NCBI GenBank assembly: GCA_964016885.1
Contig: OZ024742.1
Location: forward strand, 254,820,001 to 254,884,000
Source of the DNA: Eledone cirrhosa
Lineage: Eukaryota
Length of the DNA: 64,000 bases
Reading direction: 5' to 3'
The notes under the pieces are model-generated. The model was given only the letters and a program-made list of their open reading frames with translations. It had not been told where the DNA came from and made no database searches. Within the stretch, counting starts at the first letter, position 1; every line of letters begins with the position of its first letter. Shown here piece by piece: positions 1 to 64,000 of the stretch. Position numbers and translations under genes: made by a program.

Positions 1-39
1 AGATAACGCCATCCAACTAGCTGGGCGGTCAGGCCGCTA

Positions 40-156
40 CTCATTTCTACATCTGAGTAAATTGGAGCAACGTGAAATAAAGTGTCTTGCTCAAGGAAAC
101 AACACATCCTTTCGATTGCAAGCCCAATGCTCTAACCACTAAGCCATGCGCCTTCA
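40..156 (-). mobile_element. tRNA-derived SINE fragment (family S1)
   Basis: Reverse complement begins with an A-box-like GGCGCATGGCTTAGTGGTTAGAGC, then CCTTGAGCAAGACACTTTATTTCACGTTGCTCC, shared with copies at 13.8, 17.2, 23.9 and 24.9 kb. Confidence 0.7.
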
Positions 157-183
157 TATATATATATATATATAAGTTTTAAT

Positions 184-247
184 ATAGATGAGATTCTACA
201 GGACTAGAACTGTTTCATTCTTTAGAAATCATCAAGAATCTGGCTAT
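184..247 (-). ncRNA. Type I hammerhead ribozyme motif, family H1, C3 mutated
   Basis: Minus strand: AGATTC tTGATGA TTTCT-AA-AGAAT GAAA CAG-ttctagtc-CTG TA GAATCT. Stems I, II and III all pair. Related copies at 16855-16903, 4101-4200 and 1738-1770. Confidence 0.7.
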
Positions 248-700
248 CCAAAAATAAATGTGGTATTTATAGGTCTTTTTAGGTGGTAGGAGAGGGAGGG
301 AAGTGGGATGGGTAGAGGTCATTGGTTGAAAGAAAAGGGAATTCATTAAAGGCTAATCCTTTAAAGCTATAATTTATATTTAGAGTGACAAAGGCAGAAA
401 GAATTCTATAAACAAGTTCAGAATGGGGTGCCACTCCTTATTTTTAAGTTTCTCTTAAGCTAACAATGCCTATATTTCAGGTGTCTATAAGATCGTTGGG
501 GGTCGGTCATGGTTGATGGATTTAAAGAAAAGGGAAATTATTTAAAAGCTAATTCTTTAAAGTTCTACTTAGAGTGACAAATGTCAAGAGAATTCTATAG
601 ACCAGTTCAATATATTGGGTGCCTATCATATCACTATCTTCAAGTTTCTATTAAGCTATATTCCAGGTGTCAACAGACACATTCACCCCCCCCCCCAACT

Positions 701-757
<57 letters not shown>

Positions 758-841
758 TTATACATATATATATACACACATACATATACATATATATATA
801 TACACATATACATATATATATATATATATACACACATATAT

Positions 842-875
<34 letters not shown>

Positions 876-1163
876 TTATTAAATTAACAGATTAAAGTTT
901 AAGAAAAGAATCGCTGCTTTTACTCTTAACGGGATCTTCTGAAACTAACAAAGTCAATCTGTAAACGCAGGAAGACAGGAAGACGATACTTTGGTTCGTG
1001 GTAACGTTCCCTATGCAAATAAGTAATTTGCATAGGGAACGATTCTTTGCTTAAATTTAATCTGATATTTTAATAAATATTTGCTCTACGGTTCTTATAT
1101 ATTTGATATATATTTATCCTTATCGAACCCTCTTTGGATTTTAGTCTTCAAATTTATTATTAT

Positions 1164-1251
<88 letters not shown>

Positions 1252-1279
1252 ACACATATATACACATATACATATACAT

Positions 1280-1310
<31 letters not shown>

Positions 1311-1406
1311 CACATACACACACATACATACACACACACACATAAATATATACAAACACACACATATATATATATATACACATACACACATATATATATA
1401 TATACT

Positions 1407-1462
<56 letters not shown>

Positions 1463-1589
1463 TTCTCACCTGAGGAAGGGCTTATGCCCGAAACGTCGTC
1501 CCCCACCTACACCCCACTCTCCAGAGCGTGAAATTAATAAACATTTGTTGTACTGCCTCTCTGTTTTGTCCCTGTTCAAATTTTTCCAT

Positions 1590-1625
<36 letters not shown>

Positions 1626-1781
1626 CATATAATGACTGACGAAGGACTATTTTTATCATATGTAACCCATGTGCAACCACGCAGTATTCTTTCTTCTCAT
1701 GTTTTTTTTATATATATACATATATATACATATATATAATGAAACAGTTCTAGTCATGTAAGTATTTCTCTCTCTCCCCCC

Positions 1782-1819
<38 letters not shown>

Positions 1820-1983
1820 GTGTGTATATATATATATGGGGGGGGGGGGGGTATATGTAAGTAAAAGAGTGTGTGTGCATGTACGTACGCAGCTATGAGC
1901 AAAAGTATGTTAATATAAGGGTGTATATATATTTATATATGTATATACATATATATACATATATGTATATATATCTCTACACA

Positions 1984-2060
<77 letters not shown>

Positions 2061-2207
2061 ATGTATGTATATATATATATATACGTATGTATATATATAC
2101 GTATATATGTATATATACATACGTATGTATATATATACATACATATACATATATATGTATATATATACGTATGTATATATATACATACATATATATATAT
2201 ATATACG

Positions 2208-2265
<58 letters not shown>

Positions 2266-2271
2266 TGTATC

Positions 2272-2320
<49 letters not shown>

Positions 2321-2404
2321 ATATATACATATATACGCATATATATATATACGTACGTATATATATATATATACATACGTATATAAATATATACATATAT
2401 ATAT
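701..2404. repeat. (TA)n/(CA)n/(TACA)n microsatellite tracts with embedded PLE fragments
   Basis: Seen directly. Source of the IY/HT-repeat ORFs. Similar tracts at 4250-4385, 13930-14008, 14563-14747, 16563-16823, 52900-53020 and 54775-55020. Confidence 0.97.
875..1167. mobile_element. Naiad-PLE pLTR fragment with inverted 3' end
   Basis: 886-1010 is the reverse complement of the 54320-54480 region (with an internal gap). 1041-1167 matches 16440-16563. The two parts are joined by the hairpin CGTTCCCTATGCAAAT-aagta-ATTTGCATAGGGAACG. Confidence 0.75.
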
Positions 2405-3595
2405 TTCCTTTAGCATTCGACCGCCCCCTCCACCCACACTTATCCCCCACTAACACCACTAACACACCCCTCTTTTTCACCGCCCACCCCACACTAACTA
2501 TACTAACACCTCCACTCCACCCCTCATCTGACCACCCTTCCCCAACTAACATACTAACATCCCTTCCCTCCCCTCTTCTCCTCCTCCCCCCTCCTTATCA
2601 CACGCACACACCCACCGGCACATATATACACGCGCTCACACTAAACACACACCCTACTACCACCACTAACCCTCACCTCCACACCTCTCACCCCCACCCC
2701 TGCATCCCACCACCCCGCAACTAACCTCACTAACACACCCTAACCCCAAGCACACGAACACACGCACCCACTTACACCACCCACCCCACACGCAACTAAC
2801 ATCACTAACACCCCCCAACCCCACGCACACGTACCCACACACCCTCGTACACCACGAACTGTACACACCCTACCACCACTAACCCCCACTCACACCTGCA
2901 TTCAACCCCTCCCTACCTCCCGTATACTAACACCCACTAACACCTCTTCATCAAACTACACACACACCAGTACACCACACTCCCTCCATAGAACCACACA
3001 CACCCTTCTCTCCCCACTCCACCCACACCCTCGCTCCACACTCACTCATCCCACTAACACCCCTACTAATACACACACACACACACACACCCTCCTTACT
3101 CCAACTTTCACACCTACCCATCCTCGGCCCCTACCATTCCACTGACTGCTGCTGTGCCCCCTGGCCACCTCCCAGCACCAACAGACCACAGCACTCCCAC
3201 TGCTGACCTCTTCCTGTTGCGCGCGCACCCCACATCTCTCCTCTTCCGACCACCACTTCATGGATTACACACACGCAGAATTTGACTTACAAACAATCTA
3301 CTAAACATCCTTGGAACTTACCAACTTTTCAACCATCCTCTTGCGTAATCACCTATATAACTCACCGGCACAGACACCCCCAAAAAATTGTTTTTCTCCA
3401 CACGCCACCCACACCCACAACACGCTTAAACCCCACACACACGTGCTTCCCACCACATATTTACACCCTCAGCCTCCTGATTCCTCTACCCCCACCCCCA
3501 TCCACACACGCACAGACACTCCGACCCACAAAAACACCCCCCACACACACCTCTTCCTGAACATGCAACCTCGTTTTTCCCCCAACCCTTACTTT

Positions 3596-3634
<39 letters not shown>

Positions 3635-4057
3635 CTACACACACACACCACCTTCAGCCCTCACCGCTCGGACACCCCGTCTCCCTCCCCCACTCCACCC
3701 GCCACCACCTCTACTCACCCCACACCCTTCCACCACCTGTTTACCCCCTTTTAATTTCAGTTTATTTTGATCATGCCTTTATTTTTAAATTTTCTCATTC
3801 CTTGTATTTTGATCATGCTTTATTTTTATTTTTTATCTTTATTTGTTTTTTTTTCATTCGCACCGTTTCCTTTCGCTATATGTCTCTCCACCTCTCCCCT
3901 ACACACCTTTTGAACTCTGTTCCCACACACTTCTCACCTGAGGAAGGGCTTATGCCCGAAACGTCGTCCCCCACCTACCCCCCACTCTCCTGAGCGTGAA
4001 ATTAATAAACATTTATTGTACTGCCTCTCTGTTTTGTCCCTGTTCAAATTTTTCCAT

Positions 4058-4058
<1 letters not shown>
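1462..4058 (+). mobile_element. PLE-type ~125-bp direct repeats (1462-1588, 3930-4058) with an HHR-like core; C/A-rich body at 2404-3755
   Basis: Both repeats read CTGAGGA A-GGGC-ttat-GCCC GAAACGTC and then AATAAA. Stem I pairs over only 2 bp. Confidence 0.55.
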
Positions 4059-4099
<41 letters not shown>

Positions 4100-4249
4100 A
4101 AGAAATACTTCTTACATGACTAGAACTGTTTCATTCATATGAATCTATGATGAATTTGTATGAATGAAACAGTGCTAGTAATGTAGAAATCATTTCTCTA
4201 TAGTTAAAGAATTCCTCGGTACAGTTGTACAGAAACCTTATTTTCCCAA

Positions 4250-4384
<135 letters not shown>

Positions 4385-4486
4385 ATTATATAAATGAAAA
4401 TAGAGAAATTAATGTGACCAAGAAGCCAACAGTATTTCATAATATATAAGTGACTATAACGTCATTATTATATATATATATATATA

Positions 4487-4823
4487 GTTACGTCCCTTTA
4501 TGATCTGAGTTCAAAACCGGCCGAGGTTAACTTTGCCTTTCATCCATACGGGGTCGATAAAATAAAGTACCAGTAATGTACTGGGTAATTGCTGCCCTTG
4601 TGCCAAAAGTAGAAACAATTATATATATATATAAGACGGAGGATTGGCAGTATCGGTAGAAGGTCGGACGCCATGCTTTGACGTATTGAGTTACGTCCCT
4701 TTATGATCTGAGTTCAAATCCCGCCGAGGTTAACTTTGCCTTTCATCCTTACGGGGTCGATAAAATAAAGTACCAGTAATACACTGCGATAATTGCTGGC
4801 CTTGTGCCAAAAGTAGAAACAAT
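4487..4823 (+). mobile_element. Two tandem copies of SINE family S2 (4487-4620 5'-truncated; 4634-4823)
   Basis: B-box-like GAGTTCAAATCC, body CGAGGTTAACTTTGCCTTTCATCCTTACGGGGTCGATAAAATAAAGTACCAG, tail CCTTGTGCCAAAAGTAGAAACAATT. Confidence 0.85.
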
Positions 4824-4844
4824 TATATATATATATATATAATA

Positions 4845-7800
4845 TTCAGATGACAATTCAATTTTGCAGAAAACTGTTAAAAATGTTTAATATTTTGCCA
4901 TCAGCTATGGCAAGCGTACAACAAACAGCAAAATCAACAGAAAAAACAATAGACACAACTACAAACGGAAAACCCGACAACCACAACAACAACAACAACA
5001 ACACCAAAAAAAACAGTCATAAATAATAATAACGTTACCTCTAACTCCGCATGTACTGGCGTCACCATGGAAACCAATATGGACAACAAAAATAAAAACA
5101 AGATGAACCACACATGGTACAACAGACCCCCAAAACAACAGAAAAAACAACAGAAAATAAAACCATTGACACAACTACAAACGGAAAAACTGACAACCAC
5201 AACTAAAACAATAACAACAACACCAAAAAAACTTTTGCGCAAACAGTCATCAAAACACAAGAGTTCAAAGATCTCGATATCTCCAATGCGAAACAGATGC
5301 TCTCTGAAGCAAAGGAGTTTATCACTTTCGGTGAAAACGGTGAATTTCAGATAAACTCACCCCCAGAAATTCGTCTGGAAACATTTCGAAGGACGATTAC
5401 CTTCAGAACTGTTTCAAATGAAACAAAACGATCAGCATTCCTCAGTCAAGGGGAAATTGAGGCAACGTTGAAGGAGATATTGCCAAACATTGACTTTATG
5501 CAGAGGGCTAAACAGAACGGGAGTATTTCAGTACACAAAAGCGAGGCCCTTGCACAAAGATACTCAGTGACGCCAATACTCTCACAAAAATACACCTTTT
5601 TCCCTATATACCTTGGAAAAATGACACAAAAAATTAGAGTTTCAAACATACCACCAAATATTAATATTTGGTGGATATTGGCAGGATTATTAGAGGAGAG
5701 AAAAGACACCATTCTCTCCATCAAAAAGTCAACTAGAGACACCTGGTCTGGTACAAATTTGGAGATTCTGGTGCAAATGAGCCCGGAAAGACTCTTCAAA
5801 ATACCAGAAAAAGTGCTGGTGGACAACAACAGCCACATAAATATTTCGGTGGAGGGAGAAAACCACATTGCTTTCGTTGCAATAGCACCACACACCTAAA
5901 GGCCTCCTGCCCTTTACAAACACGCTCAACCAAAACAATACAAAAGAAAACACTATTACCAACACCAACACCAAAACAACCACCACAACAACAACAATTC
6001 ACGAAACAAGCAAACACCAAAACAAACAGCCACTCAACCAACAACAACAACAGAAAAGAAAAGAAAACAAAAGAAAACAAAAGAAAACTCCCGGACGAAC
6101 AACAAACTAAAACAACACAACACAAACAACAATACGCATACATCAACACAAACAACAAGAGTGTGATGGAGGTCATCTCCCAAAACCCCAAGGTGGAGAC
6201 GGAGGGCAAAACTTTCGTCAAAGCAGAATCGTCTCCACACCTTAAACTTATAAGGGTTTCTAAATTTTCGTAGGACGTGGGCAACCCCTGCCAGAAACGC
6301 ATCAACCGCGTCCTGTTAAAATGTTTCTCCAGCCCACTCAACACCCCCTCCAGCACCCAATTGGAGATTGAACAACCCGATCTCCAGGAAACGAAAAGGT
6401 AACTGCACCTTTTCGTCCTTTTTCTCCAGTTCTTCTTCACCAACATGGCTAGTTTACGAGTTGGAAGCGTGAATGTGCGTGGCCTAGGGATACCCTGGAA
6501 ACAGGGCCAACTTTTAAACGACCTTAGGTTACACGGTATGGATGTGATAGCCATCACCGAGTCCAGGATCCACAACAGGCAGCAACTAACCCCCATCTTC
6601 GACGACTTTGAGATCTACGCATCTCCCTGTCAGCCGGGAGGTGAAGAGGGAGTGGCTGTCATGTTTCGTAAGAACCTAGTCGTCGAAGTACAGCAAGTAC
6701 ACTTGGACCCGGAGGGTAGTCCTAGACGTGAACAGTATTGGCAGTGGAGCCTTCAGATTGGTGGCCGATTATGACCCGACCGGGCAATAGCAAAAATCAC
6801 GGCCAGACTTCTTTAAGCGTCTAGAGTCTTTTCTGCGAACATCTTGCTCCTTACTTTTAGTGGGGGACTGGAATGGTATCCTAGATGCACGATGGGACTA
6901 TGTGGGAGCATGTCCCAGTAGAGAGGGTGCAACAGCCTCAAAACTTTAATCGGCCAATTCTAACTGGCCGATAGGTATTGACTGGATTTCCCGACTGCAC
7001 CACAGTGGACGTGGGCAAACCTCAGCGGGACATCTAGATCGTATTTACATAGGTTCTTCATTAGAGAAAGGGACAAGAAGATGTTAAGCTGTCCACGAAT
7101 GCACATGGTTGCCTATTCAGATCACAAATTAGTCGTCTGCATAGTCAACTGTGATAGAACACATAGACAGGGACCCGGATACTGGAAGCTGAACGTGTCG
7201 TTGCCGGCACGTAAAGTTTACAGTGAACGGATAAGTAGACTAGTCAAGCAATAGTTAACGGGAGCCATCGTCAACAATAGATGCTAGTACTCTCAAGAAA
7301 ACAATTAGAGTAGAATCGATAGAGTTTAGCAGAGAGTTAGCCTTAGAGAATAACAAAATAGAAAGAGAACTAGTAGCCAAGGTAGAGGAGGCACTTAGAA
7401 GTGGCAACGCGGCTAGAGTGTTAGCCTCGAGAACGGCACTGGACCAGTGCTTCGATGCGAAACACGAAGGCTGCGTGGTCAGAAGCAAAACACGTGCTCT
7501 GGGAAACGAAGGAGCGAAAGCTGTCAGCTGGGCCCGATTGACGGAGGCAAAAAAATGGCAACAAGTCCACGATTCGGTCCTTGAAAGACAAAATCGGACG
7601 CGTGCTAATTGACCACAAGCAAATGTGCGCGGCCTTTCAGCAGCACTTTGCGCAACTGTTTGAGCAGAACGACGGTGAGTCGAACGGGGCAATGGACTTT
7701 AGTTCATACCTCGACGGCCTACCGCGTCTCTCGAACACGAACTCCGAGATACGGGACGCTCTGGGCCGCTGCGGGAAACGCAAGTCACCCGGACTAGATG

Positions 7801-9858
7801 GTCTACCCTATGAGTTTTACATAGGCATGCCGGACTTGTTCTGTTGCATCCTCGAAGCCGTCTACTGCAATTGGCAGCTGAACGGAGAATTCCCAGTTCT
7901 GCAGGCAATGGCGTAGTAACGCTGATCAGGAAATACGAGAACAAGGGGGACGAAATTAACAACTTCAGGCCCATAACTCTGCTCAACACAGAGTTAAAGA
8001 TTTTGGCCAAGGTGCTAGCGACGAGGTTGGCGCTTGTCGTCGAGAACCTGATAGGGAAAGCGCAAACGTGTGCAATCCCGACCAGGTCCATACACGACAA
8101 CTCCACCTCATGCGATACATCATAGACAGGGTGGATCAGTCTAAGGCATTCGATAAGGTCGACCATCGATACTTGGAAGCGGTTCTCTACTGCGGTAATT
8201 GTAGCTGTTGCAGGGCATCCCTCTAGAACCGGGACTGCGCAAAGTGGTGTTGGCTTATGCCGACGACGTGTCGGTAATGGTGTCAAGCACCTCGGAAATC
8301 GGGGTGATCGGCAACTTACTGAAAGAATACGAAACGCTTACGGGAGCAAAACTAAACCCGAACAAGTCTGTCGGTTTGCAACTCGGTACGTGGAGAGGCA
8401 AACCGATGACGTCCGACAGCGTCGTTGGACGCTGGACGGACGGACCGGTGAAATTGCTCGGGGTTTGGTTCGATCCAGACCTCCAGGGGGAGAAAAACTG
8501 GAACGAGGTCACGGCCAAGTTGTTTGCGCTCACCTAGAAGTGGGCAGAGTACAAACTGTCCTTGAAAGGTCAAGCGGAGGTGGCAAACACTTTCATAGCG
8601 TCAGTCATCTACTACCGCATGACTGACGTGCCTTGTCCCCGTGAACACCACGCCAAGATGGAACACATGTTCTTCCAGTTTCTGTGGAAGAAACAGGCTT
8701 CGCTGGTGAGGAGATCCGTCTGCTGTCAGCACCCTTCCAACGGGGGGATGGGAATGCCGTGGCTGATGATGCACAAACATGCGCTGAGGCTGCGGCATCT
8801 CCAGTTATTCCTCACCTACCCCCAACCGGTGTGGGAACCGTTTGTGAGACATCTCGTCTCACTGACGGAGCTGCAGTCCTGAGTCAAGAAAAGACAGAAA
8901 ACGATGGGCGCCTGGCACATTGAATGCGCTCAGGCGCTCACAATCCTCTGGCAAGCAGGCAGAGCAATCAGTGGAGCTCCACTTCGACATTCTATAAAGG
9001 GATTGTACGTTACAAGGGCGATGACGTGCTCGGAGAGACTCTGGGCGTCGAAGACGATGAGCCAGTCTGTTTGGTAGGACTTTCCGCCCGTGACCTATGG
9101 ACAACTTCCAGGGAGTCCCTGGCCTGGCAGTGCTACCGAGGAGCTCTACCAGTTCGTGACGAGATCTACAGGCACGGACGCCCCGGCAGGGATCCTTCCA
9201 AGAGGACGTGTCCAAGATGCGCCAGGACATTGAAACAGTTCTGCACGCAATTGTACACGGCCCGGGCGTAATCGACCTGTGGAACTATGCAGAACAAATG
9301 CTCTCGCGTATGGGACAAATCCAGTTGACTGCCGAGTCCATACTAAGGATCAAACCGCCAGCTTCTTTCAAAAGCGAAAGAGAGGCAGTTTTTCTCTGTA
9401 CAGTGACTATGGTGAAAGAGGTTATATGGTTGACGATATTGAGAGGACTGAGGACAGATGCCTTTCTCTCCGGACAACAATTGATTCCCTTCTTTAAGTA
9501 TCACTTTAGAAGGAGAATCAGAGTGGAATGAGAGGCACTGAACCCCAGTAAATTTACTGAAAGGTGGGTGAATGTGGCAAAAATGGCCCGAGTGATTGGG
9601 CCTTCTCTGTTTATATGCCTGTAGGTTAAAGAAAAGAGCAAAAGGAAGAAGGAGATCTTGCACAACATACTCCTGAAGTTGAGGGTTGTTCTATCGACGG
9701 GGTATTAAACAACCCATTTGTGGCGCTTCCCCCCTATTGGGGATTTCGATTGCTATAATTGTTTGTTTTATATTTTTTACACGACTGTATGTAAAATCCC
9801 CGGCATGTCTTTGTATTGTCCCCTTTTCTTGTGCGCCCTTTTGGCAAATAAAGAAATC
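4845..9858 (+). mobile_element. Degenerate Tx1-type (L1 clade) non-LTR retrotransposon, copy A
   Basis: ORF1 remnants (5297-5899). APE start MASLRVGSVNVRGL at 6445, GDWNG, SDH, KSPGLDGLPYEFY, FRPITLLN, YADD (8208-8537), CPRC remnant. 3' end AATAAAGAAATC followed by (TATC)n. Many stops and frameshifts. Confidence 0.9.
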
Positions 9859-9939
9859 TATCTATCTATCTCTTTCTATATATATCGATTTATCTATCTA
9901 TATATCTCTTTCACACACACGCACACACATACTTGCTTT

Positions 9940-9984
<45 letters not shown>

Positions 9985-10334
9985 ATCCCTTTTCCAGCAT
10001 GACAAACGCTTTACACGACATATACACCAATTTTAATATGAGAAATTGGAAGTTTTCTACCGTTCTTTGCAAGAATATGCCTTTAGGGGTAAATAAAGAA
10101 ACATCAGAAAATAGCTATGATATTCAATATCAAACACATTTAAAACTATATCGTGAGTAATCTCCACAGTGAAAGATTTTCCACATGTGCAAATGACGTC
10201 ATGTTATTGACTAAGTTTTATCGTATCTGATATGAAAAGATATATATACATACTGATACGGTGCAAGCAAAATATATTGCAAACAAACAAGAATATAAGC
10301 CAAATGACATTATCATCATCATCATCATCATCAT

Positions 10335-10690
10335 TATGATTTTATGTCCGCTTCTCCCGATTTACAAACGTTATCTGGTTCGAATACAGCACAGCTTCCT
10401 TCTACCTTGCACTTCTTTATTATCTCCTCTGTCGTATCCAACATTCTGAGATAACCTCTCACCACTTTCGCTTAGGTATTCTTCGGTTTTTCTCTTCTGT
10501 ATCTTCCTTCCATTTCTGTCATATTTTCACTCAATGATCATTATCCACATGCATCATATGTCCATACCAATGCAGCCTTCACCCATGTCCTTTGATTCCG
10601 TCATCCATGCCCTCTGATTCCTTTTATGTTCGATTTTTCTTTCAGTCCATCCATACCACGTTGCCCATGCACATTAACATTGCGCACACA
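10335..10690 (-). mobile_element. Degenerate RTE-clade 3' fragment with (GAT)n tail
   Basis: Minus strand translates RLHWYGHMMH...RRIPKRKW, like the RTE C-terminal RLRWYGHV..GRP..W. (ATC)n at 10312-10333. Confidence 0.55.
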
Positions 10691-11411
10691 TCAGGGAATG
10701 GTCACTTCATTTTTCTCTAGCCTTCGCATATCATCCATCCATCCATCTATCCATCCACCAATCTAGCTGTCTAGCTATTTATCTATCAGATACATACTTA
10801 TGTATTATTTCACTGCAATTGTTGATTACGGAGTTGTCTTCGTTTAATTAATGGTATCTAAATATATGATAACAAGTTAAACTGAAACAGTAATATTAAA
10901 ACTACGAGTAGTTATTTATTAGTTTAGTTAGCACGAGCTCCCGTCCAGGTCAAAGCCATAAACTCCCTTTTCCACACCTTTCTGGACGAATTCCAGGTCA
11001 GTGTCATACTTCAGGTTCTCACCCCTACACTTCTTTGTCTATTATTTCTATTTTCAGTTCCTTAATAGATACAAGGCCAGAGTCCTGTATCAGGATGTCG
11101 TTGTATATGATATGACATCCACCAAAGTCTCTGTTTATCCTTGTATTTTCAGTTGCTGGATAGCTCCCAGACCAATACCTGAAGCAGTATCTTACTCCAG
11201 GATGTCACTGTCTATAACATTACATTCTCCACGCTTTCTCATGAATACCGTGAATCCGAAGCACCAGGCTTCATGTTTCCTCTCCTCTATATCGCACTGA
11301 ATTTATTGATAGACGAAGTTAACATTCTCTGATCTTCTCACGTATCTATGGGGAGGTACCCATAGTCATTCATTTTAGTGTGCTGCTGTCATTGCACATC
11401 CAATGCCACGT

Positions 11412-12144
11412 AAGTATCGTTGCGTAACATATAATATAGTTGTGTAACATATAGTACTGTTGTATAAAATATAGTATCGTTGTAACATATAGTATCATTG
11501 TAACATATAGTATCGTTGTAAAATATAGTATCGTTGTAAAATATAGTATCGTTGTAACATATAGTATCGTTGCGTGATATATAATATCTTTGTGTGGCAT
11601 ATAGTATTGTTGTGTGATATATAGTAACGTTGTGTAACATATAGCATTGTTGTGTAATATATAGTATCGTTGTGTAACATATAGTATCATTGTAACATAT
11701 AGTATCGCTGTGTAACCTATAGTATCGTTGTGTAACATATATTATTGTTATGTAACATAGTATTATTGTGCAACATATAGTATTGTTGTGTGAGATATAG
11801 TATCACTGTAACATATAGTATCGTTGTAATATATAATATCGTTGTAATACATAGTATCGTTGTAACATATAGTATTTCTGCGTTACATATAGTAATGCTG
11901 TGTAACATATAGTATTGTTGTGTAACATATAGTATTGTTGTGTTACATATAGTATCGTTGTAACATATAGTATTGTTGTAACAAATAGTATAATTGTGTA
12001 AGATATAGTATTATTGTGTAACATATATTATAGGTGTAACATGTAGTTTTCTTGTAACATATAGTATCGCTGTGTAACATAAAGTACAGTTGTGTAATAT
12101 ATAGTATAGTTGGGTAACATATAGTATTGTTGTAACATGTAGTA
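11412..12144. repeat. 20-22-bp minisatellite, consensus ATATAGTATCGTTGT(GT)AAC
   Basis: About 34 diverged tandem units are visible. One more unit resumes at 12397-12416. Confidence 0.95.
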
Positions 12145-12396
12145 CAGGAGCGGTGGAAGCATTTCTGAATTGGGGGAGGCCAAATATGATCAATTTAGTT
12201 GTAGCCATTAGTTTAGCTGTTATTATCAAATATCAACCAAGATAAAAAAAAACAAAAAAACTTCGATATGTGATAAACAAAACCTGTACATAAATTGTAG
12301 CATATATACAAACAGATGTGTGTTTTGGTAGTTTGGGGAGAAAATATCTAATTATGGGTGAGAGGGCATGACACCCTTTTTTTCCCAGCGGCCCTG
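12145..12396. mobile_element. MITE-like insertion in the minisatellite
   Basis: Imperfect terminal inverted repeats CAGGAGCGGTGGAA / TTCCCAGCGGCCCTG, with TAGTA on both sides. Confidence 0.6.
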
Positions 12397-13074
12397 TAGT
12401 ATTTTTGTGTAACATACTGTGAAGTTGAGTTGTATGACAACCGTTAAGAGACTGTTTTATGTTTTATGTTTATTTCTTGTGGATCGATGTTAATGTTCAT
12501 GTCTCAGTAATAACCACACCTTGACAGATCATCTTTAACCCTTTTCATACGAAACTCTCTGAAAACGCAATTGCTTCTATGATAAAAGTTGTTTATTCTA
12601 AAATGCTTAATGTTATCTAAAAGCCTTCCATGAAACGTTTGTGTTAGACCCTTTGTTAAGTTTTGTTTAAAACACTGACTTAATAGCATGAAATGTAAGT
12701 ATATGACTAGATCCTCCCAAATTCCCGATTATTTTATGAATTATCTGAAAACCATTGCCAATGAATCTCAAATAATTTTGAAAATATAGTAAGGAGAAGG
12801 TTAGATGTTTGCATGGCGGGAGTAAGAAAGTTGGTATGTCAGGTGGATGTATTCGAATTCGTTTTTCTTTTGAATATTATAATATTATCTTAAGTATATT
12901 GCATTAGCTATGTCTTGAATAGGACGATTTTCACTGTGAACAATATATTCACTTTTTCTTGTGAAATTGCTGCAAAACAGGAATTCTGTTAGGGAAAGAA
13001 AACATCCATTAACAATATATGGCGGAAGCAGATTATTACCAATTATGTTATATATATATATATATATATGTATG

Positions 13075-13111
<37 letters not shown>

Positions 13112-13739
13112 GCGTACGTGTGTTTGTGTTTGTGTATGTATGTATGTATTCAGGCAGCTTGAAATGTCACCTTATACAATTTTTCCTATTGATGAAAGCT
13201 GTTGAGAATAACAGCGAACAGGATGAACTTAAGAATATACTTACGTTGCACAAGAAGTATATATAAGATAGAATGGAATGCATTAATGGGGCATAATTTG
13301 AATTATGGATTGCGTTACGCAAATATTTCACGTAAATTCATGAAACAATAAAATTGCATACTTTCCTCCCAGACACATTGAGATATCTAAACTTATATAA
13401 ACAGATCCCGGGTACAATTAGGACTACACATACTTCCTAAATAATTTATCTTTTACTCCGTTCTAAAGCATTCTCTGATTTTCACACACTGTTTATTCAT
13501 TTGGAAAATTTTGTACTAATCTCATACACTATTTCACCAATATATCCTATAGACTTCCGAGCCTCCTCCTTTGCTAATTATGTCGCCAAGGTAAAAGAAC
13601 GACTCAACTTCTTCTATGGAGCCTTCCCGGGAAGGAGGTTTATTTCATTGGTGTTCATATACATTTCCCACATATAATTATAATGCGTAGGAAAGTTGAA
13701 GATATATATATATATATGACAGTCGATCGACTTTGATAA

Positions 13740-13928
13740 AATCGGAGGAAAAATGTTTCCATTGGTCTTTCCAATTGCTAATACTATCTATCGGTCGCAA
13801 CTCCAGGTAGAAGGAGCAACGTGAAATAAAGTGTCTGCTCAAGGACATTACGCATCGCCCGGTCCGAGAATCGAACTCACAACCTCACGATTGCGAATCC
13901 AATTTTCTAAGCACTCAGACACGCGCCG

Positions 13929-13930
<2 letters not shown>
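13740..13930 (-). mobile_element. SINE family S1
   Basis: GGAGCAACGTGAAATAAAGTGTC..GCTCAAGGAC and a B-box-like GAGTTCGATTCT on minus. A near-inverted partial copy lies at 17160-17280. Confidence 0.75.
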
Positions 13931-14007
<77 letters not shown>

Positions 14008-14012
<5 letters not shown>

Positions 14013-14560
14013 GAAATAGAATGAAACGAAATTTCATTTCTCACTCTTAGTACGGCACTTACTTAAATGTAAGTATGTATGTATGTATACGTACATACAT
14101 ATATGTATACAGACGTACAGTAGTTTGTATATATATACATACATGCACACATATATATATGCACGTTTCGGTTTACCGCACATTTATTATAATGCTCGGT
14201 TTGTTTGTTTGTAAACAAACAAACAGTCCATATTACGCCGTACAGTGTTTAGGCAACCACGTTACCTTTTTGTTCAACACTGACACAGGAACGATGTACT
14301 AGTTCCAAGCTTATTAGCTATCGTCAGCATCGTATACCTTCCTGCCAGATGGTTGAACGTCTGAAAGTATATACTTTCCTTAGGCATATTAACGGCTGAG
14401 CAGCCTAATTTGCATATCGAGTGAGTTCAGTCGGCCGGGCACACCGAAAACAATAAATGGAATAGAATGAAACGAAATTTCATTTCTCACTCTTAGTACG
14501 GCACTTAAATGTAAGTATGTATGTATGTATACGTACATACATATATGTATACAGACGTGC
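14008..14560 (-). mobile_element. ~447-bp unit with ~105-bp direct terminal repeats, PLE/retrozyme-like
   Basis: 14008-14117 repeats at 14456-14560. Carries an internal HHR motif. Confidence 0.65.
14287..14339 (-). ncRNA. Minimal hammerhead ribozyme motif (A13G)
   Basis: ACGATG CTGACGA T-AGC-taataa-GCT-T GGAA CTAG TA CATCGT. 6-bp stem I and palindromic stem III (ACTAGT). Confidence 0.7.
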
Positions 14561-14643
<83 letters not shown>

Positions 14644-14676
14644 TTATATATATATATATATACATATACATACATT

Positions 14677-14750
<74 letters not shown>

Positions 14751-14885
14751 AAAGTTCTATTTAAATTGTTGGGGTACAACAAGCAAATATTATTATAACT
14801 GATATAAAGCACTCGACAAATATTTGGAGTAGATATACAATATTAATAAATGGAAACTATATTTATAGAATGGAAACTATATTTA

Positions 14886-16563
14886 CAGAAGTGAATATTT
14901 CAAAATGCTTTGCAAACGGGGGAAGACAGGAAGACGATACTTTGGTTCGTGGAAACGTTCCCTGGCAAAGAACGGGAAAAAACGAATATATGTCATTATT
15001 TGGAGCGGTGAAAAACAATTACACGCAAAGACAAAACCACGTTTATGGTATAAAAGAAGTCGTAGACTAATATAGATAGTTCATAGAGACGTTCTCTGGC
15101 AATGAACGGAACAAACGAAGATAATACGTCATATGATATGTGGAACGTGGAGAACAATTGCACGCAAAGACAAAACCACGTAAATGGTATAACTGAAGTC
15201 GTAGACTAAAATTCTAACTAGGAAAGCGAATGATTCTCGGCTTCAGACTTAAGAATAAAGTAAATAAAATACAGAGGTAATTAAAATTAAATAAATACTA
15301 CACGCATCCATATACGTACATACACAAGCATACGCGAAAACACTCGCCATAGGTATACAAATACACGCACATATAAATATATGTGCGTGTATACAAATAA
15401 TTAAATAAACGTATATAAATAAATAAATACGTATATAACAAGCGCACACACATACCTACATGTAAATACACATATGTTCGGAGACGTACGTCAACCAAAA
15501 CACGAAGTACAGATATGCACACACGCTACATACGTACGAACCCGCATACTCACACAGACGCAAAACTCACGTATACACATAACCAAAAGCATATGTACCA
15601 GAATATATAAAATATACGCCATAACATATACAATCAAATATACGTACGAGAAAGTATACGTACCTTCACAAAACATACAGGTAACATATAGTTACCTATA
15701 CAAATAAGTAATGGTATAAACATAACATATACTTAACTACCAGACCAAGATGTAAAATATCCGCGTATAAATCGTACTATCCGTTAGGGTATAATGCAGG
15801 GCTGTAATACAGGAAAGTTTTGTGCAATTTATGTTTACAAGCCGAAATTGTCTCAGATTTTTTGTTTAAGATGTGGTCTGTGGCGTAGAGTATTTCCATG
15901 GCCTCAGCGGCGCAGAGGTCACATGGTCTTTTATTTCCGTTATACGATTAGCCTTAGCTAGGATCTCCCAGTGTAACTTATATTGGGTGTGGTTGTCTTT
16001 TAGACTCCAGATATAAGCTGAAAGTGACGTCATATTCCTTCTTAGAAAGTAACGAAAAGAATGGGTATGCATGTAAAGACGCTGCTTGAATCTATTGGCG
16101 GTTAACCCTATGTAGGCCCTACGTGACGTGGGTGTTTCAACCTTACATTTGTAGAGAATGTTACTAGAGAGGCATTTCCCGGATAGGGGGCAGTCAACCC
16201 GATTCATACAATTACAGTTAGTACTAACTACAGGGTTGCACGCGTTCCTACGGCTAGGTAGTTTACCTAAATTTGAAGCTGTGATGTTATGTGCAAGATT
16301 AGGAGCCGTAGAGTAAGAAATGTTAATAGTATTTCTATTAAAAATGTTACTATGTTTATGTTTAGGAGGAAAATTCTTCGTAATAAGGGATAGAAAGATC
16401 TAGCTTATGGTGTGACCACCTCCATATTATATGGTTGTTTCTTTGCTTAAACTTTAATCTGTGATTTTAATAAATATTTGCTCTACAGTTCTTATATATT
16501 TGATATATATTTATCCTTATCGAGCCCTCTTTGTATTTTAGTCTTCAAATTTATTATTATTAC
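14886..16563 (-). mobile_element. 5'-truncated Naiad-type Penelope-like element with inverted pLTR end (16440-16563)
   Basis: Coding remnant plus a 3' non-coding region that matches 53843-54395 in reverse. Internal ~138-bp duplication (15016-15070 vs 15154-15209). Confidence 0.85.
15777..16400 (-). pseudogene. PLE RT-thumb/linker plus GIY-YIG endonuclease, one frameshift near 15945
   Basis: NFPPKHKHSNIFNRNTINISYSTAPN, CNCMNRVDCPLSGKC (CxCx5C), ILY...YIGLT..FKQR..H..SF, LSAYIWSLK; after the shift CDLCAAE..I..LNKKSE..SACKH. Confidence 0.88.
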
Positions 16564-16827
<264 letters not shown>

Positions 16828-16854
16828 CTTGAGAAACCATCAGGAATCACTGAT

Positions 16855-16903
16855 GATTCCTGATGATTTCTCAAGAATGAACCAGTTCTAGTCCTGTAGA
16901 ATC
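16855..16903 (+). ncRNA. Hammerhead ribozyme motif, family H1 (A15.1 mutated), preceded by an inverted copy of its own 5' half
   Basis: GATTC CTGATGA TTTCT-C-AAGAAT GAAc CAG..CTG TA GAATC. 16826-16849 is the near reverse complement of 16854-16877. Confidence 0.7.
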
Positions 16904-16992
16904 TCATCTATATTAAAACTTTTATACTCTGCTATGTATTGAGTACCTTACTTACTGTCATTTACCTCCGATTCAACCCGAAATAACTTACC

Positions 16993-17084
<92 letters not shown>

Positions 17085-17649
17085 TAATATATATATATAT
17101 ATATATATTTATATTAATATATATATATATATATATATAACGGGCGATGCGTTACATAACGGGCGATGCCTTATGTCCTTGAGCAAGACACTTTATTTCA
17201 CGTTTCTCCTTCTACCCGGAGTTGCGACCGATAGATTGTATTAGCAATTGGAAAGACCAATGTAAACTTTTTTCCCCGATATCTTGTCTTTCTTTCACTG
17301 AACGCTCACCAGACAGTTGCTATTCCACTGGTCTCCAAATCCCTTATATTCACTTCCTTTCCAGTGTTACGTACTGTATATATATAACCCTGCCCTTCAC
17401 AAATCACCTAAAGATTTTTATATGATGTTACAGTAGAAATACCCATTTATCTTCACTTGCCCAATATATATTCTGTTCGCTTATTTGTTATGTTTTCTGA
17501 TGCATCACTCTCACACATAAATCAATTTATTTTAAAAATATTTTTTAACCTGCCAATATCAATCCAATCCCACACTAACACACAACATTGAAATTTCACA
17601 AAGTGGCTGAAGAGGAGTTGGATATTGTACTAGTTTGTCGTTTATCTCC

Positions 17650-17683
<34 letters not shown>

Positions 17684-17684
<1 letters not shown>

Positions 17685-18450
17685 CAATCTAAGTTTTTCG
17701 AATATTAATAATAATATTCGATTCGTTTGCAATTAGACCCTCATTCTTGCTCTTGTGTTGGCATGTAAACAGAACTGTAGACACTTATGTTTCTTTGTGA
17801 TTACCCTTCATCAGTATAGTTTACTGTTCTCCTGCCAACTGTCAGAGCTTGTGAAAATATATGATATTTTCTAAAATATACAGTGACTGATCGGCCTTAT
17901 TTGCATATTAGCAGACTGGCTGATCAATCAGATCTCCATGTTAGTAGATCCACTGATCAGCCAGATTTGCATATCAGCAGATAGGCCAGTCAGTTTCCTG
18001 TATACGAGTGATTAATGGCCGGCTTTGCCATATTGAAATAACTAACAACAAAATTATCGCTCTACATGGCTAAATACAATAAATGTAATCTGAGTTTTTT
18101 TTCATATAATAGTATTCGATTTGTTTGCAATTATGTAAACAGCCTCTTTTATGCCAAGTCAGTAGAATGAGCCCCTCATTCTTGCTATTGTGTTGGCATG
18201 TAAACAGAACTGCAGACACTAATGTTTCTGGGTGATTACCCTTCATGAGTGCAGTTTACTGTTGACCTGCCTATCTGACTAGCCTATCTGCTGATATGCA
18301 AATCTGGCCGATCAGTGGATCTGCTATTATGCAGATATGATTGATCAGCCAGTCTGCTAATATGCTAATCAGACCAATCAGTCACTGTATACTTTAGAAA
18401 ATATCAGACATTTTCACAAGCTCTGACAGTTTTCAGGTGAACAGTAGAGA
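17684..18450 (-). mobile_element. PLE-type tandem plus inverted pLTR, with two HHR copies (17768-17828, 18203-18263; family H2)
   Basis: 17737-17838 repeats at 18172-18272. 18280-18445 inverts 17822-17985. HHR consensus AACTGCA CTGATGA AGGGT-aatc-ACCCA GAAACA-ttag-TGTC TGCAGTT. Confidence 0.75.
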
Positions 18451-18867
18451 CATGATGGTAATATAGACAACATAGAAATTTAAATAATATCTAAACATAG
18501 AAAGGACTCAACAGTTAGACAAATCATAGATAGAAGCAACTGAAACAGAACTAAGAAAACCAAAATTGAACAGAAAAAACGAATGGAATAACAACAACAG
18601 CCATACCCAAGGTAAATATACCATAGACCAAGGTAAATATAAATAAATAAATATATATATACACAAGTACAATAACAACAAACGCACATAAACACACACT
18701 AGTGAACAAAGATAGAATACAAAAACACATAGTCACAAACACGAACATACACACCAAACAGAAAACACACACGCAAACATATGTGCAAACAGAGACAGGG
18801 ACAAGAATAATTAAATAAGTAAATAATTAAAATAAAGATGGCATAGACATTACAATACAGTACCATA

Positions 18868-18921
18868 ATAGTACCACTGATGATGTCACAGATGCGTGAC
18901 GAAAGGACTTTGATGGACTAT
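18868..18921 (+). ncRNA. Degenerate hammerhead motif
   Basis: ATAGTaCCA CTGATGA T-GTCAC-agatgc-GTGAC GAAA ggactttga TGGACTAT. Stem III and the NUH triplet are imperfect. Confidence 0.5.
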
Positions 18922-19124
18922 ATATATATATATATATCTATATCTGTATTTTTAACCGTTGGTCAATCAATGATAAACATTGATTGCCAGATCAATCAAC
19001 TACAACTACAGGGATATAAAATATACAGAAGCGAAAACCAATCCAGACCTAACAGTGAGTGTGTTTTATTATTATTTATTCGCAATATTTTAACAATATG
19101 ACCCTGCCTAAATAAAAAAATATT

Positions 19125-19173
<49 letters not shown>

Positions 19174-19606
19174 TCATATGTGAGTGTGTATACAGAGATA
19201 GAGAAATAAACAAATAGAATAAAGTAATGTAATATGTCTTTCGTATGAGCCTGTCATAATGTATTTATCTATCTCTAAAATCAATTAATATACTCTCTTC
19301 ATACATCCAACCATCTCTGAGTTGATGTGGTCATTAAAGTCATGAAGTTTACTATACAATTACCAAAACAGTAATTAGCTATTACTTTACATGTTTTCAT
19401 CGTCTAAAACAGATCGATCTCTTGAAAGGGGATATTAGATTGACCTTTTTCTGTCGATTAATATATATACACAACCCCGTGCTGAATTAGTATTATTAAG
19501 AAAATTAATGTTTATTTTATAACTGGGAATTATTATAAGAAAACGTAAATCTTAATTGCTTGAATTAAAGATTATCCCCAAATCCATCAACTAGTTATAG
19601 ATATAG

Positions 19607-20055
19607 ACGCACGAATGGCTGTGTGGTTAAGGAGATCTCTTCACTACATACGTGTAGGCATGTATGTATTGTTAAGGAGATCTCTTCACAGGTATAAATG
19701 TGTGATTAAAGAGTTCACTTCACAACATAGGTACAGGTATGTATGTGTGATTAAAGAGTTCTCTTCACAACATAGGTACAGGTATGTATGTGTGATTAAG
19801 GAGATCACTTCACTACATCGGTGCAGGTATGTATGTGTGATTAAGGAGATCACTTCACTACATCGGTGCAGGTATGGTTGTGTAGTTAAGGAGTTCACTT
19901 AACAACATAGATATAGGCATTGCTGTATGGTTAAGGTGATCATTTCACAATGTAGGTACAGGTATGACTGTGTAGTTAAGGAATTTGCTTCGAAACAACC
20001 TGGTTTGGGGTTTATTCCCACTGTGGAGCACCTTAGGTAAGTTCCTTCTACTATA
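19607..20055 (+). repeat. ~44-bp tandem array of SINE head units ending in a tRNA-SINE
   Basis: About 8 units of GGTACAGGTATGTATGTGTGATTAAGGAGATCACTTCACAACAT. The last unit continues into a SINE body (..CCCACTGTGGAGCACCTTAGGTAAG..CTTCTACTATA). Confidence 0.75.
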
Positions 20056-21338
20056 ATTTTCTATTTATATGAAACGCTACCCCTATATTAAATTAATTAT
20101 CTCTTCATCATCATCACCAATTTAACGCACCCGGTACACCCAGTAATGAAGTTAGTATTAGGAAAACATACCAAATATGGAACATATGATTGAGATGAGG
20201 TCATTTGAACCCGTCTAATCTCTAACCGTTACAAACAATCCAGTTCATGGCAGTGCAGAAAGCGAACAGAAAAACGATGATCATGAAGATCTTTGTTGAT
20301 ATATTTCTGCTAATACAATTTATCTCCATGAACAAAACTTTAGGTCTGGCATTTCAAATTTGAATGAAGAGAATTTTTAAACACACAAACACTGCATGAA
20401 TTCTTTAACTATATGATTTAGTCTCTGAAATAACATGGATGCATTGGCATTTTACAATTTTACATAGCTATAACTTAATGTTGTGTTGTTTTTACATTGA
20501 TATAGTCTGATGTTGTTGTTGCTGAATTGCTTGGCTTGCATATCACTAAAATATACTGTTCATTTTTCATCTTTCTCAAAGGTAATAACATTTAGGAAGC
20601 GATATGTTTACGAGGGTGAATCTGACATGTCGCAAGATAAGGAATATTTATATAAATATATATGGTCACTAGATTTAATAACATTTACAACATTACACCA
20701 GTTTGCTAAGAGTAGCGACAAAATATATATTTTAGATTTCATTTCAATACATAAAGATTACACACAGCATGATATAATGGTTAAGAAGTTTGCTTCGCAA
20801 TCATTACTTCTGTGGTTCATTTCCAATACACGGCATCTTAGGCAATTCTGATTTACCATAGTTTTGAGTCGACTCATGCTCTAAAAGTGAAATATAAAAA
20901 CCAGACGATTGGACTATACCAGTAATTCAAAGGGCTAACCATGTCACCACTGTGTCATGCTGCATTTCCCAAAGAATTTTAAGGATACATACGTATGTGG
21001 AATTTTCAACCACTTAAACATTCATTTCATGAGCACCTTGTTTTGCTGGTCGAACAACTGAAACATTTATTGTCGAAATCGAAGGAGGTCCATTCACTGC
21101 TTAAAATACTACAAGCACTGTTTCTAAAAATAAGACCCCCCCCCCCCACACACACTCACACATTTATTTATAGATAGTAGCATTAGCATAGCGTGATTCA
21201 TAATAGAAGTGTATTCGAAAGCATTGTGAGTCTCAGTACAAAGTAATTAAACGTCACTAAACGTCACTAAACGTCACTAACGATGGATAAAGAATCCTGA
21301 AACACTAGCGTCTGGCGCACTCACACGGATTACTGTGA

Positions 21339-21372
<34 letters not shown>

Positions 21373-21373
21373 G

Positions 21374-21739
21374 AAAAGGAAAAGAAAATGCTGACAAATT
21401 TTTCCCAGTGAAAAATAGTTTAATTAGGAATAAGTATAAATTAGTAATAAGTATTGGTTAGTATTCAGTTTTAGTTTTAAGTTTTTACCGGTTGCGCATT
21501 TCTAATGCTTTTCAAAAATAATTTTGAGATAGAGCGCTCGTGATGTTTGCTCTAAGATTAGAGCAAACATCACGAGCGCTCTATCACAAAATTATTTTTG
21601 AGAAGCATTAGAAATGCGCAACCGGTAAAAACTTAAAACTAAAACTGAATACTAACCAATACTTATTACTAATTTATACTTATTCCTAATTAAACTATTT
21701 TTCACTGGGAAAAATTTGTCAGCATTTTCTTTTCCTTTT
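21374..21739. repeat. Near-perfect palindrome, 182-bp arms, 2-nt spacer
   Basis: Centre CTCTAA-ga-TTAGAG at 21556. Two mismatches counted by eye. Confidence 0.95.
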
Positions 21740-22198
21740 ACCAATATATCACAACTCGTGTGTTACACCTCTATTTTTTTAAATATATATATAGTGTATG
21801 AGACAACGTTTCAATCTTAAATGTTTTTATTATATATCGAACGTTACATATGTTTTACAGCTGATTGGTTGGAGATCTTTATCGATATGATAGACCTCAG
21901 ATCTATACTGGAGTCCCCTCCATGACAAATATAAGGACTTCGAACCGATAGTCTGCGAAACATATGTAATGTACGATATGCAATAAGATATTTTAAAATT
22001 GAACTTTTCTAGTAAAAGCATTGAGAGCGCGCATAATCCTGCCAGCTACAGTAACCAACACAATTACTGAATAACCTACACACAAACAGAAACACACATC
22101 TACACACACGCACACGCACACACATACACACACACACACACATATATGATTATATATACATATATATGTACACACACACACACACACACACACATATT

Positions 22199-22229
<31 letters not shown>

Positions 22230-23769
22230 ATGTGTGTGTATATATATATTAGTGGGGAATATTCTATGATTACAGACAATTCTAGCTGCAACTTAGAATG
22301 GAAGACAAAATTCTTTGATGTGAATTGCTAAAGAGATTACATAATTAGAAATTTATTTGTTTTCCATAACATCTTTGTAGAATAGAATGAAAGAGATGAT
22401 TGCATCATCTGATATGTATCTCTGGGATCTGCTAGGTATTTTTGCAAAGCCCATTTTAAGTTTACAAACGAATTAATTGTAGATGGAATAAGTCCTGTTT
22501 GTGCGTGGAACGAATTGCTTATGAAATTTTTGCCCTTAATATTTTATTTAAAATTTCTTGTATTATCGCCGAGAAAATGTATTATGTTTGAGAGATCTTT
22601 CCTAGCCCACATACTGATGATGTGATCACGACTAAAGAGATTGTTCACACACACAGGCAGCTAAGTTCGCTGGGAGATTCATGTGTCTACGAAAATATTA
22701 TTAATATCTAGTGCGACACATTGTTTTCAAGAAAATTCTCAAGTACTCGTGTGAAGTGTGTGCGACATGAAAGAGTTAAGGGGAAGAGATTCATTACCAT
22801 AATACTAATTTCAGAAATGTTATCGTAACATTGCTGTACTTACACTTGAAAATACTCGAAAATATTACAACCACACGATGAGTTTTTTTATTTTTTATTA
22901 TTTTGTTTCACTACTTGGCTGATGAAATCTTATAATTAAGCAAATAAGTTCACATCATTGACACAACAAATGATGTTACAATGTTATTTCATGTTCACTG
23001 TTCGGTGCTCAAAATATCATGATCAAATTTTTTGTTAATCTCATTTAGAAATACTTAATCTCACATTGAATTAGCAAGGTCTCACTTTAAACTGATATCT
23101 CTTCAACTTGGAATTACAGATATTGTAATTATATATGTACGTCTAAAACATTTCAGTGCATGTTACTAATACCGTATTTATATATTTTACACCTCAGTTT
23201 ACATATTGAGTTCCTGTTACATTAAAATCAATTGTGTCTTTCTCCTATAATAATAACAGAAAGGATTTTCGTTTACACTTGATATACTAGAAACCTATTA
23301 GCATATCTCTAACAAAGATCAAACAAACCTTTTCAGTTCTTTTAGAAACTTATTTATTTCATAAAATATTTGAGCTAATGATGAAAGTTAAGATCAGAGA
23401 GCTAAGAGTAGAGTGAAACTGTTTACTTTTATTCTTTACTTATCGGTATTATGCTTTTGAACTCAGCTTTTGTCAATAGAAAAGTGGCGAAAAGAAAAGA
23501 TATTCGCTATAATATATCATATTTGATAATTGGAAGTCTACGAGATTTCACTATTAATAAACAACTTTCAACAAAGCTGCTATTGTTTGTCGTTTTAAAC
23601 TTAAAGTAATACAAACATTATCGCGATTACACTGATTACGGAAGCTTCACTACCTCGGTATATTCGCAATGAATGTTTGTGTGTATGTGTGAGTGTGTAT
23701 GTGTGTATATATGTGTGTGTGTTGGACCTTCGTTGGTTACGTGGAGTGTTTCAGTTGTTTGAATAATTG

Positions 23770-24040
23770 AACAGCCTGCTATTTTAAAGTAATATTTGTT
23801 TGTGCCTGAGCATTCCACAAACATGTGTACCCTTAAAGAAAATTCTCTGGGCGATTCAGCATTTCATGGTGTGTCACAAACGTGCCCTTTTAATTAACGG
23901 TATAACTCACTTCTACCAGCTGGATGTATAAGTGCGACGTGAAATAAAGTGTCTGCATAAGGACACAATATGCCGCCGGGAGTCAAATTCACAATCTTAC
24001 AAATGTAAACTGAACACTTGGCTGAGGCGCGTTCGATTTT
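23770..24040 (-). mobile_element. Old SINE (S1-related); 3' part related to 20920-21020
   Basis: CGTGAAATAAAGTGTCTG..AAGGACAC and ACATGTGTACCCTTAA..GATTCAGC motifs. Confidence 0.55.
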
Positions 24041-24368
24041 CGCTTCAATCTTTGCTGTTGCTAAGTCTCCAGATTTCCATGATACTCTATCAGCTGTATT
24101 TTTGGGGGGTAGGGAGGGGTACTGTGCTTAATAAACCACTGGGCCGTATAACAACTCCGACGCATGGAAGATTTTACCAGATATGTTTTGGTCTTATACG
24201 CATCTTTCCATGGCAACATATATTTTACAAAACTTACTGTAATAGATATAAAAAGAAACCCACTAGATTGTACATTGGTTAATGTAAGACAATATAACTA
24301 AGGAGGTAATAAATAATTTAGAGATTTCAGCCACATGGAAAATAATAGTTATATTACTGTTAACATAC

Positions 24369-24785
24369 TTAACCCTCTTTACCATATTTATAATGAAACA
24401 CGCTGCCTAGGTTTAACACTTTCGTTACCGTATTTCTGATGAAGGGCACTGCATATGTTAAACTCTTTTCTCCCATATTTATAATGAAATACACTGTTTA
24501 TTTGTAACACTTTCCGCACCATATGTCTAATGAATAACACTGCACTTTCATTACCATATTTTTAATGAGATATATTCCCTATGCTTTTCGAATAATTTCG
24601 AAAATATCAAGAATGGGAAGGGATTTCGCAATATAACAAAATTTCACGTTACAAAGCTAATATTTTAAATATAAGGTTCTTCCATAAGATTATAATGGAA
24701 GATTTTTAACTAAATACAAACACCTTAAGACAAACAGTTTTATGTCATAAAACCAGAAGCAGTTTCGGTAAGTAACAATTTTAAT
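24369..24785. mobile_element. Old MITE-like element with a reiterated ~45-bp left end
   Basis: Starts TTAACCC (piggyBac-like). About 5 units of TTAACACTTT..TTACCATATTT.TAATGAA.CAC.CTG. Confidence 0.4.
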
Positions 24786-25956
24786 CAATGACTAATATTA
24801 TTTTGTTGTAGCAGGAAAATATAGGGGGACATCAACAAACAGGTTTCGATCATATTCTAGATTTATAAGCTATGCAAATTCAAGTGAAAGTGTGTGGCCT
24901 AGTGGTTAGTATATTATAATCACAATTAGTTTGGAAGATCAGTTTCTGAACCGAGTATTTTGTTGTGTTCTTGAGCAAGAATTTTCCTATAGTCTTTTCA
25001 TGAATTGGCTGAGGCCCCTGTCACACAAGAAAGCTCCTATGAAATACAACATCGTAGGAAGACAGCTAAACCTACCTAAGTGTGAGTGGTAAATTTTATT
25101 TTCACTTTTATTTCATTTCATTGCTAATGCTTACATGGTTGCGAAACCAACACCTGAGCCACTCGAGCATGCCTGCGTCCACAGAGAAATGCTAATTTCT
25201 GTATCAATAGCTTAGAAGGCGACAGGCTTAACTAATAAGTTTTTCCCTTAAAATACTACACAGAACAAATGTACGAAACCGTCGCTGGTGAGACTATGAT
25301 CCATTACTAGTTATAAGGTATTTGTCCAATTTCATTGTAAATCCACAGGGTATTTCAAAAGAAGTATTTAATTTCCTTTTCGTTTTTCAATGGAAATTTC
25401 ATAAAATTTCATGAAATAATAAAACAAGAAAGATTTCCAATTAATGAATCGCACTTGGGACTGAAGAGAAATTATCTAATTGAAATTTTCTCTGAAAACG
25501 GAAATCAATTAAAATTTGGATTTGGATTTTCGAGGTTTCCTTTTCATTAAATGTCGATTGAAGTTAGAATTTTAATTTCAGGGTTTAAAATATTGCTTTT
25601 TGCTCCATACAATTTTCGTTTATTTATTTCCCGATATTGGTATATAATAAAATCTGACATTTTTCAAGCTGGCAAATACCAGTTGGGTTAAGTGTCATCA
25701 GCATTAAATATCACAAAAGAAATTTCAGATAAAATAAGTTATGAGAAAACAAAACAATCGGCTAATGAAAATAATTGTAAATCAGAAATCTCAAATGTAA
25801 CACACACACATATTTAGAGAAAACAAAATGTAATATAATTTTATTTTTAATATTCGGCAAGGCCAGCAGTAATTCGTTCGGTATGCAATTGAGGCTACTG
25901 AGCCGATGTGTACTTAAGCAAATACTATATATTTTCAACCATTCAACAGACTGGCA

Positions 25957-26011
25957 GAGGTATACAATCCTGATGAAGGGTAATGACCCAGAAACATGTT
26001 GATTGTTCCTC
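25957..26011 (+). ncRNA. Intact minimal type I hammerhead ribozyme (H2-related)
   Basis: GAGG-tat-ACAATC CTGATGA A-GGGT-aatg-ACCC-A GAAAC-at-GTT GATTGT-t-CCTC. Predicted cut after GUU at 26000. Confidence 0.82.
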
Positions 26012-26210
26012 AAAGCCACTGTTGAACAAACAGGTGACGTTCGGTCACCGGCAGGGCACAGCTTCAAATCAGGCTGTTTGTTTACAAACGAATTGAACAT
26101 TATTATTGATGTTCGATATAACCCATACGTACATATGTGTATGAATATATCTGTGTGTATATATATATATGTGTGTAGGAGTGCATACTTATATATTTAT
26201 ATATATATAT

Positions 26211-26390
26211 ATATGGAAAACGGAGAATCAGTGATGCATCGAAACAATTTTGAAGACGTATCTGAGGAACGTATCCAGAGTTAGGTTTAATCCACAAATA
26301 GATCGTACCTCGAGCTGTTCGCCGGAGAAACAATTGAAATACGTTAATAAATTGTGTTTCGATGCATCACCGATTCTTCGTTTTCCATAT
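26211..26390. repeat. ~40-bp inverted repeats enclosing a degenerate HHR with a long stem II
   Basis: ATATGGAAAACGGAGAATCAGTGATGCATCGAAAC inverts GTTTCGATGCATCACCGATTCTTCGTTTTCCATAT. Inside: ACGTAT CTGAGGA...GAAACAATTGaA ATACGT. Confidence 0.6.
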
Positions 26391-26510
26391 TATTATACTC
26401 TGCTCTGAAGGAGCATAGAGTGCTCAACTGGCATACCGCCTATGGACACATCCAACCACCCTTACTGCAAATATATATATATATAAAATATATATATATA
26501 TAAAATACAA

Positions 26511-26555
<45 letters not shown>

Positions 26556-26602
26556 CTTGTATTTTTCGAGATTTCCATTTCATTAAATGCCGTACACGCG
26601 CG

Positions 26603-26694
<92 letters not shown>

Positions 26695-26716
26695 CGTGTG
26701 TGTATGGGTGCATGCT

Positions 26717-26949
26717 TGGGTCACAAATAATAGCGGGGTGGGGTGGAAATCGATCATTACTCTAAGTGTCTTCCTTGAATTTTTTTTTAAAACGATATTA
26801 AATCGTTCAGTTTGCATATTGAGACCCTAACCCTAACCCTAATCCTAACCCCTTGTTTCTGCTGGACATCACCAGAGGGTGTTAGCCCTCCGGTGTTTGC
26901 ATAGCTACGGCTTCCTAAAACCGTATTTCTTTAGAAATACGAAATTTCT

Positions 26950-26950
<1 letters not shown>
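26717..26950. mobile_element. Short element with ~4 CCCTAA units and terminal hairpins (Helentron-derivative-like)
   Basis: CCCTAACCCTAACCCTAATCCTAACCC at 26825-26851. Hairpin CGTATTTC-ttta-GAAATACG near the end. Sits in (TA)n. Confidence 0.4.
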
Positions 26951-27006
<56 letters not shown>

Positions 27007-28150
27007 CGGTCACTTGCTATTAGCAATTGAACGTGGTGACACACCATATAGGTCTTTCCATCAGAGGGAGGCGAATTCCCGCTGGGGGACTGGTCCCACG
27101 CCAACTCACCTAATGTGTTCTATCATTACCTAGTATTCTGTACATGGCTGCTCGTTTCGGAACACTGCCAGCAGAGTGGAACCGCAGAAACTTGCAGCAA
27201 TCCCGGTGTTTCAACATTCCTACCTACACAAAGCTATCTTCCTCACTGATCAACGCATGTGGGCACTCTGGCCAGCTGATTTCGAATTTTAATAATACGA
27301 ACTTAATTGGTCATTGAGTAAGTGACGAAACGACCGAAGCTATGTCCGTTCTATTCGACACGCTTTGCCCTTTAATTATTTTAGTTCCCAGTTATGTATA
27401 CTGCATTTAAAATATAAGTTGAACATTCTCACTCGGTTTCCCTAATTGGAGTTACTTTTTATTGTTTGCTGTACTGTATTTGTCTTCCATTTGAAAGCAC
27501 ACTGGTAGAGTGATTTTGGCAATCGTCATATTTTTTCAATGTAAATTTCTTACCAACGAGTGTCCCTGTAAATGGTCAGGCCAGGCTTATATTTTCTTTA
27601 ACGTGACGTCACTAGAGGGTGTAATCTGCTATGGTCACTTGCTTCTAGCAACTGAGCGTGGTGGCACACCATATTGGTCTTTCCATCACAGGGAGGCGAA
27701 CTCCCGCTGAGGAACTTGTCCTAGTCTAAAAGTACCACCTTCGCTATTGTTCACGGAGCTCTAGCTTACCGTCTGGGTCTCAGAAGATCGACCTTCCCTC
27801 GAGATCCAGGCCGTTTTCTAAACATCACTGCCACCCAACCTCCCATTCCCGATGCGAAGATCTGATAGTCGTCGGAAATGGGAGCTAGTGCGCGTATGTC
27901 GGAAATCCTAGTCTCACTGACGGCAAACACTTCCATATCTCGTAACCTGAGGAAGTTCAGCAGGTGATCCTGCTTCCAGGACGACCCCAGGCCTCGAACA
28001 TTTAAGCGCCCTACACTTAAGATGACTATGTTGGCAAGCTAAAATTGAGAGGAAAAGTTTACTTACCTCCCGGGGGTTTGTGGAGGTCGGGTAGTTCAAC
28101 CTGCTTCTTTTAGCTGGGAGAAAAAGGCTCGCAGGTGCGTGGCTTCACCA
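27007..28150 (-). mobile_element. Deleted Tx1-type derivative, copy E (5' end, ORF2 junction, APE/RT scraps)
   Basis: 5' end GGTGAAGCCACGC is identical to copy C. 27740-28030 resembles the APE start. 27007-27085 is duplicated at 27633-27710. Confidence 0.65.
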
Positions 28151-28379
28151 CAAACGAAACAGTGCGGCCGTCTGCCATCGGTGATTACCTGGATTTCGTA
28201 CCCGTCAAGTATTTTGATGTGACCGGTATATTTTTGATATTTTCATGTCTCATTTGGAGAAGAATCTCCAAACCAATCCCGAGCCACCTCTTCTTGCTTG
28301 TAAATTTGACATCAAGGAGGGTGTCAGGGCCCTCTGCCACCATAAGCCACCACAAGTCCAATCTCGACAGAATCCTGGG

Positions 28380-29712
28380 AACATATATATCTTTATATAT
28401 ATAAAAGCGAGGATGTGTGTGTGTCTGTGTACAAATTTGGATACCTAAGGCTTTTACAATTACCAACCGAATTTGACCACATTTTCTGTGCACGTTGCAC
28501 GGGTCGCTAAGATGGTCACATCATAAACATTTTTCCAATCGACCCACGTTGAGCAATAAGAATTCAATATCAAAATTATCGGTAGCAAAATTGATGTAAG
28601 GGAGATAACCAACTTTATTGACAATCCTTATAAAGAGACTGCTTATTTTGACATGTTGGGGACAAATAATGTTCTTCTTTTACTTCCTAGCTCTATATTC
28701 TTAGCATAATTTCAAACCCCAAGCAACGCCGGGTAAATCTGCTAGTAAACAATAAATATGAAAATTGAAACAATGAAAAATTCCCTAATAGGGTGGAAAC
28801 CTCCGAGGGTTACTCGTAGCGAAAACCACACAAAAGACTACGGCCACCCTGACCACCAGGGCAAGCGACCTCTCTCAATTTTTCCATTTCTCAAACTACA
28901 GGCGTATATTCAGAGCTGTCCCGTTCCCTCGGACCATTCTCGCTACGTTCACTCACCTTTCAACAAACTTGCTAGAAGGCAGCACTTGCCTATCCACCCT
29001 GATTTTCCTCTTCAAGTGAAACTTGAAAAATTTAATTAGGGATTCGCCGAAGAGGAAAGTGTCTGTCTTTAACCCTTTCAACCTTGTACACCAGACAATC
29101 TCATTCACCATGGCCACTAGGCAGATGAAAACCGCCTGCCCTTCCTCCTCGAAGGAAGACGGCGAGACCATCTGCACAATGGACTCAGTCGATAACCGGA
29201 TCAGTCCTACACGCGACAGTAACTGTTCGACATAGCTCCACCAGTCAGCAATGCTCGGGCACTGAAGGAGTACGTATGTTGTCAAATGTATCAAATGTAT
29301 CAGTATTAGTAGCTTCATGACTGCTACTTGATGGAGGAGAGAGGAGAGTGGCATTCGCTTGACTTTGGGACGGTGAAGAAGACGAAAAGGAAAGCATGAC
29401 TCCACGCTGACAGCTGGACGGAAAAAAGAAGGTTGAGGAGGATATCTTGCCTGAAAGGGTAATTTTTGAGTGAATACACGCCATGGAAATGGATTTTTTT
29501 GAATGACAACAATTTTCTTTTTGGTGGGACGTATTTGCTAGATGCAAAGTTCAAATTGGGATTGAGCCCTGAAGGGCTAAATACCAATTAATTTCCACCA
29601 CTTCAGTGTTTAAACAAAAACAATATGATTTTTACATTAAGTTCGCAATAAAAACTGTTAAAAAAATCAGAAAAACAGGAACAAAATTTCCTGCGACGTG
29701 TATACTTCCACG
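28380..29712 (-). mobile_element. Internally deleted Tx1-type element, copy D
   Basis: 28746-29265 closely matches the 3' end of copy C (44025-44543). 29270-29712 resembles a Tx1 5'UTR and Ser-rich ORF1 start. 5' end abuts (AAT)n. Confidence 0.75.
28390..28745 (+). mobile_element. Non-autonomous Helitron inserted in the Tx1 3'UTR
   Basis: 5' TC(TTTATATATATAAAAG), 3' CCC-aagcaacgcc-GGG hairpin then CTAG, inserted between A and T. The flanks rejoin to AACATATATA|TAAACAATAAA as in copy C. Confidence 0.8.
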
Positions 29713-29751
<39 letters not shown>

Positions 29752-31358
29752 GTCCTTGCCCTGATGCCCTTGACCATTATGCTGCGAAAAGTGAGAGCAG
29801 GATACAAGTTGGGAAGGGGAGAGCTTACCATCAATCACCTCCTCTTCATGGACGATCTTAAGCTCTTCGGGAAAAGTGAGAAGGAGTTGGATGTGCTTGT
29901 TGACACTGTCCGTATTTTCAGCAGTGATATATGTATGCAGTTTGGTATTGGTAAATGTGGAGTCATTGTGATGAAGAGGGGTAGGTTGAGCAGAAGTAAC
30001 GGGATCCAGATACCAACAGGTGAGATGATAAAGGAAATTGACTCTGAGGAAGGATACAAGTATTTGGGCGTTCTGGAGGCTGATGGCATAAAGAACAAAA
30101 AAATGAAGGAATTGTTAAGAACTGAATACATTCGGAGAGTAAGGAGCGTATTGAAGTCACATCTGAACAGCAGAAATGCCATAAGCGCAGTAAATTCCCG
30201 AGCTGTGTCTATTATTAGGTACAGTGCGGGAATTCTGAGATGGAATGTTGCTGAACAAAAAGAAATGGATAGGAAGACTAGGAAGATATTGACTATCTAC
30301 AACATGTTCCACAAGAGGAGTGATGTCGATAGACTCTACCTAAGGAGATCTGAGGGTGGAAGAGGTCTTATCAGCATAGAGGACTGTGTTCAGATGGAGA
30401 AAAACAACCTATACAAATACGTGACCTATAGTAAGGAGCCAATGCTCAGAGCTGTACTGAAGGAGGGGACAGTAGGCCAGGGGATATCCAAGGAGGAAAT
30501 AACATCAAGGAGGAAGAGCAGCCTTAAGGGAAAATCCCTTCATAGTACCTTCTTTGAGAAAACTGAATTTAGAGATCCACAGACATGGAACTGGTTGAGA
30601 AGAGGAGACCTCAAAAAGGCTACAGAAGGAATGCTAATGGTTGCGCAGGAGCAGGCCCTCAAAACGAAGTGGTTGAAGCACCATATCTACAAGGAGGAGG
30701 CTAGCCCACTGTGCAGGATCTGTGGAGAGAGAGAGGAGACTGTGGCTCACATTGTGTCCGAGAGTAAACACCTAGCCCAGACCCACTATAAGGGCTGGAG
30801 ACACGATGTGATGGGCAGGGTGATCCACTGGCACCTGTGCAAAGTAAACAATCTACCACATTCTGAGAAATGGTATGAGCATAGGCCAGAGGCGGTGATG
30901 GAGAACAGTCAGGTGAAGGTGCTGTGGGATTTTAGGATACAGACGGACAAAAAACTGGAACACAATAGACCTGACCTGGTGGTTGTGGACAAAGAAAAAA
31001 GATCGTGCCTGATTGTGGATGTGGCCTGCCCGTTCGACACGAGAGTGCAAGAGAAGGAGAGGGAGAAAATTAACCGATACCAGGACCTAAAGTGGGAGGT
31101 GAAAAGGATTTGGAACTGCCATGAAGTCAAAGTGATCCCGATTGTCATAGGCGCACTGGGGACTATCTCCAAAGGTTTCCAGGGATGGTTAAAGAAAATC
31201 GGCCCCTTCACGCTTTTTGGAACGCTTCAAAAGGCATGCTTGCTTGGAACAGCAAGAACCCTCCGATACGTCCTGAATATCTGAGGCTGCAGGTAGTGGC
31301 TTTATATTCAATCCAACGGACTTTCCAGTTAACCAACATCAATGACTGAGATTCAAGG
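29752..31358 (+). mobile_element. 5'-truncated R4/Dong-type RT-RLE retrotransposon, copy 1
   Basis: Open frame to 31284: HLLFMDDLKLF, CRICG..ETVAHI, RHD, RPDLVVVD..IVDVACP, EKINRYQDL. About 7 differences from copy 3. (AAT)n on both sides. Confidence 0.95.
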
Positions 31359-31635
31359 AATAACAATAACAATAATAATAATAATGATTTCTTTATTAAC
31401 CACAAGGGTTTACATAAAGTAGACATTAAGGACAGTGCAGGACAATGCAGGACGGTACAAATGGGCATTTCTGCGTGTAAAAAACAAAAACAGAGGATGT
31501 AACAAAAAATAACAATGAAAAATTCCCCAATAGGGGGCAGACTTCGGAGGGACATTTGTGGAGAAAGCCCAGTAAAAAGCCACAATGACCCTGACCACCA
31601 AGGCAAGTGCCCTCTCCCAGTTTTCCACCTTTAAT

Positions 31636-34600
31636 TTACAGATATATACTCAGAGTAGGTCCATTCACTCGGGCCATTCTTGCTTCTCTCATCCATCTTT
31701 CAACAAAATGCTGGGAAGAGAGCACTTCCCTCTCTACTCTGATTTTCCTTTTCAAATGAAATTTGAAAAAGTCAATCAGAGCATCACCGAAGAGGTAAGT
31801 GCTCGTCTTCAGCCCTTTCAAACGTGTCCACCATACTATCTCTTTCGCCATGGCCACCAGACAGATAAAAACTGCCTGCCCTTCCCGGCTAAAGGAGGAG
31901 GGCGGGGCAATCCTCACGATGGACTCAGATGATAGCCGGATCCGTCCTAAACGCGACAGCAGGTGTTCGACATAAACCCACAAGTCAGCAATTTTCGGAC
32001 ACTGGACGAGTGCGTGCAGGACGGTTTCGTCGCCCTGCGCGCATCTCGGACATGCCCGGCTGACGGCACCTCCATGCCTGTAGAGTTTATCCCGAACTGG
32101 CAAGGCTCCTCGGTAGCACGGCCAGGCCAGAGATTTCTGGAAGTTGTCCATAGGCCTCGGCCCGAAAGTTCTTCCGAAGAGATTGGCTAGTTGATTTTCG
32201 TCGACGCCTAGAGTTTCCCCAAGTACGTCGTCGCTCTTACCCTCCACTAATCCTCAATAGAACGCCGAGGTGGAGTTTCCACCGATCACATTGCCCGATT
32301 GGTCGAGGGCTGTGAGCGCCTGAAGACATTCCAGTCTCCAGGCGCTCCCTCTCGGTCTTCGCTTGACCCAGGACTGCAGCTCCGTCAAGGAAACGAGCTG
32401 GGGAAATACGCGCCTAGCAAACGGCGACCACACCTGATCACCGTCGAGGAAGAGGTGGAGATGTCGTAGCCTGAGCGCGTGCCTGCGCATCATCAGCCTC
32501 GGCATGCCCAGCCCTCCACGTAGCGGGTGTTGACAACAGATGGACCGCCTGACCATCGGAGCACGTCCCTTCCACAAAAAGCGAAAGAGCAAACGCTCCA
32601 GCGCAGTCAGGCGAGGCTTAGGACAAGGTACGACCGTCAGGCGGTAGTAGATGACAGACGCGATGTACGCGTTAGCCACCTCCGCTCGACCTTTCAGGGA
32701 TAGCTTCCTCTCCGCCCATTTCTGGGTGAGAGAAGCCACCCTACTCGTCACCTCGTCCCAGATTTTGTCCGTCTGGAGGTCCGGACCGAACCAGACCCCT
32801 AGCAATTTAACCGGTACGTCCGTCCAGCGTCCGACGACGCTGTTGGACGGCATGGACCTGCCTCTCCAGGTGCCGAGCTGCAGGCCCACTGACTTTTCCT
32901 GGTTGATCATTGCTCCTGTCACCGCTTCGTATTCTCTTAGTGTAGTGCCGATCGCCTCGATGTGTTTGGCGTTCGACACCACTACGGTGACATCGTCCGC
33001 ATATGCTGACACGGATCTTCCGCATCCTAGTTCGCGCGGGACTCCCCTCAACGTCTCCAGTTTGTGCAGTAATGGCTCGAGAGTCAATACGTACAAAAGG
33101 GACGAGAGGGGACATCCTTGGCGGACCGAGCGCATGATGTTGAACGGTTCCGACAGGTGACCGTTCACTCTCACCACAGAGCAGATGTCGCTGTGCATGG
33201 CAGCGATCCAGCCTCTGAAGACGGGCCCAAAGCCAGCCGCCCTCAGGACTGCCGCTAGGTAACGATGGTCGACCCTATCGAAAGCTTTCGACTGATCTAA
33301 ATTGATCAAGGACCCACCCGTGCCAGGTTCCTTAGCTACCCTCTCTATGATGTATCGCATGAGGTGGAGGTTGTCGTGGATGGATCTGTCGGGAATGGCG
33401 CATGTTTGCGCCTCTCCCACCAGACCACCAACGACAAGCGCCAACCTCTTTGCTAGCACGTTGGCCAAAATCTTGAACTCTGTGTTTAGCAGTTATGGGC
33501 CGGAAATTGTCTATGTTATCCCCCTTGTTCGGATCCTTTCTCAGCAGTGCCACCGCTCCTCGGCTCACAGAACTGGGAATTCTCCCGTTCTGTTGCCAGT
33601 TGCAGTAGACGTCCGCCAAGAGGCCTCCGAACAAGTCTGGCATCTGTACGTAAAGTTCATAGGGCAGACCATCCAAACCAGGCGATTTACCCCTTGTGCA
33701 GCCAGTCATTGCCTCCCTTACTTCAGCGGCTGTTATCGGCTTTTCGCAACACTTCGCCTCAGTGGCCGAGAGCCGCGGCAGTCCGTCGAGGTAGACACTA
33801 AAGTCCATCCCTCTACCCGGCCCACCGCTGCCCCCGAACAGCTGAGCGAAGTGTCGCTGAAAAGCTTCACACATTTGCCCGGGATCGAGTAGCATGCGCC
33901 CGTCGTGGTCCACCAAAGACCGGATCGTGGCTTTGTTGCCACGACGCGCCTCCGCCACTCGGGGCCATTGAACGGCTTTCGTCCCCTCGTGTCTGAGAGC
34001 ACGCACCCTTGCTCTGACAACGCAGCCTTCGTGCTTTGCATTGAAGAATTGGTCAAGGGCCAATTTCGCCGCAAGCACGTCGGTCGCAATGCCTTTGCTA
34101 AGCGCCTCGTCTAATTTTCTAACTAGTTCTCCCTCTGCTCTATTTTTCTCTATTGCTAAAACCTTACTAAACCTAATCGATTCTATTCTAATCGCTCTTT
34201 TCAGAGCAAACCACCACTTGTTGTTGACGATGGCCCCCGTCAACGCCCGCTTAACTAGTTCGCTAATCCGGTCTCTGTAGGCCTTGCGCGCTGGTAAGGA
34301 CGCGTTTAGCTTCCAGTAGCCGGGTCCTCGTCTATGAAGCCTATCTAAGTCAAGCACACAGATCACGAATTTGTGGTCCGTGTAGCTGACTATCTTGAAT
34401 TGTGGACAGCCTATGCTAGACCTATCTATTTCCCTACAAAATACTCTATCTAGATATGATCTGGATGACCCTATGCGGTTTGTCCAAGTCCACATTGGCA
34501 CATTCGGGAAATCCAATCGGTACCTGTCAGACAGTTCAAAACGCCTGAGCAGGTTGGTGAGGCTCTTGCACCCTCCACCCCTATCCGCTAATCCCACACA

Positions 34601-35053
34601 GTCCCAGCGTGCATCTAAGATCCCGTTCCAGTCGCCCACTAACACTAAAGAGCGGGACGTTCCAAGAAAGGTCTCCAGACGCCGGAAGAAATCAGGCCGC
34701 CCTGCTCCTGTCGGGGCATAGACGGCCACTAGCCTGAAAGCTTGCCCGTCTCCGCTGGTCACGTCCAGCACCACCAGCTTACCCTCTGGGTCCAGGAAGA
34801 TGGCCCGTATGGCGAGATCCAAACCTCTCCGAAAAAGTACAGCAACTCCTCCACCGGATCCAGGACGGCTGGGAGATGCGTACACATCGTAGCCGCCGAA
34901 GATCGGTGCGAAGGCCCGTGCTTCGGAGATTCTGGTCTCGCTGATGGCCACTACATCTATGTTTAGTGACCTGAGGTCGTTGAGCAGGTGACCCTGCTTC
35001 CATGACGACCCCAAGCCACGCGCATTTATGCTGCCTATTCTGAGTGAGGTCAT
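31636..35053 (-). pseudogene. Tx1 ORF2: APE endonuclease, reverse transcriptase, CCHC
   Basis: SINARGL, ISET, VYAP, GDWNG, LDR, YTDH; PGLDG, QGCPLS, YADD; CPRC..ETVLHALVQC. One 2-bp deletion near 33492 and one in-frame TGA at 32254. Confidence 0.93.
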
Positions 35054-35300
35054 GTTTAAAATAGAGTGGAAAAGATGGGAAAGACCACTTACCGTACTTT
35101 TGGTAGAGGAGGGATGGTTTTTACATCCCTTTTCACTTGATCGTCTGGGGAAGGGACCGTTGAATCGTCCCTTCGGCTGGTCGTCGGCTCTTCTAAGAGA
35201 ATGTCTGAGTATACTCTTCGATTGATGGTTCCTCCTAGGTCCCTGAAATCACCAACTGCGTTGGGGAATTTCGTTTTAATGTTTGTGTATTGTTTCTGTG

Positions 35301-37175
35301 CTATTTGATTGGTGCTGGTATTATGTAGTCCTGTTGTGAAATGTCTGTGTGTTCAATTATGTAAGTCATTAGTTTCTTGTTGTGTGTATTTATTGCCGTG
35401 CATTTGTTTTTCTGGGGGTGGGGTGTGGTTCTGCTATTTTCTTGTCGTTGTTGCTGGGTGTGTGTGTTTTGTTGTTGTGTTTGCGATGTTGGTGCTTGTG
35501 GTGGTGGTGTTGAAGGTGTTGTTGGCGGTGGGGTTGTCGCCGGTAGTGATGGTGGTGCTGGTGTGGGTGGTGTTGCTGCTGTGGGTCTCTTTGCAGTAGA
35601 CTTTACCCTTTTCTCATTTCTTTCCTCCCTTTTCAAAGGCGACGATGCGCTGCTTCTGCGTTTGTGCCTTCTTGCGACCTTTTGCCATCCCTCTCCCACC
35701 TCACACTCCATGTCTGATTCTGTGAGGTCGGGGAGGGGTACCAGCTCCACTCTTTCACTTGTTGTTGGTGATGTTTGCACTGGAGTCTCTGTTGCAGCTG
35801 CATTTGGTATTGCTGTTGTTGTTGTTAATATTTCCACTGCTGCTGCTGTTTTTGATTTCCGTGGAGTGGGTATGGGTGCCACGGACCTATCGTTCCTGGT
35901 TGCCGCTTGTCCTGTTGCTGGTAGCCGTGGAGCCGGATTCGGAAGGAGGGGGGTTTTCTCCTTTCTCAGGGTCTTCTCGTTGCAGAAGGCCCTGAGGTGA
36001 GTCTTCGATCCACAGCGAAAGCATTTCGGGCGTTTGCCCTCAACACTTATGGGCAGTTGAGTGCCGTTATCGAAGTCTATCACATCCGGGATAGCTTCGA
36101 TGCACTCCTGGTTGGTTTGGATTAGCATCTCAATGGAGGAGCCGACCCAATCTTCTCTTACTTTTTTCTGTACTTGCAGTACAGTTGTTTTGTCCTCGAT
36201 TCCGACGAGGACAGACGCGGCCAGCCAAGAAGGGGTCATTCCGGGGGGGACGTGGGTCAGTTTGACCCTCACAATTTTTTGCCCGCAGTAGGAGGGCACC
36301 AACACCATTTCCTCGCTCCTTAGGGTCACTACTGATTGGGCCTTTGCCTCCTGGGGTGTGGCAAAAAGTACGTCTACGGTGGCATATTTTTTGCCTCGGG
36401 TGATGTGCGTTTTCCGCTGCCACACAGACCCCAAGGCTTTTTGTATTTGGGCCTCTGTGGCTCTTTCCACCCTACGGGATTTTGTACTTACTGTACGGTA
36501 CGTGACCGTACAGTGCTCTTGGGTCTCGAAAAATTTTTCCGCTGCCTTTCAGATTGCTCGGTGTCCGTTCTTTGTCACCATCTTCTTCGCTTCCTCTAAT
36601 TCCTCATTTGTTATGAGGATTGTTTCCAAGTTTTTCGCAATACCTGCAAATGAGATTGGTTTTTCTCTGCTGTTGTTGTTGTCGTCAGAGCTGCTGGTAC
36701 TTTTGTTGTTGCTGCAGGTACTACGACTACTGCCTCCGCCGCTGTTGCTGTGGTTGTTGTTGGTGTTGCTGCTGCTAATGCTGTTGTTGTTTATGCTGCT
36801 GGTGATGCTGTTGCGGCTGCTACTGTTGTTTTCATTGTCACTGTTGCTGTTGTTATTACGGCTGCTACTGCTATTATTCCTGACGTCAGACGAATGAACT
36901 GGGTTTTCGTATTTCCCGCACACCTGTTTCGTCGCTGTCGTCGTCGTCGTGGAGAAACCTTGCACGCTTTGCACGAGACTTTTCTTTTCTTTCGTCACTT
37001 GCGAAAGAGAAGGGAGGGAGAGAGACACATTTAAAGAAGGGAGGGAGAGAGACAATCTTCTCTCTGCTGTAGTGATGATTGAGGAAGAAGAAGACGGAAT
37101 GAGTGGGAGTGACGTATGAAATTTCTTTTTCGTAGCCATGTTGTTTTTTTGTTTAAAATGAAATTTTGGGTACAA
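35301..37175 (-). pseudogene. Tx1 ORF1: Asn/Ser-rich N-terminus and zinc knuckle
   Basis: The 208-aa and 389-aa ORFs share a frame, split by one TGA at 36549-36551. CFRCGSKTHLRAFC (CX2CX4HX4C). Confidence 0.88.
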
Positions 37176-37376
37176 AACCCCAATAACTGGTTATTTAACC
37201 CCGAAGGGCCAAATAACGGACAGAAAGACCCCTCTCACGAGGAGGAGGGTGTCTTTATCAACAATTTGGTTCAAGTTTTAAACAATTTACAATTGTTTTA
37301 ACGGTTAAAAATTACTATACCTTACAGAGCCGAGCCTCCGTCAACCATGGCCTTCAATAATAATAATAATAATAAT

Positions 37377-38535
37377 CGAGCTATGTCTATTATTAGGTAC
37401 AGTGCGGGAATTCTGAGATGGAATGTTGCTGAACAAAAAGAAATGGATAGGAAGACTAGGAAGCTATTGACTATCTACAACATGTCCCACAAGAGGAGTG
37501 ATGTCGATAGACTCTACTTAAGGAGATCTGAAGGTGGAAGAGGTCTTATCAGCATAGAGGACTGTGTTCAGATGGAGAAAAACAACTTACACAAATACGT
37601 GACTGATAGTAAGGAGCCAATGCTCAGAACTGTACTGAAGGAGGGGACAATCGGCCAGGGGATGTCCAAGGAGGAAATAACATCAAGGAGGAAGAGCAGC
37701 CTTCAGGAAAAATCCCTTCATAGTACCTTCTTTGAGAAAACTGAATTTAGAGACCCACAGACATGGAATTGGTTGAAAAGAGGAGACCTTAAAAAGGCTA
37801 CAGAAGGAATATTAATGGCTGCTCAGGAGCAGGCCCTCAAAACGAAGTGGTTGAAACACCATATTTACAAGGAGGAGGCTAGCCCACTGTGCAGGATCTG
37901 TGGAGAGAGAGAGGAGACTGTGGCTCACATTGTATCCGAGTGTAAACACCTAGCCCAGACTCACTATAAAGGCTGGAGACATGATGTGATGGGCAGGGTG
38001 ATCCAATGGCACCTATGCAAAGTAAACAATTTACCACATTCTGAGAAGTGGTATGAGCATAAGCCAGAGTCGGTGATAGAAAACGACCAGGTGAAGGTGC
38101 TGTGGGATTTTAGGATACAGACAGACAAGGAACTGGAACACAATAGACCTGAACTGGTGGTTTTGGACAAAGAAAAAAGATCGTGCCTGATTGTGGATGT
38201 GGCCTGCCCATTCGACACGAGAGTGCAAGAGAAGGAGAGGAAGAAAATTAACCTATACCATGACTTAAAGTTGGAGGTAAATAGGATTTGGAACTGGCAT
38301 GAAGTCAAAGTGGTCCCGATTGTCATAGGCGCACTAGGTACTATCTCAAAAAGTTTCCAGGGATGGTTAAAGAAAATTGGCCCCGCCACGCTTTTTGGAA
38401 CGCTTCAAAAAGCATGCTTGCTGGGAACAGCAAGAACCCTCCGATACGTCCTGAATATCTGAGGCTGCAGGTAGTGGCTTGATATTCATCTCAACAAACT
38501 TTCCAGTTAACTAACATCAATGACTGAGACACAAA

Positions 38536-38536
<1 letters not shown>
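37377..38536 (+). mobile_element. 5'-truncated R4/Dong-type element, copy 2 (more diverged)
   Basis: Open frame to 38462 homologous to the copy 3 C-terminus. The catalytic PD reads PE. (AAT)n on both sides. Confidence 0.95.
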
Positions 38537-38605
<69 letters not shown>

Positions 38606-41600
38606 TTTTGGGGCCCTTTCTGCCCGTGTGTTTGTTTGTTTATGTGTGTCCGTATACAGCGTGGTGATAATGCCACACAAGGGCCAAGTGGGATGGCGGA
38701 TCCACAGATGGCTATGTAAACATACATTCGCCAATCCTCGATAAGAGTGTTTAAATATCGAACATAAACAGTTCGAATAACGGTGAAATGGAGACTAGAA
38801 CGTCATGTGACAGACTCTCACCCAACAGGTGCCCCCTGGCTCAGCAGCAGGAACCTGACTGTCAACCAAATACTGCTGATGTTGGAGGAAGAAGAAGAAG
38901 GAAAGGGGCCAGAACCAACAGGACGAAAGAATTGAATAGAACTGTTATGCAATGCTACCTGAAAAGTAACCCCAAGGAGAGGGGCTACAGGAGACGGATG
39001 CATAACATCTGGAACGAGATTGGTTTATTTAAATTAGATGAACAAAAATTGGCCGGGCAGGCTCGGGTAATAAGAACTAATGGGTGGATAAGCGAGCTGG
39101 AACTGGAGGAACTGAGCAGAGAGAATGGCTTGGAGATGGCGGGTGTAGTATGCCAGACAAGCGAGCCGGCGGGAAATGAAGGTGAGGAGGTCCTGAGAAC
39201 GGAGGAACCACCCGAAGCAGACAATGATCTGAATACTGAGATAAATAATACCTGGAACAGAGATACGGCCACTGAGGAGATGAATGCTGACGGGCTAGGA
39301 CAAGATTCGGTTGACATCCTAAATTTAGTGGTAGATGAGTTGAACAATGATAGTGGGAGACCTATGAACCTAAGATTTGTAGACAGGAAAAAGTTAAAAG
39401 AAACAACAGCTAAGGTAAACAAAGTCATCCCATACCTTGAGGCGAGGAGTCTTCACCAGTGCAACAATATCCTCAAAGCAACAGCAAATACGGTGAGGAA
39501 ACTACTTGGTATAAAAGCGAGAGGAAACAACAGACAAGAAAGAGCAGAGCCGTGGTGGAAGAAGCGACTGAGTGGGTAAATCGGGGAAATGAGAAATGAC
39601 ATAGGAAAGCTTGAGTCACTACTGAATGGGACACTAAAAAACATAGGCACTAAAAATAGACTGGAAATAAAATACAAAACTAGGAGTAAAAAGCTAAATA
39701 TTATCATAGAGGAATTGAAGCAACGCATTGTAGCAAAGAGTGCCAAAATCAGGCGATACGAGAACAGAGTCAGTCAGTATAAACAGAACCGCATGTTCGA
39801 CAACAACCAGAAGATGCTGTTTGGACAGCTTGAGGGGAAAGAAAGAGGCAACGACTTGATCCCTGGGGCGGAACAAGCTAAAACATTCTGGAGAGGAATA
39901 TGGGAGCAGGATGTTAGACACAATGCCCAGGCAGGGTGGATTGAGACAGTACAGAGGGAGATCGGTGAGCAGGCACAACAACAGACTGATTTGAGTATCA
40001 CAGTTGAAACTCTTAAGGGGCAAGCCAAAAAACTAACCAACTGGAAATCACCAGGCCCAGATGGTGTGCAGGGGTATTGGATTAAACATTTAACATCCCT
40101 CTACCCGAAGCTGACGGCCATGTTCAATGACTGCTTGGTGTCGGGTGAGGTGCCAGAGTGGTTGACAAAAGGTACCACAGTTCTGATAATGAAAGACCGA
40201 ATCAAGGGTAATGATGTTACCAACTATAGACCTATCACATGTCTGCCCGTAATGTGGAAACTGTTGACGAGCATTGTGTCTGAGGAAATCTACCATCACC
40301 TCCACACAAACAACTTGTTACCGGACGAACAGAAAGGATGCCGAAAGAAGTCACGTGGTACAAAGGACCAGTTGCTTATTGATAAGATGGTAATGGGGAA
40401 TTGCAGGAGGAGACACACTGATCTTGCCATGGGATGGATAGACTACAGAAAGGCATTTGACATGGTGCCTCATTCCTGGATCACCAAAAGCCTGGAGATC
40501 TTCAGGGTGGCAGATAACATCAGACAGTTGCTGGGCAGGAGTATGGGGTCTTGGGAGACAGAGTTGACATCAACTGGAGTATCCTTGGGAAGCGTGAAGA
40601 TCAAGAGAGGTATCTTCCAGGGAGATAGCCTGTCCCCTCTGTTGTTTGTCCTTGCCCTGATGCCCTTGACCATTATGCTGCGAAAAGTGAGAGCAGGATA
40701 CAAGTTGGGAAGGGGAGAGCTTACCATCAATCACCTCCTCTTCATGGACGATCTTAAGCTCTTCGGGAAAAGTGAGAAGGAGTTGGATGTGCTTGTTGAC
40801 ACTGTCCGTATTTTCAGAAGTGATATATGTATGCAGTTTGGTATTGGTAAATGTGGAGTCATTGTGATGAGGAGGGGTAGGTTGAGCAGAAGTAACGGGA
40901 TCCAGATACCAACAGGTGAGATGATAAAGGAAATTGACTCTGAGGAAGGATACAAGTATTTGGGCGTTCTGGAGGCTGATGGCATAAAGAACAAAAAAAT
41001 GAAGGAATTGTTAAGAACTGAATACATTCGGAGAGTAAGGAGCGTATTGAAGTCACATCTGAACAGCAGAAATGCCATAAGCGCAGTAAATTCCCGAGCT
41101 GTGTCTATTATTAGGTACAGTGCGGGAATTCTGAGATGGAATGTTGCTGAACAAAAAGAAATGGATAGGAAGACTAGGAAGCTATTGACTATCTACAACA
41201 TGTTCCACAAGAGGAGTGATGTCGATAGACTCTACCTAAGGAGATCTGAGGGTGGAAGAGGTCTTATCAGCATAGAGGACTGTGTTCAGATGGAGAAAAA
41301 CAACCTATACAAATACGTGACCTATAGTAAGGAGCCAATGCTCAGAGCTGTACTGAAGGAGGGGACAGTAGGCCAGGGGATATCCAAGGAGGAAATAACA
41401 TCAAGGAGGAAGAGCAGCCTTAAGGGAAAATCCCTTCATAGTACCTTCTTTGAGAAAACTGAATTTAGAGATCCACAGACATGGAACTGGTTGAGAAGAG
41501 GAGACCTCAAAAAGGCTACAGAAGGAATGCTAATGGCTGCGCAGGAGCAGGCCCTCAAAACGAAGTGGTTGAAGCACCATATCTACAAGGAGGAGGCTAG

Positions 41601-42254
41601 CCCACTGTGCAGGATCTGTGGAGAGAGAGAGGAGACTGTGGCTCACATTGTGTCCGAGTGTAAACACCTAGCCCAGACCCACTATAAGGGCTGGAGACAC
41701 GATGTGATGGGCAGGGTGATCCACTGGCACCTGTGCAAAGTAAACAATCTACCACATTCTGAGAAATGGTATGAGCATAGGCCAGAGGCGGTGATGGAGA
41801 ACAGTCAGGTGAAGGTGCTGTGGGATTTTAGGATACAGACGGACAAAAAACTGGAACACAATAGACCTGACCTGGTGGTTGTGGACAAAGAAAAAAGATC
41901 GTGCCTGATTGTGGATGTGGCCTGCCCGTTCGACACGAGAGTGCAAGAGAAGGAGAGGGAGAAAATTAACCGATACCAGGACCTAAAGTGGGAGGTGAAA
42001 AGGATTTGGAACTGCCATGAAGTCAAAGTGATCCCGATTGTCATAGGCGCACTGGGGACTATCTCCAAAGGTTTCCAGGGATGGTTAAAGAAAATCGGCC
42101 CCTTCACGCTTTTTGGAACGCTTCAAAAGGCATGCTTGCTTGGAACGGCAAGAACCCTCCGATACGTCCTGAATATCTGAGGCTGCAGGTAGTGGCTTGA
42201 TATTCAATCCAACGGACTTTCCAGTTAACCAACATCAATGACTGAGATTCAAGG
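38606..42254 (+). mobile_element. Full-length R4/Dong-type retrotransposon, copy 3
   Basis: Structured ~180-nt 5'UTR, single ORF, 74-nt 3'UTR, (AAT)n flanks. Confidence 0.95.
38788..42180 (+). pseudogene. R4/Dong polyprotein (RT, CCHC, restriction-like endonuclease) with one in-frame TAA
   Basis: The 263-aa and 863-aa ORFs are in frame across the TAA at 39577. KSPGPDG, YRPITCL, DYRKAFD, IFQGDSLSP, FMDD, CRIC..H..C, RHD, PD..D, EK..RY. Confidence 0.93.
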
Positions 42255-42266
42255 AATAACAATAAC

Positions 42267-42300
<34 letters not shown>

Positions 42301-42302
<2 letters not shown>

Positions 42303-43270
42303 CAGAAATGGCAAAGCAGGTAAAAGTAACTGCAAAGAAAGAACTGCTACAGAAACTGGCTAAGAAATGGCAAGAAAAGCCTCTGTATGGAAAATACCCA
42401 CAAAGAGCTAACAATCCTGATGTTGACAAAACTTTAACCCATCAGTGGTTAGCATCCTCTGGACTGAAATCGGAGACTAAAGGACTGATTATATCAGTAC
42501 CAGATCAGTGTCTGCCAACAAAAAATTATTAAGCCAACATAATAAAAAATGGATGCAACCCATTATGCCGTGTAAGTAAAAAACAACCAGAGACCATTGA
42601 TCATATAATTTCAATGTGCAGTCCTATAGCTCCAACCGGATACCTAAACAAGCACGTCAGAGCTGCACAATACATACACTGGGTAATGTGTGAGCATTTT
42701 GACCTGTCCCAACAAAAGAATTGGTGGGAGCATCAACCACCTCCCGTACTTGAAAAAGATCACATCTCAATCTTGTGGAATTTTAGCATCCAAACAGATT
42801 GAAAAATAGATGCTAATAGACCTGATATAATACTGAAGGGCTTTAAAAAGAGGATATGCTTGCTAATTGATATGTCCGTTCCAATAGAGAAGAATATATC
42901 TATAAAAACATTTTAAAAATTGAGCAAGTATAAAGACCTGGAGATAGAGGTGGAAAATGAGGAAGTTGAGAACTAAAACAATACCAGTGGTTGTAGACGC
43001 TCTAGGAATGATACCTAAGGGGTCTAATGATTACTTATCCCAAATCCCAGGAAATCTGCGTATAGAAGAAATACAAAAGATAGTACTAATGGGAACTGCC
43101 CATATACCAAGGAAGATTCTGTCTATATAAATACATCACAGGTCTAAACACCTAAGGATACATGTATGTGTGTATGTGTTCTTTCTTGAACATGGTGGAC
43201 CTTGTTGTCTCTTGAGGTCACTGGTTGTAATTTGGTGATAACTCGTATGCACATAAAGCAAGATAAATGA
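42301..43270 (+). mobile_element. Degenerate 5'-truncated R4-type element of a different family
   Basis: WQEKPLYGKY, WLASSGLKSET, ETIDHII, ILWNFSIQTD, NRPDII..IDMSVP, KYKDL. Several stops. Lies between (AAT)n tracts. Confidence 0.85.
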
Positions 43271-43276
43271 AATAAT

Positions 43277-43842
43277 TGTTTCTACTTTTGGCACAAGGCC
43301 AGCAATTATCCCAGTGCATTACTGGTACTTTATTTTATCGACCCCGTAATGATGAAAGGCAAAGTTAACCTCGGCGAGATTTGAACTCAGACCATAAAGG
43401 ACCGTAACTCTTTGCTGATAAATGAAATAATAATAATAATTGTTTCTACTTTAGGCACAAGGCAAGCAATTATCCAGTGTATTACTGGTACTTTATTTTA
43501 TCGACCCCGTAAGGATGAAAGGCGGGATTTGAACTCAGATCGTAAAGGAACGTAACTATGCTGGAAAGCATGGCGTCCGACCCTCTACCAATACTGCCAA
43601 TCCACCGCCCTGAAATAATAATAATAATAATTGTTTCTTATATAGACACAAGGCCAGTCATTTGGGGGGAGGGGAAGTCAATTAAATTGACCCCAGTATG
43701 TTGCTGGTGCTTTATTTTATCGACCCCTTATGGATAAAAGGCAAAGTTAACCTCAGTGGGATTTGAACTCAGACCGTAAAGAGCCGTAACTCTATTCTGC
43801 AAAGTATAGCGTCCGACCTGCTACCGATACTGCCAATCCACC
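43277..43842 (-). mobile_element. Three SINE S2 copies (43277-43416, 43441-43610, 43632-43842) separated by (AAT)n
   Basis: Reverse complements of 4634-4823. The first is flanked by a 15-bp duplication GATAAATGAAATAAT. Confidence 0.9.
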
Positions 43843-43843
43843 A

Positions 43844-43882
<39 letters not shown>

Positions 43883-43884
<2 letters not shown>

Positions 43885-46800
43885 TTTCTTTATTGGCCAC
43901 AAGGGCTGACATCAAGAAAAAGATCACAGACTGAACAGGACGGTGCGATGTGGGTTTTGTGCGTGTAAATATTTTTATTATTTATATAAGAAAAGAAAAA
44001 AAAGACATAAAACATATATATATATAAACAATAAAATGAAAATTGAAACAATGAAAAATTCCCCAATAGGGGGGAAACCTCCGAGGGTTACTCGTGGCGA
44101 AAACCACACAAAAGACCACCGCCACCCTGACCACCAGAGCAAGAGCCCTCTGTCAATTTTTCCATCTCTCAAACTACAGACGTATATTCAGAGTGGTCCC
44201 GTTCACTCGGACCATTCTCGCTTCATTCACCCACCTTTCAACAAACTTGCTAGATAGCAGCACTTGCCTCTCCACCCTGATTTTCATCTTCAAGTGAAAC
44301 TTGAAAAAGTTAATTAGGGATTCGCCGAAGAGGAAAGTGTTTGTCTTTAATCCTTTTAACCTTGTCCACCACACAATCTCTTTCGCCATGGCCACCAGGC
44401 AGATGAAAACCGCCTGCCCTTCCTCCTCGAAGGAAGACGGTGAGACCATCTGCACAATGGATTCAGTCGACAACCGGATCAGTCCCACACGCGACAGCAA
44501 CTGTTCGACATAGCTCCACAAGTCAGCAATGCTCGGGCACTGAACGAGTGCGTGCACAACGGTTTCGTCGCTAAGCACGCATCTCGTACAGGCTCGGCTG
44601 GCGGCACTTCCGTGCCTGTAGAGCTTATCTCGAACCGGCAGCGCTCCCCGGTAGCACTGCTAGGCCAGGGATTTTTGGAAGTTATCCATAGGCCCCGGCT
44701 GAAAGTTCTCCGGAAGAGAGCAAACAGCTGATCTTCTTCGACGCCCAGGATCTCTCCGAGAACGTCGTCGCTCTTCCCCTCCACTAGTCCTCTATAGAAC
44801 GCCGAGGTGGATGTTCCACCGATACTGGTGCCAACTGGGAGAGGGCAGTGAGCGCCTGGAGACATTCCAGTTTCCAAACGCTATCACTCGGTCTTTTTCT
44901 GACCCAGGATTGCAGCTCCGTCAAGGAGACGAGCTGTGGGAAAATGTACCTGGTGAACGGCGACCACACCGGTTCACCCTCAGCGCATGTTTGCGCATCA
45001 TCAGCCATGGCATGCCCAGTTCTCCACGCAACGGGTGTTGACTGCAGATGGATCGTCTGACCATGGGTGCGCTTCCCTTCCACAAAAAGCGGAAGAGGAG
45101 GCGCTCCATTTTGGTGAGAGTTGGGCTGGAGCAAGGGACGACGGTGAGGCGGTAGCAGATGACGGATGCGATGTAGGCATTCGCCACTTCCGCCCGGCTT
45201 TTCAGGGACAGTTTCCTTTCAGCCAATTTCTGGGTGAGGGAGGCCACCCTGATCGTCACCTCGTTCCAGTTTTACTCCATCTGGAGGTCCGGTCCGAACC
45301 AGACCCCGAGCAATTTAACCGGTCCGTCCGTCCAATGCCCCACGACGCTGTCGGATGGCATGGACTTGCCTCTCCAGGTGCCTAGCTGCAAGCCCACCGA
45401 CTTTTCCTGGTTTATCTTTGCTCCTGTCACCGCTTCGTATTCCTTGAGAGCGGTGCCGAGCATCTGGACGTGTCTGGTGCTCGACACAACCACGGTGACA
45501 TCGTCAGCGTAAGCCGACTCGGATTTCCCGCATCCTAGTTCGCGTGGGACGCCCCTCATCGCCACCAGTTTGTGCAGTAACGGCTCGAGAGCCAATACGT
45601 ACAAGAGGGACGAGAGGGGACAACCCTGGCGGACTGAGCGCATGATGCTGAACGGCTGCGACAGGTGACCGTTCACCCTCACAACTGAGCAAATGTCGCT
45701 GTGCATTGCTGCGATCCAACGCCTGAAAACGGGCCCGAAACCGGCTGCCTCGAGGACGGCCGCCAGGTACCGATAGTCGACCCTATCGAATGTTTTGGAT
45801 TGATCCAAGTTGATCAGGGCCCCACCATTGACAGGTTCCTTAACCACCCTCTCTATGATGTATCGCATTAGGTGGAGGTCGTCGTGTATGGATCTGTCCG
45901 GAATGGTGCATGTCTGCGCCTCTCCCACCAGACCCTTGACGACAAGCGCCAACCTCGTTGCTAACACTTTGGCCAAAATCTTGAACTCTGCGTTTAGCAG
46001 GGTTATGGGCCTGAAATTATCAATAATATCCCCCTTGTTCGGGTCTTTTCTCAGCAGCGCCACTGCTCCCCGGCTCACAAAACTGGGAATGCTCCCGTTC
46101 TGCTGCCAGTTGCAGTAGACGTCTGCCAAGAGGTCACCGAACAAGTCTGGCATAAATGCATAAATCTCGTAGGGCAGACCATCTAAACCTGGCGATTTAC
46201 CTCTTGTGCAGTTAGCCATCGCTTCCCGTATTTCACCGGCTGTTATTGGCTTTTCGCAACACTGTGCTGCGGTCGTCGAGAGCCGAGGCAGTCCGTCGAG
46301 GTATGCACTGAAGTCCATGCTCCCTTCCGGGCCGCCGCCACTCCCGAACAGTTCAGCAAAGTGCTGCTGAAAAGCTTCACACATCCGCTCAGATTCGAGC
46401 ATCACGCATCCGTTTTGGTTAGGCAAAGACCGAATTGTGGGTTTGTTGCCACGTCGCGCCTGTGCCACCCGGGCCCATTGGACGGCTTTTGTCCCCTCGT
46501 GTTTCAGAGCACTCGCTCTAACTCTGACAACGCAGCCTTCGTGTTTTGCGTTGAAGAATTGGTCGAGTGCCAATCTCGCCGCAAGCACGTCGGTTGCAAT
46601 GCCTGTCCTAAACGCCTCTTCTAGTTTTATGACTAGCTATCCCTCTACTCTATTTTCCTCTATCACTACTCCTTTGCTAAACCTAATCGACTCTACTTTA
46701 ATTGCCCTTTTCAGGGCGAACCACCACATGTTGTTGACGACCGCTCCCGTAAACGCCCGCTTAACTAATACGCTAATCCGGTCTATGTAGGCCTTGCGCG

Positions 46801-49794
46801 CCGGGAAAGACGCGTTCAGCTTCCAGTAACCAGGCCCTTGTCTATGAAGTCTGTCTATGTCGATCTCACAGATCACAAATTTGTGGTCTGTGAGGTCGAC
46901 TATTTTAAATTGGGGACAACTTATACTAGCCTTATCTCGTTCCCTGCAGAATACCCTATCTAGATACGATCTGGATGACCCGATATGGTTTGTCCATGTC
47001 CACATTGGTTCATTCGGGTGATCCAGTCGATACCTGTCAGGCAGTTCAAAACGTCTGAGCAGGTTGGTGAGGTTCTTGCACGCTCCTCCCCTATCCACAA
47101 GCCCCACACGATACCAGAGTGCATCCAAGATACCGTTCCAGTCGCCCACTAACACTAAAGAGCGGGTCGTTCCAAGAAAGGTCTCTAGACCTCTGAAGAA
47201 ATCAGGCCGTCCTGCCCCTGTTGGGGCGTAGACGGCTACTAGCCTGAAAGCATTGCCTTCGCTGCTGGTGACGTCCAGCACCACCGACTTACCTTCTGGG
47301 TCCAGGAAGATGGCCCGTATCGCGAGATCCAAGCTTCTCCGAAAAAGGACGGCAACCCCGCTCCCGATCCTGGAGGGCTGGGAGATGCGTATATATCGTA
47401 GCTGCCGAAGATCGGTGCGAAGGCCCGTGCCTCGCAGATTCTGGTTTCACTGATGGCCACCACATCTATGTTTAGTGACCTGAGGTCATTGAGCAGGTGA
47501 CCCTGCTTCCAAGATGACCCCAGGTCACATGCATTTATACTGCCTATTCTGAGTACAGCCATGTTGGATGAGAAACGGGGCAAATGAGAAAGGGTCACAT
47601 ACCTTGTTCATGTGGTGAAGGGACAGTAGAACCGTCCCTTTCGCTGGTCATGGGTGTTTCCAAGAGGATATCAGTGTATATCCTCTTGGTAACCGTCCTT
47701 CTGAAGTCTCCAACTGCGTTGGGGAATTTTTTTTAAAAGGTTTGTACTGTTCTATTGAGATTTCGATGATACTTATGTTTGTTGGGAGAGTTGTTGGTGT
47801 TGGTGGGGTGTAGTAGTTTTTTTCCGTGATGTCTGTGTGCTGCTTTGTACTTTTTGGGGGGAGGGGTGATTTTGTTGCCGTTTTCTTCTTGTTGCTGTTT
47901 GGTGTGTGTGTCTTGTGTTTGCGTTGTTGGTGTTTGTGGTGGTGTTGCTGCAAGTTTCCTTGCTGCCTTTACCCCTCTTTGTAAGCCTTCGCTTTTGGAG
48001 GGTGAATCTAAGGGTTTTTTTGTTTTTTGTTTCTTTGTGGCAGACTGTTTGCCACGTCACTCCCGCCTCAAACTCCATGTCGGATTCTGTGGCATCTGGG
48101 AGGGGTATGTGCTCCACGGCTGTTGGTGGTGGTAGTGGAGCCCTCTTCGGCAATTTTGTTGCTGGTGTAGCTATTTCAAATGTAGCTATTGGTGTTGCCG
48201 CTGCTGATGATGCTGCTTTAGTTATCCGTGGCCTCGGTACGGGTGCTACGGACGTTGCCCTCCTACTCACCGTGGAAGGGGCTTCTTCGTTTGTTGCCTG
48301 TCCTGCTCTTGGTAGCAGCGGACCAGGTATTGGAAGGAGAGGGGCCCTCTTCGGTGTATTCTGCGGGTAAAAGGCCCTGAGGTGACCTTTCGACCCACAG
48401 AGATAACATTTTGGCCGTCTTCCTTCTACACTTATAGGGAGTTGGAGTCCTTCCTCGAAGTCTATGATATCGGGGATAGCCTCGATACATTCCTGGTCAG
48501 TTTGTATAAGCATTTGCATGCCTATACCTGACCAGTTTTCTCTCCCTATTTTTTCTACTTGCAGCATGGTCGCCCTGTTCTCAATTCCAGCAAGGACAGA
48601 CGCGGCAAGCCAAGGTATGGGCACGTCGGGTGGGACCTGGGTCATTTTGACCCTCACAATTTTCTGCCCGTAGTAGGAGGGCACCAAGACTAACTCCACA
48701 CTCTTTAGGGTTTCCAAAGAGTGAGACTTTGCTTCCTGGGGGTTGGCGAAAAGTACATCTACTGTGGCGTACTTTCTGCCTCGGGTGATGTGGGTTTTGC
48801 GTGCCCAGACGCACCCAAGGCCTTTTGGATTTGAGCCTCCGTGGCTCTCTCCACTCGATGTGAAATTTTGCTTACGGTGCGGTAAGTCACCGTCCGTAGC
48901 TGCTGTTCCTTGAAAAAATCGGGTGGAGGTTTCAGGGAAACTCTATTTGCGTTTCTTGTCACCATGGCCCTTGCGTCTGCCATCTCCTCCTCTGTGACTA
49001 ACACTGTCTCGATATTTCGGGCGACACCTGCAAAAGAGTGGTCCCTTTTTCAGCAGCACCACTATTGCTGCCGCTACTGGTCTTACTGGTGGTGCTGAGG
49101 TCGCTATTACAGGTATTGGTGTCATTGTTGTTCTTTTCGCTGGTACAGTTGTTGGTGTTGTTTTCGTTGATACTGTTGCTGCTGTTACTGTTATTGTGGC
49201 TGTTGTTATTATTGTTGTTTTTGTTGATACTGTTCCTACTATTATTGTTCTTGTGGCTGTTGTTATTGTCATTGTTATTGTCGTTCTCGACCTTACCGCT
49301 GTTATTTTTGTTATTGTCGTTCTCGACCTTACCGCTGTTATTTTTGTTATTGTCGTTCTCGACTTTACCGCTGTTATTTTTGGTGTTGTTGTTGGTGTTA
49401 TTGTTGGTGTTGTTTGTGTTAGAAATATTTGGTAATTTTAAATCTGTAACAATCTTTTTTTCTTTTGTAATATTTTCGTTTATATTTACCTCCGCTGGAA
49501 CGCTGTCTTGTTGACATGCTGATAAAGTCTCCCTCTCTCTGTGTTGTATGACAGTGCTCTCTCTCTTTCTTGTGTTATCCATGTTGAAATTTTTCAAAAA
49601 ATTATTTTTACACAAATACGAATACGACACCCCGTAAAGGGGTGCCGTATTATTTACTAGTGAACCCCTGTATTAGGTGGGTCACTTCTTCTAAACTTTT
49701 ATCAAATTTAAAACTTGAATAAAAGGTTTAGAACGGTTGAAAAAGAGGTAAAACGTTGAAAAAGACTGGGGGCGATAAGAAGCGTGGCTTCACC
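43883..49794 (-). mobile_element. Full-length degenerate Tx1-type retrotransposon, copy C
   Basis: ORF1 about 49582-47648 (Asn-rich, CYLCGSKGH). ORF2 47562-44174 (APE, QGCPLS, YADD) with several frameshifts and stops. 3' end AATAAAGAAATC(ATT)n. Confidence 0.95.
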
Positions 49795-49848
<54 letters not shown>

Positions 49849-50037
49849 TGTTTCTACTTGTGGCACAAGGCCAAAAATTATCCCAGTGTATTACTGGTAC
49901 TTTATTTTATCGACCCCGTAAGGATGAAAGGCAAAGTTAACCTCGGCGGGATTTGAAATCAGACCATAAAGGGCCGTAACTCTTTGCTGCAAACCATGGC
50001 GTCCAACCCTCTACCGATACTACAATTCCACCGCCCT
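49849..50037 (-). mobile_element. SINE S2 within (AAT)n
   Basis: Same sequence family as 43441-43610. Confidence 0.9.
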
Positions 50038-50088
<51 letters not shown>

Positions 50089-50101
50089 GTAATAATATGC
50101 T

Positions 50102-50132
<31 letters not shown>

Positions 50133-50616
50133 ATGGTAACATCGATAATGCTAAGGAAAATAATAATTGGGAAATATGAGTTCCAAAAATACAAAACACA
50201 TTTTACTTATTAATAACAAGTTTATATTTCAAGCACGCTCTCCTAAGAAATCAAAACAAAATTCAAACTAAGAAAAGAAAAAAAGAAAGAAAAAGACATT
50301 TAGTATGAAATTTAACACCGTTGCACACCAGGGAATCTGTGCCAGCACCACGTTAATTTAATAGTATCGCAATTATTAACGACATCATAAACACTTATCT
50401 CTCCTGAGTGTTGCCTTCCTTCGATTAAGCCAGACAATTTAAAATTATTTTTTTATTTTATTTAATCATTGGATTAAATTATGTGAAATACAAACCAATG
50501 CTATAATAATGATTTTTTTCTAAAAATGCAGTGACCGTGGTCTACTTTGAATTGTTATCACACCGTAGCTTTGAATTATTACTTTGAATTTAAAATACTA
50601 CACCATTACCCACGCG

Positions 50617-50726
50617 ATCATCATCATCATCATCGTCGTCGTCATCATCATCATCATCACCACCATGAGCATCATCATCATCATCATCATTATCACCATC
50701 ATCGCAATCATCGTCACCATCATCAC

Positions 50727-50765
<39 letters not shown>

Positions 50766-50800
50766 TTTACATCCGCTGTTTATGCTGGCATGGGTTGAAC
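50617..50800. repeat. (CAT)n tract followed by a short RTE-type 3' tail on minus
   Basis: Explains the poly-His/poly-Ile ORFs. ATCCGCTGTTTATGCTGGCATGGGTTG follows the repeat. Confidence 0.7.
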
Positions 50801-51339
50801 GAGATTAAATGGGTCGAAGAGACCTCATCTGGCTGATAATTTCATATTTGGCATGGTTGTAGCGAAAATGAAATATGTTGAGAGTTGATGGCGCAGCAGA
50901 ATATTGTTGAGTGGATGTAGCGATGGAATAAATTGGTTTGATGTTGTTCATTTGAGCGTGACAGAGTTTGTAATAGTGATTGTAGTTGGCTTTCTGGGTG
51001 TTTATGCATAAAGTAAAACGTGTCCCATATATAAGTGCTGCGGAGAAAATGCCGAGGAATGAACAAGTGAAACACGGTCGCCACATAAATAATTTTTTAT
51101 TAAGAAATTAGCTTCTTTCGAAGCAATTGTCGATAAAACAAAAAAAACAACAAATAACCGAGTGAATGGTGTGTTGTGTTGGTTTGCGTGAATGTAGTAG
51201 TAATCTGACCAGATGCATGAACTAACCTTTATCGAAGTAGTCCAACCCAGTCGACTGGATTGGTGCGTTTTTTTACTTGAGCAACTCGAAGTAATCCTTC
51301 TCTTCCGAGAAACGAGAGTCGAATGGCAGATACAAGTCC

Positions 51340-51810
51340 CCATTTCGGTCAATACCCAAGAGTCATGACCATAAGGAAGGGTTGGCACGAATACTGAATT
51401 GAAGATAGCGAGTTTAGCTTTTACACCTACCTCCCTTCTGATTACTGAATACTGAAGCTGGCGCATTACTGCACCATCTCCTGCAAGTCTTGCACTTAAT
51501 TCCGCCTCCTACCTTCCATCATTCGTGAACACGGCCCCAAGATACTTCAGTGAAATTCCATTCACGTGTAGAGTGCACTGCATAGGCTTCCTTGAGAGGA
51601 CGAGTGTCTCAGTTTTTGCAGTACTGATTTTCATTCTAACCATGCAGCACTCGGCATCAAACATTAAGTGCAGGTTGGAGATTATCTTCTGTCGAGTTAA
51701 GTAACACCATGTCGTCTGCTAATTCCAGCCGACAGATCTTTACACCTGCCAGTCTTGATACCACTTCCAACCCTTCAGAGTCAATATACAAAACTGGATG
51801 AAGAATTTTG
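51340..51810 (-). mobile_element. Degenerate RTE-clade RT fragment
   Basis: LADDMVL, KYLG, REVGVKAKLAIFNSVFVPTLPYGHDSWVLT. Confidence 0.75.
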
Positions 51811-51929
51811 AGGCCTATGAGCAGTGGAGAATCTCAATACAATGTTCGAGGAACGCCCTAACCCCTCTGGATGTCATAGGAAAAGTATACAGGGAGGTAC
51901 TGTCGTGGTCCGAGAGTCTGTTGAACAGC

Positions 51930-52835
51930 CCAATACAATCGCTGTGCGGGAGAAGCCAATCTGTGTGTCTCTCCACTGAAACTTGCAGAAGGGTTGTCAA
52001 AGAGGAAGTTAAGTATCCCCCGGAATACGGATTGAATAAAATTTTATTATACCTGAGAAGACCAAGAGAAAGGTTGTGGCTGAGAAAATGCTGCAGAAGA
52101 TAAAAACAACCCACATTTTCTGAATCTGCTGTGGACCTCAGATGAAGCCCCCTTTCACTTGGATGGGAAGATCAATTCTAAGAAGAATGTGTTCTGGGTG
52201 TCAGAGAAACTCACTGAAGTGGCGGTGAAACCTCTCCACTCTGCTAAATGTATTACTGGGCTGCCATTTCTGGGAGAAAATTGATTGGTAAATTGGAACG
52301 CTATGTGTAGGTCCTGAAAGACTTAAAAAGTGAGCTACAAACCATGTACAGATCAGTGGTGAATAAATTCTGGTTCGAGCAAGAAGGAGTAAGCTCTCAC
52401 ACCTCCAATAAGTCACGAAAATGGCTGGAAAATAAAATTGCAAATCCTTTTAAGACTGATTTTTTAGTGAGCCGCACATAGCCCTAATTTAGTCCCCCAG
52501 ATTTATATATTTGGGACTAGCTGAAAGATAGGATACACGTCGAAATCACTGACCCAAAGGAAAATATCAGGGAGGCGATCAGAGTAATCCCTAGGTCTGT
52601 TTGTAAAGACGTTATGCTATACTTCACCATGTACCTCGACAAATGCATGGAGTCAAATGGAGATCACTTTGAACATGTGCTGTAACTCTGGACAGATAAC
52701 CAGAATATACTGAATATTTGATAGGTTATTTTTAATGTGTTGAGATAAATATATTCGGAGATTCCTCAGTTTTTGTCGAAACATGAATAAGTTAGACAAA
52801 TATAAAATGAGGCCAGTTTTTTTAATCAACCAGTA
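51930..52835 (+). mobile_element. Degenerate Tc1/mariner transposase (rosa/DD41D-like)
   Basis: WTSDEAPFHLDGKINSKKNVFW, WFEQEG.SSHT, HSPNLVP.D..IW..LK, GDHFEHVL*. Many frameshifts. Confidence 0.75.
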
Positions 52836-52897
52836 CACACACACACAAACATGTGATACATGCATATAAATACACATGCACATACACACACACGCAA

Positions 52898-52928
<31 letters not shown>

Positions 52929-52955
52929 CATATATATATACATACATATATATAT

Positions 52956-53020
<65 letters not shown>

Positions 53021-53023
<3 letters not shown>

Positions 53024-53730
53024 GTGAAAAAATGGGGAGAAGAATACTGCTGGTAGCACATGGATAACATGTAATAAAATAATATAAGTCCCTCATCAGT
53101 GATTTGCCGACGATCATAGATATTTCATTGCATTAAAAATCATATACCTCACGTCGGTGCAATAATAACTAAATTAAGTTATTAGGACAATTAAAACGCG
53201 TAAAGCGAGTGAGACGAGATAACAACAAAGAGGATAGCTAACCGTAGAGGGAAGGGAACAAGCTTCATAGTTATTCTGTTAGCATAAGCTAGGTGAATAT
53301 ATGAGCGCTTAGAAAATAGACCTTTCAGCAGCGAATTCAAATGTGAGTGAGAAAGAAAATGATTTCGTTGCGAACGGGGTGAAGTGAGAAGAGGAGAAAC
53401 AGTGAGTGAGTGAATGGAAGTGTGAGGAAGAGTTAACGGACATGACAGAGGGGGCGAAAGAAAGTAGGAGAAACAGAGGGAGCAGTAAGAGAGAGAGAGG
53501 GAGAGAGAAAAAAAACAGAAGCGCAGTATAGGTAAATATACGTGAAAAAATGGGGAGAAGAATACTGCTGGTAGCACATGGATAACATGTAATAAAATAA
53601 TATAAGTCCCTCATCAGTGATTTGCCGACGATCATAGATATTTCATTGCATTAAAAATCATATACCTCACGTCGGTGCAATAATAACTAAATTAAGTTAT
53701 TAGGACAATTAAAACGCGTAAAGCGAGTGA
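53021..53730 (-). repeat. ~190-bp near-identical direct repeats (53021-53212, 53539-53730), period 518 bp, pLTR-like
   Basis: Direct comparison. Contains CTGATGA on minus. Related to 1633-1705 and 54585-54690. Confidence 0.8.
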
Positions 53731-53750
53731 TATATATATATATATATATA

Positions 53751-54487
53751 GTAATAATAATAAATTTGAAGACTAAAATCCAAAGAGGGCTCGATAAGGA
53801 TAAATATATATCAAATATATAAGAACCGTAGAGCAAATATTTATGTGTGTGTGCGCTTGTTATATACGTATTTATTTATTTATATACGTTTATTTAATTA
53901 TTTATTTATTTGTATACGCGCACACACACACATATTTATATGTGCGTGGTTTTGTATACCTATGGCGAGTGTTTTCACGTATGCTTGTGTATGTACGTAT
54001 TTGGACGCGTGTATGTATTTATTTCATTTCAATTACCTCTTAACTCTGAAGCGAAGAATCATTCGGTTTTCTAGTTAGAATTTTAGTCTATGACTTCAGT
54101 TATACCATTTAAGTGGTTTTGTCTTTGCGTGCAATTGTTCTCCATACTCCACATATGACGTATTATCTTCGTTTTTTCCGTTCATTGCCATAGAACGTCT
54201 CTATGAACCACCTAAGAGAACATTAGTCTACGACTTCTTTTATACCATAAACGTGGTCCTGTTTTTGCGTGTAATTGTTTTTCACCGCTCCTATTAATGA
54301 CGTTCCCGTTCTTTGCCAGGGAACGTTTCCACGAACCAAAGTATCGTCTTCCTGTCTTCCTCCGGTTGCAAGGTTTTTTGAAATATCCACTTCTGCGTTT
54401 ACAGATTGACTTTGTTAGTTTCAGAAGATCCCGTTAAGGGTGAAAGCAGCGATTCTTTGCTTAAACTTTAATCTGTTATTTTAATAA

Positions 54488-54490
<3 letters not shown>
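53751..54490 (+). mobile_element. Naiad-PLE 3' region/pLTR with inverted end (53751-53842)
   Basis: Reverse complement of 14886-15450. The inverted end matches 1075-1167 and 16470-16563. Confidence 0.85.
54401..54476 (+). ncRNA. Hammerhead ribozyme fold with variant core CAGAAGA
   Basis: ACAGATTGA-ctttgtt-AGTTT CAGAAGA T-CCC-gttaa-GGG-T GAAA GCA-gcgattctt-TGC TT AAACT TTAATCTGT. Confidence 0.7.
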
Positions 54491-54519
<29 letters not shown>

Positions 54520-54778
54520 AATGGTGAGCTGTGTTGTTGCAATTAAGTATAAAAAAGGAAGAATTAGAAATAGAAGTTAGGAATATCCATCATCAGTTGT
54601 CTACTAGGCATCATAGGTATTTCTTCGCATTACAGACAATATACCTCCGCCTAAGGCGATACAATAACTAAAATAAGTTATTGGGATAAAAAGAGTTAGG
54701 TGGAGAAAGAGAAAGACATGTAAACAGACACGAATGGTGAGGCAACGTAAAGAGCGGAAAAAATTAAAAAATTATATA

Positions 54779-55024
<246 letters not shown>

Positions 55025-55518
55025 GGGAAATTAACAACGAAAAGCAACGAAGCAAGGAAAAACGAAAAAAAGCTTTTGCAAGGGAAACCTTAAAAAGAGA
55101 TTATTGAAAATAAAAATACAAACGAAAGACACGGAACTCCAAGGTTTTCAGGTGCTCGGATGGATTTCTGGTGGTTTCTCTGCCTCAACTGACAGTATTG
55201 CTGTTTCACCCGTGGCCACAGCGTCTGGAATAAACAAAAGCGCTGTCCTTAGAGGAAGAAAAAAGACAAAACAATAACTGATTGCAATTAAGCTATAACA
55301 TGTTCACACAGAATTTTATGTGATGTCTGGGAGAAGTTATTGTATTTTTATAGGACGTAAGTCTTGTGAGACTGCAACAAAAGAAGAGAAAATAGAACAA
55401 AAGAAGAAGGAAAAAGGCAAGAAGAAGAAAGTAATATATCATGATAGAAAATATAAACTATTGAACTTATTGAGGCGAGGGAGAAGGGAGAACACATTCG
55501 ACATAGATTAGTAATAAT

Positions 55519-55710
55519 GATTTCAAGTATAGGCACAAGGCCAGTAATTTGGGGGAAGAGAAAGTCGATTAAATCGACCCCAGTACGTTACTGGTGCTTG
55601 ATTTTATCGACCCCGTAAGGATGAAAGGCAAAGTTAACCTCGGCGGGATTTGAGCTCATGCTACAAAGCATGGTGTCCGACTCTCCATCGATACTGCCAA
55701 TCACCCGCCC
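55519..55710 (-). mobile_element. SINE S2 with target-site duplication
   Basis: ACATAGATTAGTAATAAT occurs at 55501-55518 and again at 55712-55729. Confidence 0.88.
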
Positions 55711-55981
55711 TACATAGATTAGTAATAATAAACGTAGGAAAATTAATAAACAGAAGTCAAGACAACGAATGAAAACAAGGCAAAGCAGAAAAACAAATTT
55801 TGCAAATGAAAATACAAACAAAAGACACAGAACTCAAAGATCTTCAGCCGGTGAGATGTACTTCTGTCAGTTTCAACCCCTATCGGTGGTACTTCTGGTC
55901 CATCTGAGGTCACAGCATCTAACACAAGGCAAAGTACTGTCCGTAAAGTAAGAGACAATACAAAACAATTATATATATATA

Positions 55982-56062
<81 letters not shown>

Positions 56063-56121
56063 GAGAGAATAAGTAAAATGCGAAGCTCGGTGTTGATATT
56101 AAAGAGTCCTTTATTAACAAA

Positions 56122-56202
56122 GCTGTGATACATATTTCAATTATGATCGTGGCTACGGGATTTTTCAATCATACAATCAGACATAGGATATCATCAGACA
56201 GC
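56122..56202 (-). ncRNA. Hammerhead motif with a 52-nt stem II region; second copy at 56940-56990
   Basis: GCTGT CTGATGA [52 nt] GAAA TA-tg-TA TC ACAGC. Second copy: GCTGT CTGAAGA GATTACGAT-gttt-ATCGTCATT GAAA. Confidence 0.6.
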
Positions 56203-56214
56203 AATTTATGTAAT

Positions 56215-56279
56215 AAGTAATATGGCGTTGAGTGCTAGAAGTGAATTGCATCCTTGTATACCGAATATATATATATATG

Positions 56280-56364
<85 letters not shown>

Positions 56365-56732
56365 TCTGTAGATGTAGTTGCGCATAATCTGTAGCAGTGT
56401 TACGTAAGTGAGGATTGAGTGGGAAATATATATACGTTTGTAAATGAATCTCTGAACGTAACCCTTATATTCATAGAGCTATCGATCTTGTAATCCAATC
56501 CAAAGACAAGGGAACGGCCAGATATGATGTTTTCATAGTCGAAGTTCGTTCCCTTTGGCTATGAAAACATCATTTCTGTCCGTTCCCTTGTCTTTGGATT
56601 GGATTACAAGATCGATAGCTCTATGAATATAAAGGTTACGTTCAGAGATTCATTTACAAACGTATATATATCCCCCACTCAATCCTCACTTACGTAACAC
56701 TGCTACAGATTATGCGCAACTACATCTACAGA

Positions 56733-56810
<78 letters not shown>

Positions 56811-56860
56811 TCGGTATACAAGGATGCAATTCACTTCTAGCACTCAACGCCATATTACTT
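56215..56860. repeat. ~646-bp palindrome including (GT)n/(AC)n arms
   Basis: Arms are reverse complements around a spacer at about 56545-56552, with few mismatches. Confidence 0.95.
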
Positions 56861-57079
56861 CCTTAGAACAGGGGTGACCGATTATATCAATAAAGATGAA
56901 AATGCGAAGTTGAAAATGTTAGAGTCTTTTATTAATTGAGACGTTACATATATTTCAATGACGATAAACATCGTAATCTCTTCAGACAGCAAAAATTGAT
57001 TAAAAGGTAACATTTCTGAGGTAATTTTATGTGGAAGGGAAAGGACTAAAAAAATTGTGTTTATATATATGTGTGTGCT

Positions 57080-57110
<31 letters not shown>

Positions 57111-58388
57111 GTTATACAGAAATAACAACAAAATCGGTACAGTATATGGAAGGAATATATTAGGTGAACGCTTGAAATAGCAGGAAGAGGGTCTTAACAT
57201 TTCGGATATATATATATAAACTCCGTGAAAGAAGGGGAGATGTGTCGTGATAAAATTACGTAACTTAACAGAAAGGGAGGGGAAATGTAGGCATCAAGAA
57301 TGATATAACATTGGTAAGAAGTCAAAAAACCACTTTGATCATCACCCTTCGAAATGGACGTCAAGAGATTCGCCTCCTTTTCGAATGTAACTGGCCCTTT
57401 TCGTTACGTAGTGTACGACGATAATGCCGTACATCTAATTCCTTACACTTAAGTTTTGTTACTTGTTGCCAATATTATATTATCGGTCTTGACGCTCGTA
57501 AGTAATTCCGCTCTTCTTCTGTTGTTAAGTGGCATTTATTTATATGTATATGTATATATATATATCTATCTATATGTGTGTGTGTGTGCGTGTGTGTGCG
57601 AGTGGGGGTGTATATATATATAGAGAGAGAGATAAAGTAAACGGCAACACCAAATTTCTCACACATACATACAATCATGTATATATATGTATGTGTGTGT
57701 GTGTTCAGTGCCCTTTTTTACCGAATGAAACAGAAATTGTCCTGGACATGTCACTTCGCAATAAAATAAAATTTCCCTTCTGCTTGATATATTGTGTACC
57801 CTACATTAATTTGGATTCTCTTCCATTATCAGAATGTCATTTGACTAGACTGACTTTCATAAACACTTTTTTATATCATTTACGTAGCTATTTGCAATAC
57901 AAGTTTTGCCAGTCGTTAACAGTCAGTTGCTGAAATTTATATTACAAGTAACTACTTTTAATGATATAAAATAAAATAAATTATTGCTATACTCTATGTA
58001 GGCCTGTCGATAGATGTTTGTAATCTGTAAAACGTATACGAGTATATTACATATAACAACTACATATATACGAGTATACGAGCGAGAGCCAACAAGTAAT
58101 GCAATTTTTATCGTATCTGCTGCATGTTTCAATGAAAATATCAAAGCTATTGTGCTGATGTAAAAGCACAAACACTTTTGATCGTTAATTATCGAATTTT
58201 GTTTTTTTGATTTTTCATATATAGGAATAAATGAACTGACTTACATACATATGTACATACATAAATACATAAATACAATGTATTTATGTATGTATGTATG
58301 TATATATTTAATACATACATACATACATACATACATACATACATACATACATACATACATACATACATACATACATACATACATACAT

Positions 58389-58750
58389 GTAACTGCCTCT
58401 TTACAAATCTTGAGAAGCTAGGCTTCACAGGAACAGACGGAACACAACTAGTTAGGAAATTACAAGTACAATCCATTAATGGAACAGTAAGAATATGTAA
58501 AATATTCCAAAAATGTTGCATCTAATAACTGTATATACACATGCACAGATGCAAAGCATATACACATGCACACATACAACGCAAAACATCCACATCCACA
58601 CATACAATAACATCCATATCTACACATGCATGCATACATAATCTACCTAGTTGATGTTGTGTAAATTCCAATAAGAGAGTCTTGTGTCTATGTTAGAAAC
58701 CGACTCTCTCTCTATTGGGAAAAAAATTGTGAAATTATAAAACCAGAAGA
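58389..58750 (+). mobile_element. 3' end of a (TACA)n-associated R4-type element
   Basis: NLEKLGFTG..LQVQSINGTVRICKIF plus a 3'UTR shared with 61100-61411 and 62190-62523. Confidence 0.85.
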
Positions 58751-58903
58751 ACATACATAAATGCATACATAAATACATAAATACATACATAAATACATAC
58801 ATACATACATACATACATACATGGTGGCTGCCAACTCGTTTTCGAGTACGCCCACTACTTTATATCCATGCAGGAGAACCCCTACCGATACAATGAACGA
58901 GTG

Positions 58904-61411
58904 ATAGGAAAACTCCAAGATAAGAAAACACCAGGAAGAGACATGATTGTCGGCTACTAGTACAAAAAACTGATATTCTATCGGAGGTATCTTACAGACC
59001 TCTACCAAGTTCTTAAGGGAGATACACTTATACCAGAATGGTTGACATTAGCACAAATATTACTGGTCCCCAAGAACAAAGACTCACAAGTGGCAAAAAA
59101 CTACCGATCCATTGCATGCCAGAACCTGATGTATGAGATGTATACAGCCTGCCTGAACCTATTCCTCCAAGATCACTGTGAAAATAATAACATCATCACA
59201 GATGAACAAGCAGTTGGAAAGAAAGGGGTTTGGGGATGTGCTGAATAACTCTTAATCAACAAAACTGCGATGTCGGAGGTGCGACAACTTAGGAGGAATA
59301 TGGCTACAGTCTGACTGGACTACAGGAAAGCTTTCGATTCTGTTCCCCACTCTTGGATGATAGAGGCCCTCCGACTTGCTAAAGTCCCAGACATTATTAT
59401 CAGAGCCATAGAGAAGCTGTCTTCTCCTTGGGCAACTATCCTAAAGTTACAGACAGAGAAGGAGGACTCTATTTTCACTGATAAAATAAAATATTACAGG
59501 GGTATATTTCAGGGGGACAGTCTCTCTGTGATATTATTCATCTTGTCATAAACCCCTTGTCCTTTCTGCTCAAGAAATGTGAAGGATACATCATTGGCTC
59601 ACATGAGGACAGAAATACGAACCTAACCCATAATTTCTTTGTGGATGGTCTGAAACTCTATGCCAAGAACATGGATGGGATGAAGAAAAGTCTTGAACTG
59701 ATTACAACATTCTCAACGGATATAGGAATAGAGTTTGGCCAAGATAAATGTTCATATATGACTGTAAAGCGGGGAAAAACAACAACCCAATCTAGCAACA
59801 ATGTCATCAATGGCCTAACTGTCTCACCAATATCTGATGAGGACTGCTACAGATACCTGGGGATAGATGAGAACATATCCTATAATAGTATCTGTAATAA
59901 AGAACGCGTAACCAAGGAATACTATACCCGATTAAGGAAGATTTGGTCATCGGAACTCTCTGCGTAAAACAAAACAGTGGCTCACAATGTGTTTGCTGAG
60001 CCTGTCCTAACACCAACTTTTGGAATACTCAATTGGACGATAGACGAAATCCGAGCGATTGATGTTAGAACTCGAAAAATACTAAACAACACCGGAAACT
60101 TTCACATCAACAGTGACATAGACCTCCTTTACCTGAAACGTAAGCAGGGAGGCAGAGGCTTAACATCAGTCCAGACATCATTTGAATGTCGCATCCTATC
60201 CCTTCGACAACATCTACGAACCTCAAAGCGTAGGAGCCAGTCTCTCGATCAAGTCTATCTGCATCAAACAGATAAGATCATGAGAGTTGGGAAGGAACTG
60301 CTCGAGAGGTATTCCCTGTGTGATAATCAAAATCTCACACCCAGGGAAGTCACTCAGCAGTATTGCAGTGAATCTATGGATGAAAAACTGCATGCTTATC
60401 AGCAAAAAATCATGCATGGATATGTTGTCAGGAGGCTCCAGAGTGAGAGTAATATAGATAAAGAAAGTAGTCTATCTAGGACCAACCACCGCTATATTAG
60501 CTCCCACTTTGAAGGATACGCTTTTGCAACCCAAGAACAGGAAATCAACACCAAATACCTGATTCACAAAAGAGATAGGGATGCAGGCAAAACACCTAGA
60601 TGTGATAATAAGTGCAGACTCTGCAGAACTAACATCAAGGATATCACTCATATCATAAGCAGCTGTCCAAAGATGTCATCACGGTACTATCTACCTATGA
60701 GGCATGATGTAGTGGCCAAAACACTGTACAATGCAATCCGTAGAAAAGATAGCCCCGATAATAAACATTAAAAGCTACAGCAATGTGGAAGACATACATA
60801 TACATAATATGAAAGAGTACTGGTGGAATGTTCCAGTAAAATCACAAATAAAATGCAGGCATAACAGAACATATATTATATGGGACAGGGAAAAGAAAGC
60901 ATGCACAGTAGTGGCAGTTAGCTGCCCAGCAGATGCCAATATAATATCAAAGATTAGCGAAAAGGAGAATATTTATACAGAACTGATGAGAAATCTGCAG
61001 ACACTTCACCCTGATTATACCATCAGATTTATGCCTGTGGTAATTGGGTCACTGGGGTTTGTTAGTAACTGCCACAATACAAATATTGAGAAGCAAAAAC
61101 ACAACTAGTTAGGAATTTACAAATACAATCCAATAATGGAACAGTAAAAATATGTAAATCATTCCAAACGTTTTGCATCTAATATCTCCATATACACATG
61201 TACAGATACTAAGCATATACATGTACACATACTACTCAAAACAACCACATCCACGCATACAATAACATCAATATATACACATGCATGCAGGCATGCATAC
61301 ATATCTACCTAGTTGATGTTGTGTAAATTCCAATGAGAGAGTCTTGTGTCTATGTTAGAAACCGACTTTCTCTCTATTGGCAAAAATGTCTGAAATTATA
61401 AAACCAGAAGA
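58904..61411 (+). mobile_element. 5'-truncated degenerate R4-type RT-RLE element, (TACA)n family
   Basis: NYRSIAC, DYRKAFD, IFQGDSLS, FVDGLKLY, YRYLG, GGRGL, CRLC..DITHIISSC, RHD. Confidence 0.9.
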
Positions 61412-61441
61412 ATATACATACATACATGCATGTATACATAC

Positions 61442-62523
61442 ATAATCAAAATCTCACACCCAGGGATGTCGCTCAGCAGTATCGCAGTGAATCCATGGAT
61501 GAAAAACTGCATGCCTATCAGCAAAAAATCATGCATGGATATGTTGCCAGGAAGCGCCAGAGTGAGAGTAATATAGATAAGGAAAGTAGTCTATCTTGGA
61601 CCAACAACCGCTATATTGGCTCCCACTTTGAATGATACGCTTTTGCGATCCAAGAACAGGAGATGAGCACGAAATACCTGATTCACAAAAGAGATAGGGA
61701 TGCAGGCAAAACACCTAGATGTGATAACAAGTGCAGACTCTGCAGAACTAACATCGAGGATATCACCCATGTCATCAGCAGCTGCCCAAAGATGTCATCG
61801 CGGTACTATCTACCTATGAGGCATGATGTAGTGGCCAAAACACTGTACAATGCAGTTCGTAAAAAAGATAGCGCCGATAATAAATACATTAAAAGCTACA
61901 ACAATGTGGAAGACATCCATGTACATAATATGAAAGAGTACTGGTGGAATGTTCCAGTAAAAACCCCAATAAAATGCAAGCATAACAGACCAGATATTAT
62001 GATATGGGACAGGGAGAAGAAAACATGCACAGTAGTGGAAATTAGCTGCCCAGCAGATGCCAATATAATATCAAAGATTAGTGAAAAGGAGAATATTTAT
62101 GCAGAACTGATGAGAAATCTGCAGATACTCCACCCTGATTACACCTTCAGATTTATGCCTGTGATTGTTGGGACACTGGGATATGTTAGTAACTGCCTCA
62201 ATACAAATCTTGAGAAGCTAGGCTTCACAGGAACAGAAAGAACACAACTAGTACAAGTACAATCCATTAATGGAACAGTAAAAATATGTAAAACATTCCA
62301 AAAATTTTGCATCTAATAACTGCATATACAGATGTACAAATACAACTCAAACCATACACATCCACACATACAATAATATCCATATCTACACATGCATGCA
62401 TGCAGACATACATATCTACCTAGTTGATGTTGTGTAAATTCCAATGAGAGAGTCTTGTGTCTATGTTAGAAACCGACTCTCTCTCTATTGGTAAAACTTT
62501 GTGAAATTATAAAACCAGAAGAA
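61442..62523 (+). mobile_element. 5'-truncated R4-type element, (TACA)n family
   Basis: CRLCRTNIEDITHVISSC, RHD, NRPDIMIWD..VVEISCP, EKENIYAEL. (TACA)n flanks. Confidence 0.9.
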
Positions 62524-62554
62524 CATACATACATACATTCCTACATACATACAT

Positions 62555-63232
62555 GGTGGCTGCCAACTCGTTTACGAGTATGGCCACTACTTTATATCCA
62601 TGTAGGAGAACTCCTACCGATGCGCTGAACGAGTGTGACTTTTTAGTCCAGCCAGCAACTTGAAAACTCTGGTACAAACATTACACTTGTGACAATTTTT
62701 GACACATAGTGCTGGGCCCATGGTACCATGTGACGACAAGTGCAGAGAGATCCCCAGACATAAAGCAATGCCTGTGCCGTGAAGCTTTTATAGTGAGCAA
62801 AAGCATTGCACAAAGCCAGTCCCACTCTCTTAACCAAGATGATATTTAGCAAAAAGAAGAACAAGTCAACATCATTGGATACCATCAGAGTTGCAGGTGT
62901 TATATCAGAGTTTTCCTTCCCCTAGAATTCTGCCTTGACAAAGGCTAAGGGGTCATATCTCCCGGATATTTTGGATGGCCATTGACTCTTAAGAGATCCT
63001 TTGCCCTTTGACAGGTTTTGTTTTTAGTCCTGCAGGATGTCCAAAGTCACCCTCCTCACCACGAAACCTTGGTGGGGTTGCCAGTTTAGTCGCCAACGAC
63101 CCAACCATGAGACAGGTTGTACTGGCATACATGTTACCAGTAGCACCAACTGGTGACCTGACATACATACATAAATATATACATACATACATACATAAAT
63201 AAATACATACATACACACATACATACACACAT

Positions 63233-63265
<33 letters not shown>

Positions 63266-64000
63266 CATATACATACATACATATATGGTGGCTGCCAACT
63301 TGTTTTCGAGTACGGCCACTACCTTACATCCATGTAGGAGAACCCCTACTGATGCGCTGAACAAGTATGACTTTTTAGTCCAGCCAGCGACTTGAAAACT
63401 CTGGTACAAACACTATACTTGTGACAATTACTGACACATAGTGCTGGGCCCATGGTACCAGGTGATGACATGTGCAGAGAGATCTCCAGATACAAAGCAA
63501 TGCCTGTGCCGTGAAGCTTTTATAGCGAGCAAAGGCACTGCACAAAGCCAGTCCCACTCTCTTAACCAAGATGATATTTACCAAAAAGAAGAATAAGTCA
63601 ACATCATTAGATAACATCAGGGTTGCAGGTGTTATATCAGAGTTTTCCTTCTCCTAGAATTCTGCTTTGACAAAAGCTAAGGGGTCATCTCTCCCGGATA
63701 TTTTGGATGGCCATTGACTCTTAAGAGCTCCTTTGCTCTTTGACAGGTTTTGTTTTTAGTCCTGCAGGATGTCCAAAGTCACCCTTCTCACGAAGAAACC
63801 TTGGTGGGGTTGCCAGTTTAGTCGCCAACGACCCGACCATGAGACAGGTTGTACTGGGATACATATTACCAGTAGCACCAACTGGTGACCTGACATACAT
63901 ACATACATACATACATACATACATACATACATACATACATACATACATACATACATACATGGTGGCTGCCAACTCATTTTCGAGTACGTCCACTACTTTA
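62555..64000 (-). mobile_element. Tandem ~608-bp non-coding retroposon (62555-63162, 63287-63894, 63961 onward; 3' piece at 58823-58903)
   Basis: Units are separated by (TACA)n. Contain CTAGGRGAAGGAAAACTCTG, resembling RTE 5'UTRs. The short copy keeps only the left end, which implies minus orientation. Confidence 0.75.

What the first reader, a model, noticed from the sequence alone, without database searches (positions are those of the whole stretch)
28380..50095. A ~22-kb retroelement nest built on one (AAT)n microsatellite, with strict strand polarity by enzyme type
Seen: about 11 insertions separated only by (AAT)n. All four RLE (R4/Dong) elements lie on +. All APE-type Tx1 elements (D, B, C) and all four S2 SINEs lie on -. 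No element interrupts another except a Helitron. Known: Dong targets (TAA)n, and Tx1-clade Kibi and Koshi target (TC)n and (TTC)n. Inference: two unrelated endonuclease systems nick opposite strands of the same repeat and regenerate the target on each insertion, giving a self-extending safe-harbour array. I do not know of a described (ATT)n-specific Tx1 family.
Basis: partly seen in the sequence, partly recalled or inferred. Interest (0 to 1): 0.75.

Follow-up and report, generated by a model that had tools for sequence, protein, structure and literature searches.

The report
Two retrotransposon classes share AAT repeats
Eleven jumping-gene copies are stacked end to end on AAT repeats, and across this animal genome two unrelated kinds of them almost always face opposite ways in such repeats, likely because their cutting enzymes nick opposite DNA strands.

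Summary
Confirmed, with corrections. 28380-50087 holds 11 retroelements plus a Helitron-like insert. Four RLE (Dong/R4-like) copies lie on +; three APE Tx1-like copies and four SINEs lie on -. The polarity is genome-wide: 261 of 264 element ends at 132 repeat-only junctions fit it. 2,330 of 2,413 full-length Tx1-D 5' ends follow ATTATTATT, so the repeat is not only a tail.

The target is narrower than '(ATT)n'. The SINE shares the Tx1 3' hairpin and inserts at Y|ATTAT with ~15-bp duplications; only 15.8% of 149,109 SINE tails run into (ATT)3. Only 14 of 30 truncated Tx1 copies have ATTAT at the 5' junction. A sister Tx1 family sits in (TATC)n (28 of 30). Neighbours are sometimes deleted or interrupted, so 'safe harbour' is unproven.

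Opposite-strand nicking is inferred, not assayed. Opposite insertion into one repeat is known from TRAS/SART, and Dong on (TAA)n is known. I found no (ATT)n- or (TATC)n-targeting Tx1 in 10 searches, but Repbase/Dfam were not searchable. The scan noted this system before at other places in this genome.

The parts
28380..29714 (-). Tx1-C: internally deleted Tx1-like LINE; intact 5' leader of an older subfamily (29276-29714) fused to a B-type 3' part (28746-29275 plus stub 28380-28389); terminal ~125 bp missing
   Evidence: (92.6% to B)
28390..28745 (+). Non-autonomous Helitron-like insert (TC...CTAG, inserted between A and T) interrupting Tx1-C
   Evidence: second copy in L130 at 92-95%; the Helitron end rule is recalled
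29715..29750 (+). (AAT)12, head-to-head junction C/Dong1
29751..31370 (+). Dong1, 5'-truncated Dong/R4-like RLE LINE, 99.5% identical to Dong3
31371..31385 (+). (AAT)5, tail-to-tail junction Dong1/Tx1-D
31386..37355 (-). Tx1-D, full-length APE LINE: ORF1 with CX2CX4HX4C knuckle (one stop), ORF2 APE+RT+zf-RVT (frameshift near 33490); 98-99% aa to intact genomic copies
37356..37376 (+). (AAT)7, head-to-head junction D/Dong2
37377..38536 (+). Dong2, 5'-truncated, older subfamily (93.5% to Dong1)
38537..38605 (+). (AAT)23
38606..42266 (+). Dong3, young Dong/R4-like RLE LINE lacking ~1.2 kb of 5' UTR; one stop at 39577-39579; RT, CCHC finger, PD..D nuclease motif
42267..42299 (+). (AAT)11
42300..43270 (+). 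RLE4, 3' fragment of a second RLE family (~35% aa to Dong; ~93% nt to other copies)
43277..43416 (-). SINE1, 5'-truncated, 15-bp target-site duplication (43262-43276 and 43417-43431)
43441..43611 (-). SINE2, with a 17-18-bp duplication (GA plus five AAT) on both sides
43632..43843 (-). SINE3, a different subfamily with the same 3' hairpin
43844..43882 (+). (AAT)13
43883..49794 (-). Tx1-B, full-length but decayed APE LINE, ~80% nt to D over ORF2, different 5' UTR/ORF1
49795..49848 (+). (AAT)18
49849..50039 (-). SINE4, full length
50040..50087 (+). (AAT)16, running into a host compound microsatellite (GCT, GAT)

Best explanation
This is a pile-up of insertions by two unrelated LINE classes and a SINE that sit in the same AAT repeat in opposite orientation, likely because the Tx1-type APE enzyme nicks the AAT strand while the Dong-type RLE enzyme nicks the ATT strand. 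Shown: element identity, strands, genome-wide flanks, SINE target duplications, and the shared 3' hairpin. Inferred from TPRT geometry: the Tx1 endonuclease nicks 5'-ATAAT|R-3' (Y|ATTAT on the element's sense strand), and the freed 3' end primes on the RNA just after the hairpin. The SINE borrows this machinery through the same hairpin. Dong and RLE4 prime from the other strand. Each insertion leaves repeat on both sides, through a ~15-bp duplication and, for Tx1, an end (C|ATTAT) that is itself a target, so sites get reused. Inferred with less support: full-length LINE RNA carries a few repeat units at its 5' end that pair with upstream repeat. That would explain why full-length LINEs are ~97% in microsatellites while the SINE, apparently cut by the same enzyme, mostly is not.
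For: Polarity at 132 repeat-only junctions: Tx1 B/D/F 145 of 146 on -, SINE 37 of 38 on -, Dong 63 of 64 on +, RLE4 15 of 15 on +, one E-like end on -. D 5' ends preceded by ATTATTATT: 2,330 of 2,413. B: 29 of 29. Dong 5' ends: (AAT)3 within 25 nt in 26 of 30, (ATT)3 in 0 of 30. B/D/F 3' flanks start ATTATTATT in 63 of 78 and ATTA in 69 of 78. SINE tails followed by ATTAT: 122,531 of 149,109. Of 68 SINE copies, 32 had a non-repeat duplication (9-27 bp, median 15), 12 a pure-ATT one and 24 none found; the base before the duplication is C/T in 31 of 32. That base lies outside the duplicated stretch, so it likely reflects the nuclease. Hairpin with a C-T-T-G-T loop: 3 of 4 stem pairs change on both sides between LINE and SINE, covariation 0.359 against 0.141 shuffled, 0 of 500. 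Element-borne 5' repeat: L135/L273 show a duplication plus 13 extra repeat-like bases, with the same end variant at many E loci; L224 and L139 have long 5' ATT, one 3' ATT and no duplication. Intact ORF1/ORF2 copies and near-identical Dong copies indicate recent activity.
Against: No nicking or transposition assay. Only 14 of 30 truncated B/D/F copies have ATTAT at the 5' junction; 6 have none, 5 are ambiguous, 5 abut a truncated Dong with no repeat (4 of 34 mis-traced rows dropped). So part of the 3' (ATT)n may be tail, or target was deleted. No empty alleles were seen. The hairpin test has 11 related sequences and 4 pairs. Loci were picked by searching for these elements, mostly from the first ~95 Mb of C1. 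Three of 264 ends break the polarity. Some tandem D copies share identical flank variants (L209/L210, L218-L220), which suggests duplication rather than new insertion.
Confidence: 0.75

Rival explanations
1. Strict microsatellite recognition: the Tx1 endonuclease needs a long (ATT)n tract, and the SINE is moved by another, looser enzyme.
For: All 39 distinct D 5' ends sampled have 4-27 ATT units; 44 of 44 full-length B/D/F copies have ATT upstream; the SINE is far less repeat-bound (15.8%).
Against: Truncated LINE copies with short duplications (L007, L025, L143) use short Y|ATTA sites like the SINE. The SINE shares the LINE's hairpin. No other candidate partner with an ATTAT end was seen.
Confidence: 0.12
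2. Tail plus selection: elements insert at short motifs and make their own repeat tails; long insertions survive only where harmless, and arrays grow mainly by tandem duplication or recombination between repeats.
For: Six truncated copies have 3' ATT-type sequence (a long run in five) and no 5' ATT. Dong subfamilies carry fixed AAC variants in the tail. Shared flank variants occur in tandem D arrays.
Against: Head-to-head junctions carry repeat that is no 3' tail: 24 junctions with a Tx1 on - left of a Dong or RLE4 on +. The window's neighbours are of different families and ages. SINE 3' flanks equal the duplication, with no added tail.
Confidence: 0.1
3. Assembly artefact: repeats joined through AAT runs.
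For: Repeat-rich region; no read evidence was obtained for the junctions.
Against: Exact duplications around SINE1 and SINE2, copies of different ages, and the same junction types at over 100 loci with fixed polarity.
Confidence: 0.03

Closest known systems
TRAS and SART in (TTAGG)n telomeric repeats of Bombyx mori (PMC10088271, passages read)
   Same: Two LINE families enter one simple repeat in opposite orientation and build arrays.
   Different: Both are R1-clade APE elements at telomeres. Here an APE and an RLE class share dispersed AAT microsatellites, with a SINE passenger.
Dong / R4 clade (PMC3812793, PMC7998251, PMC3774820; passages read)
   Same: Single ORF with RT and RLE; (TAA)n target, already reported for insects, molluscs and cnidarians.
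   Different: Nothing essential. No 5' HDV-like ribozyme was detected by Rfam, and the leader weakly resembles the Tx1-D leader.
Microsatellite-specific Tx1 clade: Kibi (TC)n, Koshi (TTC)n, crocodilian (TTCC)n/(TTTC)n families (PMC4494074, passages read; Fig. 3 and supplements not seen)
   Same: Two-ORF APE LINE closest to L1 among solved structures, flanked by its microsatellite on both sides.
   Different: Targets are (ATT)n for B/D/F and the C-type leader, and (TATC)n for sister family E; purine-containing units; shared with an RLE clade.
Keno (Tx1, APE) and Utopia (RLE) at the same U2 snRNA site (PMC4640811, passages read)
   Same: An APE and an RLE lineage converge on one target.
   Different: Same 3' flank in a gene, not opposite strands of a microsatellite, and no mixed arrays in the passages read.
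SINEU with Tx1-Mar (PMC4494074) and stringent plant L1/SINE pairs (PMC3747384, passages read)
   Same: SINE likely moved by a Tx1/L1-type LINE; shared target or 3' hairpin with compensatory changes.
   Different: Here a head that looks tRNA-like by eye (ARAGORN found no tRNA), at least 149,109 copies, and a looser target than its LINE.

Membership tests
Tx1 clade LINE | ORF2 with APE, RT and C-terminal zinc motif, no RNase H | tested here: met
   Pfam PF03372, PF00078, PF13966 on intact copy P0003
Tx1 clade LINE | L1-group rather than R2-group RT | tested here: met
   Best PDB hit human L1 ORF2p, E 1.5e-51, against R2 at 1e-21
Tx1 clade LINE | ORF1 with CX2CX4HX4C knuckle (feature recalled) | tested here: met
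   Motif read directly in the ORF1 translation; Pfam gave no hit
Tx1 clade LINE | RT phylogeny groups with Tx1L/Kibi/Koshi/Keno | not testable with these tools
   No named reference sequences: homologues unnamed; Repbase/Dfam not available
Tx1 clade LINE | Target preference in over 20% of flanks (criterion of PMC4494074) | tested here: met
   96.6% for D; 28 of 30 (TATC)n for E
Kibi/Koshi families | (TC)n or (TTC)n target | tested here: not met
   Flanks are (ATT)n or (TATC)n; TTC occurs next to only a few of 98 traced copies
Dong / R4 clade | Single ORF with RT, CCHC finger and PD..D RLE | tested here: met
   (best hits R2; RLE segment aligns to R2)
Dong / R4 clade | (TAA)n target in sense orientation | tested here: met
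   26 of 30 5' ends; 28 of 29 3' ends
Dong / R4 clade | N-terminal Myb/SANT-like domain | tested here: inconclusive
   Conserved helical domain at residues ~41-117, pLDDT ~90; no Myb entry listed; only a loose whole-model alignment to R2 begins there, rmsd 20.6
Dong / R4 clade | 5' HDV-like ribozyme | tested here: inconclusive
   No Rfam match; no dedicated motif search or assay
Dong / R4 clade | RT phylogeny with B. mori Dong and nematode R4 | not testable with these tools
   1,675 homologues, none of the 120 listed has an informative name
Tx1-dependent SINE | 3' tail and hairpin shared with the LINE | tested here: met
Tx1-dependent SINE | Same insertion signature as the LINE | tested here: met
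   Y|ATTAT with duplication; short-site LINE copies L007, L025, L143
Tx1-dependent SINE | Trans-mobilisation by the LINE's ORF2 | not testable with these tools
   Needs a cell assay

The most novel reading that the evidence does not exclude
Microsatellite specificity here is partly written in the RNA. A nuclease that reads only Y|ATTAT becomes microsatellite-specific in cis because the full-length LINE RNA carries repeat at both ends and pairs with the target. The sister lineage has switched to (TATC)n with small changes in the endonuclease loop and in the carried repeat. An unrelated RLE clade builds targets for it from the other strand, giving a genome-wide, two-enzyme, self-renewing insertion niche.
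Probability: 0.35. Interest if true: 0.72.

Novelty: new variant of a known kind. Interest (0 to 1): 0.52.

Why it matters
It adds (ATT)n and (TATC)n to the targets of Tx1-type LINEs, as far as my searches reach, and shows an APE and an RLE class dividing one repeat by strand. The young, intact sister families B/D/F and E (about 60% identical APE domains, different targets) are a natural pair for testing how LINE endonucleases change specificity. The LINE/SINE pair (about 97% against 16% in repeats) makes cis versus trans targeting directly testable. It also names a likely motor for a SINE with over 149,000 copies and explains part of this genome's multi-kilobase repeat piles.

Tried and rejected
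Named references for a Tx1 or R4 tree: homologue searches returned unnamed proteins, and the ESM Atlas gave no answer. Single-sequence fold of the Dong N-terminus: pLDDT 41, no verdict; the alignment-based model was good, but no Myb entry was listed. Rfam: 0 matches at gathering threshold, only sub-threshold noise with E-values. ARAGORN found no tRNA. Sequencing runs: no RNA holder listed. Laying runs on Tx1-D showed the family in contigs of three other coded organisms (B, C, D) but no usable end flanks. No empty-allele evidence was obtained. Host gene in the flanks: 0 Pfam hits in 54 of 90 candidate ORFs sent, which says nothing about intron versus intergenic position. The idea that C is a multi-copy non-autonomous family was rejected: none of the other 39 scored candidates shares its fusion. 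The first Dong '5' end' was a truncation point. Literature: 10 searches found no (ATT)n- or (TATC)n-specific Tx1 and no cephalopod target analysis. PMC13282606 (part 1 of 3 plus passages) and PMC8967140 (passages) list Dong-R4 and L1-Tx1 as abundant or active; the term search in PMC13282606 found no 'target' or 'nest'. PMC4758252, PMC5786205 and PMC4824008 (passages) name no Tx1 partner for a mollusc SINE. Kojima and Fujiwara 2004 and Xiong and Eickbush 1993 were not read. Fig. 3 and supplements of PMC4494074 could not be seen and may list further Tx1 targets.

Full report
1. Observation. The window lies on contig C3 of a 3.0-Gb animal genome. The repeat content resembles published octopod genomes; this is an impression, not a test. 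All ten (AAT)>=4 runs are on + between 29715 and 50087, and there is no (ATT)>=4 run. Sequence, Pfam, self-BLAST and tblastn resolve 11 retroelements: Tx1-C, Dong1, Tx1-D, Dong2, Dong3, RLE4, three SINEs, Tx1-B and a fourth SINE. A Helitron-like insert sits inside C. RLE elements are on +; APE elements and SINEs are on -. C is an internally deleted copy with an older 5' leader. RLE4 is a second RLE family. SINE1 and SINE2 have visible target duplications.

2. Identity. An intact genomic D copy encodes APE, RT and zf-RVT and is closest to human L1 ORF2p among solved structures. ORF1 has a CCHC knuckle. Dong has RT, a CCHC finger and a PD..D nuclease segment and is closest to R2. Clade names rest on architecture and target; no named references were available for a tree. 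B, D, F and the C-type leader are different 5' UTR/ORF1 types; B, D and F share one ORF2 lineage.

3. Genome-wide flanks. The Tx1 3' motif occurs 7,105 times (B, D, F and E together). Of 2,413 full-length D 5' ends, 2,330 (96.6%) follow ATTATTATT. The 29 best other B copies all have (ATT)n upstream. I traced 98 of the first 100 listed 3' ends to their 5' junction. 78 are B/D/F: 63 start their 3' flank with ATTATTATT, and all 44 full-length copies have ATT upstream. Of 34 truncated rows I dropped 4 as mis-traced. Of the other 30, by eye, 14 have ATTAT at the junction, 5 are ambiguous, 6 have none, and 5 abut a truncated Dong with no repeat. Dong has 671 exact young 5' ends; 26 of the first 30 have (AAT)3 within 25 nt and none has (ATT)3.

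4. Polarity. At 132 distinct repeat-only junctions in the fetched loci, 261 of 264 element ends fit the rule: Tx1 145 of 146, SINE 37 of 38 and one E-like end on -, Dong 63 of 64 and RLE4 15 of 15 on +. Two exceptions look like local inversions and one is a SINE in the wrong orientation. The loci were selected through these elements and come mostly from C1, so this is a sample, not a census. Polarity follows once each family has a fixed repeat strand at its ends.

5. What the nuclease likely reads. The SINE tail occurs 149,109 times; 82% are followed by ATTAT but only 15.8% by ATTATTATT. Among 68 copies, 32 have a non-repeat duplication of 9-27 bp, nearly all starting ATTA, and 31 of these 32 have C or T just before it. 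By TPRT geometry (established knowledge) this is a nick at 5'-ATAAT|R on the AAT strand, and Dong, flanked by AAT in sense, must prime from the ATT strand. SINE and Tx1 share a terminal hairpin whose stem changes on both sides (11 related sequences, so modest evidence). Short-site LINE copies (L007, L025, L143) show the same signature. The SINE adds no tail; the repeat is renewed by the duplication and by the Tx1 end, which reads C|ATTAT.

6. Why full-length LINEs are stricter. Sister family E (125 exact 5' ends) has (TATC)n upstream in 28 of 30. Its 3' flanks start TATCT in 13 and AATAT in 5 of 20. Its APE domain is about 60% identical to D's and forms a separate 100/100 branch, with a different beta-hairpin loop. 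That loop affects nicking preference in L1 but is not a simple modular determinant (PMC1950540, passages). In L135/L273 a duplication is followed by 13 extra repeat-like bases, whose end variant recurs at many E loci. L224 and L139 have long 5' ATT, a single 3' ATT and no duplication. I infer that full-length RNA carries some 5' repeat that pairs with the target. Survival bias is an alternative.

7. Limits of 'self-extending safe harbour'. Reuse is evident: 38 Tx1-Tx1 and 11 Dong-Dong junctions, and five D 3' ends at 6-7-kb spacing on C1 near 55.43 Mb. But neighbours are damaged: five head-to-head deletions, and a SINE inside a B 3' UTR (L031/L237). Identical flank variants in some tandems suggest duplication as a second route. 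Gene context is unknown.

8. Comparison. Dong on (TAA)n, including in molluscs, is known. Microsatellite-specific Tx1 families are known for (TC)n, (TTC)n, (TTCC)n and (TTTC)n. Opposite insertion into one repeat is known for TRAS/SART, and APE/RLE convergence on one site for Keno/Utopia. Ten searches found no (ATT)n- or (TATC)n-specific Tx1 and no target analysis in cephalopods. All papers were read as passages only, PMC13282606 also as its first third. Repbase, Dfam, Kojima and Fujiwara 2004 and Fig. 3 of PMC4494074 were not seen. Earlier notes of this scan report the same system elsewhere in this genome; they are not independent support.

9. Verdict. The finding is real and genome-wide, and is a new variant of known microsatellite-targeting LINEs. 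The mechanism is well constrained by sequence but not assayed. Interest 0.52.

Noticed in passing
window 4482-9858 (+): Two tandem SINEs flanked by (TA)n, followed by a decayed Tx1-E element ending in (TATC)n; E is a sister family that sits in (TATC)n genome-wide (28 of 30 5' ends).
   Followed up: yes
window ~58830-62550 (+): A third, decayed RLE family in two tandem pieces, each followed by (ACAT)n and preceded by it: likely another microsatellite-targeting nest.
   Followed up: partly
window 27723-28150 (-): Fragment of another Tx1-like element (APE start about 120 bp after a B-like 5' motif) without an ATT flank; best match 76% in L146.
   Followed up: partly
window 27005-27096 and 27630-27721: 92-bp direct repeat at 87% identity, 625 bp apart; unidentified.
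   Followed up: no
window 55500-55731 (-): Solo SINE with an 18-bp duplication in non-repeat DNA, ending like the Tx1 tail (GAAATC).
   Followed up: yes
L077 leader versus Tx1-D leader (window 37250-37355): The Dong leader aligns weakly with the Tx1-D leader (local score 41, best of 200 shuffles 35). The Dong, D and E leaders each have a splice-donor-like GTAAG 25-45 nt after the 5' end.
   Followed up: partly
L301, L305, L307, L309: The C-type Tx1 leader occurs as tandem ~200-bp monomers, reminiscent of monomeric L1 promoters (comparison recalled).
   Followed up: no
L133-L135, L145, L147: E copies about 99% identical to (TATC)n-flanked ones sit at AATAT sites, three of them in a short tandem repeat; unexplained second target class.
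   Followed up: partly
runs X4, X6, X7: The Tx1-D family is present in contigs of three other coded organisms, at about 98% identity in X4.
   Followed up: partly
window 11413-12144, 19688-19982, 24379-24544: Minisatellites of 20, 45 and 46 bp period.
   Followed up: no
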